In this document: positions 1 through 64,000 of the stretch, piece by piece | Layout: each line of letters opens with the position of its first letter | Position numbering within the stretch: position 1 is the first letter of the stretch | DNA from: Rhodosorus marinus CCMP1338 | Taxonomy: Eukaryota; Plantae; Rhodophyta | DNA: 64,000 nucleotides | Assembly (NCBI GenBank): GCA_029953675.1 | Contig: JAMWBK010000001.1 | Coordinates: 62,001-126,000 of the forward strand | Direction of reading: 5' to 3' | The notes under the pieces: generated by a model | What the model saw: only the letters and a program-made list of their open reading frames with translations | Databases searched by the model: none | What the model was told of the DNA's origin: nothing | Position numbers and translations under genes: made by a program

Positions 1-205
1 CTTCCGGGAACGATGAATCTAACCGAGACCTCGCGGTTGACAAGTTGTATGTACAGAGTATGGAGCATAGGATTCTTCACGCTGAGGTCGGTGGGCCACA
101 TGGCCCGGCCTCCGCGTAAAAAAAGTCTGAACAAAGTGGAGGATAGGTGAGCTTCTGGCAACGTTGAATCTAACCGAAACCTTGCGGTTAACGTATTGCA
201 TGTAC
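1..205. repeat. Two imperfect ~55-bp direct repeats at 151-bp spacing
   Basis: cttccgggaacgatgaatctaaccgagacctcgcggttgacaagttgtatgtac (1-54) vs cttctggcaacgttgaatctaaccgaaaccttgcggttaacgtattgcatgtac (152-205). Each copy has an internal AACCG..CGGTT inverted pair. Confidence 0.8.
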
Positions 206-487
206 TCATACACTCTAATTCACAACAGGAACCGTCAAACTATTTAATTTCAGATATAGTTTCAGCAGTCAAAACTTCACAGTGTGGCACGCAAATTTAA
301 GCTCTAGTCGCCACTACCGTTGTCAAAGAAGTCATACGCAAACGAAGCAAAATGCGGGAGAAAGGGGCCGTCGACGAACACACCCCCAACGAAAAACCCC
401 AGGCAAAGAAACACGACCATCGGGGTGGGATGCGATCAATAGAAAGTCCAGTGTCCATCGAGGAGAGGCTTTTTGAAAAGCCTTCTT

Positions 488-1366
488 CTACGACGCGACG
501 GCCTCAGCAACCTCGGCGACGGGTTCCATTGGCGCGGCCGGTGCAGGCGGTGCAGCAACTTCTTCCATAGGAGCATCCGGCTCCATTGCCTCAACGGCCT
601 CTGCGGCAGGTGGCTTGGCGGCATCCACAGCGGCTTCCGCATCCGCCTTGAGCGATTCTACAGTAATATCCAGTTTCTCCTTGTTCTGCTCGACCATTGG
701 TTGCATCGCAGAAAGAGTCTCCGAATACTTCTTGTAGTAGTTGCCATGAGAGGCTACCAACGTAGTCCCGGCGCTCTCAAAAACAGTGGGAAGAGCTTTT
801 AGAAGATTATCCAGTCTCGCTCTAAGACGATCATGCTTGAGATCGTATTCCTGCTGTGCCATTTGCAACTTCATCTCCGTGCCTGCCTTCTTTACCTCGT
901 CGGTAATCTTAGCCAGCTTATCCGTGTACAGATCGTACTCCACTCGGGCCTTGTCATACTCAGTGAATTCAAGTCCTGTACTCTTCTTCGCTTCTCTGAT
1001 GTAGTTTTTCACTAACTCAAGTCCTTTCATAATTTCCTCACGATCGGTATCGTTCACAACCTTGCTCTCAAGATCCACCAGAGCGGCTTGCGTGGTAGGA
1101 ATAATATGTTCATCCTTCATCTCCTCGGGGATTTTCTCTGAGATTTTCCCGAAATTCGCAGATGACTTGGTTGTAGCACTCCATTCCTTGCCAGAACTCT
1201 CAATCAACTTGATCATCTTCTCCAGTGTCTTCACCGCCTTCTCGATGGACTTTTTGTCCTCGACAACCGCCTTATCATAATGAGCGGACTTGGAAGCGCC
1301 TTTGAGCCCAACGCTCTCTTCCGCCTTTCGAGCGCTGTGCTTTGCACCATGCAGACAGTTCCCCAT
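488..1366 (-). CDS. BAR-domain-like coiled-coil protein with predicted N-terminal acylation
   Basis: Intronless 292-aa ORF, helical and K/E-rich (YDKARVEYDLYTDKLAK, AQQEYDLKHDRL). MGNC start and an Ala/Pro/Glu-rich tail. The BAR call is by overall pattern only. Confidence 0.6.
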   Translation of the reverse strand: MGNCLHGAKHSARKAEESVGLKGASKSAHYDKAVVEDKKSIEKAVKTLEKMIKLIESSGKEWSATTKSSANFGKISEKIPEEMKDEHIIPTTQAALVDLESKVVNDTDREEIMKGLELVKNYIREAKKSTGLEFTEYDKARVEYDLYTDKLAKITDEVKKAGTEMKLQMAQQEYDLKHDRLRARLDNLLKALPTVFESAGTTLVASHGNYYKKYSETLSAMQPMVEQNKEKLDITVESLKADAEAAVDAAKPPAAEAVEAMEPDAPMEEVAAPPAPAAPMEPVAEVAEAVAS

Positions 1367-4300
1367 TACACCGAACTCCGATGAGAATCAACAAAGCTGA
1401 GTTGACTAATACGCTGGCAAATTCCTGACCGACCCAGAAAAACCAACCCGATTGCTTCGACACTACGTTGCCTACTCCACCTCGACTACTACCCGCGACC
1501 AGCACTATCAATGCTGTACAAGCATATGCGGGGCACTTGCTGCGTAGTCACATAAACACTCTCAATAAAAACGTTTCGATGAGGACACGAATTCTGGCCA
1601 GGAGAACCGAGTGGTCCAATTTAAATGCATCAAAATCTCATTGAGGGGCCAAATATACCCCTTACTAGAATACTATGCTCTTCAAACCAAAACAAAAAGC
1701 AGTATATCCAGAGCGCTGCGATACTCAGCACGGGGTATGAAAATTGACAATTGCGTTTAAATAGGAACAAAGGGGTGATATCATGTCACTCAGATGGTGA
1801 TCTTTTTTGGATAAAATATCGAAGTGTTGTTAGAAGATTTTTCTGGTTTCGGGCGTTCGGGAATTGGCCACAGACCCCGTGGCCATGTGTTCTGGGTTCA
1901 TACGGAGGATCCTACTTTTCTGATAAAACCTGAGCCTCGAAGGGAGAGGGGGGGAGGAGGGGGGGTGCTTTGAAGTGGATCTTCAGAGCTTCGACGTAAC
2001 CGCCGTTTCTAATTCTACCGTTATTTTCTTTATTTGTGTACTAAACGCAATTCCAACCCCACCCACCCCCCGGCCCCGTCAGATCTTTACTATAAGCTTA
2101 TGCAGCGATTGGTGTCTAACAGATGTATCTGATGGAGCATACAGGGCTCAGCTGATACGTTCCAAATATTACTGAAAAGCCAGCACTTTGCTCAGAGATG
2201 ATTGGACCTAGGAGTATACATTGAACTGATTGGATCCTTCTACTTCTAGGATATTCAAGTGAGCAACGGCAACAACAGGGAAACAACTGGTTTCGGGGAA
2301 AACGAAAAGAAGGGGTTGGGTGAAACTGGGAAATGGCCAGGAGTTTGTAAAAGCTTCTTTCTGTGCTGCGAACACTGGAGGGGCCCGACGGAATTACTCG
2401 CAGGGGGGGTCCTAGCTCAAAGGCATGAAGAACCTCTAGTCTGGACTAAACAGCTCGTCCATGAAAGAATCAGCTTTTTCGTAGTAATCGATTCGCTCTC
2501 TCGCATTCAACCCCATCAGAGTCGTCCACGAAGGTATTTCAAGTAGCGTTTTTTATAAACAACAACGTAGTTTACACAACACTCAGGCACAATTAAGCCC
2601 GGGGGGGACGCATCTCAATGATTTCACATCGCTGAGTCACCCTTTGGAAAGGTAAGAAGGTTTTGCCTTTGTTTTCGCGCGAGTGGAAGCTTCGCGAGCA
2701 GAGTCGTGCAGAAATGCTGAGTCTTGGGGTATATTACCCTACTTTAGGGGGGCGGCGAAAGGGATATAGACCATTCGTTAAAATGGTCATGAGGGCCTAG
2801 TTCAATTGAACATTTGCGGAAGTAGGACATTTCCCGCCTCAAAATAGGGAATCCTGGTGACTCTCGCTTTGGGATATTTCTCCACCTATGCGTAGATTCT
2901 CCCCCCTCCCTTTCCCCCTCACGTGCTTGATCAGAGATAGAATCTAGTTAAGCAATATTGAGCTTTTGGGAGACCGTTGAGTACAGGTGCGAATGCTTGG
3001 TGCATCAGAATGTACTGCTAAGGTATTACTTGAATGACTGGCATAGATAAGGAACCTCCTCTTCAGAAGGTTCGCGTTCCCTATCGATATCGAGGAAGCT
3101 CGACCCTGGTCTTGGTTGCTTCGTTCATCTATGTCTGAAGGTTCTTGTACAGCGGTCTGGACCAGTCAGTTAGCTCATCCACTCGCGTGCATATCCGTAG
3201 AACAAGCGGGTTTGTTCGTAACGCTTCTTCTCGATCCTAAAAAGACCATCCGAACTTTATCTAGCTACTTTGACATAGCAGCTTCGCTTCCAAATAGACC
3301 CACTTAGCGTCTACCTACATCCCCCTCGAAGTCCTTAAATGAGTCACTTCTTGGATCAATCGCGTGCAGGATAGCGATCAACCACACTAGGTTGAAGTGA
3401 TTTGGGGCGTCTTGTGCTACCCACAAAAAAGCAGTGGTCTAACAACAGATTCAGCGCCTTGCGTGGTCCTGTTGAAGATTCCGACAGCCCATATTCTCCT
3501 TGTTTAGGGCTTTCCGCAGGACCTCATGGCCTCACTAATCTTGGACGAATGGAGGCGATGAGCAAACGCGGTACCTGTTCACGGCTTCAATTGTGTCACA
3601 CCCATTGCTTCTGTAGCCGCGATCGAGTACTCGCTAGCCAAGAAAGGAAGGCCGTTTCAACCACATCACCTAGAAAGGGCTATTTCTGTGCGTGAGGACA
3701 TACAACTAGTTGTAGGTCTCCACAAATGGGCACGTGCGTGTGGGGTTTCCGTCCTGGCGTCGGGTCAAGAACCAGTCCTCGTTGCTCTGCCGAAAGCGTT
3801 CTTCTCTTGACTTGCTAGGGGTGTCTAAAGTCTTCAGCTTCTTACTCTGCATCCGCCCTCAGCTTTTGCTTGTGTAGTCTGATCATATCGTCGATGGTAC
3901 CCTTCGGCGTGCGTTGTCAGAGCTGGAGTAAACTCTGGATATTTCATGAGCCCCTTAAGCTCGCATAATACGAGCGAAGAATTATCCAACTATATCCTTG
4001 CGCTCCAAAGGATGGCTGGCCTGAGTCAGCGGGGAGCTGCCAGGCAAACAGGTTTGAAACCTCGAAGCTCTTCGGCAAATGTCTTCGAAAGAAAATATCA
4101 AAATCCATCGAATGGATGAACAACAAACTACTGGGTTTCCAAATAGTTTTCAAAATATTATAATTATCCGTACGTTCGACACTCTGGAAGTCGAAATTCA
4201 CAAACCCCCCCCTGTCATGAAAATCACACCTTTGACCAGTTCTCTCAACCCCATAGAAAGAAGAAGAGTCTTCGTCAAGGATATCAAATTCTTTTGAAGC

Positions 4301-5007
4301 AACGGCAATTTACCCATTTTTGCAATTGGGAATGCGCTTGTTCAAGGTGGGGTTCGCCCGTTCGCTTTTAGGTCCATCTCTTTTCGTGACGCTCCCAGTT
4401 GACAGGTTGCAATAGTAGAGCAATACATCAGTGCTGTTGCCACGACAGTCACCGATATATTCAGTCCATGACATCTGCTTTTGTTAAAAATCAGAGCTGT
4501 TATTTAGTCAGTGTTATCAGACAGACTGAAAACGATATGACGGCATGAATTCTGTCAATTTTCCGTCTCCGAGTTTCACCATGCAAAAAAGGTCAAACTG
4601 TCGCAAACATCAGTCTTTATAAAAGATTGATACTTTCGAGAAAAAATAGAATTATAATAAATATTCAGTCATTATTAGAATAAGATTGCAGTTACCCGTG
4701 ACTCTTACCTGTACTATTTGCCCGATGTTTACGGTATTGTTTCGCTCCTCGCAAATGCCGTCAACGGAGAAAACCAAGGCTAGAAGCTTCTTAAGGAGGC
4801 CAGCCGGGCCAGGGTTTTCACGGAAAGGGTGAAGCGATTTTCGGGCTACACTGTGGCGGGTGGAGAGTGTGCGTTGTAACCAGAAGGTTGTTGGGGGTCA
4901 TTCGAGTAGATGGTCGGAAGCCATACTTCGTGAGAAAGAGCGTTTTGTGACGTCGAGTTTTTGCTAGTACACGGCTTGTTCTGTTCGTTTCTGTTGAGGT
5001 TTTCGGC

Positions 5008-5673
5008 ATGGCGTTTGTGTCGACCATTCGTGTTGCTCCGACAAAAATCGGTGATGCGTCTATTTGCGGGATTAAAAGGTCGTCGAGGAAGATCACCAGG
5101 GGTCCCAGCAAATGCAAACTAAGAATGACAGCAACAGAACCCGTGACAGACACTGTCCAGGAGACGGTCGAGGTGGAAGAAGAAGTGGGGGAAGATTTTA
5201 AAGTAAAGCTTTTGTATGACGGGGAATGTCCTATCTGCATGCGGGAGGTAGTTTTCTTGATGAAAAAGGACGCGGGTAGGGGTTTCATCTCGTTTGTTGA
5301 TATATCTGACGAGAACTATGACCCAGCACAGAATGCTAACATTTCATGGGAAAAGGCGATGGGGAGAATACATGCCGTACTTCCGGATGGGTCCGTCGTC
5401 ACAGGTGTGAAGGTATTCCAGAAAACATATGATGTGATTGGACTTGGCTGGCTTTTCGAAGCTACAAAGCTGCCTGTTGTTGGAAATATTGCTGACGGCG
5501 TGTACGACGTCTGGGCCAAGTATAGACTGCGCATTACAGGAAGACGAGACCTGGAACAGCTGATACAGGAAAAGGAGGAAATTGCAAGGCAACTTGCGGA
5601 GGATGAAGATTGTGAAGATACGTGTAGAGCAGAATACGAGGACGAAGAGGAAGCCGATATTGGCTTATCTTGA
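5008..5673 (+). CDS. DUF393 / DCC1-like thiol-disulfide oxidoreductase, probably plastid-targeted
   Basis: LLYDGECPICMREV (DGxCxxC) motif, IHAVLPDG and FVDIS motifs; MAFVS transit-peptide-like N-terminus. Confidence 0.88.
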   Translation: MAFVSTIRVAPTKIGDASICGIKRSSRKITRGPSKCKLRMTATEPVTDTVQETVEVEEEVGEDFKVKLLYDGECPICMREVVFLMKKDAGRGFISFVDISDENYDPAQNANISWEKAMGRIHAVLPDGSVVTGVKVFQKTYDVIGLGWLFEATKLPVVGNIADGVYDVWAKYRLRITGRRDLEQLIQEKEEIARQLAEDEDCEDTCRAEYEDEEEADIGLS

Positions 5674-5781
5674 GGTTGCTAGAAGGACGGGTTTTTTTTC
5701 GAGCAGGCGTTCAATCGTCGCCCTTCTGTCTGGGATTGGCCAAGACGGATTGCACTTCTCTCTGATCACCGGAGCTCTAAA

Positions 5782-6052
5782 CGGTCTAGAGTTGTTGACG
5801 GCCAGTTGTAGGATCTTCCTGCAGTAAAATAGTTTTCTTAGGTTTGATGGATTGAGAGAGCATCGTTGGCTCTTTATCTAGCGACCGCCGCCGCAACTGC
5901 TACGCTTCAGACCAGTTCGGTCTAGAGTTTTTCACGGCCAGTTGTACAACTTCCTGCAGTAAAATGGTTTTCTTAGGTTTAATGGATTGAGAGAGCAACG
6001 TTGGCTCTTTATGTAGCGAACACCCGGCAACTAGTGCGCTTCAGACCAGTTC
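5782..6052. repeat. Tandem duplication, ~136-bp unit x2
   Basis: Units start cggtctagagtt at 5782 and 5918 and share cttcctgcagtaaaat..gttttcttaggttt..atggattgagagagca..cgttggctcttta..cgcttcagaccagttc. Confidence 0.9.
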
Positions 6053-6386
6053 ATACTCAACTTTACGAATGTGAGAACTCTGTTTTGGGCCTCAGCTTTG
6101 TTGGAATCGACCTCACGTCGGGTTCTTAAATGAACAAGTACCAAGCTGTAAGACACGCGGAGTGAGTCTCAGTCTGCTCGCCCTCATCCCTCAACAGGAC
6201 ATCCCTCAATTGGTCCGAATGAATTCGTAGGATCCACCCACTTTTGCTGACAGACAAACAACGTTTAACAACTCTGATTTTTGCTTTTATCCACCTTTGC
6301 TTACGTCCTCATTGGACTTTTGGTTTTTGTAGGGGGGGTTCCCTCTATCTCAACAAGTTAAAGAATACTTTCCGTGGGAGATCTAT

Positions 6387-7518
6387 TTAAACTTGCATTC
6401 TCTTAGCCTCCTCAGCTGCTAATGCCTTCTGAGCCTTCGCTTCCTTGTGTTGTGACTTTATTCCCAGGATACCACCACCCCAAACCTTGCGAACATCATC
6501 ATACTTATCATTGTAGGATGCTCTGACGGACTGCACGAGTTTCGCAAACTCAGGCTTGTCCTCCGATTTAACAGTCGTGAATGCAAGTGCTGCAGCAGTC
6601 TTCTTATGGACGACCTTGCCTAGCCTTGCTTTCGACTGGATTTATCCAAGCGAACGAGGATAACGATTAGATCAACTTCAGCTTCTCCTTCGCTTTTTAA
6701 GGTTCAGTACAGTGCATGACATACCTTAACAATGCAATATGGTACGTCCATCTTCTTGCATAAAGTTGGCAGCCAAACGACAAGCTCGATCGGTTCGACG
6801 TCATGTGCAATCACCACGAGAGTAGCCTTCTTCGACTCGACCAGGTCGACAATATGATTAAGGCCGTACTTTACAACGATCGGCTTCTTCGTCGTCTCTC
6901 CGCTACCACCCTCTGCCTTGGACTCCGCAAGCGTATTCAACCGGTCACGCTTTTGCGCCCTGTCCTCTGGACGATGCTTGTTCAGAATCTTCAACAGCTG
7001 CGTGGTCATGTTCTTGTCCATAGTCCTGGTGAACTGCGTCAGCGCTGGCGGAACCTTCAACCTCTGCAGCAAAATCTTCCTCTGTCTCTGCAGCCTCACA
7101 TACTGGGGCCACTTAACATATCGGGACAGGTCCCTTCTCGGCTGTACCGCCTGGCCGATTCCGAAGTTTCTACAGTGCGCACAAAAACAAAAGTTTTTAA
7201 ACACACTTCCCCAAAGGAAGCCGAAAAAGGAGATCTGACCGGTCGGCTCCTCTCTATCAGGCCCGGACTACAAGAATTTACCTTGGTCGCTTCTCGAACA
7301 GCGGGTTCTTCGGTGTCTTCCCTGCAGCCTTGCGCACGGCCAACGGTGCTGGCGCAACCTTCTTGCCCTTGCTCTTGGATTTTGCAGGCTATCGTACACA
7401 CGAAAAATGGCAAGACAGTGTTCATTTCAGAATTTCGTCATTCCAAAACGCCACCGTTCGGCCCGCTCCGTCCCCATCAAAAGCAAAGCTGAACGTGAAA
7501 CCCAGGATAACTCACCAT
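6387..7518 (-). CDS. RPL7A: 60S ribosomal protein L7a (eL8), 4 exons
   Basis: Exons 7518-7516 (ATG), 7388-7282, 7169-6725 and 6635-6387, with GT-AG introns of 127, 112 and 89 bp. Motifs: [61 protein letters not shown]. Confidence 0.97.
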
Positions 7519-8461
7519 CGCGTCCGAATTGCTTCACCTAGTTAAAGTTTTACAACGAGCGCTCACTGCTCGCCTTTATTGTTTCACCTCCTACCCCCAC
7601 AAGCTCCCTTCTCCGAAACCCGACCGCTCTCAAAGTCTTCCCCCTCACGTCTACTCACTCTGTCCGGTCGCCTTATTCAAAGCGCGGCAGCGAATTTTCG
7701 CCGGCCTTGGCAATGCCCTCAATTTTGCTCGCATGATCGCCGACGACGACGATCGAAAATCAACAAAAATGAAAATTTTCTAGTGACCGGAACAACCAGT
7801 GGATGGCGGAGGTCTAATTCAGGAACATGTGCTCTTTACTTAGATATTTTAGTATCATAGTGTTCATAATATAGAATTATTGCTTCCTGGTGACTCAAGA
7901 GCCAGATCATTCTCCCTAAGTGATTTCTAATTATGGGAGAAACTTCACAATTTCCTCTTGTTCTTGGCCTTTTTGGAGAGATGGATTCCGGACAAGCTTA
8001 TTAAAGACAGATAAGAGCATAATATTGACGAATCTTGAGCGTTATTTAGAACCAAATCCATCCAGAAATTGCTCAGTTGCGCGCACGTACATATTTCACG
8101 ACCGAGCTCCACAACTTCAATCAGCCGGTTTCAGCTGGGCCTGCGACGCGAGGGGGCCAGATGTCCCGATACAAATGCGGTGAACGACGAGCGCAGGTAA
8201 GCTAAGCTGAGGGGATCTACGGGGTGTGTACGGCGGGGTCTGAACAGCACACGTTTGAAACCTTCGATTGGTTGCCCCACTACGGAGTAGCGGAGAATCC
8301 ACACGGAGACATACTTTGCCGTAGGTGAGCGGAGGTTTTCTGCTGTTTTCGGCTGTTTAACATTGTCGTTCGTGAAAAGCGCGCGTGTGCGAGGGGAACT
8401 TGCGGGGGGTTGGGAGCCCTGGCTCTACTGCTCTTCGAAAGGGAGATTTGGTTGTTCTAGT

Positions 8462-8869
8462 ATGGTTGGGAGGAGGAAACCAGTGAAGAGTGTGCGGTCG
8501 CCTGGCGTTAAGACAGACGCCCTGAATGTGACAAAGTCTCGCGGCCAGAGGAAGCGCATGGAAAAAAAGCAGCGTCTGGTGAGAAGAAGGGCGCTTGGTA
8601 TAAAAAAGAAGGACGAAAAGGACGCTCCTTTTCGCTTCAAATCGATTAAGGACGAATTAGGGAACGTTGATAGTGGTGCGATGGCCGAAGAGGTCGAGAA
8701 GAAGGAAAAAGCCAGACAGTGGCACTCGAGTGGATCGCAGAGGGGTCTTCGGAAGACATTGATGGAAGAGAAGTTGCAGATCATGTCAGTACTCAACCAC
8801 CAGGTGTTCAAACAAGAGCCGATCGCTTCCATTCAGGCTCACCTTTCATTTACTCAAGGCAAAAGCTGA
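8462..8869 (+). CDS. Small basic protein, SLX9/FAM207A-like ribosome biogenesis factor
   Basis: ATG at 8462. K/R-rich (KSRGQRKRMEKKQRLVRRR). C-terminal VFKQEPIASIQAHL resembles the Slx9 F..NP..AI..HL ending. Confidence 0.5.
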   Translation: MVGRRKPVKSVRSPGVKTDALNVTKSRGQRKRMEKKQRLVRRRALGIKKKDEKDAPFRFKSIKDELGNVDSGAMAEEVEKKEKARQWHSSGSQRGLRKTLMEEKLQIMSVLNHQVFKQEPIASIQAHLSFTQGKS

Positions 8870-9103
8870 CCTCGAAGGGAATAGAGCCTCCACGCAGAGG
8901 CTATTGACTATTTATCAAGGAAAGATATGAATATGTATTGAAACCCATCAAAAACGCATCAGGAGCATATAACAGCAGAAGAAGCCCCCTTTCCCCGTCC
9001 AGGGACACCCACTCGTCGTTGCTAGCTTTCCAGCAAGCCTAACGGAAAGTGTCCTCTTACCAGATATTCGTAATGGGGGGTTAAGGTTATGTTAGTCTGG
9101 GCT

Positions 9104-9443
9104 CATAACCTCTCAGCAATTCAATGTTGTGGCACCCAGTATTCGCCTGTTCTGGTCAGTTTCCCTCTCGTGTCCAACTACCAAAATGTCGTCGACATAC
9201 CTCACTTCGTCAGCTGCGGCTTGCCGCAGTCATCCCTGCTATCCGGTAGCGTGTTCTCTGCCGTTGGCCCGCAAGGTCGATGCTTCAAACAGCTGAGAAA
9301 GGAAGCATTTGTCTTTGGTTGAGAAGGGGCTATCGTCGTGGACCGCGTTGACGAAATTTTTTGTAGTTGGACATAAGGAGGAAACTGACTAAAACAGAGG
9401 AATACAGTGGGCACGCACTACAATGAATTTCTCAGAGGTTGTG
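9104..9443. repeat. Imperfect long inverted repeat (foldback/MITE-like), ~90-bp arms
   Basis: Left arm aacctctcagcaattcaatgttgt..gtcagtttccctctcgtgtccaactaccaaaatgtcgtcgac (9107-9196) matches the reverse complement of 9347-9440 (aacctctgagaaattcattgtagt..gtcagtttcctccttatgtccaactacaaaaaatttcgtcaac). Spacer ~150 bp. Confidence 0.8.
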
Positions 9444-10213
9444 CGTTGGGGTGGTGGTGGGGTGCCTTACAGTTCTCATGATCGCCCAAAAATTACTGGA
9501 CACACTACGCTGCGTGTTGAACATCTATTCACCAATCCTAGCACACAGCCTCCTTCTATTGGCGATGGCATTGGAACCAATAGGCATTTTCCCCAATGAA
9601 ACTGGAAAATGTTCACGTGTTATCCAATTACAGTTGGTCAAACCATAGTCAAACAGGAATATGGCGTTCATAACCTAAAAGAAGTTTTTTTCTGATGTTA
9701 GAAGCGGAGACCTTCTACGCACAAAACTAATTTTTCTCCGGATAATCAAGAACAGCGTTCTCACGAATATGTGGTAAGGAATATGTTTTTGAGGTTGGAT
9801 CAAGCTGCTACGGGAAGGAATCCATTTCAACGAGCCAAAAATTCCAGATTAAGAAAGTATGATCTAGATTCAGGAGCGCAGTTTTAAAATTGTAGTATAA
9901 ATAATAGCTTCTCCTGTGGCCTATAGAAAGTAAGTCTTTCGATTTTTCTACTCATATATTAGCTGAGACATATCAACAGCGTCATCTTGTTGCCTTTATT
10001 TGACTGAGGACGGGCCCTCTTCGGAAGACTATATCTAGTAGAAATGTACTTTTCCTAGGAAGTGCAAGCGTATAAACAGAGGACTTACCGGGAACAACCG
10101 CTGACTTGCAGGGAGAGAACAGCAGGTTGCAGCCCGAAGAGATGCAGGTATTCCTATCATAAAGCGGACGCATCTCGTTGTCCCCGTTCAGTTCATATTT
10201 TCTTCGTGGAAAA

Positions 10214-10675
10214 ATGGAGTTGGGTTTTGTTGTGGGGAGCGTAGGGGCTTTGAGCCGGCGCGGGCCATGTTTGGTAAATGGCAGACGAGCAGTAGTGGTA
10301 TGTGCCGCAGAGGGCGGTAAGAGCAAGGCTGACAAGGCTACGGATTTGATGAAGATATACGGGGGTTCCTACCTGGCGACGTCGATTTCTACCTCCGTCG
10401 TTTCCTTGGCAACCTTCTACTTCGCTATTGAAGCAGGTTTTGACGTCCCTTCGATGGTTAACTCGTTTGGGGATTGGTTGGCAACAACACCGCTTGGGAG
10501 GCCTGCTGTATTGGAGCAAGTGAACCCGTCCATGGGAACATTTGCTTTGGCGTACATTGCACATAAAGCCACATCCCCTGCTCGCTTTCCGCTTGTTGTA
10601 GCAGCAGTTCCGTACGTCGCGAAGTTCTTCAAGAAGTCCGATACTGAGAAAGACCCTAGTTCCGAGATCAAGTAA
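10214..10675 (+). CDS. DUF1279 / FAM210-like organellar membrane protein
   Basis: ATG at 10214. Motifs YG..LATSISTSVVSLATFYFAI..GFDV and GTFALAYIAHKATSPARFPL; presequence-like N-terminus. Confidence 0.8.
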   Translation: MELGFVVGSVGALSRRGPCLVNGRRAVVVCAAEGGKSKADKATDLMKIYGGSYLATSISTSVVSLATFYFAIEAGFDVPSMVNSFGDWLATTPLGRPAVLEQVNPSMGTFALAYIAHKATSPARFPLVVAAVPYVAKFFKKSDTEKDPSSEIK

Positions 10676-11488
10676 ACTGAAACTCCGCCTAACAAGATTC
10701 TTGATCTAACACCTCTGAATTCGCCCGCGAGAAAGCTGACGAGAATGCTTAGAAGCAATTTTTGCGCGTTCAGGTCCAAACACATAACTCTGTGAAAGGA
10801 CAACGTGAAAGAACGTCCATTCCAACTAGCACCCGGCGGCTCTTTCCTTGGACAGCTCATTGAGCGCAAATTAATTTTCTCATGGGCATGGTTAAACAAT
10901 CTTTGTTCAGCTAACACCTGAAAGGTTTGGGGGTTTGCACACTCCGTTTTGTCCGCCATGACCATAGCTCCCCTTTTAAATCGCCTTCGGATAACTTATG
11001 GTCACACACGACTGCAACACGTTTTGGTTCTTCCAGGATTCATGATTCGGCTTGTGTACGGAACTGAACTTGAAATTTGTCTCAGTGTCACATGACTTTC
11101 AAATGATCCGTGCGGCAAGCGAGTGTCGCAGTTCTGCTGAAAGCAAGCTGAAACCGATCGAACGTCGAGAACGAAAGCTGGACTCTCGAGGCTGGGGCGA
11201 GTGGATATCCGACAATATCTGGTTCGACGTCCAACCGTCCGTCGTGGGAAAGCTCGGCAGGGCAGCGTCCATGGAGGTGGGCCATCGCCAGACAAGTTGG
11301 AACAGCAGAAAAAGGCTTGCTCGACTTGTTTCGAAAATACACCTGATGGGATAACTATACTCCCCAACGCTCGCGAGGGCTATGTCTGGCTATATCTAAA
11401 CTCTCTTCATTTTAGTTTCATACTGATCTGCTCCTCAATAAAATCCGTCTCACAAAAGGGGGTGTTAAAGGTGTTGTTCAGGGTCTCG

Positions 11489-12015
11489 TCAATAGAAGAA
11501 TCCCAGGATCTTCCCTCCAGTATGCTTTCTACGGGCCTCCTCATGGTCCATGATTCCGTAGGATGTAGAAAGAATGATGTATCCGAACTGGCGACTTGGG
11601 AGGAGGTTGTTTACCCACTTTTCAATTTCCTTGACCGAGATGTCGTATCTCGGAGAGATGACTCTGCACTTGTTCAGCCTTCCGGTCAAGATTACTACGA
11701 CCTTTCCGCCACGATGATCATCTACAAACTCAAACTCTCCTATGTATCCTAAGAAAACGAAAGTAATGAAGCGGTGGTAAGCCCCCAAAATGAAGAGGAG
11801 GAACACTCGATCCACATTCGGGACCAGCGATAGGTATGACACCTCGTTCCCTCCCGAATAGAACACGGTAGCACAAACTTACCATGCTTTTGCATCACCT
11901 GCAAGAATTTGATCACCACCTTAGAAGACGGCCTGATCAAAACCTGCCTCTTTCCCTTTTTCTCCGCATTTGACAAAGTCTTGAGCGAATCCGCAAGAAC
12001 ACTCATACGCACCAT
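11489..12015 (-). CDS. RPS15A: 40S ribosomal protein S15a (uS8), 2 exons
   Basis: Exons 12015-11883 and 11748-11489 (134-bp GT-AG intron). [53 protein letters not shown]. Confidence 0.97.
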
Positions 12016-13597
12016 ATTGAAAAACAAATAATTACAAACACCAACACTACCTCCCTCAACACTTCCGTTCCTTCTGATCACCTCCCTCGTTCATCCAACT
12101 CAGCAAAGGTCAAAATTAAACCTTACCTCAATCCATGCCCGTCCGAACGCCCCAGCCCGTATCGACGTCCCATCCGAGCACAATAGCGGTGAAAATCAAC
12201 CTTCTTCTTCCCTTCCCAGCAAAAATGGTCCATAGCCGCCGTCGTCCCCATGGTCGTCGATCAGTATGCTTTCAAGATAAAAATTCAGAGTATCAATCTC
12301 TTTTCGATGGCTTGCTCATCCCTCGATAACCCCCTTGATATCGAACTGGTTAAATACATCCGGGGGGTTATGGAGCATAGTAATATTATAATAAATTTTA
12401 TATATTCAATAATTTAGGATCCCGTACCCCTTTCGCCAAATATGCGCAATTGAGCTCCATAGGGGTCTACAAGCCATTGTTGGTAATACCATATTGATTG
12501 ACCTGGTCTTGCGAGAGTTTCTGATTGGAGTTTGGGCATCCTTTATTTTCAATGGGTATTAGCCATTTATGTTTGCTTACGGCTAGGGTTGAGGTTGTAC
12601 AAGGTCAGTGCGAAGCTTGTAGCATTGTAAATGCTTGTGTAGGAAGATGTTTCTGGTTGCCACTGGAGACTCCAATGAACTTTTGGTTGCATGTGTGTGT
12701 GAACCAAGCTTTTGAGTTGTGAGTTGAGTCAATGCGGTGCTGGCTTCGGGAAATTTGCTTCTTGCAGGTAGCTGGATGAGCGTTTAGTTCTGGATATAGT
12801 GAGAAAGAGGATCCACGACTTTTTTGGATTTGGTCTGGGCAGTTTCAGGTCGACCTTGGAGGTAGGGTAGGACTCATTGGCGATCTCAGCGCTGAGGTCA
12901 ATACTTGGTCGGAAAGGCTCACAGGTTCGAGGCGCAGCCTCTTGCTGGTGCTTGGGTGCCACGTAAGTGCCCATCCACGACCAGATTGCACTGAGGCGCA
13001 AAGAATTGCGCAGAAGTTGGATGACCCGCCGTAGGTCGAAGGGTCAGAGCACGGCTCGACCGGCTGGACTGATTGGCGCAGGAAGAGGGAGGGTTCATGA
13101 TCCGCCGGTGAGGATAGGAACTGCAATCCAGTTCGGATCGGGATGGAAGAGGAATGCACCCCAGAAAAGGGCTTTTGACGCAGACGCAGAGCCCGTATTC
13201 TCCGTCGCCCCACCAACCCCACTAAAAGTCTGGAAGCGCTGGAAAGCTCTGCGCATAGACATGATCGCACAAATATATCCTTTATACAAATCAGCTGTAA
13301 ACGCCGACCAGCAGAGTACAACGACCATCCTCCCTCCAGAGAATCTAAATAACAAAGCACTGCCTATACCAAACAAAAACCAGAGCACGGTCGGTTTCGC
13401 AGCCGGGACTGGCAGTCTCCATTACTGCTTCAGCAGCACAGAGAGCACCATATTCGTTTACCTCCAGCTCGGCGGTCAACAAATATGTGAAGCACACAAA
13501 CTTGCGGTATACAACCACGTCGACCACCAGCTGTTGAAGTTTCGCCAACCTTTGCTCAAAATCTCCTACTCAAAATCATCTTTGGCGACGAAAAGAT

Positions 13598-14898
13598 CTA
13601 CAGAGCTGCTTCATTTCTTTTCAGCCAGTCATCCACCATTCCCAATAGCTGCAGCGGTCAAAGAAGAAGAGCGAGATTTTCAATTGTTCAGCAAGGGTAC
13701 GTCCATGAAATCCCGGAGTACAACTATAAATGGAAGCGGTACACGCACCACATCTGGCTTTTCTTCATGTGGATTATGCCCGCAGTCCGAAATTGTTTGA
13801 AACTCAGCGTGCGGAATACACTTTTGTAAGTGTTCTACCTCAGGAAGCTGAACAATCTTGTCATGCGAAGCACTAAGAATCTACGTAAACGGAAATGGAG
13901 CAAAGATGTTAGCGATATTTCTTAACGAGTGGAGAGAGGATATTTCTCAAGACTCTTCTAGGGATCGCAAACGTATAAGCTCGTACCAGGACAGGAATGC
14001 CTAGCCTCCGCGCATCATCCGACGAGTCGTAGTCTCGCATTGCTCGGACTATCTCCAACGCTCCGCGCACCCAGCCTGAGTGGCGCATAGGCCTAGTGTA
14101 CCCATAGAACACATCATCGCAATCTAACCTAGAGCTGTCAAAGTAGTATCTCTCAAGCACTTTCTCAAAAGACGCGCGACAGGTTGCCTTCTTCCCCACT
14201 GCCATGAAGAACAGAACGGAAGCGATGATGGGAATTTTGAAAAGGAACAGAAGGAAATTTGGCAGTCTGATTCTGGAACGAGTAAGCCTTGTCGCTGGGG
14301 CAATGAGTACGAGTGCCCTGACCCTTCCAGGGTTGTTTACAGCCATCTGAATAGCTAGGGACGCGCCCATTGAATGTCCTACGGCAACGACTTTGTCCAT
14401 TTGAAACTCTTCCATGACTCCTTGTGCATGTCTTTTGCCGAAATCCAGGGAGTACGGATTCACCCTCCCACCGGCGAGGGCCCAGGAAAATGGACGAGGT
14501 CGTGAGCTTAAACCGAACGGAGGCCTGTCAAATGCAACACACTGACCGCCGCCAATTCTGGACAGCGGCTCCAAAATCCGCTTAAATGAATACGTAGACC
14601 CCAATACTCCATGCAATAAGAGCACGTCCACCTTCCCCGACTTCCTCGCGGGTTTCCCCGCGACCGCACAGTGCGTCCTGATCCTTCCGCCTCCAGCCTT
14701 TCCAGTATCTACATACACAAACTTAGACTCCTCTTCGTCTAGAACGAGCTGCGCCGGTTCAGTAACGGCCGACTGCGCCAGGTGAATCAGAGCACGTCCA
14801 ACTGACACCTTTCTCGTTCGAAGCCCAGTCACTCTGCTGGCATCTACGCAGGTTGGGTTCAGAAATCCAACTCGTGAAGCCCTTCGTCTTGTTTCCAT
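13598..14898 (-). CDS. Alpha/beta hydrolase (abhydrolase_6 type), 3 exons
   Basis: Exons 14898-13987, 13880-13749 and 13648-13598 (introns 106 and 100 bp). LLHG oxyanion loop, AFDRPPFGLS, GHSMG nucleophile elbow, HDKIV acid region, CGHNPHEEKP catalytic His. Confidence 0.88.
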
Positions 14899-17800
14899 TT
14901 CTAGTCAGAAGCAGCTGCAGCCCTTCTTCCCACGCTCTATCACCCGTCCCACCTATTCAGGCCTTTGACACCCCTTTGCTCTGCGACCTAGCCCTGCACC
15001 TGCCATGCATGCGACGAATTCTTCTGGAGCCAACGGACAAACGCCTGTCTGGTCAAATGGAGTTTCAATACAAGAGGGCCCATTACCAAGACATCCAGCA
15101 AAAGCGTCATAGTAGTATTCAGTCAATTTAATAGTATTAAAGATTGATAAGGCTCTTTTTTTACTCCTTCTCAGTCTCCCATCGACTATAGACCGATGGC
15201 GCTAAGTGACACTTACACATCAATACCAAATACTGCGAAAACCCAACTCGAGCACTCGAAGAATCTGATATTTCCTTATGGCAAAAGGTTCTATCGGAAC
15301 ATCGAAAAAAGAATAGCAAAAGGAAAAAGTGGTCGCAATGATTGAAGGGAATCTCTTTTTGTGTACTGCGAATAGAATTCTTTTGGATCCAAACTGGGGC
15401 CCTCCGTGTTTCGGGTCATTGCTGATGTCCTCGGCTTGAGAGCTGTGTGTTCTTCAGGCCCTGGAGTATTCACAGGTAGTAAACGTCCTGATAGTGTATA
15501 CCGGAAAAAAACAAACTTGAGCTGTTTTCAAGAAATCCGAATCATCAAAGTAGCGGGATCGTAGAGAAGGTCATTCCAGCAAAGCTTCACCACTCTCCTC
15601 TTCCCCCCCGCCCTCCCCCCCACGCGCCATTCTCGAAACAATTCGAAGTAATCTTTGTTTCTTGACGGGAAACAAGGAAAAACTGGTGGTACTACATTTT
15701 GATAGGACAATGAAATCACCTACAACCAAAGATTTGAAGATATTTTTTGTCGGTCTTGTATCAAGGATGTCCCAGCGTCATTCCAATTTCAATCAATCAT
15801 ATCAATTCTGGCGGAATATGTTTTCTACCTCTCGCGGTGGAAGAAAATGATTGATAACTTAAATTATAATGATCAAAAGATATCATTTAAAGCACAGTGA
15901 TTGGACAAAAATTGATACCGTTTTTGAAATAATAAATCCATTTTGTTAGGTGTGGGTAAGCTTGCGACACCATTGGCTACAGCGTTGTGCCGTTCTATCA
16001 GCTTAGATTCGTTGCTCCCTCTCGCGCTTTCGCGAGGGTTTTCACAAGAAAGCGCCTATTACCAATAAATCTTTGTTGCTAGTATTTCGCAGGGGAATCC
16101 CGTGCCAAGGATTGCTGGTTGTCGTTTCGGTCAGATCCGCACAGACGGGAAGGGGGAAAGGTTGGGGGAATGAGCAAGGAATTGTACTTTTATTTCGTAG
16201 TCTGCCATCGAGTCTTGACGACAACAATGCAATAGGCACGTATATCCAACGAACACGCCCATAACGGGATTATGAAAAGGCTCATCTAGGGTTTCAATTC
16301 TTCCATCAGCAAACTAGACTTGTCGGGGATAAATCGCTCTTTGCTTTATGATCAGTCTCTCGTTCTATCGTAATCCATGAGGAGTAGCCCCTCGGCCCAC
16401 CACAATATGACTTCATGTCCTCATGTACCCGGCTCACGTCAAAATGGTTCGGTGCTCGGGCTCAAAATCACCGGACGCTCGAAGCCTCGTAGCTACTTCG
16501 CGACGGTGGAGTATCGAACTGCTTCTTGTGCGGACGCCCCACCCGATGACCTCCCAGGTACGCGGTGCCCAGCTAGATCATACTGGATTTTTTGGTGCTT
16601 GTATTGGCTCACGCCAAAAGCCCTACCCAGCGGAGGCTTAGCAATCTTCTGGCAGTGAACCGCGACTCCATGTGCAAAAGCATCCTGGTGGTGGCGCTAC
16701 GTGGTCATCGCTGCTTTGCAGGGCAAAGTAGGCTACAACACCTTCTCCGGTATCGCATTCCACACTAGCCGAAAGGACTATGCTTAGCGGGCTATATATG
16801 TCTTTATCGCGGCTGTCCAATTGGTGTTATGAGTGCGCGCACACTAGCATTTATATCCAGCCACTTCTTCCCATACGTGCCCAGGTCCCATAGTCTTTGC
16901 GTGGTACGATGAGTCCAGCGCCTCTGATCGGCGGGCTCCTTCTATTCCCATGGGTGCTAATTGTGCACAAGAGCGACAGCTTCAGCATTCCATTTCTAGT
17001 CTTGCAGGAGCGATTCTGTATGCCCTCTGCACATTGGACTCCCTTCTGTCCACTAAGCTATGTTTTTTTGTCTCAATCGTCTGGATTCGTTGGGCCAGCT
17101 GTAGACTTCCGACGTCTGTTATGCTTTCTCGTAGCACCAGATCAATGGAAACCCATTGTTGGAATGAACAGAGTGAGTCTAGCCTGAAGAAATCCATTAG
17201 TGGCTTAACCCCGGAAGCTTCGGTTCCGCTTCGAAAAACCAAAAAAGTCCAAGTTGATCTAAGACTCGCCACACAAAAACAAGGGTCTTGACTTGCTCGT
17301 TACTGCTGAGATCACATCGGAACCTGTTTTCACTCTAAATATTCTCTGTCAAATACCTTGAGCGATCTTGGAACACTCTCTACCGCGTCTCTTCACCCTA
17401 AGCAACGGTTCTCCCGGGAAGCAAACGCCTGGGTTACCATCGGAGGTAACTTTTCTCATCGTTCTGACTGGGGTGGAGGTTCAATATGAAGCTCGCAAGA
17501 GGAATTGGTCGGGATTGCGACTGAGTAGGGAAGGGCATTCCAATAGTCCCGCCCTGTTGATCTTATGCTAAAGGAGAGGAGTTGACAGATCGTCTATAGT
17601 TCTAGGAGTTCTGCAAGGTTTGGGTAATCTAGAATGTTGATATGGGTTCCTGTTGCACTTTTTTCGGCGGTGGGTGCATATATGTATATGCGATGTCGGC
17701 GTGTTGTCAGGGAATCTCGAGAAGAGGTAGACCTCAGTATTGCAGTGGTGAGCAACAAATATGCACAATCTCTGCGAGCCGTAGACGGATGATATAGATT

Positions 17801-18344
17801 CCAAAGAGCGATCACTCTTATGCTAGAGGAAAAGAAATAGCTGAACGCAGAGTTTTCTTGCGCGCTTCTTCGATGACCTGCAGATCGTGGCTTTGCGGCA
17901 GAAGGTTGTTGAGCTGGAGGAGGCTTTCCGCGCGGCTGGTTTGGTTACGAGACCTGCAGGAACTCCATCTATCGGACCGTCCTATGAAGTGAACACTGCT
18001 GAGGCCTGTGTTGTGGACGTTGGCGCAAATGGATGATGATTCGCGTCGGTTCGTATACATGTATATATATAAAGAAATGAGTAGCTGAACAAACCAGAGA
18101 GCGAATGAGAATCGCTTAGTTGAGAGCAAATCAGCCCGAACTGGGCGCTTCGGAGACCACTACCGAAATCCAAAAGCTCTAGGGACGGAAGCACAAGTAG
18201 TCTTAGTCTCAAATTGCTTACGAGTCTCTCCTTCGGCTCAGCTCTTCATGAAGAGGTGTGTAGCGGGTCTGGGTATGAAAGGATCTCCCCCCAGACCCGC
18301 CTCGGACTCGTGGTGGGATCCGCTTGCAACTGAGTCGGGACAGG

Positions 18345-18401
18345 TTGACCGCTGAATCCCGCATCCGACTAAATTGACCGCTGAATCCCGCATCCGACTA
18401 A
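18345..18401. repeat. Perfect 28-bp tandem duplication (29-bp period)
   Basis: ttgaccgctgaatcccgcatccgactaa at 18345-18372 and 18374-18401. Confidence 0.95.
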
Positions 18402-18791
18402 TCGGCATGTGCAGTTTTGCGCTTATTCCGCCGATCTAGCGGCAATCAACTTAGGCGTTGTTCGCAGACTCAATACATAGGCGCCGGGGCTCCCCCTTCT
18501 TTTCTGGGGATGCGCAGTCTAGCGTTATCCACTTATCAGCCCTGAACGATTTGCTGAGTACCCGCCCACCAAAGGGCGACCGTGACAGTCAAGCGTAGAG
18601 GAGAGCATTGGGATCACGAGCTTTGACGTAGGGAGGGAATTTGTGCGAAGTGTCCTCAAGACAAAGCCTTCGAAAAGAGAAGTTGTGAAGTTGCAAGGAT
18701 AGCTAGCAGGCACATATGTTATGCGTTGTTTTGAGAATCTGGAGGATCTGAACTGGAGAAATTTTTGAAGAGATTTTGAGTTTCAGTTTGG

Positions 18792-19920
18792 ATGCGGCCG
18801 AAAGGAGTCGCTGGAATCTTACATGGTGGCGGCGATCGGCTTTTTCAGCGAATTTCATCCGGTTTCGGACGGTTGAAGTTTTTCGAGGATGGGGTGGGAA
18901 ACTTGCGTGAGCATGAGGCATGGATATCGTCTCTTAAGGACGGACCTGTTGCGGCGCCGCATGCGATAGAGATTAAATGGACTGATTGGCGGGAGAACCG
19001 GCTGCTTGGTTTTGCGTGGAGGGAAGGTGTGTTCTTATCGCCATCGGCGGTATCATTAAATCTACCAGAAAGCTGCCATCGTGCGCGGTTTGCGTTCTTG
19101 GAGCCTGAGTCATGGATGAAGAGGAGCGAGGATGCCGTTTTGATACTGGCTGGCACGGGAGATCACGGGTATCTTTTTCGAACGTTGAACTTGGCGGCTC
19201 CGCTTCTCCGGGCGGGGGTTTCCGTGATCATTCTTGAAAATGCGATGTATGGAAAAAGAAAACCTGCATTTCAGACCGGCTCAAAGCTGAGAAAGGTCTC
19301 GGACCTACTGGCTCTCGGTAGAGTCACCATTGAGGAGTCACGATCGCTACTGGAGTTTCTTCGAACGGAACCTAGCACCTCCGGCGAGAGAGCTCTTGCG
19401 GTAATGGGATGCTCAATGGGCGGGCTTCATGCTGCAATGAGTGCATCTCTCATGAACGACCCCATTGGCGTGGTTGCCGCATTTGCCCCACCGAACGCGG
19501 ACGTGGCCTTCGTGAAAGGCATCATGAACAAGACCATGAGTGCAAACATTCTTCCGTCTCTCGACTCCGTCCTGTATGCGACGGACATTCGTAACTTTCC
19601 TCGGAAGAACTTCCCGGCCGTGCTCATCAGCGGAAACTCAGACCTGTACGTATGCAATGTCCCATGCCAAGGCTAAGACAAGCTCGTCTCATTCCAGCCA
19701 TCTTTCCCCTGTCAGCTACGTGCCGGCGGAGCACTCCGTGAACACATGGCGATCCCACTGGCCATCGATTGACGTCCGATTCGTTAACTCAGGACACCTT
19801 TCCGGCATGGTCCTCAATCGGCATGTTATTGCTTCTTCCGCAATCGACGTTCTCAGAGCCGTTACAACCTGTACTAGTAACACTGTCAATCATCGACAGG
19901 AAGATGCCACGCTCGTGTAG
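18792..19920 (+). CDS. ABHD18 / DUF2048 alpha/beta hydrolase, 2 exons
   Basis: Exons 18792-19645 and 19716-19920 (70-bp intron, giving NSDLYVP). LAGTGDHG, ILENAMYGKRKP, GCSMGG nucleophile motif, SGHLSG His motif. Confidence 0.88.
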
Positions 19921-20578
19921 CGCAGTCAAGAAGCAAAACAAAATGGCTAGTAGCATCGAACCTTGTGATCTTCGGGAGGATCGCCAATGAGCGTAATGCG
20001 CACTGCGGGTCGGACACTGCGCCAGAGAGGAAACCAATTCAATGAGAACGTGTACATTGTTCTTCTCCTTGATCCCTGCCTTCAATACCTCGCATCAGGT
20101 CGGCTGGAGCAGCATGTGGTCACATGGATGCAATGAGTTTGAGAGATGATCCTTGCAGTGAGGTGTTCCACACAGTTTTAATAGCATTGTTCATTCATGA
20201 AATATGCAGCAGTTCAATCCGAAATCAGCGGGCAGGGCAACCTCCACTTTCTTTGTCTATTGGCGGTCAGTGCTCCACCTGACCCCTTGTACAATATACA
20301 CTATTAAGTACATTCTAGCAGCTATGCATTGCCAGTCTATTCACGTTGGAGCCTAGGACGCAAGCTCGTGGACGATTACCACCATGACTGCTCCGTGGGG
20401 ATGCTTGTAACCAGGCTGATCCGGATGCAGACAATCATCTTTTGGCCTTCTATCGGTGATAGGTCATGCGGCATGTGCAGTCGCAACCGGTTTCTAGTCT
20501 GCGCAAGCGATTCCTCTGCCCATCAAGTCTCTTTCGTTGTTTGGGGATTGGAACTGATGGTTTGTCAGCAGCGCTAAA

Positions 20579-21938
20579 TTAAACCTTTTTGTCTCCGTCA
20601 AGATTCGGAAGATCTGGTTGAAGAGATTCTGCGCCAGATGGATCATCTTCGACATCGAATTCAGGAAGATCTTCCTCAGTTGATACTGTTTCAAACGGTT
20701 TCGCATCTGCATCTGGGTCAAGCCCAAAACCCCGGAAAAAGTTGGTTGACAGGTCCGCACGTCTCGATTGTATTTCCTTCACTAGTTGCTCTCCATGTCG
20801 AGTGTTAAAGAGAGTTCGCCCAAGCACTACGGCGTCGAATCCCATGTCCAGAAGGTCGTAGCATTCCCCCGCTGAAGAGTACCCACCTCCAGCTGCAGTT
20901 ATGATGAAATCTGGAATACTAGGACGCAGGCGTTCAGCAGTCATGGGCTCCTATTCACATTCAGATTCCAGAGGCACGAACAGGCTAGTTCAATCCTCTG
21001 TATCAAGCAATCACCACTTGCTATAAGAGTCTCCAAACTCCGATCTGTGAATACAGCTGACTCACTTATCGCCCGATTGTAAGGCAGAAGCTAAACGAGA
21101 GCAAGGGTAACTAATCTAACAACGAGCTGTTTTGGCGAAGCCTCTGTTTCAACGCATTGCGTGGAACCGCAGATGACAGCCCAACAAATCGCATTCACGA
21201 GTTCGGTATTATCGATAAAATTACCTCTTGATTCGTAGCTCGGTTTAGGTTGGAGACTAGTATGATCGCGGCTCCGGCTTCAACAGCAAAGGCGAGTTCG
21301 ATGTCTGTATGTACTTCGACAATTGATTCCAGTCCCATGAGGGTAGCCGAGTTGAGCAAACTTTCCAAGTCGGGAAGGCAAGCTCCGGCGATGATGAGGA
21401 CGGCTTTCGCGCCACAGAGACTTGCCTCTGCAATCTGAAGTGGATGGACAATAAAATCTCCCCTGACCAGCGGCAGTTTCAGTTGCGAACCTGCCGCGGC
21501 GAGATGGTTTAGATCGCCTTCGTACTGTTCTCCATCCGTCCAAATCATTGTTGCGTCGCAACCCCATTCTGCAGTCGTTTTCGCAACGATCTTCACTAGG
21601 TCCTGATCGTAGTCCAAAACCCTCAGCGGCTCTTCCCCGGGATGCACGGGATGTCTCTTCTTTAGCTCTGCTACAATTCCCAACCTTCCATCCGCCCTGC
21701 GAAGCGCTCGGTATAGACTCCCCTCTGTGGCATCGGCTTCAGCAAAATTCGTCCTCAATGCAAGCGGATGATCAGGCCTCTCCTTCAAGATCTTCTCAAG
21801 TTTCTCAATTTCGTCGAATTTTCTCTCTACAAGTCCATAAAGCAGACCCTCCGGCTTCCATTCCTTAGACTCTCGGCAAACTGCCCTCCTCCTTCCTCGA
21901 AACTGACCAACGCTACTCACAAAGCCGAGTACATTCAT
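20579..21938 (-). CDS. Indole-3-glycerol-phosphate synthase-like protein (divergent, plastid-type presequence), 2 exons
   Basis: Exons 21938-21225 and 20950-20579 (274-bp intron). IVAELKK, TD..QYEG, RGDFIVHPLQIAEA, IVEVH, NLNR, DAVVLG. Several canonical catalytic-motif residues deviate (see findings). Confidence 0.85.
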
Positions 21939-22892
21939 CCTTCATTTTCCTCAAATCATACCGCTAACTGATAGTGGCTATTCCTTCGAGCAAAATGAAA
22001 CTGACCCATACACGTGACGGTATAAATGATCCCATCTCCTTGTTTGCAAACTTCCCTTAACCCCTCTCCAAAACACCGAAGCTTCCAGACCCTAATCTGT
22101 TCCACCACCGTCAGACGGCCTTGGTGAAGATGAAAGGCGGCTACCACTGGGCATCTGCAGCTTCATCCGAAGCGCGGAACGTCTCTGAATGATCTCAAAG
22201 ACCGATGTTGCTCTGTTCCCAAAGGACCTCTCTTCCTTCAGAGAAGACGTGGCTGAGGGGGATTAGAGGAACCCTCGTCTAGGCGGCTTAGGATCGGCCA
22301 TCACCTCCCGCTTGCGTTTCTATGGCGAGCAGGACCGAGCGGGGGAACTTGAGCTACAGGAATTCCATGGCCTCGTTGTTAGATGCTTCTCGACGAACGG
22401 AGTGGCCGATGTCACCTCTTATGAGCCGATCATGATCAAGACGGCGGTCTTGTTCTTTACCCCGAGTGGACTTTCCCTGAGTGTGAAGGGCGTATGCACT
22501 GTCGGCAGGCAGAAGTCAACAAACGGATTCGTTTCCTTGCGAACACTTTCCGTCTTTTCAGATCTCAAACTCGGTGAGGGTACTAAGAGCAGATCACAGT
22601 ATCTGAAGAACTCAGCCGAGTTTCGCCGTAGCCCCTCAGACAAAATGTCCTGAAGAGCCGGCAAGCATTAACTTTGATCTACACGGTCATCCGTTCTAAC
22701 AAAAAAGGGGCTGGCTACCCGACGTGTGAAAGGCATGACCAGTGTGAAAAGGCACGACCAGGGTGAAAGGAAAACAGCTCTTCTCCAACTAGGACGCGTA
22801 AATCTCTCCGTCTTCTATGCAGTTCAAATCCTAGTAGCTCAAGGGCTCCGGATTAAGGTCTCTACCCCCTTCAAGTCGGGCTCAACTATTCA

Positions 22893-24728
<1,836 letters not shown>

Positions 24729-27368
24729 TTCGTTGCATTCAAGAACAGGCCGATATTTCCTTTTAACCAAGCGCACCTAGCATGTCCTAAAACCGTTTAC
24801 TCCTAGCTGCTCTCCCTGTCCACAGAAAGACTCAGAGTGTTCCCCGCGTGACATCTGAAGAAAATATTCTTCAACTTTTCATCTTTCCATTGAGAGATAT
24901 GTACGGTTGGATGCATGTTGTGGAGGCGCACGTCTTCAGATAGAATCCCGTCATTTCGGGGTTCAGGAAGACACGTGCATGTGGAGGACCGGCGTTTCCT
25001 TGGTATTGGCAACGATGAACCGTAAGAGGCTGGATGTTCATTCAAAGTATATCGACTATCCTCCCATGATCTATATATGTACAACATCTGCATGGGACCG
25101 CCAGATATTTGCCGTGGACGTGGGGACGAAGATCTCGCGAGTACAGAATTTTACTTAGCCAATGCCGTTGCGTGGTCAATGTCGAGCACATACATGCTTG
25201 TGTATTCCCATCGCTCGCGGGAGATACGTCAGCTTGTCATGCCCCCCAATTCATGACGGCTATTATCCAAGATCGGCACTCGATGCCCTAAGGAGCCGTT
25301 GTCCGCGCATGATCGGATGAGCGGATCGACGCTCGACCGAAACTAGCTCAGCCCTTTGGTGGTTGTACACGTTCAGCTATTTTACGCACTTCTTTGCTTG
25401 CAGCATGTAGAGATTCGCATGGAAGGCGAGGTCCTGTGACAGGCCGCCTCGTGAGTTGGGCTTTAGCCAAGGCCTTAAATGTGTCACAGACGTTCCAGCG
25501 GATTCACTAGACCGCTGTCGATACGCCAATCGCCTCTTGCATACCTACTGCTTAGGTATGCTGTCAAAGCGGACCGGCTTACGTATCAGGAGGACTCATT
25601 TTCCTGCCTCTTTGTCGCCCTTATACAGTTAGTCGTTGCCAACCTTCCGGTGTGCTTGGAAGACTCTGCTGGAGCATTTTTCAAGCGGTCATTTAAATTG
25701 TAGATGTCTGCACTGAACAGGATGTTACTGAATCACATCCAACGCTGCAGCCATCCAAGACAGCATCTACAGTATCTGTAGTCTCAACTATCAGTCGAAT
25801 GCTCTTGAGCCCTGCTGGCTGGCGCTTTTGGCGAGGCTCAAGTCTAGTGACAGCATACGATTTCACGCGAAAGACTAGAGTAGCGTGTGGAGAGTTCCAC
25901 TGGCTAGCGTCACTGCCTGTAGCCCGCCCGATCGTTTATCACGGGAGACAGCATCCTCATCGCGGACGGGCTCGTTGCAAGAACCTGCTAGCTAGAAGTG
26001 TCAATTCCTACTTGCCGTCAACATAATTTAGAGGATATCGTTCTTAAATTTTTTACTACCCAGTCAAATCAGAAAGACCTGTCAATCAGCTGCCTAAATA
26101 TTGCTCTAAACGAATCGTTCAAACTCTAAACCGAGAAGACACGTGGAAGAACATCGCTATTCCATATGCCTTGAATAGATTTATTTCTGGAGTGGGATTA
26201 ACCATGTCTGTTTAGCTTTGTCCGTCCATCACACTTGACGTGGTCGGAAGCTTCCCCTTATTCCCCCAATCCGTGGAGATGAGATTCACAGCTGTGAATT
26301 TTAAATTTCTATATTGAATATTACACCCAGATATGGATTTGCTGTTTTGGGCAATTCGAATCGAGGATTAGTAAGCGAGCATTGATGACGACTGTACCCG
26401 CGTTTCGGAGTCCTATCAGATGAATCGGAAGACGTGGATCTACCAATAGAAAGCAACCGATAAGACTGAAGCAATCATTTCGTAGTTGAAATATTAAAAT
26501 AAAAGAGTATATTCAATCAATCGATGCACAGATGCCTCAATCGGGTGAGGGCATGTGTTCGATACTTGTGTGGCGTGATGTAAGAGGGTTGTGGGGGGGT
26601 GCTGTGGGACAGGAAACGGAAACTTTCTCTGATCAGAATGCTAATGGTGGTGACATTTTACTGTATTATCGATAACAGAAGTGTCTATCAAGTATGATAT
26701 TGAATTAATTATTAAAAAGCTCCACAACGCCCAACCAAAATATGAATAAACCAATAGGATGAGGAAGAATAACGTATTCTGGGAACTGGGTTCTGTCACC
26801 CCCCCTCCTCCAACAATGCTCAGAAGACGTTGCGTGCGGGGTTTTTTGGGACTCATAGCGATGGATCAAAACTTTGTATCTCTGAACAAGGAAACATGAG
26901 CTTGAAATCCCGAAGAAACAATAGCATACGGTGAGATGCACAATTCGTTTACTATATCGTAGGTCGTAATTTTTTGATATTTTTGTGGGTACGCTTTGAG
27001 TGAGACTCTTGTGCTGGCCGTTTCTTTGACCATTAGACGCCGCAGTCTTTTTTTTTTTTTTTTTAGGAACAGCTCTCTGGAGCTGGGGATGGGGGTCGTC
27101 TGCCTACCGTATATATATATAAATACCCATAATACCCATTGACAGCATAGTTGATTATTTTGACCAAACAGTTAGGTGTCTCTTTGGTATATTAACCTTG
27201 TTTGGTAGTGTCAACGTTCTCTTGGCAATCCGTTAACGAGGAGGTGGCTGTAGAGACTAGGAAGTTGACCGGTTGAAGGCTGTTTTCGAACGTATATATA
27301 TGTTCTTGGCTATCTTTAGAAGGGCTTGTTGCTGCTTGTGTTTCTAGTTCAAAAATTTTAGAGGAAAA

Positions 27369-28091
27369 ATGTCTTGTCCACCGGCAGCTTCATTTTTTGG
27401 TTTCATGGGAGCGACTGCGGCGGTGGTCTTCTCCAACTTGGGCGCCGCGTATGGAACTGCAAAGTCTGGAGTTGGAGTTGCGTCGATGGGTGTGATGAGA
27501 CCTGAGCTGGTGATGAGATCGATCATCCCGGTTGTTATGGCTGGTGTTCTCGGTATCTACGGTTTGATTGTGGCGGTCATTCTGGTTGGTCAAGTGACCG
27601 AGGGGGGTGAGTCGATCTTGATCGGGAAGCACTGACCTGCTGCTTCGTTCTGTTGTATCCTGTGAAGATGGGGTTTATCTTAGTGAACTAAACGTCGCGT
27701 TGCGGATGCAACTTTCCACGTGTATAGATTATCCCTATTTCTCGGGCTTTGCACATCTCGCATCAGGACTTTCCAACGGACTTTCAGGACTTGCCGCAGG
27801 TATTTGTATCGGAATCGTCGGTGACGCTGGAGTCAGGGCCACGGCACAGCAGCCGAAGCTTTTTGTCGGTAAGTGCTGTGGGCGGTGAAGGGCAGTGACT
27901 GTATCGATGACTGGGACAACAATGCGGTCCCTACACTAACTCTCATTGGGAGCAGAATCCTTACCTTCTTTGTTTCCTGTCTTCGCGTCCATGCAGGTGT
28001 TATCCTGATTCTTATCTTCGCGGAAGCGCTTGCCTTGTACGGTCTCATTGTCGCCCTCATTCTCGCCGGAAAGAACGGTACAACGTGTTAG
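27369..28091 (+). CDS. V-type H+-ATPase proteolipid subunit c, 3 exons
   Basis: Exons 27369-27606, 27728-27868 and 27997-28091. [61 protein letters not shown] with the conserved Glu. Confidence 0.96.
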
Positions 28092-28537
28092 AACCTTTCG
28101 TAGCTAGTTTTCACGTGCCGTTTCAGGCCAGGTAAATTTGTGCTTGGAATACACGCAGAAAAAACCGAAAAGAAGAGAATATTGCACAACCCCAAAAAAC
28201 CCTGGATCCGCTCCACGAGGAGAACCTCACATTTTCATCGATGTTGATCACCGTCTTTCAATTCCACCAGTAATGAGGGAATGACAAATCCACAGCACTT
28301 TGCTCACGATCTGCAGAGAACACCTTGTTTTCCGTCCACCAAGGTGGGAAGGAAACAGTATATCGCTGGCACGTTAGCGCATCCGCAAGAGACCGTGAAT
28401 GGCTAGTTCTGATTCACAACGGAAGTAGCCCTTTAATCTCCTCTGTCGGTCTTGTTGGGAGGTGGATGAGAAGAGCCGATCCTGAAGAGATGGAATCCAT
28501 GCGATGATAGACGTACTTGCCTGAAAAGCGAAGCACA

Positions 28538-29828
28538 ATGCCGGTACTGACTGTGTTGGAGTTTTTCCATGGGATCGGTGGCCTGCGTGCGGGTCTCGAG
28601 AAGGCAGAGCAAGTACACTCAAACGAATCTGGGCCTAGATCTTCCATACCTCGAGACTTGCTAATCATCGATCACGAACATGTCTTTCTCCTCAATTTTT
28701 CCAGGAAATCGCGCTACCAGTTGTTACGGAAGTCACCGCAGCGTTCGACATAAGCTCGATCTGCGCAGATACGTACAACCACAATTTCGAGCCTGGAAAG
28801 TATGCGGCTTTGAAAACGGAACGCTTCATTTCAGAAGACGTCGAAGGTGTTTTATTCTAATCCTCGCATTCCAACGCTTGTACACCAGAAGGACTTTCAC
28901 AAGAGACGTAAAATCACTACCAGACAGCTTCTTCATCGAGAACCGCTCAGATCTTTGGACGATGTCACCTCCTTGCCAGCCGTACACCAAGCGAGGAAAG
29001 GAACTGGACGCAGCTGACCCCCGAGCAGCTGGCTTGAAGCGGTTAACGAATGTTCTGCGAACATGCCCATCTGCCGCGCTTCCGTTTGGCATTCTCTTGG
29101 AGAATGTCCCAGGTTTCGAGTCTTCTCACTCACTCAGTGAACTACAAGACAGCTTGAGAATCCGCGGGTTCTCGTTCGTGAAGCATGAGCTCTGTCCTAC
29201 CCAGTTTGAGATACCGAACAAAAGAAAAAGGTTCTACCTTGTCGCAGTCAAGTCGACGAAGTCTAACATACTTGGAACAGCCCGCGACCCCCCAGGAGGA
29301 CACACGGAGCGTCGCCTCGAAGAATTTTTGTTCGGAGATCCTGAGAGAGACTATTATGAGGAGGAGTACAAACTCCCTGCTCATTACCTCCGGTATCAAG
29401 CTGCTCTGGATGTTGTCACCCAGTCTAGTACGGAGTCCGATTGCTTTACTGGTGCGTACGGGAGGTGAGCATGAGACACTTGATGAGCAAACAGTGCATT
29501 GGATGAAGGATGATAACTTGTCCGATCGGATCCGAAAAGATAACTTGCTTAGCGGAAAACGTCCTGAGATTATGTTACGGCACATTTGCCTTCCAGGTAT
29601 GCGAAGGGAAGCGGAAGCGTGTTGAGCTGCGGAAGCCATGGCATGAGGTTGTTTTCATCGAAGGAGATCACTCGACTACACGACTTTCCAGAGCTCTTCG
29701 AGTACCCGCAGCACGTCAGCGAGTTAAAGAGGTACCAGCTTGTAGGAAACAGCGTCAATGTCAGGGTTGTCGCCGCGCTTAGCAAGGACTTGCTCTACGC
29801 CGCGGCTCAAGCTTCGCAGAGTTCATGA
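28538..29828 (+). CDS. DNMT2: DNMT2/TRDMT1 tRNA (cytosine-C5) methyltransferase, 4 exons
   Basis: Exons 28538-28612, 28705-28799, 28889-29464 and 29597-29828. EFFHGIGG (motif I), MSPPCQPYT (catalytic Cys), LENVPGF, PNKRKRFY, DNMT2-type CFTGAYGRY, RYQLVGNSVNV. Confidence 0.92.
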
Positions 29829-30200
29829 CGAGATTCGAAGAGCTGCAGAATCCTAGGACAAAGGGGACAGATCTCGAGAACGCTGAGGGCCTCCTGGCTC
29901 AGAGCAAGCGAGCAATTAGTTTCCAGCTGAATTGATACGATCCCTTCCCAGGAATGGATCATGTGATTCGTCACAAGCGCTGACTTAGTCTGCGAAATGC
30001 AAAAATTAATGCGCCGCTTGCGTACTGCCGTTCATACCATTGAGCCAGCTTTTTGGGTTGAATCGTACGCCGCCCTTTCGCGCTCGTCGTCAACTGGAGC
30101 CTTTACGCTTAGTTTGCGAAGGAACGCCCGCTTCGTTTTCAACGGAGAGAGAAGGGAAGGGCTGGCGATTAAACAGAAAACTGCAGGACGCCCTTTTTAT

Positions 30201-31839
30201 CTACGGTTGGAACTCGGTATGCCTATGTGGCGGGACAATATAATTACAAACTAGGCATTCAACGATCCAGTCCCAGGTGACCGGGATCATCTGACCTCGG
30301 TTGACGAATTTTCGTAAATGCATCGGCGGTGTTCTGTCCGTGGCGAGGTACATAGGGTCGTCCGCCGTGCAGACGAGTGAAGGTCTACTTAATACATGGG
30401 CCCCAGCTATGAACAGGATGCTCTCTGTTCTATTGCGTGCTGCCAGTGTCTTCATCTGAACAAGGAAGCACATCCTCGCGAATACCCGATCAGTGGGTGG
30501 GGTTGCCGTAGGAAACAATGAGCTGGTTGTGGTGAAGGATTTCGGAGCCTTCTCTGTCTTTGCGGTTCCTGGAGAGATGTGGTAGCTGGTGGGTTGTCGA
30601 AACAAGTACGGCTTAGACCTCAAAAATACAGCCGAGACCCGATCCATACCCGGCAACTTACCTCTTCGTACTGACCACGCTCCTCTGCTCTGCACAGGCT
30701 GCAACCCAGGCCATACTCAGAATAGGCAGTCGCGCGGCAAGAGCGTGCAGAAATTTCTCGGTTCTTGATGGGGACTCTGCGATTAAAACTACCGCCACCC
30801 CGCCATCCTCGATGGCCTCTACAAAGTCTCCTACATTCTCAAGTATCATGCCTCCCAGCCGAGCAACCTCCTCATGTAGATATCCTTTCGAAGCTTTCCT
30901 TGCAAGGCTGTCCTTGTTCAGAGTCATCCCAAACCTGATCCCATTAAATACACGTCCCTCACTTTCCTCACCCTCCATTCGGACTTTCTTCGTTCGCCGC
31001 CTACCTGTCCGCGCACCAACCCATCCCGTCAATCCGGATGGGGGGCGTGCACCCTTCTTCGAAAGCTCAAGCTGAGCATTTCTAAGCTCCATGACCTTAT
31101 TTGATGGCATCAGAGTCTCGTCAGCTTGCTCTACTCTGCCACTCCGCGTCCTCTTTCGGCGTACGAGTCGAGTCTCCTTTTGATGGATTTCAGTAGCGTG
31201 CAAGGTTCCTGCGACTTGCTTGCCGTTTTCCGTTTGGGAAACGACTAGATCTGATGCTGTCTGTGCGTCGAAGGTATCAGACTCCTTTGCCGTTTCCATC
31301 ACTAGTATCTCATCCTGCGTTTGAGTTTTGATTTCGACTTGATATTTCGCCGCAGCAGCCGTTGCCTTGTGGTCCTGCTTTGGTTCTTCTTTGATGGTCT
31401 GCTGGACTTGGATTGTGGAGTTGACTGACTGTGGAGGCTGTATTTGGCTCTCATAATTCGCTTCAGATGCTGTCATTCCGGTTGCCGCAAAGTCCGGAGC
31501 AGTTCCTTCCGTTTCTGCCAGGACAGGGTTCGGGCCCTCACCCCTGCAATCATCCGTCAAACCGGTGTCCGTGTCCTCCACCACAGTATCAACCAGCTTC
31601 CTACTCACACGATCAGCTACTTTTACTTGCTTGGAATTTGACCCTCTTTGGCTACCCATCTCGGCCACCGCAGCCGTACTAATTTCTACCTGCACAATAT
31701 CCGCAACGTTCGTTGACAATGTCAACCTCGCAGACGGGATCGGTAAACTACTCGGCACCACATCATCAGCTGAGATACCACTGCCAGTCTCTTTAGGACT
31801 TGGGGTCCCCTCAACTTCTTCCGACATCGAGTCTTCCAC
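30201..31839 (-). CDS. C-terminal tandem-BRCT protein (53BP1/Rad9/Crb2-like checkpoint mediator), 2 exons
   Basis: Exons 31839-30662 and 30585-30201 (76-bp gtaagt..cag intron). Long acidic low-complexity N-terminus. BRCT1 ..LIAESPSRTEKFLHALAARLPILSMAWVAAC; BRCT2 ..VTWDWIVECLV. Confidence 0.75.
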
Positions 31840-34800
31840 TCCAGTGCATCTTCTTCAAACCCGCACTTTCGCGTCAACCACGTTGGGCAGCAATGTGCAA
31901 ACCTCCAACGCTGTGCCGTCAATACAAATTCTACTCCGGTGGCAAGCGCTTAGAATAGAGCCATCACTCGTTTCGCTGCACCTTGGCCGGCTTAGAAGCC
32001 CATAATCAATGTTCACTGAAGCTGCCTTTGACGAACGCGCTCAACGATGAAAACTCTGCTGCTCCCAAGCCAAGAGCTGGAGGACAACCTTTACCACGGC
32101 TCGCGTGGCTGAGCATGGAGTCCGATTGAGTTGGAGGTAGAGGAATAGACTTTGCATTGCAACAAGAAATAGGTACAGGAAAGCTTGTTGGTAAAGTCAG
32201 GGTTGTCGTTCATGTGTGAGCTCTAGTGCTTCGACTCAATTTGTTCATTGAGTACGATCGAAGTCTGTGCTAAAACAACTGCCTGAGCAGTTACTCAGAA
32301 TCATTGCCACCATGTGGCTGAGAGTCATGAGCAGACAGAATTGGAATAATTCGCTCGATAAATTGGCCAACGACGTGCAGCTTATTAGCTATGCCGCACT
32401 GACCAAAACCTCCCGACGAAGTGGCTAGAGCACCGCGTCTATCCACCGCACGCCGGCACTGGCAAAGCCAGAGCAGCCTCCAGAAAGAGCAGCAAAGAAG
32501 GACAAGTCGGATCCCGGTAGGATTTCGGAAATGCCAGTATACGATAGAGATACCCCTCACTCCGACCAACAGACAACTCTTCGAATCAATGGTATCTTCT
32601 GGTCAGAAGAGTCCTTGTTCAGAGCGTAGATACTCGCAGTGGACAAATCCACCGGAGGTCGGAGATTACGGGCATCCATAAGATGATCTTCATCGTCGTG
32701 AAATCTGTGATGAAGTCGAGAAGCTACCTTTGAGTAGCGACAAACAACCCGAAGCGAAAATGATTGCATACATGCTTAATGACTAACATCAAGAAAATGA
32801 TTGATGAAAATAGATTGAACTTAAGCAAAAATGATTAGATTTTGTGGTTTTTCAATTGGCCGTGATCGAGCAGAACTGCTCAGCTTGTCTCCAGCTACCA
32901 TTTGAATACGGATGCGCGAAATGCGAGAAAGACGAGTGGTGGTCCAGGACTCCTGTTTCCCACTCTGTTCCTTGTTCGTTCATGCTTTTCTTCAGAGTTT
33001 CGGCTATGTTCCTTGTGCGCGAGTAGGTTGATGTTTGAGAGTTGTGGTTGGAACTTTCTACAGAACGGACTTTTGTTTCTTTGATGGCCCTGAGAGGCAC
33101 GCGTTCATTCAAAAATACCGGCACGATGGTCGATTTGGAAGCCAAGCCTTCGAAGTTGCTTGGGCTGTGCTATCGGGTCCATACATTCTGAAACTCGCAC
33201 CTCCAACAATACTGAAATGGAGAACGCAGTTCGAATTCAGTTCTTCTATGCAAACCCCAGAACAAACACGTTGGTCGTCCGGTTGGAAATGTCTTGCTCA
33301 TCCGGGCCGATCGTCTCCGCCAAATCTTGTAACGTCATCGCAAAGTGTGCTGTCGACTTATTTTCAGGATCCTCCACGCACGTACAAAAAGCATTCCCCA
33401 CTGAATTACAACTCGGCCATCCTGGAGCACTACCATGAAATTTCGCAACGATGTGGAACCTGCAAAATCCGGGACATCTCCACTGGATTTTACGTTGCAG
33501 CAACATACAGACCACCAGCGCTCCGCTAAATTGTCAAGGGGAACGGTGCGAGAGAAAACATGCCGCCACACCAAGGTCGTTGAATAACCGAACTGATCGA
33601 AATTCAGCGTTTCCCGGTAAAACAACAGTTACACTTATCTTTTTGCTTCAATTTCGACTTTTTCGAATTTAGTGTTGGAATGTGTTAGCAGTGGCTGGGT
33701 TAGACTTGCGTACGGTTCGGCTACACTGTTGGGGTTACGCAGCCCCAGGGCTTGAGGTAGCAGCAGTAAACAAAATCTGATAGTCAAAACCCCGTCTCAA
33801 TCAACGTCGGATTTTGCTTCTCCAATCCTCCAGTCAGCATCATAGAAAAAACAGCGACCATGGTTTCACTATGGATCCATACAAAACCCCTGGTTCGCAG
33901 TCGATTGGGGAAACGTTTCTGAATGAACAGGGAACAACGTTCTCGAGTCACAGCCGACTCGGTTCAACAGCTTTCCAACGCAAAACTTTTGTTCTCCGGC
34001 TTGAAGTTGGCCGGGTTGGAAGGCGTTCGTTGCTTTGCGCGGATTTAAGTTGTTGCCCAAGCCACGTAGTATAACTTGAATACGAGCTAAGAAAACGTTC
34101 TTACCCGTTGGTTTGTGCTAACGCTGTGAGATTTGGAAGTTGAGAAATTTGTTTAACAACGTTCCGCTCTCTTCATAAAAACGTCTTGGCAAAACTGCTT
34201 TTCCTATGTTGCTAAACACCACGTAGGAACCCATAACGTGTCCTGCTCTGCTATCGGCGGGGGCTGGGGCAGTTCCGTTCGAGACATGATTCCTACCCCA
34301 ATCGCCAGCTGACCCCATATTTACCTCCATAAACGGGGTGGTCCTAGGACTGTATATATGGAGGATGCATACTCAGGTCAACAAAAAAATTCGAATGTGG
34401 ATCGAACCTCAGACTGCGGGGGACTCAATTTTTTCTCGGTGTCTGGAACTGATGATTTGGAGAGTGCTTCGCAACCACTTTCAATTTTCAACACGATTTT
34501 TTTGGTAGGCAATTGATCTGACGAGCTGGGTCGGTGTCAACAAATTCCTCCCTCACACGCTCCCCACCAAATTTCTTCATTTCCGACATGAATATCAAGC
34601 ACAGGGTCATGTGTAGTTGTCGAATCATAAACCCACAAGAGACAACTTAAAAATACAACCAAAATGAGTTAGGGACATATGTACGGAATCATTCCTCCAG
34701 AGCATAATCTATATCGCGACAGGTCAATAAAAAAGAATTTTCAGACAATCCTTGGTATATTTTTGCGAATATCCCAAATTAAGATATATTTTTCTAGATC

Positions 34801-36447
34801 AGCGTCTTAACTTATCGTCCTTTTTCTCATCCAGTTCCATTTCGCAACCGCCCTCTGGGCTTTTTGTACTGGTTTTGTTCTTTGGAAATAATATCAGTTT
34901 TTTGATCGCTTGTCTACGGTGAAGAATAAATTGTATTCTATTTAAGGTCAGGAACGACCTTCACCTCCGGAAAGGGGAAAAACAAACTCCAATCATCAAT
35001 TTAAGGAAGACACTAATTTACTCTAAATCATGAATAAATGAAGATTCCTTGAACCCCTTGAACCCGAGACAAAAAGACCCAACCGCAGTTTTTGATAAAA
35101 TTAAGTGGTTCATGATTTGGATCAAGCCAATAGTAGACGAGTAGCCAGCCCGCTCAACCACCCCTGAATTCTTTTCCATAAGTCGAAGTTGACGAAGGGA
35201 ACCGAAAAATCATCTGTAAAATGTTACGATCAATGTGATACTTCAAACTGAAGCTAAAAACGTCTGGTTCTCCATGGCCTCAATGATTTACGCGATAGAC
35301 AGTCGACGTTGGGGCTTATGGTAAATATTGCTGGGCCCAAATCGACGGAAAGCTGCATTGGTCTCCAAGAGCCTTTTGTAACTAGCGAAATCAGTTAATT
35401 CTAGACGGCAATCAATTTCATAGGGGGGTTTTTTTTTTATTGCTCTATTCCAAAAAGCTCGCAGAACACCGTATGCCATTCAAAAACAGAAACCTTCACC
35501 CCCCAGTGAGTGGTGTCCATGAACATACCGCTCGCAGGTCAACCCTGGCTAGTCTGAGGGTGCAGGAAGCAAGATATTTTGATACTCCCGGAGAAGAGAA
35601 AGCAACACCGAACGTGTTTTTCATGTTTGGTGAAAAAAAGAACAGTTTAACACCAGCTTAGTTACGGCTTAAAATTAACCCCCTTTGGAAACAACCAATC
35701 ATCGTCGATGGAAAATTAGTTGGTTACCCATGGATCTGAGCAAACCCTTCGTGTTCGACGGAAAATATTTTCGTTTTTCCGTTCTGCTCTCGAATTCATC
35801 CAGAAAGACACTACCCAATGAGAATCGCAAGTTCGGGTTTGAAGTCTTCTGTTCATCGATCTACTATCATAATCGTTGATACCAAGGACAAGTATTATCC
35901 CTTTTCTCTGATCGCTTGCACAGTTCCTATACTCCCCCCCTCTCCCTCGCGCCCCCCCCACCCCGTCCAACCCGCCGCCGTGAAATGCCGCACAGAAAAA
36001 ACAAAGGCGAGAGACTCCAAGGACTTGGACTCCCGCCCCCTCCGCTTCTCCCGGATTCATGTTATCATAGATTCCAATTTTTCCACCAGTTCCACTTGGG
36101 TACTGCTTGTCAGTTTGAACTCCTCGAGCCCTCCCCTTGCGAGCACTGGACTTCGTGAGGAAATCCTCCAAGCCCGAGAAACCGCTGGCATTTGGTGCAA
36201 GATCGGAATTCTCCACGGCTGACCCAGCGGTGCGGAGAGGAATTGACAAATTCTGCAGCTTGGATCCGAATTAGCAAGCTAGGGAATCGGTGGCTCAGAA
36301 CCCTGCCCTAAGTCACCAATCCCACAGCATACACTGTTCGACACCCCAGAGGTTGCGGAAGTGGCCATGATTGCCCAAAGATGATAAGGCTACCAGTAGT
36401 TGCTAAAGCCCTTATATAATTTTCAAATTTGTGGCAGCCTCGTGACA

Positions 36448-36603
36448 ATGGCTTCTATACCCATCCGATTCTCTGAGGTGGTCAAAATTATCCGCTTGTT
36501 CACCTGGCCCTCGTAGTGTGACACGACGGGCTTCCAAGATATATACGAAAGCCTGGGAATCATCCATTCAGAAAGATATTGGCACCATCGTTCAAGAGGT
36601 TAA
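36448..36603 (+). mobile_element. Possible Ty3/Gypsy integrase-core relic
   Basis: One frame reads EVVKIIRLFTWPS*CDTTGFQDIYESLGIIHSERYWHHRSRG*, resembling the IVRLHG.P.SIVSDRG..F...L...LGI.H.....YHPQ..G pattern. Short and degenerate. Confidence 0.3.
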
Positions 36604-37809
36604 AACATGATGGGGTGGATTGGATCAAGATGGAGGTCGCAATGCCTTTCTCAACCGTTCGACTTTGATCGGAAACAAACGCCAAGAATGTGAATTGCTT
36701 TGAATTTTAAAGGGACTGAGTCGACCCCCCCAGTCGACCCCTACAAAGAACCAAGAAACCCCCCCCCAAAATATTACCCCTTTTGTTTAGCCATCCAAGA
36801 AAAATCGTTGCCGTGAAATACATCAGTTGACGATCCAGCATCAATAAAATAACTACGATTCAATTATTTGAGCGGACGCACCATGTGCATTCTCTTCGTA
36901 CCCGCTTTCAAAAGGGACCAACTGGATGAAAAAATAAATGAAAACAGTATTTTCTATTATATTCATTCTCCTACAGAGTTTTCGATTATTCTTATTGGTT
37001 ACGGCAGTATAGATTACAGAAGAAATAAGCCGCAACGAGGATCGCGACTCCATACAATTCAATTTTACAAAATATATCGAAGGCATTCATGAATTTCGGA
37101 ATAAAAACTAAGCAGGGAACCGGGGCTGGATCGGTTCAAATTGTTTTGTATTCAGGTGTTGAAGACCTCGTCATTTGTTTGTCAATTCCATGCTTGGAAA
37201 CAAATCGGCGAAAGAATCCAATACCGTCTTTAGATTTTACGAATTTTCAAAGGTTATGTCAATTGCGAGTGTTGCTACCAATCAACCGCTGTGCTTTTCT
37301 AGTATGCTTTTCGGTTAAAAAGCCGTTTTCGTGTTGACCCGAGTGCTTAGTCCAGCTTCTGCTAGGTCCCGGGAAGAGCAGTGAGGGGGGTTGTAGAAAT
37401 GTGAAATTAGCTGCGAAACTCGTTTTCAATACTAATTAACGCATTTTCACGTGGCAAGACTAACGTAACGTAACCCCAGACTAAGCGTTCCAGTTCGAGC
37501 CATGCAAGGTTACCAGGAACTTTGGAAAGGGCTCGACTATATATGTTGACGGGAAGCTAAGTCGTCAAGCTTTGCTTCCTCGCAGCGGTTGGCCAAACGA
37601 GCTAAGGGCAACCAGGTGGTAGAAGGACATTTTCGGGACTTGCTCTTTAGGGGTTCGACTGTGGTTGAATTTTGGTATGGTTGGTGGCAAGAGCTGATGC
37701 CATAGTACGAGCTGGGAAGTTTGCTAGGCTTGCCTCGCAAAATCTTCGTGTGAGTCTGAGGGCTCTATAGCTTCAGGTGTCTGTTGGTAGTAGACTGGAA
37801 ACAAGCAAC

Positions 37810-40329
37810 ATGGGAGCGATTACTTTCTCATCAATTTCGGCCGTCTTGTTGATGATGATGGCAGTTGGGGCGGTTGATGTCGAGGTTGATTTGTATTGCC
37901 CCCAATCGATCGGAGGGGAGACCCAATGGACGCCCGACAAGTATAACTCCGGGCACTGGACAGTACAGGGGAGTGGGATGTCGACGTCAAGCTTAACGTA
38001 CTTGATGAAAAACCTCGGCGCGACAGAGGGAAGAACCGGAAGGGGCGTATTTAGAAGGGGAGATCCTAGTGCTATTAAGACCCTCAGCTCCAGTAAACTC
38101 GAGCCAAGGGCGGCTTTCAATGAAAAGCTCTGCACAAGGGGCTATCCGTGCCAGAGTCTTGGTGGATCTGACGAGATTGTGATGGCGGATGGGGGCGAGC
38201 TTCTGGACTACATTGAGGAGAACAATATCTCCGATAAAAGATTTGGGGAATACACGGCACTGTTCCTTCCTATGCTACAGAACAAGCAGGCGAACGTTAA
38301 GTGCCCAAAGTACTTGGAACCGGTCAACGAAGGGATGGTGTACAAGGACCCCAAGAGGTATATGAGCAACCCACCGAATTCACTGCGAAAAGCGGCGTTT
38401 ACCAGGATCGCCAAGTTTCATAAGGCAGTCTGCGACGTCGTGAATTCCAAGCTGAGCAATAGTGGCTGCAACACCCTATGTGGTGGGTGGGCTTCTGGTT
38501 GGTCGGATCTCGTGAGACAGAGGTTTTTGGCGTATGAGAATAGACTGGTACCCTTTACGAAGGAAGCTGGACGTTCGATGAAGTTTTTCTCCTTTCACAC
38601 ATATGACTCATACAAGCAGAGCGCGGGCGAAGTACTAATGCAAGGCGGGCATCAGGAAGGATTGATGGATTTGGTATGGACGCACACGAGAAATGAACTG
38701 GGCAAGCCGATGCCGATCGTATTCAGCGAATTTGGTGCTGGCTCCAACGAGGTCTGGTTCGTATCATCGAACGGAAAGGTCAAGAGTCAGAAGCTCAAAA
38801 CCGCGAGACCTTACTGCGCCACACGAGACTGGGCGATTCTCAACTCATTCACAGGAATGATGTCCCAGTTCTCGGCTCATCCAGACCTGATTCTGAAGAC
38901 AGTTGCCTTCGTGCATGAAGCGACCTACGACGCAAAGGGGAACCCATACCCATGGAGTTTAGAGAGAAAAGTGAATGGGAAGACTGTTTGGACTCATCTC
39001 ATCAAATTCTTCGAAATTATGGCAGGCGTGAAGGGGCACTACTACCGAGTTACTACCAAGAACACCAAAGTTCAAGTTCACCTGCTGAGGAACGGCAACA
39101 CATTCTGGGTAATGATGAAGAATTTTTCGAGGAACAATCAAAATCTCAACCTCGATTTCATCGATGGACTTCCGACATTGGGCTCTGGCAGTGAGTTGAG
39201 AAGCTTGCGCCTCAAGGCCTCATCGAGTACCGTCCAGTGCGCGAGAGAGCATAAGCTTCCCTGGTCCGGCGTACCGGACCTCTCCACTCGGAAGCTCGGC
39301 AGCGCATCAGACGTCCAGAAGCTTATGAACAATTACGAGATGACAGGAATGGAGTTTGCAATACTCAAGCTCCCCTTGCGAGTTTCACCAAAGCCCAGGA
39401 GAAGTTCCGTGGTGAAGCGGCATTTTAGCAACCGCGAAGTTGTGAAAGTCTTTCAAAGCTATGGAAAGTCGAGCACGGGCACGGAGAAGTTCACCTTTAA
39501 TAACCTGCCAAGTGGAACAGGCAACGTCAAAGTAAGGGTAGCAGTCGGTGGCTACAGCGAAGTTCTGAAGGTGAAATGCGATGCAACGCTGAACGGAGTC
39601 AAGCTCTCGAGACCAGATAGTTCTTTCGGGCCGGAAAATGGCGCTGAGTCCCGATGGATGATGTTCGAATACCACGCGTCCATGGCTATTGTTAAGAGTA
39701 GTTCAGTTGTCGCTGTGACATGTAGCTGCAACTGCAACAAATTCACGGGGCACGTTAGCTCGGTTACCATGCTCACGGAGCAGCTAACTGGAGGGGGTGG
39801 TTCTATTGTTGTGCCAGAGCCCGAGGACGATGATGACGAGGTCGATGTGCCAACGAAGCCCGATGTCGGTGGTGGTAACAACAAAGGCGATAGCGGGAAA
39901 GATGATGACAAGAACGATGGGGGTGGTTTAACTCCCTTCTCTGGGAGTTTCAAGAATGGAGACTTTGAAAATGGTCTGTCTGGATGGACCAAGTCATCGG
40001 CGAGGAAAGTCAAGCTTAGCAAGACCGCAAGCAAAGGAAAAGGGGCGATGCTTATCCGAGGTGTAGCCTCTGCGAAGCAGGTCTTTAGGGTGACAAGCCG
40101 GAAACGCGTAGCCGTATCAGTGGACATGAAGATCAATAGCAAGAAGGACAAGTGCGAGATTCGGATAGTGCAAGGCGAAAAGGTTATTGCACGTCAAGCT
40201 CAGCGGAAGAATGGTTGGGGTCGGAAGACATTGTACTTCAAGGCCAGCGGTGCCGTTGACATTCTACTCTACTCTGGCAGCTCGAGTAGCAAGTGCTTGT
40301 TCGATGAGATTTCAATCAAGCAGAAATAA
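37810..40329 (+). CDS. Secreted glycoside hydrolase family 86 (beta-porphyranase/beta-agarase-like) with C-terminal CBM4/9-like module
   Basis: Intronless, ATG at 37810 (839 aa). Signal peptide MGAITFSSISAVLLMMMAVGA. GH-A-type EPVNE and FSEFG glutamates, SFHTYD, RDWAILNSF..MMSQF..HPDLILK and THLIKFFE..GVKG match the GH86 pattern as recalled. Acidic/Gly linker, then NGDFENGLSGWT module. Confidence 0.8.
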   Translation: MGAITFSSISAVLLMMMAVGAVDVEVDLYCPQSIGGETQWTPDKYNSGHWTVQGSGMSTSSLTYLMKNLGATEGRTGRGVFRRGDPSAIKTLSSSKLEPRAAFNEKLCTRGYPCQSLGGSDEIVMADGGELLDYIEENNISDKRFGEYTALFLPMLQNKQANVKCPKYLEPVNEGMVYKDPKRYMSNPPNSLRKAAFTRIAKFHKAVCDVVNSKLSNSGCNTLCGGWASGWSDLVRQRFLAYENRLVPFTKEAGRSMKFFSFHTYDSYKQSAGEVLMQGGHQEGLMDLVWTHTRNELGKPMPIVFSEFGAGSNEVWFVSSNGKVKSQKLKTARPYCATRDWAILNSFTGMMSQFSAHPDLILKTVAFVHEATYDAKGNPYPWSLERKVNGKTVWTHLIKFFEIMAGVKGHYYRVTTKNTKVQVHLLRNGNTFWVMMKNFSRNNQNLNLDFIDGLPTLGSGSELRSLRLKASSSTVQCAREHKLPWSGVPDLSTRKLGSASDVQKLMNNYEMTGMEFAILKLPLRVSPKPRRSSVVKRHFSNREVVKVFQSYGKSSTGTEKFTFNNLPSGTGNVKVRVAVGGYSEVLKVKCDATLNGVKLSRPDSSFGPENGAESRWMMFEYHASMAIVKSSSVVAVTCSCNCNKFTGHVSSVTMLTEQLTGGGGSIVVPEPEDDDDEVDVPTKPDVGGGNNKGDSGKDDDKNDGGGLTPFSGSFKNGDFENGLSGWTKSSARKVKLSKTASKGKGAMLIRGVASAKQVFRVTSRKRVAVSVDMKINSKKDKCEIRIVQGEKVIARQAQRKNGWGRKTLYFKASGAVDILLYSGSSSSKCLFDEISIKQK

Positions 40330-41728
40330 TAGGCTAAGATTGGCGATTAACTTTGCACCAGCACCTCTTACTCAAGGGGTGCAGGTTGTAACTTTAGGCA
40401 GAATAACAGTGCCAAACAGCACAATGTGAATGTAAACACTAAAATGATTTAATCGGAAAGTCGCAAATGACCTCTCACAAAATAGATTGTCTAAAAAGCA
40501 CGCCCCACGAGATATTCCGTCTGTGGGCTGTACATACAAAATACGTGGAAAAGAGGTGGTTTGAGGTAGGTGCGCTAGGAAGTTGAAGCACGAGTATTTG
40601 CAAGAATGGGAAGTGCAATCCCGGCATAGGTTCGTGCCTCCGACGCGAATAAGCCACGTTGCGATCAGAGGACTAGGCATCATGGAACTCCCGAATAAAG
40701 AGTTTTTAACACGTCGTACGACGAGTCCGGCAACTACGAGTTTGCTGTTTCGAGCTTGGCTCTTTTGTCTCGTTGGATATTCGGGTGCCGGCTATTGGAA
40801 GCGACTGTTCCTCTTCAATTCAAGAGATCAGTCCTCTACTGATCCGTTCAACAGCAGTACATCAAAGCGCACTTCAACACGACGAAACCATTGTTAACAA
40901 ATGGATCTCATTCAAACCAATCTCAGCTTCCGAAAGAAACACGTCAATCATCGTCTAAACTAAAGATGTCTTAGTGTGTTTTCGATGGGTTGCTTCGAAT
41001 ACACGTTTCTCCCATAATCTGCCGTGCCGTCAGCTCGTTCGTTCATACTGGTGATGCGTGCTGGCGTCAGCTCCGTGACGTATCTATCGTCCTCTCCATT
41101 GTGTTCTGACTTTGACTTGTAGACCTTAACATAAACGTACCTCACGAGTCTCAACAAGACTAACCTTCAGAACATTCGAAATCCAGCCAGAAGAAGTATA
41201 AGACATTGGCATTGTTCATTTATGGAAGAAAAGTATTGTCCAAAACAAGCAAAGGGTCTACATCACCTGGACCGTCAGCGAACCCCGTCATTATTCCTAG
41301 TTTCAGATAAAAATTCGGATGCTCTTCAGCGGTATGAGAAAAGCCGGTTTATTCAGGCGCTCGGGTTCTATTTATGGTGCTGCTGAACCGGATATACATT
41401 GGGGTGGGGCGCTGATAGTGCTAGTGGATACTGTCCGAGTATTCTGTTCCATAGGCAGAGTTGTTCATCAGCTGTTCTCCAGTGCGTGACGGCTTCCCGA
41501 TTTGCATCCGCTTGAGCCCTGCTGTTTATCGGGATGATGAGTATTTAAACAGGGAGGCATAGTTGAGGGCAAAGAACTTCAGGAGTCTGCGAATGTTCCA
41601 ACGGGATGGGAGGGTCAAGTGAGGAGCAAGGGTGTAGAAGGAGATTACAGAGGCGCTTGCTTAGGTTTTTACTTGTTTCCTATTGGCGGGGAATTGAGAT
41701 TGATTAAGTTCGTTTGAGTATCTGGGAA

Positions 41729-42755
41729 ATGCGCCTAGAGACGAAAGAGCAGTCCCCCGGGACCGAAGTCTGGCCCACTCCGAGCATGAAAAGGTTCCTT
41801 GAAATTCTCAAGAAATTATATGATCCTGAGAACTACGACAAGATACTGGCGTACCAGCCGCAGCAGTCTGAAGTGTTCATCGCAACCTTTGGGAAGAGCG
41901 GGACGACGCTCATCAGCCAAATGTGTCACCAGTTGAGGACGGGGGGGCATATGGATTTTCAAGAAATTAGCGAGGTGTGTATGAGCTGGTACAAATCTTT
42001 CGCTCTCAGATACAAAACTGACTTTATAGTGTGTTCGACCAAAAAAACAACATCTACAGATGGTTCCCTTTCTGGAATTGGCATATGACGTCGGAATTGA
42101 TCCGAATAGAGAACAGATTGCGGAACCGAGGCTCACGAAGACACATCTGGACCATGATCGTTGCCCTAAAGGGGCGCGATACATAGTCGTTCTGCGTGAC
42201 CCGGCTATGGCTTTGGTTTCCTACTATAACTTCAAAGCCGGTTGGTTTTTCCGCCCGGAAGAAATCTCAGTTGATGAGTACGTTCAAACCGTTCACCTGA
42301 AGGAGCCCGAGCCAGCCACTCAGAGCTGCTTCTGCCCTGTGCACAAGTTCTTTGAGTCTTGGTGGCACCATCGGAACGATCCAGACTACCTCTTCCTCTT
42401 CTACGAGCACATCTTGGCTGACCCTGAAACTGCCGCGAGAAAGGTAAACAAATTTATGGGACTTGATGATGATGAAGAAAGAATCCAGAATGCCGTTCGC
42501 ATGTCGAGTCGCGAGTACATGTTGGAGCACGGGGACCAGTTCGACGAAGGTTTGACCAGGAAAGCCAAAGCACATCTCGGTTCGTTGCCGAATGGCAACA
42601 GTTCGAAAGTTCTTCCAAAAAATTTTCCGAAACCAAAGCTCTCTGCAGAAACTCTAGCTGAATTGGACCGGCTCTGGAAGCTCATCGTTCAGCCTACAGC
42701 GGGCTACGCTACCTATGATGACATGCTAAAAGACAATCCAATGTGCCCATCCTAA
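41729..42755 (+). CDS. PAPS-dependent sulfotransferase (Sulfotransfer_1 type), 2 exons
   Basis: Exons 41729-41974 and 42060-42755 (85-bp intron). 5'-PSB loop TFGKSGTT, PRLTKTHL, 3'-PB RDPAMALVSYY, FLFYEHILADP. Confidence 0.9.
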
Positions 42756-43059
42756 ATTAGGTTCCTAAAACTAGATAAAATTGTATAATGAAAATAAATA
42801 GGATCTGCTCGGTAATTTTCTAGAGTATGATACTAGGATATGGGTCCGATGCCATTTTCAAGCACAAATGGACGTCATCATCGTGACAAAGCTATGGAGC
42901 AAGGATTCGGCATTAGAAGAGCGAATCGTGCACCTCTCGACTTAGTAAAGAAGGATCCAAAGTTTTCACATGCTACATAACACGGGGCCTACTAGTGACC
43001 GATTTATCGACTACAAAGAGACACCTAACGGTCATTGGGAGAAATAACACATCCCCGAT

Positions 43060-44183
43060 GACTTGTCACAGAAGCTTCGCACATCCAAAAGCGCGGAGAC
43101 GAAAGCCTGATGAGGTCTGGCGATGTAGAAATAGACGAAAGTATCGCAGACTCCTTTGAGTGCGAGGATTGCTTAATTGTAAAATGGACAGCAAAGCGCA
43201 GTTCCGGACACCTGAGACATACGGAAGTCTTCTGTGAAAGTCTACATTCCGATATAGCAGGACAGTTCCCAGAAGCAATACTGAAAGGAAAATATCTGGT
43301 AGTCTAGCGTCGACGAGGCAAGCGGATGGCTAGGACGTTACCCGCTCAACGACAAAGCATGGTGGAGGAGGCATTCTAGGGGCACGTCATCTACCTCCCC
43401 ACCCAGAAGGAAGCCAAGGCAAAGAGACGCAAATACGACAAACGCAAAGGAGTACGACTCTACGTAACACATCCCTGAGGAATTAGGATTGTAAGGGACC
43501 CATAGGTCCCGTGTCCTGTACACACCTGCCAGTAGCGGAAAGAATGATTAGAACGGTCACCGAGAGGAAGAGGGCCTGTATATGCGACAGCGGCCTACTG
43601 AATTGCTTCTGGACGGAGACCTTGGATACAGTCACCAGAGAACTGAGCAAGACAATGAGAATGTCCCTCGGAAGCATAAGCTCGTACGAGTACGCCCTTG
43701 GAAAGCGGCCGAAGTCACATAACTTGTATGTACCGGAGCGGAGATTACCTTCAAGCAAGTGGAAAGTACCAAAACTCGCACCTAGTTCAACGCCGGGGGT
43801 CCTGATGCACGCAAGCGATGCCCGCGTGGTGAGGGTATCCTTGCCAAGAGAAGAGAAAAACAAAATGCGCAAGCGGAACTGGAATGTGCAGGAGGAAAAA
43901 CGCCCAGCGAAGACACAAGATCCATAGACCTGACAACAAAGGGCTCGAAAGACAGAAGCCCCCAAGAAACGCAACAAGAAGAAATACAGTATCTTTGAAT
44001 CTGCTCCGAAAGAGAGACTCCCTATATAACGTACCAGATTCAACGACATGGATGGAAGCGATCGTTGGACCGAATGCGGAAGAGCCGAGAAGAGCAGCCG
44101 GAGAAGAAATCTGCTCTTTACGAGATCTTCGAGCTCAGGATGTTCTGTCCTTGGGTGCTTGGTCCTTGGTCCTTTCGGATTAG
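43060..44183 (+). mobile_element. Ty1/Copia relic: GAG-pre-integrase, integrase core and start of RT region, frameshifted
   Basis: Motifs in Copia order across frames: CHRSFAHP, CEDCLIVK..LHSDIAG, VDEASGW..Y.L.DK, TTNAKEY..YTP, VAERMIRT..SGLLNCFWTE..YEYALGKRP, then PDSTTWMEAIVGPNAEE..AAGEEICSL..WSLV. Confidence 0.85.
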
Positions 44184-44260
44184 CTTCCAGGTTCCATTTT
44201 CTCGTACGCGACAGACGATCATCCGTTTTTCGTATTCATTGAATTTTGGATTGAAAATGT

Positions 44261-44399
44261 GAGACGATGCAGATTACCTATTGTTCTATGACATCGTTCC
44301 AACCGGGAGAGCGCTTTGAGGGAGTTGAACGAGTCCATGGGCCTGCCTGAGCATGAAGAGAGAATCCAAATATACTGGCAGTTGATTCAACCTGTGTGA
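44261..44399 (+). pseudogene. Truncated, internally deleted copy of the neighbouring sulfotransferase
   Basis: DADYLLFYDI, then after a frameshift RESALRELNESMGLPEHEERIQ-IYWQLIQP. This matches NDPDYLFLFYEHI..PETAARKVNKFMGLDDDEERIQ..LWKLIVQP of 41729-42755. Confidence 0.75.
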
Positions 44400-44761
44400 A
44401 TATAACACAAAATACGGCCTGAGGAGGTGGTACGCCCGGAGCCTTCCCCAAGAAACTTTGGACTTGATCCAAGCAGCGTGGAAGGAGTTGTGGACTCAGC
44501 TACCAGTTAGGCATCGTATCCAGAAATGGTGGCCTCAGCTCGAAGAGAGATAATCAAGACATAAACCCGTTGAAATGATATTTAGGGCCACGTCGTAAAC
44601 GTCCCCTTGGAGAACCCAACTAATTCCCGATGACACAATCCTTTCGGTCGGCATGTTAGTGTTTCAGGCACAGTCGCTCTTCTGCCCTTCCGCGGCACAT
44701 TCACCACAACTTTGCAATAGGTCTGTATAAGTTTTGGCAGGTACACTGATCTTCACGGCGC

Positions 44762-45040
44762 ACGTTGGAAGGTCAGACGGCTGGATTGAGTTGGAGTTCA
44801 TGTAGTGTGGCAGTAACTGGACCAAATACAGAGACAAGTTAGCGACTCGCGTAGCGGCCTGTACAAAACGCTCACGAAGACCGCTATTTTGGACATGGAG
44901 CCGTACGTTGGACGGTCAGACGGCTGCATTGAGCTTGAGTAGATGTAGTGTGGCCGTGGTGGGACCAAATACAGCGACCAGTTGGGGATTGCCTTGAGGG
45001 CTGGGCAAGACCCTGACGAAACACTGTTTGGGACATGGAT
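44762..45040. repeat. Tandem duplication, ~143-bp unit x2
   Basis: acgttgga.ggtcagacggctg.attgag.t.gagt..atgtagtgtggc.gt...ggaccaaatacag.gac.agtt..ttt.ggacatgga, starting at 44762 and 44905. Confidence 0.85.
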
Positions 45041-45401
45041 GTCTCACCCTATCCCTTTTTCGCAGCATTGAACACTATCTGCGGCTCAAGTTGCTAGTAG
45101 GAGCCAAACTGAAGCGGGGCTGTTCTTGACTTCCACCGTTGGCTGGATACGACTCCGTGGTTGGTAATCATTTGTCGACTAGCCAGTTTGAATGTGAACC
45201 TTCCTTGCGGACTTAACAAGTCGCCGCCACATGCCGTCTCGTAGAGGCGATATAATTGGGACATCCTTTAAAATCACATATTCATATCCGACCTTAGCAC
45301 TGCAGTTAAACTCCTTCCTACGCTCAAGCTCAATGATCGACCACTGTAAGCAAAGTTGGGCGAAGAATCCTCCAATTCCATGCCCGTACCAATTGGCTTC
45401 G

Positions 45402-47147
45402 TCACCAATTCCCCGTTCTCAACAGTCTTGAAAACGTAGAATTGAAGCAAAGAAGAAACGACAGTCCAGTAAGCAAATTATCAAGAGCCACGACCATATT
45501 CGTTTCCCCATAACGGTTTTCGAGGGATCTTCTTACCGCCACATCTTCTCCCCGCTCCACTTCCTTATATTCAATCACCACGCCATTGTCTAGTTGCTCT
45601 TCGAACGCTGCCCTGCACTTGTTCATGAGAAACGAGCATACGACCCCCACAAGACTCCAGGCAATAACATTCGAGAAATAAGATAGATACACCTCAGCAG
45701 GCTCGGCCGATACCGCCGCCGCATCCTCCACGGCAGCCATGTACATACCAAACAGCATAGTCGCGAGCCCATCCGTCAAACCAGCTGCAATCCTAGTTTG
45801 GCCAGGAGAAGAAAACGCCCATGGTATCGGGGGAGGGAGAAACGTCGGTGTCAACAATAGAACAAGCTACTTACTCAGGATTTCTTGCACGACAAGATAA
45901 GCGATGACCTAAATAGGAACATCGCCCTCTGCCTAACGCTCTGTCTTCAGGGGACCCCAATGCTGGCCCAGGCCTAAAAGGATTGAAGCAAACGAGCTCC
46001 CGGGGTTTAAGGTAGTTTCTACTCACCCAAACACAACCGCTGCGTTTCTTGGAGCGAACATTTGTCTGCACATGATCGCAGCTAGAACACCAGCCCCGGA
46101 GAATGACATAAAGGTGATCGATATACACAACATGACGCCAGAGAACGAACCGGCGTGATAAAACACGCCTATTAAGATAAACGCGAGGCTCTGCAGGGAG
46201 AAGATAATGATCGACAGATTCTTTCCTCCTGACCAAAAGAATCCAGCCCCAAACCCGCACACATCCGCAAGGATTCCGGTGCAGAATCGGGTTACCATTG
46301 ACACGACCGACATCGCGGCAAACCACGACGCGGCTTGTCCTGGTGACATTCCGAAAAGGCCATTCAAGACAGCCGGGAAGCCGCTAAGAATACCGAACGA
46401 CGGACCAGCTCCCATCGCCACGATCCACAGCAGGCAGTAGAACTGCCATTGTGCCACGAGCCTCCACCCAAGTCTCACACCAGTATTGTTGGACATAATC
46501 TTGTCTCCAAGCAACGCAATTTCCTCGACCGATCGAGGATCCCACCCCTCGGGCGGGTATCTTACGATCAATGCGGCGAAGAAAGTTGGTATCGTGAAAA
46601 CCGCCGTTGTCGCGTGCATTCCATTGACTATGCCGCCCAACCAAACTGCCATAGCGTCATAGCATTTTGCACCAAAAATCTGACCCATGCCCATACTCCC
46701 CATACTGATTCCCATGGCGAGACCTGGAGCGTCCGGCATCCATCTGGCTGTATGTTCGACGCCAACCAGATAGATTACACCAACTCCTAACCCCTCAATG
46801 CTCAGAGCGAGGGACATTAGGCCGGCACTATGGACTTTAACTGCGTACGCAGCAACCGATTGAAACACCATGGCTATAACTCCGAACATGGTGAACTGCC
46901 GAAGCCTCTGAGGGAAAAAGTCCAGGAAGTAAGCTCCGGTGCAGAGCGTGATGGCCGCGACAAAAGACTGTATCGAGAGCCCCGATGTGAACGCCGAGAG
47001 CATAGACGGGTCATATTCACGTAGCGAAAGCGAAAACGCAGAGAGAGAGTATGTCGACCCAAACACAAAACACAGGATACATGATACTGGAATATACAAC
47101 CGCCACCTGAGCGTGCTCAAATTCTTCCCTCCTCCATCCTCGCCCAT
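45402..47147 (-). CDS. MFS transporter (OFA/oxalate-formate antiporter-like), 2 exons
   Basis: ATG at 47147. Exons 47147-46027 and 45792-45402 (234-bp intron, giving VVFGIAAGL). About 12 hydrophobic segments; FVFGSTYSLSAF, RWMPDAPGLAMG, QFYCLLW, RFCTGILAD. Confidence 0.85.
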
Positions 47148-48824
47148 CTGTGCTATAGAAAAGCTCACTCAAGCCCGATACCAGCTCGTTACAAGTTAGG
47201 TCCCCCACACTCCCTCAAGACCGTACCAGATTGGACCAACCTACCCCTTCTGCACCCTCCCCTCCCCTTCCCTCCCCTTCACCCGAATTTTTCCCTATTC
47301 TTGAATCAAAATTTCACTCCAACGCCGACCAAGTGTCGCTCTCCATTCCAATTCCAAACGCACCACCACCCAACCACAGTACCTAGTTTTGGTCAAAAGC
47401 ACGGTATCATGCCATTGCTCTCCATTGGCAGTGGGTTGCTAACGGGTCGGCGTTCGACTGGTAGGTACATTTTAGAGTATATCATCAGTTACCGGAATGA
47501 GTGGCATGGGCTCCTGTAATGGCGGACTTTAGCCTTTTACAAAACTTCTCGATATATCCTTTGACAGAATGCATGAGAGTTATGGTGATGCTGTATACTC
47601 CATCATTGATTGGTTTGCCTACATGAAAGGTCAATGATCACATGGTGATCGCCGCATGCGATGTGATGGTATCGCCTTGAGATGGTGATATGCCAAGGCC
47701 CACATTGGTGTGCAATGGGGGCCGTGAAATCGCTCGTTCGATACCAAGTTCAGTAAAGAAAAGAGGAAAACAAAGGCCAAGATATGTCTTGCAATAAAGT
47801 AGGTAAATTTTTAGTTAAAAGTGCTCTGGCGTGGTCGAGGCAGGAGATTTCTCAGGAATTCACTTTTAGCAGGAGCCGAAACCACATCTTCTCCAATGAA
47901 CTTTTTTGCCGTTGTATATTTTTGGATATTCAAGTTTACTAGGCGCTGACTATGGACCGGACAATCAGAGATATGGACACTCCGAAAGTCTTTAAACATT
48001 CCGGAAAAAGTAAATTGGTCCTACGTTTTCCTGCCTTTCGGTGGGCACTCGCGTAACGTTTTGAGTATATGGGCTTGATGTGGTAAATTTCTTCTCTCTA
48101 CTGGAGGTGTGGACTTTGTCTTTTGATGGCTACCATGCATCAGGCTTTAAAATCCCGTAAGTAGCTTCTCGATATAGGCGTTCATTGGGACGGAGCTACG
48201 CGAACAATCCGGTGATTATGTTGCCTCTTGTCTCCCAATATATAAAACTTTCTATCTAGTTGACCTCTTACGACATAAGCTCAATAGGTCGCCATGCCAA
48301 CACTCCCGGTTGAGGTCACCCCAAAACCTACTGGATCAGCTGCGCACTCGCTCTGTCTTTCAGTGAGTTGTCATTGTGCCTTGGAACGCGCTTATTCAAA
48401 TTCCAAAATTTAAGGATCACGTCCGGAGCAGTCCATGGAACAACTCGTCGTTGCAGAGACCACTGGAATCTCATGGGTGGCGCCAACGAGCACTGACGGG
48501 ATGAGCATCCTCAGCCCTGCCTCAACGGACCACATTGAATTTCGTGACTTCATGTTTGTCGCTGAATAAGAGGCAATGTTGGGGTTTGGAGAAACCCCCT
48601 TGCTAGTAAATCCGATAGCCAAGATACTAGAATCGGAGGTAGTTTTAGTCGCCATGAGACTGGCTGGGGTTGACAATCTTCAAGGGACTAGACCCCTTAC
48701 ATGACGAATTAAATAAATACAGGCTTTAATGTGTTCATCGAATACAAAGTGGGCAGCTCTTTCCGTACACATCTCCCCGGATTGGAGTTCTTGTTTTCTA
48801 GTGAAACACCGGTTTCATATGTGG

Positions 48825-50312
48825 TCATATTCGCACGGTATGAGCCTCCTCCACAATGGAATTCCAATTCTTTGGCCACTGCGGTTGCAGCCAATAACTT
48901 AAAAAGCTCCAAAATCCACGAACTTTGCGGCCCATCCCCATCTCCCTCATGAGGTCGTCATGATAGTAAGGACTATGCGCTTGTACAATAGTTGCTCTAT
49001 ACCTCTCAGTTGGATAGAATCTCCTTTTACTCGCCTTCATCTTCCTTAGATCCTCCTCCATCTCCTTCCTCTTCGGCATCGGACGGTCCCCTGCCAGTAA
49101 CTGAGCAAGCCAGACGCTCTGAACGGTATCGGTGAACGGGTTTACGTACGACGAGCAGTTCGACCCAACGAATGCCAAACCATTTACAGTGGTAGGTAGC
49201 ATGTTTTTGTAAAGGTAGAGACCGTCTTCATCAGGTTGCAATCGTTTCCCAATGTCTCCGTCGAAGATCTGGAATGTGTAGTCCCATCCAGTCGCCAAAA
49301 CTATCAGATCTGCTTCCAGGACCTTACCATTGGCGAGGTTTGCCGTTTTGCCCTCAACCTCGGATACTGTAGTTTTGTACACTCTTATCTTTTTCTTCCT
49401 CAGCGCCTTGAGGTAGTTGATATCGGACACCGACGTTCGGGTTGAATGAGCTTCGTGAAGTAACGAGGTGTTTGGCCAAGCACTAAACGGGATTCTGAAA
49501 GAAACAAGAAGCGCGATTTCGAAGAGTTTGAGGAGTGGCCATTTGACGGGAGTGAGGAGCCAATGGAGAGCTTGGGTGACACGGTTTCCGTGATAGAATG
49601 GGGACAAGAATAGGAGCAAGCCGCGCGTGAAGAAAAGCCTTCCGTTATTAACCGGCCCGAGGTATAGGGGGACGGTAAAGTATTTAGTACGGCCAACGTG
49701 AGAAACGCTTTTTGCCACGGTCGAGGCTGTCGTTGCGGCGTCAATCCCGCTCTTTCCCGCTCCGACTACCACCACGTTCTTTCCCGCGAAAACTTCCGTG
49801 GACCGATATTCTGAAGAATGAATGAGCTTTCCCTGAAAGTGTTGCTCTCCTTCTAGCTTGATTCTATTCGGCTTGTCTGAGTATAGCCCATTGCACATCA
49901 CCAAGTACGCGAACTCCTCGATTCTACTTTCCCCAGTCGTCAAGTCCTCGATTGACAAAGCCCAGCTTGAATCCTCCAACTGCAGGACGCTGGTGACCTT
50001 CGATTTGAACCGGAAACTATCTCGAATCCCGTTCGCATCAACAAATGTCTCCAAATACTCACAAACCTGGTCCATAGAGGGATTGGCGTCCACGTCATCC
50101 TTAAACCGTTGCTCCGGATACTCGTACAAATAGTGAGGCAGTTGAACACAGGCCCCATAGTAGTTGTCTACCCATAATCCGCCGACACGATCCTTGCTCT
50201 CAAACACCACACATTCAATTCCCCTCTTGCGAAGCGCATGACACGCCGCCACTCCAGCCACTCCAGCTCCAATCACCGCTACTCTCTTGTATCTCCTCCT
50301 TTCAGTCTCCAT
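48825..50312 (-). CDS. Flavin-containing monooxygenase, copy 1
   Basis: Intronless, ATG at 50312. IGAGVAG (FAD), GGLW, FQGKLIHSSEY (FxGxxxHxxxY), VVGAGKSGID (NADPH), LATGW. Confidence 0.95.
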   Translation of the reverse strand: METERRRYKRVAVIGAGVAGVAACHALRKRGIECVVFESKDRVGGLWVDNYYGACVQLPHYLYEYPEQRFKDDVDANPSMDQVCEYLETFVDANGIRDSFRFKSKVTSVLQLEDSSWALSIEDLTTGESRIEEFAYLVMCNGLYSDKPNRIKLEGEQHFQGKLIHSSEYRSTEVFAGKNVVVVGAGKSGIDAATTASTVAKSVSHVGRTKYFTVPLYLGPVNNGRLFFTRGLLLFLSPFYHGNRVTQALHWLLTPVKWPLLKLFEIALLVSFRIPFSAWPNTSLLHEAHSTRTSVSDINYLKALRKKKIRVYKTTVSEVEGKTANLANGKVLEADLIVLATGWDYTFQIFDGDIGKRLQPDEDGLYLYKNMLPTTVNGLAFVGSNCSSYVNPFTDTVQSVWLAQLLAGDRPMPKRKEMEEDLRKMKASKRRFYPTERYRATIVQAHSPYYHDDLMREMGMGRKVRGFWSFLSYWLQPQWPKNWNSIVEEAHTVRI

Positions 50313-51058
50313 CCCACCCACAAAGAAAATACAAGAGCTAAAGCAAAGACTATGCCACTCTCTCCTCCCCTCTGCAGTGTGAGCCCCTCAAACCTCACGC
50401 GCTCTACATCTGATTTGTAAGTACATTAACGAAGCAGCGTTCGCCTCCGCAAACACGTGACCGTGTCCGAATACGTTCTGGTAACTAACTCTGAGTCAAT
50501 CAAGTACGTGCCGCCAAACTGATACTGGCGAGGTGTTGGTGGGTGGAAGGGTTGAGTAGGGTTTGAGACTAGGTGTGTGATAAGAGCTTATCATTCAAGC
50601 AATTAATATCCAGGGTTTCTCCTCGTTGTACCGGAAATAGTGTAATCGCTGCGATAGGCTGGACTCCTCATTACAATCTCTTGAACGTGTCCTGGGTTTA
50701 ATATTTTCATTGTCTCACGGCTGGGGCCTCTGGGGAAGGTAGTTAATGTTTGATTAAAGGGTTAATCTGATATCATATGACATCTTGGAATGTGGCTGGC
50801 GGGTTTGTAGTTCCAGCAACGCGGTGCCTCGTTGAAGTCGCAAAGGTTAAGCGAGTTTGAAAAATCTCAGGTTTGGCCGCACGCAATCCGTTCTAGTCCC
50901 GCGCTGTCACGGTTCAGCAGCCTCTCTGGCGCAAGGCTTGGCGGTTCCCCTTAAGACTTACGCATGACCACAACTTGTTTTACGATCATGATCAAAGTGG
51001 GATTCAGATAATAGATTGACGACGATCGCAAGCAATCCTTCACCAAGTTCAGTCCATG

Positions 51059-52549
51059 TTATGCAGAAAGTGTACGTTTTTTGTGCGCCTCTTCCATGAT
51101 GCCCTTCCACATTCTTGGGTAGTTTGGTTTGAACCAGTAGCTGAACCAGCTACGGATACCTTTTCCGCGCCGCGGACGGATGCCCATTTCACGGATGAGA
51201 TCGTCGTGGTAGAAATTACCGTGTGCTCCGTACACAGTTGCACGGTTTCCGCCAGGGTAGTACTTGCGTTTAAACTCCTTCATCCTGTCCACGTCGTCTC
51301 CCATATCGCTCGGGGATGGCAAAGCTCGGTCGCCGGCGATTAGTTGGGCAAGCCAGATGCTCTGGACAGATGCTGTGAAAGGGTTCGTATAGGTCGACGT
51401 ATTGGATCCGATGAACGCCAAGCGCTCCACGTTCACCGGAATCATATTCTTGTACATGTACATACCATCCTGCTCAGGTCTAAGCCTTTCGATGGTATCT
51501 TTCTCGAAAATTGGAAAGTCATATTCCCATCCAGTGGCCAGAACGATGACATCTGCTTCCACAGTTTTGCCGTTGGCGAGGACCACTGAGTTGGCTGTTA
51601 CATGTTCAATCGTCGTGTGTTCAAGTTCGAAGTCACGTTTTCTTATCGCGCTCATGTATTTGTGATCCGTTACGGTCGCCCCAACCGTGAAGATTACGTG
51701 TTGAAGTGAAACGTCTGGCCATGCACGGAAGGGTAGGCGGCTTTGAATTAGCATCCCAGCTTCCATGAACTTGAAGGTAAGCCACTTGAACGGTCTGAAG
51801 AACCAGTGTATCCTCTTCGCGTACGTCGGCGTCCGGTAGTAAGGAGGTAGGACGAGGCAGACAGCCCGACCAAAGAAGAGCGGGGCGAGCGGGATACCAA
51901 GCAGATTCTCCGGAACGGTCCACATCCTTGTCCTTGCAATCTGAACAACGTTTTCTGACACAGGACATGCAGATACAACAGTATCAATTCCGCTCTTCCC
52001 GCTTCCTACGACAATTACTTTCTTCCCCGAAAATATTTCAGTTGAGCGGTATTCGCTCGAGTGTATAATATCTCCTGCGAATTCTTTCTGCCCTTTCATC
52101 TCAGAGCGGTGGGGAATTCTCGAGAACATGCCGCTACAGACAACGAGGTATCCATACTCCTCCACAGCCTTTTCTCCGGTCTCGACGTCCTCGATCTCCA
52201 GTTCCCATCGGGAATTTGCGAGCTGCCTTGCCATATGAATGGATGCACCAAATCTGAGATTTCCTCGAATACCGCTCTTATCGATGAACTTGTCCAAATA
52301 GTCCGTCACCTGGGCCATTGTGGGGAAGCGGCCAACATCTTCAGGGAAGCGGAGCTCGGGATACTCAAAAAGAAACTTTGGCGTCTGAACGTGTGCGTCG
52401 TAGTAGTTGTCCACCCACAAACCACCCGCACGAGCTTTCTCCTCAAAGACCACACACTCCACGCCCTTTTGATGTAGAGCATGGCAAGTCGCCAGGCCGG
52501 ATACCCCGGCGCCAATTATTGCAACACGATCAATCTCCTGGATGGCCAT
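51059..52549 (-). CDS. Flavin-containing monooxygenase, copy 2
   Basis: Intronless, 496 aa. IGAGVSG, GGLW, FAGDIIHSSEY, VVGSGKSGID, LATGW. Confidence 0.95.
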   Translation of the reverse strand: MAIQEIDRVAIIGAGVSGLATCHALHQKGVECVVFEEKARAGGLWVDNYYDAHVQTPKFLFEYPELRFPEDVGRFPTMAQVTDYLDKFIDKSGIRGNLRFGASIHMARQLANSRWELEIEDVETGEKAVEEYGYLVVCSGMFSRIPHRSEMKGQKEFAGDIIHSSEYRSTEIFSGKKVIVVGSGKSGIDTVVSACPVSENVVQIARTRMWTVPENLLGIPLAPLFFGRAVCLVLPPYYRTPTYAKRIHWFFRPFKWLTFKFMEAGMLIQSRLPFRAWPDVSLQHVIFTVGATVTDHKYMSAIRKRDFELEHTTIEHVTANSVVLANGKTVEADVIVLATGWEYDFPIFEKDTIERLRPEQDGMYMYKNMIPVNVERLAFIGSNTSTYTNPFTASVQSIWLAQLIAGDRALPSPSDMGDDVDRMKEFKRKYYPGGNRATVYGAHGNFYHDDLIREMGIRPRRGKGIRSWFSYWFKPNYPRMWKGIMEEAHKKRTLSA

Positions 52550-53668
52550 CTTAACTCGTCAAACCCACATTTTCATGCATCCACAACGGGTGATTGCATG
52601 ACACATCAGAACTCCGCACCTTCATGTCTTTAATACAAGCCAACTCCCATCCTGACCATCGCACAACGACTCGACCTCAAAAACCTTAGTACTGAACAAG
52701 CACTCCAGTCCACTCCACTCACCCGTAATAGCCGATCACTAAACATCCTCCTTGCGATCTTTCCTAAAGCTTCACGATCCTGATCATATATACCCCCCCT
52801 GATTCCTAGTACATACCATGCCATCATCTTTAACAAGATCGTCTGAAAAACATGTCTCGAGTCTTTTCAATATTGTTTCTCCCCCCGCCACTCCCACTCC
52901 TTTAACAAAAACTGTGCCTCACTAAGTCCGACTCCACGCCACAGAAGGGTTTGCGTAAAAAAGGCCAACCCCAATCAAAAATTTAATCAATTGTGGGGAC
53001 AACTTACGATTTTCAGTGTAGCCCGACTAGCCCCATCTTGAAGAATCCATCCCCCTCCGACCACTCCTCGACACATTTTTCCCCCTTTTTTGCGATAACA
53101 AAAAGGGCGTATTTTCTTCATTTTTATGAAATATATTTTTAAATATTTTAAACTAATTTCCAATCCCAACTGAAATTAAGTGTGAAACTTTGAATTATCA
53201 ATATTGGAGTAATCATTTTGGTTGGGCTAGCATTGGATCCAATGGCTTGGAGGATCTGATTCACATCCTGTCCCGTCTCTTGGCCTTTGATGTTAGTCCG
53301 GATTGAATGGAAATGGAAATGTGGCTAACGTCTTCCGACTGGTTTTTGCGGATTTTCTTTGCTTGTTGTGGAGAGAGACATGAGTCTATCTATCTTCACA
53401 GACTGGCTTCCAACTTGCACGAGAACTGCACTGGAAAGAGGTGGAAATATCCTTATGTGCTGTGTGAAGGAAGATATTCGTCTCTCTGCAAGTGAAAGAT
53501 AAGGGCGTTCCTCCAGACTCAAACCCTCCTGATGGTTCGGTGTTGCGTATGACATTTCGAATTCAGCTGAGCCATTTGCGGGCGGTAACTGCAGCCTCGA
53601 AGATTCCAAAAACGTACTAAACCTTCTGAGGGAATGGCATACCAAACAGCGAGAGGATCTTATAAAAT

Positions 53669-55153
53669 TTACAGCTTTCGAGCCACATGAGCTTCCTGGA
53701 CAATCTCCTTCCAGAACAACGGTATGTTCGGTTTGAACCAGTACTTAAGCCAATTCATAAATCCACGTCGCTTCGTAGATACGGACATATCCTGGAGGAG
53801 ATCATCGCAGTACCCGAACATGTGCCCCTGCACAACAGCACCTCTGCATTCCTCGAACGGCCAATATCTCCGTCTGTTTGCTTTAAGTTTCTCAATGTCT
53901 TCCGTCATCTCAGCAATGGTGGGCTTCAGTCTGTGGCCAGCGACCAGCTGTGCGAGCCAGACGCTTTGGATGGTCACCGTGAAGGGGGCCGCAAGCGGGG
54001 CTATATTGGAGCCCACGAAGGCCAACCGATCGATATCAGCGGGCAGTATGTTCTTGTAGATGTAGAGTCCATCTTTCTCCATGGCAACCTTCTCGGCGAT
54101 ATCTTTGTCAAACAGTTCCTGGAATCCATGTTCCCACCCAGTGGCTAATACAATGACGTCCGCTTCCGCGTCGCTACCTTCGCTCAACTTGACCGAGGAC
54201 GGTTTGATTTCTTCGACTTGATGCTTACGCACTTGCACCTTTCCGTTACGTACAGCGTCGAGGTACTTCTCATCCAGCATCGTAGTGTTGGAGCGCAAAG
54301 TTTCTTCTGCAAAACGAATGTTCGGCCAGGCACTGTAGGGGACGTTCAGCTGAATCAAAAAGATGAGCTCCATGAGTAGAGCTATGACAAGTTTCAGAGG
54401 ACGAAAGAGGGTGTGAAGCATTTGCACAGGGCCAGAGTCCAGATAGTACGGAGGCAGTATCCAACACCCGAGACGCGAGAGAAACAGAGGAGCAAGGGGT
54501 AAAGGCCCGAGCTTTTCCGGTATCGACCACATTCTCGTACGGCAGACATGGACGACCTCATCCGCTACAGCAGATGCGGCCCTGGCCGCGTCAATTCCGC
54601 TTTTACCACCGCCTATAACTACGACTTTCTTTCCGTTGAAAATGTTCGGCGACCTATACTCTGAGCTGTGGATAATTATTCCTTTGAAGCTTTCGCTGCC
54701 CAGAAATTTTATCCTCTTGGGTTTGGAGGAGAACATGCCAGTGCACACAACCAACCAGGAAAACTTCTCTACTGTAGTAGCTCCAGTATCCATATCTTCA
54801 ACGTACAGTGCCCAGACGGAATCGCTCTCCTTCTCCGCTTTCTTCACCTTCGTCCGGAACCGAAAACAGGACTGGATCTCTTGCATAGCATTAAACTCGT
54901 CCACATATTCACAAACCTCCATCATGCTCGGGAACTTGCTGACCTTCTTCCCGAACCTGATCTCTGGATACTCATACATGAACTTTGGCAACTGAACAGT
55001 TGCCTCATAGTAGTTGTCAACCCACAATCCTCCAGCGCGTTCCTGCTTCTCAAATACCACGCACTCCAACCCCCTTTTTCTCATTGCCGAACAGCATGCC
55101 GAACCAGCAATCCCTCCCCCAATGATTGCAACCCGTTCTCCAACGCTTCCCAT
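53669..55153 (-). CDS. Flavin-containing monooxygenase, copy 3
   Basis: Intronless, ATG at 55153. IGGGIAG, GGLW, FKGIIIHSSEY, VIGGGKSGID, LATGW. Confidence 0.95.
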   Translation of the reverse strand: MGSVGERVAIIGGGIAGSACCSAMRKRGLECVVFEKQERAGGLWVDNYYEATVQLPKFMYEYPEIRFGKKVSKFPSMMEVCEYVDEFNAMQEIQSCFRFRTKVKKAEKESDSVWALYVEDMDTGATTVEKFSWLVVCTGMFSSKPKRIKFLGSESFKGIIIHSSEYRSPNIFNGKKVVVIGGGKSGIDAARAASAVADEVVHVCRTRMWSIPEKLGPLPLAPLFLSRLGCWILPPYYLDSGPVQMLHTLFRPLKLVIALLMELIFLIQLNVPYSAWPNIRFAEETLRSNTTMLDEKYLDAVRNGKVQVRKHQVEEIKPSSVKLSEGSDAEADVIVLATGWEHGFQELFDKDIAEKVAMEKDGLYIYKNILPADIDRLAFVGSNIAPLAAPFTVTIQSVWLAQLVAGHRLKPTIAEMTEDIEKLKANRRRYWPFEECRGAVVQGHMFGYCDDLLQDMSVSTKRRGFMNWLKYWFKPNIPLFWKEIVQEAHVARKL

Positions 55154-55277
55154 TTTGGAGTTCAATATCAATACCCGCGCCAACTTCGTACAATCCCTAC
55201 CGTTGATTATGTCGTAACTATCCAGCCTCTCAAACAATCATTTGTATTTCCACACTCTTACAATAAGAAGCAATGAT

Positions 55278-55850
55278 CCCCTGCTCCCGATCTGGCTTTA
55301 GTCAAACGAGAAAGCCTCCGTCCTATCCAATCTCTCCATCCATGTCCGCATTACTCCCAGGGCTTGCAAATTGTACACCTGCTTGCCAATCTATTCTAAA
55401 CTCAATCCTTTGCACTTCTACGGTCTTGCAATGACAAGAAATGCTCCCCTGCTCACGATCTGGCTTTGGTCAACGTAATAGCCTGCCTTTTGTTCACACC
55501 AAACCCGAAATACCCTCCACATCCCCACTTCCGCGAAGAACGCTCAAGTGTGACCCCACACCAAAAATTGTACGCCTGCTTGCCAATCTATTCTAAACTC
55601 CTTCATCGTACAGTTTGAAGTTCACCAATCGAGTTGGAACCCAGAGTGTGGATTTTAGGTCAACAAGATAGCCTGTCTTTTGTTCACCCCAAACCGGAAT
55701 AACCTGCACATCCACTGCCTCGTAACTCCCTGCTTTGACCAGACACCAGGACCCTAAACTGTAGCACCTGCCGATCTATTCTAATCTCCTTCCTCGTACT
55801 GTTTTGTAGTTCACAAATCGAGGGAACCCCGAGTGCAGATTTAGGATTGG
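55278..55850. repeat. Degenerate tandem repeat, ~170-197-bp unit, about 3 copies
   Basis: cccctgctc.cgatctggcttt.gtcaa at 55278 and 55446; aaattgtac.cctgcttgccaatctattctaaactc at 55368, 55565 and (degenerate) 55756; tagcctg.cttttgttcac.ccaaacc.gaa twice. Confidence 0.85.
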
Positions 55851-55920
55851 TGCGAAAGAGCGGGAACGGAGGAGGGGTAACGAAACTCATGGATGTGTAT
55901 ATAGAGCAGGTCTTGAGTGA

Positions 55921-56220
55921 TGTTGGTTTTAACGTAATCGCAGATTGATCCGGTCTCGATCATACTTTCTCAACTTTGCCATGTCACTCGGGGAGCCGCT
56001 TTTTGTCGACTTGTTTGGATGTTCTAAGCTGCGGTGCTGTAAACGCGACGGCGGACTCTGAATCGAGCAAAAGTGTTGAGTTCGGTCCTTGAACTTTGTT
56101 TGAATGCTTCTGTACGATATTACGAAGTTTTGTCCACTCCGTTTTAGATAATTAACTCTCAGTGGAGCATTGGGATGTTCGAGACTAGGCAAGAAACGTA
56201 TACCCCCAGCTTCAGGAGAC
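55921..56220 (-). mobile_element. Ty1/Copia RNase H relic
   Basis: One frame with stops reads WGYTFLA*SRTSQCSTES*LSKTEWTKLRNIV..PNSTLLLDSESAVAF..RTSKQVDKK..GKVEKV*SRPDQSAITLKP. This parallels the Copia GY.F..ST.EAEY..EA.WLR..PT.L..DNQSAI..R.KHID..DQ.AD..TKP pattern. Confidence 0.6.
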
Positions 56221-56660
56221 CATGCCAGCTGCTTGATCATGTACTCCGGCCAAGATTCCCTGCCATAGCCGAAGGGGTCCCAGCGATTCTCTAAATCATC
56301 AATAATTACGCCGCAGGGTTTCTGACCCCATGGCACCTGCCAGTAGCTGCAGAAGCCCATATTTCACCTGGTTGTTCGCCTACCCCGCACAAGTCGAGAG
56401 AATCAGAAGCAGTCGCTCCTGAAGAGGTCTGGTGGCCGATAATGCGTGAGGAACCCCTTCAACTAGCATTCTTTCCGAGTTCGGAATAGGCGAGTAGTGC
56501 TAGAACCAGTGTTGTTAGTCTGGGGTTGTTGTTTACGGGCACAGCAGCCGCAATCTATTCTTTCCCGTGCAAGGGATACGATCAATGCACACTTCGGTGG
56601 CGAGCTGATGCTTGAGAAATCCGTCTTTCTTTTGTGGTATTCGCAGCTCAGCCCGGACTC

Positions 56661-57335
56661 TTACCCGTACAATTCTTCAGAGGCCCTTCTTATAGGATTC
56701 GAGAAGATCGTGAAAGCCTTTGCCCTTCTTTTGCGGGGTGCGTTTGTTCTTGTCTGTTTCGCACGTCCTTTCGACGGAGATCCTCGCGTCGATCTCTTGC
56801 GTAAGGGTTGAGTCTCATCTGTTTCAATTCTACCCGGGACGAACCCTGAGGTGTCCTCATCACGCTGGGCAGGTTCTTGTTGACCTTTGTCTGCCGTGAA
56901 CCCTGAGGAGTCGTCATCGCTTTCCAAAATGAGCGTACCATTGTGACAACCACACGCACACTCAGAACAACGTGCATGCTCAGTCAGGACCACCCTTTTC
57001 GCCGAATGGTACTCGGCCAGGAGTGGGCAGATTCGTAATGCTTTGAGTTTCAACTTGAGCGGGCAGTCCTCCACCTCATATCCGTTCTTGCGAAGGAGTT
57101 CCATCGCACTGGTGTACTCCAGTGCCATCTGCTTAAGTCGACGAAGGACTTGATCCCTATCCACCGTCCTGGAAAGGTCCTCCTCGATTCTCTCTTTTAT
57201 GTCGTCCGCTAAACCTGTAACGCTTCGCATTTGATGCAGCCCAAAGCGAATCAACAGGTACTCGCAAACATAGTTCAGATCCTTCATCAAGAACAAGAAC
57301 CGGTTCTCCACAATACTCGTCCATTTGCTCGACAT
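56661..57335 (-). CDS. Open ORF (224 aa), Copia Gag-like N-terminal domain plus basic tail
   Basis: ATG at 57335. EYTSAMELLRKNGYEVED..KALRICPLLAEYHSAKRVV resembles the retrotransposon gag_2 (L...G..V.D....LL..LP..Y) pattern. Lies upstream of, and co-oriented with, the RNase H relic. Confidence 0.45.
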   Translation of the reverse strand: MSSKWTSIVENRFLFLMKDLNYVCEYLLIRFGLHQMRSVTGLADDIKERIEEDLSRTVDRDQVLRRLKQMALEYTSAMELLRKNGYEVEDCPLKLKLKALRICPLLAEYHSAKRVVLTEHARCSECACGCHNGTLILESDDDSSGFTADKGQQEPAQRDEDTSGFVPGRIETDETQPLRKRSTRGSPSKGRAKQTRTNAPRKRRAKAFTIFSNPIRRASEELYG

Positions 57336-59146
57336 AGTATACCAACCTCGTGTCTCTTGGAAGTCCACCCCTCTGCACTGTATCATATAAACTCGACGAG
57401 CCCCAGAACAATCCGATCAGCCTCTGTCAGGCCACCGCTTTCCTCTGGCACCTCCCACACCTCGAACCCTACACTTGAGGGCCACCCACTCGCGCACATC
57501 CGAAGAACATCAGCTGCGTTTTCCTGGGTCCCCGGAAAATCAGTCTTTAAAGTATATTTTGATTGAAAATAAATATTTATGTATTTTAGAACGGCTTTTC
57601 TGGCTAAAACAGATTGAGGTCGAATGACACTAAAGGATTCAGTTCATCGAGGATCGGCTTTTCTCGAAAAATGGATATAAATCTATACAAGCGGACGGCA
57701 GTTTGAGATTGGGCTGGATGCACTTTATTTCGGACGCATCTTGTTGTCGTTTGTATTGGTTGGATCTAAGCCAATGGTACAATCTCTATTACGCGGTAAA
57801 TCTTTTGATTCGCTATGAAAGTAGTTTTTATTTATAATTTATTAACCTTTTCCTAGACTCATACGAATCTATTGGTTCTTTTCAAAAAAGCAGCCTAGTA
57901 GTACTTCTTCAAGTAAGGGTTGAAAAGACGCCTACCGAAAGTAACGAGGGGGAACGCTTTAGCGCTGTTTTCGTGTGGGAGCTGCTTGCTACATCTTTCC
58001 GATGCAAAGAACTTGAACAAATCCTCCGATCAGCTCTGAATGTCGTGTGGGTTCCAAGTCGGATGGGAAACTGCTAGCAAAATCCTCCTCAGTGCCCCCT
58101 AGCCTAATCGGTCTGTTCGATTGCTTCCGCTTGTCCGTTTTCTCTATACATACACATGCCTCTGTATGCATAGAAGGAAGAGGCGCTCTGTAAGTCCCTC
58201 GGGCTCTCAAAGTTTGGCCAGTGGGTGACTCCCCTATTTCAGTTGTATCGAGACGCTTTTCTCGACATCATCCTATGCCAACCCCACCGGTTCCACATGA
58301 AGAGCTCGCCACTCATCCTCGACAGCATGACCCAGTGGGAAGGAAAAAAAAACAACACAACCCTGTTTTGTTTTTTGAAAATATATTTCATATCACTTGC
58401 TCACCGTGTATAGCACAAAAACAAAATAGTATTTTGTTAGAAAAGACTTTGACAGGTTTTTAAGTTTCGTGATATTTTAAATCCAGATTCTGAAAATCGC
58501 GCCCGTACCGCTAGAGACTCAATTAATTGCAGCGAAGTCTGATCTGGTTAAAGCCGGTAAAATCAACGACCCCTGTTGATATTCCTCTGTGAGTAAGGGA
58601 TTTCCAATAGAATCAATGCCTAAATGAAGTAACAATAGTTGCGGAAGGGGTAGGGAGAATTGGGAGGAAAGTCAATTTGAGCAGTGGTCAATAACATCAA
58701 AGGAAAACCTGATTTCATAGTCGTCAACGGTTATCGTTTGCAGGTCGATAGAGCTTGTGGTCCATGAAAGCCCATTTGCCTTGATGTGACACGTGAATTT
58801 TAGGGCATGAATGGCTTCTGTGTACAACATCGTTCAACGCGATAGCCTTGGGTTTCTGGGCCAAGCGGCAGGGACAACAAATGCTTTGCAATCAAGTGAC
58901 AAGTGGGCGAGTTAGAATGACCGACACGGGTCTTGGTCATGGTTGAGGTCGCATTTTTTTTGTTCATTGAGCGCTGAAGACCTGGAGCTGCTCTGTCTCT
59001 TGATATTTGCTTCGATTAAATTCCCAGTTTATTCTTTTCATTAATTTGGTATCAAGCAGGCACACATTGCATGTTCCCGGCTTCAAAATTCCCTGACAGC
59101 TTTCCCATCAACACGCACTAAGATGGGCCTTGAAACAACGCCGATC

Positions 59147-60658
59147 TCAACAGAGTTCCTTTTCGTGGAAGGACATTGCCGTGCCTTGATCAAGAGCCTT
59201 TTTAAGCAGCACGGGGTCGTGAGGCGAGAGGTAGTGCTCAATCCAACCAAGAATACCCGCGTTTCTCTTCGGATTCATACCCATATCCGTCAAGAGGTCA
59301 TCATGGTACGCCGCCTGCTGCAGCTGTACAAAACCTGCCCTATGCTCACATTCGTTAATAAGCCCTCTCCTTGACTTCTTCATATTCTCGACGTCCTGCT
59401 CCATTTCCTTCTTTGAAGGTTTCTTGAAATCCTCGCAAAGCCAACCCACCAGCCACCGCGCCTGAAGATCAAAGGTCACGGGATTCATAAACGAGCTCGC
59501 ATGGCCAATGAAAGCAAAATTCTCAACATTCGGTGAAATGATATGTTTGTACACCCAGATCCCGTCCTTCTCCGCCTTCAGCCTTTTCAGGAGATCATCG
59601 TTCAAGGGTTTAACGGATCGTTTCCACCCTGTACCAAGAATAATAACGTCAGCGTCCACCTCTTCGCCAGTTGATAAACGCAGCGACTTGCGCCCAATCT
59701 CGTTGATCCCTCCCACGCGTACATCAATGGCTCCCCTTCGGACAGCCTGGAGGTATGGCTTTGGAACGAGGCAAATCGAGGAAGAGAGCAGGTCTTCGTT
59801 GAATTTCGATTTTGGCCACAGCCGAGGTGGTAGCCGATAGTTCGTCAAGAGCATGGCCTCGAGTAAGCGGAAGTAAACCCATGAAAACGGAGACGCAATG
59901 CGATGGAGCGCTTTGGATAGCTCGGAGTCTCCGTAATACGGCGCCAAGAGTTTCCCGAACAGGCGAGAAGACAGGATCTTAAACGCAGGAAAAACACCAA
60001 TGGTATTGTGGGTCATCCATTGTCGATGCCGTGAGACCTGGACGACACTCTCGGCATTCTCAGACGCGTTAACGGCCACATCCAACGCGCTTTTCCCGTT
60101 ACCCACTACCACCACTTTCTTCCCCTTGAATAAGTCTGGGGACCTCCATTTCGAGGTGTGCATGATCTCCCCCTCAAATTTGTCTTGCCCAGGAAAAGTT
60201 GGTACGTTGGGTTTGCCCGAGAAGAGACCAGTGCAAATCACTAGGAAGTCAAATACCTCAGTTCTCGACTCGGACAGCTTCATATCCTTCACCGTGATGC
60301 TCCATCGCATGTCTTCATTCTGCTCCATCTGAAGCACTTCGTGGTTAAACCGGAAGTACGCTCGGAGGTTGAGCTCGTCCACAACATTGTCAAGATACTC
60401 ACAAATCTCGTCCTTGTCGGGATAGTCGGCAACCTCCTCTTTGTGTTCCAAGTCTATAAACCGATAGAGCTTTTTTGTTTCTTGCGCCCCGGCCTTGTAG
60501 TAGTTGTCCGCCCAAAGACCTCCAACCTTGCTCTGCTTTTCAAAGGCCAAACAATCTATCCCACGTTTTCGTAGTTCCTTTACAGTTGCAACGCCTGAAA
60601 CTCCAGCCCCAATTACCGCGACTCTACCTTTCTCAACAGAAAAGCACCCAGGAGCCAT
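59147..60658 (-). CDS. Flavin-containing monooxygenase, copy 4 (FxGxxxHxxxW fingerprint)
   Basis: Intronless, 503 aa. IGAGVSG, GGLW, FEGEIMHTSKW, VVGNGKSALD, LGTGW. Confidence 0.95.
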   Translation of the reverse strand: MAPGCFSVEKGRVAVIGAGVSGVATVKELRKRGIDCLAFEKQSKVGGLWADNYYKAGAQETKKLYRFIDLEHKEEVADYPDKDEICEYLDNVVDELNLRAYFRFNHEVLQMEQNEDMRWSITVKDMKLSESRTEVFDFLVICTGLFSGKPNVPTFPGQDKFEGEIMHTSKWRSPDLFKGKKVVVVGNGKSALDVAVNASENAESVVQVSRHRQWMTHNTIGVFPAFKILSSRLFGKLLAPYYGDSELSKALHRIASPFSWVYFRLLEAMLLTNYRLPPRLWPKSKFNEDLLSSSICLVPKPYLQAVRRGAIDVRVGGINEIGRKSLRLSTGEEVDADVIILGTGWKRSVKPLNDDLLKRLKAEKDGIWVYKHIISPNVENFAFIGHASSFMNPVTFDLQARWLVGWLCEDFKKPSKKEMEQDVENMKKSRRGLINECEHRAGFVQLQQAAYHDDLLTDMGMNPKRNAGILGWIEHYLSPHDPVLLKKALDQGTAMSFHEKELC

Positions 60659-63600
60659 AACTGATTTGTTCTGTCAGAATCTTAACAAACCTTTTGCGGC
60701 CCAACGAGAGAAAAAAAAAAGTGAGCAAACAGAGTCTTGAATGCATAGGTCTACCCTGGTTCTTCTTCAGTCGCTCCCCAAACCCCCATCCCCCACCGGA
60801 CTCTCGCCCCCTTTCCCGAAACATGGGAAGAAAGATGTGTCCCATTTATCAGAATGCCCTTGAACAGACCTATCAAAGTTGCCAATGATTCATGTCCCGT
60901 CAGGTCCACTCATGTCCATTCGAGAGACTTTTTCACACCCTCCTCAAAAATTCATTTCTAATACTGCGACTCCTATCAAAAGCAAAAGTTGTCCAAAATC
61001 CAACCTATAACCCCCCCTGGCACAAATGGCATTTGTTTAGCCAAATAGGTTTTACCCCCCTTCTAATGGAGGATGGGCTTTCTAAAGCACAAGCTTGTGG
61101 GAGCACGTCATTTGCTTTCTCGTTGTGAGTCTACCCAGAAATTTCATCGTTTGTAAGATACGATCTGCCCCGTCAGTGGCCTCAAAAACAAAGCAAATTC
61201 AGAAAATTCAGAAACAAGGCAAAACTGTATGGAAATAAATGGGTTTGCGCAAATGCAGAAAATCAGCGAAAAATGATAGACGTGAACTTGTACATAGAAC
61301 AAGCAAGCGCATCAGAATAAGCTTCTAGGGTTCTTTAAATTACACCTACATTTTGGGTTATCAGCCTTGTTTTAGGGCACATACATGTGATTGGCATCAA
61401 GAAAGTATATTTAGAACGCATCATAGCCAAAATATATATAAAAAAGTATACAGAGTGAATGCCTATTGTACTCGTACAATTTATTGAAATTTGTTCAAGT
61501 GCCGGATGCGTTAACCCCGTGGAGCGGGGGGGTAGAGTATACTACCTACTCAAACTCGCTTTCAACTCATGAGCTGTAACCTAGGGGGTATGTAGACCTG
61601 GGTCCTAGTGCAATAGAACAGTATCTTCCGATAAATTATCCCGCTGCGAGATATTTTTTATTCTTTCAAGGTCGAGAGGATCGATGGTATAGTTAAAATT
61701 TGCACCGTATTTTGCTCCTTTTTTGTAATAAACGATATTAAACCTCCAGAATCAAAGACTTGATGAATATATCGCTTCCTTATAGCGACAATATCACTGA
61801 GTTGCAACGGAGAAACCAGACTAAAATAAGAGAAAGAAAATACTGGGTCAAAGCTGAGCCTACATTATTGTTTTTGGTTTCAAATTTTATGAGATGTGGG
61901 TTTATTTACGAGCAATTTAGGGAAAAGATGTGGTAGCGCGAGGATTATTCCAACCGACTCAAACTGTTGCATGAAAAACTACCAAGGGGACATTTTATTA
62001 CATTAATGTTACTTCGCCCTATTATATTATTTTATATTTTAGAGAAAAAACGATCCCGAAAGACTGGGATGATTTTATTGCCGTGAAATGCATAAAACCA
62101 CCGCTTTTTCGTCTCACCTCCTCGAGATCGATTGCTGCGCAAGCGATGGTTAAGCTGTGATGCTGGACAACGTTTTCAAACGTTTGGCTGGCAGCAAATT
62201 TCGCTTCTAGTGGGATTATTCATTGGCTTCAGATCTCTGCGTACTCTGAACCATGGAACCAAAAAAGCCGATCTCATCAAGGCTCTTTGTCGGTGATGAA
62301 TGGAGACTGCCTTAAAACCCGATCTTTGGTCGGGTGATGGTCTGCGAAACTGAACTAGCTTTATGGTTCACAGCTTCGCTTCGCTCAGAAGGGTATCATG
62401 CCACTTGATGCAACTGTACGAGACCTGCTCTCATCTAGCGATACTGAATGCACTCGTCCCGACTTCTTCGCATTCTATGCGTCCCCTTCCTCTTCAGATG
62501 GCTCTGGAAAATGATCCATGAACCACTCCCCGAGCCAAAACGCCTCAAGGGTGGGGTTAGGGAGTCCACAAACACACTAGCACCGACATGGAAGCACTGT
62601 GACTGTACGAAACCAGCTGTCAACTCTCAACCGTTGACGATGCGCCTGTTCGACTTGTCCGTGTTCTCAAAATCTTGTTCCGTTTCCGTCTTCCAGGAAA
62701 AACATCGCTAGAGCCATCCCACCAGAACGCCTTCCTCGGGATCCGAAGTTTTGCGAAATACACATTGGTATCTCATATTTCGAGGAAGATCAAAGGCCCT
62801 CGGCCTCAAGGGCCGTGTCCAGAGGCCCAATGGACGGAAAGCTGTGGACATGTGGTGGAATGATGTTCTTGTACCGCATAATTTCTCCACAGGCTTGCAG
62901 TATTCCTCCAGCTGTTCCAAGGATACTTGGATTGCGACAAATTCCTCCAATTCCTCGTCCACGTCCTCGTTGTCATCAGAAAGCGGGAGATGGTGGCGGC
63001 TGGTCACACGTGCCGCCTCGCTCCGCCGGGCCCTATCTCTATCTCATTCTCCTGGGCGTCCACACCGACCCGACTCTGTTCTGCCTTCGGGCGTCTACAG
63101 CTAACTCCATATTGATAAGAGTCGTTGGCAGAGATTCGTGCGGTAGAAGGATCCCTCCAAAGTTTTTCCCTGTTTCGAGCATCGACGAAATCGTCAACGG
63201 GGTTAGTCGCAGCCCTGAACTCTACGAGACAGCCTTGCCGATAGGTCAGGCGATCGTCGAGATGCTTATGGACAACCATGGATGTCGCGAAAGGCAACAC
63301 CGTCAGGTGGTTGCGAAGTCAGAAGACCGTGCACCAAGCTCATTTTTATGTTAATGCACAAGTTGTTCAAATACTTCGGCGCCAACATATGAAACTCTTT
63401 GCTTCTGAACGGCTAGGGTTCATTTGGTGGAGGATAAGTACCGCGGAAAGCTCGTGCGATTTGCAGTACGATGCTTAACTGTATTACGCACGGTCGCGAC
63501 AGTGTACAGTTCTTTGATTCTCGACTCCCTCATGGAGCGAGCTCAGCCACAATTCCCAGGACATTACGAATATGAGCACATCCACTGTGGTTCAGTGGAT

Positions 63601-63669
63601 ATGCTCAAGGCGCTTTTAAAAGAGTGTGATATGGCTACATATGTACAAAGACTTCTTGTCCTACTAGCT

Positions 63670-64000
63670 CTACGCAGTGGGAGGGCATCTCTTCACAACC
63701 TCATTCTCCCCAGCAGGCGTGATTCGATAAAAGTAGTGCTCGATCCATCCCATCAGTCCGGATCGTTTCCTAATGTTCACGTTCATATCTTTGAGCAGAT
63801 CGTCGTGGTAAGACTGCATGTGTAACTGTATGCAGCTTGCTCTCATCGCGTTCATTGGCGTAATCGCCCTCCTCGACTGTCTCATATCCCAGATATCCAG
63901 CACCATTTCTTTATGTGACGGTCTTGGCATTGCGTTTGTAAGCAAAGCGGCAAGCCACTTGGCTTGAACCATGTGCGTCATGGGGTTTATGGCCGTGAAA
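63670..64000 (-). CDS. Flavin-containing monooxygenase, copy 5 (3' part only; continues beyond the window)
   Basis: Frame is open to the window edge: FTAINPMTHMVQAKWLA..SYHDDLLKDMNVN..GLMGWIEHY. This aligns with the copy 4 C-terminus (FMNPVTFDLQARWL..AYHDDLLTDMGMN..GILGWIEHY). Confidence 0.9.
   Translation of the reverse strand, partial: FTAINPMTHMVQAKWLAALLTNAMPRPSHKEMVLDIWDMRQSRRAITPMNAMRASCIQLHMQSYHDDLLKDMNVNIRKRSGLMGWIEHYFYRITPAGENEVVKRCPPTA

What the first reader, a model, noticed from the sequence alone, without database searches (positions are those of the whole stretch)
37810..40329. Intronless, secreted GH86 porphyranase/agarase-like enzyme in a eukaryotic (probably red algal) genome
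Seen: an 839-aa single-exon ORF with a signal peptide, both putative catalytic glutamates (NE, SEFG), GH86-like conserved blocks, an acidic linker and a CBM4/9-like module, in a window where most conserved genes carry spliceosomal introns. Known: characterised GH86 enzymes are bacterial agarases/porphyranases (e.g. Bacteroides plebeius BpGH86A), and the red algal porphyranase I know of (Chondrus crispus) is GH16. Inference: an endogenous enzyme for remodelling the alga's own sulfated galactan wall or matrix, either acquired from marine bacteria or a eukaryotic GH86 lineage. I cannot tell whether it has already been described.
Basis: partly seen in the sequence, partly recalled or inferred. Interest (0 to 1): 0.8.

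Follow-up and report, generated by a model that had tools for sequence, protein, structure and literature searches.

The report
Red-algal secreted GH86 galactanase gene
A real, expressed, intron-free nuclear gene of the one-celled red alga Rhodosorus marinus encodes a secreted enzyme of family GH86, until now characterised only in bacteria that digest red-seaweed agar and porphyran; it belongs to an alga-specific family of at least six such genes, probably used to cut the alga's own sulfated galactan coat.

Summary
Window 37810-40329 (+) is one 839-aa ORF: signal peptide, GH86 catalytic barrel with both catalytic glutamates (E174 in NE, E307 in SEFG), two beta-sandwich domains, an acidic/glycine linker and a C-terminal carbohydrate-binding module (CBM). 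All three solved GH86 enzymes match over their full length.

The window is Rhodosorus marinus CCMP1338, a Stylonematophyceae red alga, on a 3.8-Mb nuclear contig. Contamination is excluded:
- The downstream neighbour has a GT-AG intron.
- Codon use matches the neighbouring genes.
- A transcript from another Rhodosorus strain is colinear with the genome, with dN/dS 0.16.

New here: this is not a lone gene. R. marinus has at least four genomic GH86 genes plus two further transcript lineages. Bangiopsis and an unidentified sample have more. All 13 sequences form one clade apart from bacterial GH86 (93-98% NJ bootstrap). This fits one old bacterial acquisition followed by expansion.

The CBM best matches a porphyran-binding CBM16 structure. 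Stylonematophyceae carry a cell-bound, highly sulfated, galactose-rich polysaccharide, so remodelling of the alga's own wall is the likeliest role. That role and the substrate are untested.

The protein is deposited only as 'hypothetical protein', and I found no paper on GH86 in red algae. It is a new member of a known enzyme family in an unexpected host.

The parts
37523..37809 (+). Probable 5' UTR / transcribed leader
   Evidence: The MMETSP0011 Rhodosorus transcript (L010) aligns to window 37595-40493 in one 86%-identical HSP, with a short extra 5' match at 37523-37558. Inferred from a sister strain, not from this strain's RNA.
37810..40329 (+). Complete single-exon CDS of the GH86 protein (839 aa plus stop)
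   Evidence: ORF; identical to a gene called in GCA_029953675.1; full-length 87%-identical transcript product P0002.
37810..37875 (+). Signal peptide (aa 1-22; cleavage inferred near AVGA|VDVEV)
   Evidence: Hydrophobic core. Homology to mature bacterial GH86 begins at about residue 23. Cleavage site not predicted with a dedicated tool.
37876..39066 (+). GH86 (alpha/beta)8 catalytic domain (aa about 23-419)
   Evidence: Profile alignment to 8H97, 5TA1 and 4AW7. Residues invariant across red-algal and bacterial members: R75, N173, E174, H263, Y265, E307, D340, W382.
38329..38331 (+). Codon of E174, predicted catalytic acid/base (EPVNEG)
   Evidence: Aligns with the NEP motif of all GH86 homologues.
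38728..38730 (+). Codon of E307, predicted catalytic nucleophile (FSEFGAG)
   Evidence: Same column as BuGH86 E322, which is Q in 5TA0 (PMC5849685).
39067..39414 (+). First Ig-like beta-sandwich domain (aa about 420-535)
   Evidence: Weak Pfam Porphyrn_cat_1 hit at aa 421-473. Above cut-off in P0006, P0008 and P0086, weak in the other paralogues. Covered by the PDB profile alignment. Boundaries approximate.
39415..39789 (+). Second beta-sandwich domain, equivalent to BPA_C (aa about 536-660)
   Evidence: Aligned to the C-terminal domain of 5TA1, 8H97 and 4AW7, including the conserved N-G...P...G...VSSV motifs. BPA_C is above cut-off in eight paralogues. Boundaries approximate.
39790..39945 (+). 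Acidic / glycine-rich low-complexity linker (aa about 661-712)
   Evidence: Sequence read directly; pLDDT below 50; variable length among paralogues.
39946..40326 (+). C-terminal CBM16 / CBM_4_9-like carbohydrate-binding module (aa 713-839)
   Evidence: Pfam CBM_4_9 and DUF642, with best E-value 8.6e-9 among members. Model of this module alone: pLDDT 82.3. Best single-domain PDB matches are 8XMZ, a porphyran-binding CBM (TM 0.75/0.73), then CBM16. 8XMZ is also the best sequence-profile hit, E 2e-4.
40330..40493 (+). Probable 3' UTR
   Evidence: Colinear with the 3' end of the sister-strain transcript.

Best explanation
This is a bona fide nuclear gene of Rhodosorus marinus. It encodes a secreted, retaining endo-beta-galactanase of glycoside hydrolase family GH86, the beta-agarase / beta-porphyranase family.

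How it would work: the signal peptide sends the protein through the secretory pathway to the cell surface. The C-terminal CBM16-like module, on a flexible acidic linker, docks it onto a sulfated galactan. The (alpha/beta)8 domain cleaves internal beta-galactosidic bonds by the clan GH-A double-displacement mechanism, with E174 as acid/base and E307 as nucleophile.

The most likely substrate is the alga's own cell-bound, highly sulfated, galactose-rich capsule or wall polysaccharide. The most likely role is loosening or turnover of that wall during growth, division and release of daughter cells.

The gene is one of at least six GH86 paralogues in Rhodosorus. It belongs to a Stylonematophyceae-specific GH86 clade that most likely descends from one ancient transfer from a marine bacterium, followed by duplication and adaptation to the eukaryotic host.

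Shown: family membership, catalytic residues, domain architecture, genomic authenticity, expression in a sister strain, purifying selection, the paralogue family and its monophyly.

Inferred: secretion, endo-galactanase activity, substrate identity, physiological role, and the direction and number of transfers.
For: Family and catalytic machinery:
- PDB sequence search: single sequence 1e-16; profile 7e-66, 3e-64 and 3e-53 against 8H97, 5TA1 and 4AW7 over all three GH86 domains.
- Fold search of even a low-confidence model ranks the 7 GH86 chains first (E 4e-26 to 6e-22). The next family is GH30 at 5e-13 with a poor TM-score.
- NE and SE motifs are conserved in all clade members.
- Canonical GH-A -1 subsite residues are invariant.

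Authenticity as a nuclear gene:
- It lies on a 3.8-Mb contig of the long-read R. marinus assembly (PMC10250338).
- The neighbouring sulfotransferase has an 85-nt GT-AG intron.
- GC3 is 0.61 against 0.51-0.60 in neighbours. RSCU correlation with the pooled neighbours is 0.68, at least as high as any neighbour against the rest.
- There is no excess of bacterial promoter or terminator motifs.

Expression and selection:
- The MMETSP0011 transcript is 87% identical at protein level and colinear with the genome without gaps.
- dN/dS is 0.16 with dS 0.42.

Gene family:
- Paralogues sit on contigs 12 and 6, the latter with two genes 6.7 kb apart. Further Rhodosorus transcripts, Bangiopsis CCMP1999 and four sequences from one unidentified sample add to the set.
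- The 13-member clade has NJ bootstrap 98%, 92.5% with Dayhoff-6 recoding and 93% on the slowest 70% of columns.

Adaptation to a eukaryotic secretory route: the catalytic region holds 1.41% cysteine against 0.34% in 132 other, presumed mostly bacterial, homologues (p = 1e-7). Hydrophobic N-termini occur throughout the clade.

Substrate clues:
- The CBM's best PDB match by sequence and by fold is a porphyran-binding CBM.
- The nearest bacterial homologue sits in a locus with sulfatases, GH16 and GH2.
- Stylonematophyceae polysaccharide is cell-bound, 18-29% sulfate and up to 78-87% galactose (PMC9031348).
Against: - No enzymatic data exist for any member of the red-algal clade. Identity to characterised GH86 enzymes is only about 20-28%.
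- The residue at the base of the -2 subsite pocket separates porphyranase (Ser in BpGH86A) from agarase (Met in BuGH86). It is His369 here and Leu/Leu/Ile in the closest relatives. Specificity therefore cannot be read off and may differ from both.
- The polysaccharide of Rhodosorus itself was not analysed in the paper cited. Its linkage pattern, agar-like or not, is unknown.
- The window protein is the most divergent clade member for the Pfam GH86 accessory domains and for the CBM model.
- The sister group of the algal clade is unresolved (support 0.01 or less), so no donor can be named.
- The trees are distance-based on saturated distances of about 1.5. Long-branch attraction among the eukaryotic sequences is not excluded.
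- Expression evidence comes from a different strain, not from CCMP1338 reads.
Confidence: 0.6

Rival explanations
1. The enzyme targets foreign red-algal galactans rather than the alga's own wall. It would digest agar or porphyran of macroalgal hosts or neighbours, for attachment or epiphytism, for scavenging carbon, or for competition. In effect it would keep the ecological job it has in bacteria.
For: Every characterised GH86 and the nearest bacterial homologue serve catabolism of exogenous agar or porphyran (PMC5849685). The CBM resembles a porphyran-binding CBM from a marine bacterium. A family of six or more secreted paralogues with varied CBMs resembles a degradative arsenal. From general knowledge, not tested here: many Stylonematophyceae grow on seaweeds.
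Against: No companion catabolic genes (GH117, GH2, sulfatases) lie next to any of the algal genes examined. Rhodosorus is a phototrophic unicell. Stylonematophyceae themselves carry a tightly bound sulfated galactose-rich coat, an obvious endogenous substrate.
Confidence: 0.2
2. It is a GH86-fold hydrolase whose specificity has drifted to another beta-linked glycan of the red microalgal matrix, for example a xylogalactan or a differently sulfated or methylated galactan. 'Agarase/porphyranase' would then be the wrong label.
For: The clade branches deeply (28% identity or less to any bacterial member). The -2 subsite determinant is His369, neither Ser nor Met, and varies even among close paralogues. 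Stylonematophyceae polysaccharides contain variable xylose and glucose besides galactose.
Against: The -1 subsite residue set typical of GH86 and GH-A is invariant, and the CBM points to porphyran-type ligands. No GH86 with a non-galactan substrate turned up in the PDB entries matched here.
Confidence: 0.15
3. It is bacterial contamination, a chimeric assembly join, or a dead relic of a transfer that is no longer functional.
For: The family is overwhelmingly bacterial and the gene lacks introns.
Against: It sits inside a 3.8-Mb algal contig between intron-bearing and typically eukaryotic genes. Codon use is host-like. An orthologue occurs in an independent strain's transcriptome with the same UTR structure. 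dN/dS is 0.16 with an intact ORF and intact catalytic residues. Paralogues lie on two other large contigs.
Confidence: 0.03

Closest known systems
BuGH86 (Bacteroides uniformis NP1 beta-agarase; PDB 5TA0/5TA1/5TA5) and Aga86A_Wa (PDB 8H97)
   Same: Same family and three-domain layout, an (alpha/beta)8 barrel plus two Ig-like domains. Same NE acid/base and SE nucleophile motifs. The -1 subsite residues are conserved. These are the best sequence and fold matches.
   Different: About 20% identity. The host is a eukaryote. There are 15 cysteines and a eukaryotic signal peptide. A 14-residue insertion follows the nucleophile strand relative to these enzymes. The pocket residue is His369 instead of Met. 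An extra linker and CBM are present.
BpGH86A (Bacteroides plebeius beta-porphyranase; PDB 4AW7)
   Same: GH86 fold and catalytic residues. It acts on a sulfated galactan, the kind of polymer expected in the algal coat.
   Different: Weaker match than to the agarases (profile 3e-53, positions 165-658 only). The Ser that floors the 6-sulfate pocket is His in the algal protein. No CBM in BpGH86A.
Labilibaculum sp. MAG GH86 (P0005), the closest named bacterial homologue
   Same: 28% identity over the three GH86 domains, with Pfam Porphyrn_cat_1 and BPA_C.
   Different: Encoded in a bacterial polysaccharide-utilisation-type locus with five sulfatases, GH16, GH2, GH3 and GH43. Lacks the CBM and has few cysteines.
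Porphyran-binding CBM, PDB 8XMZ (probably the CBM16 of Mei et al. 2024, Int J Biol Macromol 265:131041; that link is my inference from the titles)
   Same: Best PDB match of the C-terminal module both by profile (E 2e-4) and by fold (TM 0.75/0.73, rmsd 2.6 A).
   Different: 17% identity. Ligand-binding residues were not compared. The algal module has a conserved Cys pair (C782, C829).
   Same: Endogenous galactan-cleaving hydrolases encoded by a red alga, which is the same presumed biological role.
   Different: A different fold and family: GH16 beta-jelly roll against GH86 TIM barrel. Not examined here.

Membership tests
Glycoside hydrolase family 86 (CAZy GH86) | Significant full-length sequence similarity to characterised GH86 catalytic modules, better than to any other GH-A family | tested here: met
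   phmmer against PDB finds only GH86 entries (1e-16 to 1e-10), and the profile gives 7e-66 to 3e-53. Fold search puts GH86 chains at ranks 1-7, nine or more orders of magnitude ahead of GH30. The dbCAN GH86 HMM itself was not available.
Glycoside hydrolase family 86 (CAZy GH86) | Clan GH-A catalytic pair: acid/base Glu in an N-E motif and nucleophile Glu after strand 7 | tested here: met
   E174 (EPVNEG) and E307 (FSEFG) align with the catalytic columns of 4AW7, 5TA1 and 8H97. E307 matches E322 of BuGH86, which is Q in 5TA0. Both are invariant in 14 diverse members.
Glycoside hydrolase family 86 (CAZy GH86) | (alpha/beta)8 barrel followed by two Ig-like beta-sandwich domains | tested here: met
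   The profile alignment spans positions 20-668 of the query and nearly whole PDB chains. DSSP of the model shows beta-rich segments at 421-660. Porphyrn_cat_1 is weak in this protein. BPA_C is above cut-off in eight of nine paralogues scanned and Porphyrn_cat_1 in three.
Glycoside hydrolase family 86 (CAZy GH86) | Retaining endo-beta-agarase or beta-porphyranase activity | not testable with these tools
   Needs recombinant protein and substrates.
GH86 porphyranase versus agarase subtype | -2 subsite determinants: Ser pocket floor and Phe in BpGH86A, Met and Thr in BuGH86 | tested here: inconclusive
   The pocket-floor column holds His369 here and Leu/Leu/Ile in P0002-P0004. The N-terminal Phe/Thr position could not be aligned reliably.
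CBM_4_9 superfamily / CBM16-like carbohydrate-binding module | Match to the family model above threshold, and a beta-sandwich fold matching solved members | tested here: met
   The window protein is below the Pfam cut-off (21.9 against 25.9 bits). Paralogue P0003 and others are above it (32.2 bits). The model has pLDDT 82.3, and top single-domain hits are 8XMZ (TM 0.75) and CBM16 2ZEY (TM 0.73). Ligand not tested.
Bacterium-to-eukaryote horizontal gene transfer | Recipient clade nested within donor diversity, with patchy eukaryotic distribution | tested here: inconclusive
   The family is dominated by Bacteroidota, Verrucomicrobiota and Gammaproteobacteria. The algal sequences form one clade at 93-98%, but its sister group is unresolved. 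Only about 40 of the 150 listed hits could be assigned to organisms. GH86-like sequences also occur in choanoflagellate data.
Genuine nuclear gene (not a contaminant) | Physical linkage to intron-bearing host genes, host-like composition, and independent transcript evidence | tested here: met
   Read-level continuity was not testable here.

The most novel reading that the evidence does not exclude
Stylonematophyceae red algae acquired a bacterial GH86 once, long ago, and expanded it into a dedicated family of secreted 'autolysins' for their sulfated galactan capsule. This would mean the capsule contains agar/porphyran-type beta-1,4 / alpha-1,3 galactan linkages. That would place agar-like galactans, and an endogenous enzyme system to remodel them, in an early-branching unicellular red-algal lineage. 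It would also give the first functional eukaryotic branch of GH86.
Probability: 0.3. Interest if true: 0.65.

Novelty: new member of a known kind. Interest (0 to 1): 0.5.

Why it matters
GH86 enzymes are known as tools of marine and gut bacteria that eat red-seaweed walls. This is an expressed, conserved and expanded GH86 family inside red algae themselves.

- It gives a concrete molecular handle on how red microalgae remodel their sulfated galactan coats, a process for which very few enzymes are known.
- It adds a well-supported case of old bacterial-to-algal gene transfer followed by family expansion.
- It offers eukaryote-adapted galactanases and a CBM as probes for the still undefined structure of Stylonematophyceae polysaccharides, and as possible tools for making oligosaccharides.
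- It shows that current annotation ('hypothetical protein', no Pfam domain) misses this gene.

Tried and rejected
- Word-indexed homologue search, run three times (single sequence, 5-sequence profile, 14-sequence profile), returned the same five proteins each time. The exhaustive representative search was needed to find the family.
- The full-length AlphaFold model from the 5-sequence alignment was poor (pLDDT 52.8). I used it only for a coarse fold ranking. A deeper alignment could not be submitted under the tool's input rule.
- NCBIfam has no model for these proteins.
- No flank synteny between the window locus and the 60%-identical paralogue locus, so they are dispersed duplicates.
- The adjacent Sulfotransfer_1 gene was considered as a functional partner in galactan sulfation. 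I rejected it as evidence: it has no signal anchor and looks like a cytosolic sulfotransferase. The adjacency is merely noted.
- Intronlessness is weak evidence for transfer, because the four FMO-like genes in the same window are also single ORFs.
- The sigma-70 promoter and terminator scan showed no excess over shuffles.
- The organism behind Logan runs SRR22824282 and SRR22824290 could not be identified. Two other cysteine-rich outliers could not be assigned to a eukaryote either.
- The primary paper for PDB 8XMZ is not in the searchable library. It was linked only through a reference list.
- An HMM-score test of clade membership gave only modest support. The algal-paralogue HMM scored 252 bits, against a mean of 221 and a maximum of 252 for random sets of eight other homologues.
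- Generic beta-sandwich fold hits of the CBM to unrelated multidomain proteins were disregarded as uninformative.
Full report
**1. What is in the sequence**

Window 37810-40329 (+) holds one uninterrupted reading frame of 839 codons. The ATG is in a good eukaryotic context (A at -3, G at +4) and the stop is TAA.

The product has these parts:
- A hydrophobic N-terminal signal-like segment.
- A long region homologous to GH86 enzymes.
- An acidic, glycine-rich low-complexity linker.
- A C-terminal beta-sandwich module.

**2. Family assignment**

The protein alone, searched against all PDB chains, finds only GH86 enzymes. These are BuGH86 at 1e-16, the agarase 8H97 at 2e-15 and the porphyranase BpGH86A at 1e-10.

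A profile built from the protein and its four closest relatives matches the same three enzymes at 7e-66, 3e-64 and 3e-53. Against the two agarases it covers profile positions 20-668, that is the barrel and both Ig-like domains. Against BpGH86A it covers positions 165-658.

In these alignments EPVNEG lies on the (I/L)NEP acid/base motif. FSEFG lies on ISE(Y/F), and E307 shares its column with BuGH86 E322. E322 is the residue mutated to Gln in entry 5TA0, and the authors describe it as the nucleophile (PMC5849685).

Across 14 diverse members the typical clan GH-A active-site residues are invariant: R75, N173, E174, H263, Y265, E307, D340 and W382.

The full-length AlphaFold model was poor (pLDDT 52.8) because only five sequences could be supplied. 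Even so, the fold search ranked the seven GH86 chains first, at E 4e-26 to 6e-22. The next family was GH30 at 5e-13 with a bad TM-score.

Pfam has no catalytic-domain model for GH86. In this protein its two GH86 accessory-domain models are weak or silent. Among nine paralogues scanned, BPA_C is above threshold in eight and Porphyrn_cat_1 in three. That explains why the deposited protein carries no domain annotation.

**3. Whose gene it is**

An exact-sequence look-up places the protein on contig JAMWBK010000001.1 (3,806,663 bp) of assembly GCA_029953675.1. This is Rhodosorus marinus, and the gene is called there as a single exon.

The genome paper describes a long-read assembly of strain CCMP1338: 13 contigs above 1 Mb, most with telomeres, 8,392 genes and 24,821 introns. 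It does not mention glycoside hydrolases or CAZymes (PMC10250338).

The neighbours are ordinary eukaryotic genes. They include ABHD18, indole-3-glycerol-phosphate synthase, a C-5 DNA methylase fragment, a BRCT protein, an MFS transporter, four FMO-like genes and a DCC1-like oxidoreductase.

The next gene downstream is a Sulfotransfer_1 gene. It is split by an 85-nt GT-AG intron (exon 1 at 41729-41974, exon 2 at 42060-42755), which reproduces the 313-aa product of the deposited annotation.

Several measures show the gene is at home in this genome:
- Its GC3 is 0.61, against 0.51-0.60 for the neighbours.
- Its RSCU profile correlates with the pooled neighbours at 0.68, at least as well as any neighbour correlates with the rest.
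- Bacterial promoter and terminator motifs are not enriched.

The gene is therefore neither a contaminant nor a recent arrival.

**4. Expression and selection**

A 2,986-nt contig from the MMETSP0011 Rhodosorus transcriptome encodes an 839-aa protein that is 87% identical.

Its nucleotide sequence aligns to window 37595-40493 in a single 86%-identical segment, including both UTRs. There is therefore no intron anywhere in the transcript.

Codon-by-codon comparison gives dN 0.069, dS 0.42 and dN/dS 0.16, which indicates clear purifying selection.

**5. It is a gene family**

The exhaustive search of 1.84 billion cluster representatives gave 294 hits at E 1e-3 or better, but only eight at 1e-30 or better. 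Look-ups of the closest ones show the following:

| Sequence | Source | Note |
|---|---|---|
| NDN08_004910 | R. marinus genome, contig 12 | 60% identical paralogue, single exon |
| NDN08_000604 | R. marinus genome, contig 6 | 872 aa, single exon |
| Unnamed 1,266-aa gene | R. marinus genome, contig 6 | 6.7 kb from NDN08_000604; first 1.3 kb open, with NEP and SEMG motifs |
| P0045/P0158 and P0060 | Rhodosorus MMETSP transcripts | two further lineages |
| P0008 | Bangiopsis sp. CCMP1999 transcript | another Stylonematophyceae |
| P0006, P0007, P0025, P0092 | Logan run SRR22824290 | organism unidentified, four sequences |

Both close paralogues, the window gene and NDN08_004910, have counterparts in the other Rhodosorus strain (P0002, P0004). 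Their duplication therefore predates the split between the strains. Their flanks share no synteny.

**6. Phylogeny**

I aligned 147 sequences to an HMM of the barrel and the start of the first sandwich, giving 409 columns.

The 13 algal sequences form one clade:
- 98% NJ bootstrap on amino acids.
- 92.5% after Dayhoff-6 recoding.
- 93% on the slowest 70% of columns.

The window protein groups with its Rhodosorus relatives at 100%, and with P0006 from the unidentified sample at 96%. The position of the clade among the bacterial sequences is unresolved (support 0.01 or less).

An independent HMM-score test supports the grouping only modestly.

Named bacterial homologues are marine polysaccharide degraders:
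- Bacteroidota: Labilibaculum, Saccharicrinis, Marinoscillum, Sediminitomix and Rikenellaceae.
- Verrucomicrobiota: Lentimonas and Rubellicoccus.
- Gammaproteobacteria: Agaribacterium.

The Labilibaculum gene lies among five sulfatases, GH16, GH2, GH3 and GH43.

The algal proteins also carry about four times more cysteine in the catalytic region, 1.41% against 0.34% (p = 1e-7). They have eukaryote-style hydrophobic N-termini.

The simplest reading is one old transfer from a marine bacterium into an ancestor of these algae, followed by duplication and adaptation. There are three caveats:
- The trees use distance methods on saturated distances.
- Only about 40 of the 150 listed hits could be assigned to organisms.
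- GH86-like sequences also occur in choanoflagellate transcriptomes outside the algal clade.

**7. The C-terminal module**

Scanned alone, the modules of the four closest relatives hit Pfam CBM_4_9 in three of four (best E 8.6e-9) and DUF642 in all four.

A profile of them finds one PDB entry at E 2e-4, namely 8XMZ.

A model of the module alone is confident (pLDDT 82.3). Its best single-domain structural match is again 8XMZ, 'a novel porphyran-binding carbohydrate binding module' (TM 0.75/0.73, rmsd 2.6 A). CBM16 modules come next.

[quoted passage not shown] Linking 8XMZ to that paper is my inference.

**8. Likely function**

The shown facts point to a secreted retaining beta-galactanase tethered to a galactan-binding module.

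For the substrate, the best external clue is a survey of red microalgae (PMC9031348). It reports that Stylonematophyceae release almost no free polysaccharide. Instead they carry a tightly cell-bound polymer with 18-29% sulfate. Galactose is usually the main sugar, reaching 78% in Bangiopsis and 87% in Rhodaphanes.

A family of secreted GH86 enzymes in just this lineage fits a role in loosening or turning over that coat during growth and division. This is inference, for two reasons:
- Rhodosorus itself was not analysed in that paper, and the linkages are unknown.
- The residue that floors the -2 subsite pocket is His369 here. It is Ser in the porphyranase and Met in the agarase, and Leu/Leu/Ile in the closest relatives.

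Rival readings are listed separately with their tests: use on foreign seaweed galactans, or a drifted specificity.

**9. Known or new**

The sequence is public as a hypothetical protein, and UniProt auto-names some paralogues 'Beta-porphyranase A C-terminal domain-containing protein'.

Full-text searches combining GH86 with red-algal genera, classes or genome terms returned only papers on bacteria, or none. I could not consult CAZy.

I rate it a new member of a known enzyme family in an unexpected host, with a lineage-specific expansion. It is moderately interesting rather than categorically new.

Noticed in passing
window 48825-60658 (- strand): Tandem array of four flavin-monooxygenase-like (FMO-like) genes. 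Each is a single ORF of about 500 aa: 48825-50321, 51059-52549, 53669-55237 and 59147-60658. All appear intronless.
   Followed up: partly
window 41729-42755 (+): Sulfotransfer_1 gene 1.4 kb downstream of the GH86 gene on the same strand, split by an 85-nt GT-AG intron (41975-42059), product 313 aa. It has no signal anchor, so it is probably a cytosolic sulfotransferase rather than a Golgi galactan sulfotransferase.
   Followed up: partly
L007 (R. marinus contig JAMWBK010000006.1, record 1130519-1149137): 1-1322 (-), 8001-10619 (+), 11382-13392 (+): Two further GH86 genes 6.7 kb apart in divergent orientation, of 1,266 aa and 872 aa. Directly downstream of the 872-aa gene is a gene with a weak Pfam match to Exostosin_GT47 glycosyltransferases. 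This may be a small wall-polysaccharide gene neighbourhood.
   Followed up: partly
L004, L005, L006, L008, L009 (Logan runs SRR22824282 and SRR22824290): Four GH86 sequences (P0006, P0007, P0025, P0092) from one unidentified sequencing sample fall inside the red-algal clade. P0006 and P0092 each sit next to a different Rhodosorus paralogue lineage, while P0007 and P0025 pair with each other. The organism is probably another red microalga but could not be named.
   Followed up: partly
P0101/P0161 (Salpingoeca urceolata) and P0111 (Choanoflagellata sp. UC4): GH86-like sequences occur in choanoflagellate transcriptome or genome data sets, outside the red-algal clade. Whether they are real choanoflagellate genes or derive from prey bacteria was not examined.
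   Followed up: no
window 31900-37500: About 5.6 kb upstream of the GH86 gene has no ORF over 180 aa, and I saw no recognisable domain-bearing ORF. There are no tandem repeats or tRNAs there either. The overlapping ORFs at 43.5-44.2 kb also gave no Pfam hit.
   Followed up: partly
P0016 (Sediminitomix flava WP_109622111): A bacterial homologue that aligns as GH86 is named 'GH39 family glycosyl hydrolase' in NCBI/UniProt. This is a likely annotation inconsistency.
   Followed up: no
window 28680-29468 (+) and 30658-31839 (-): ORF fragments with a C-5 cytosine DNA methylase domain and with an RTT107-type BRCT domain. Both match only part of their Pfam profile and are probably exons of larger genes.
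   Followed up: no
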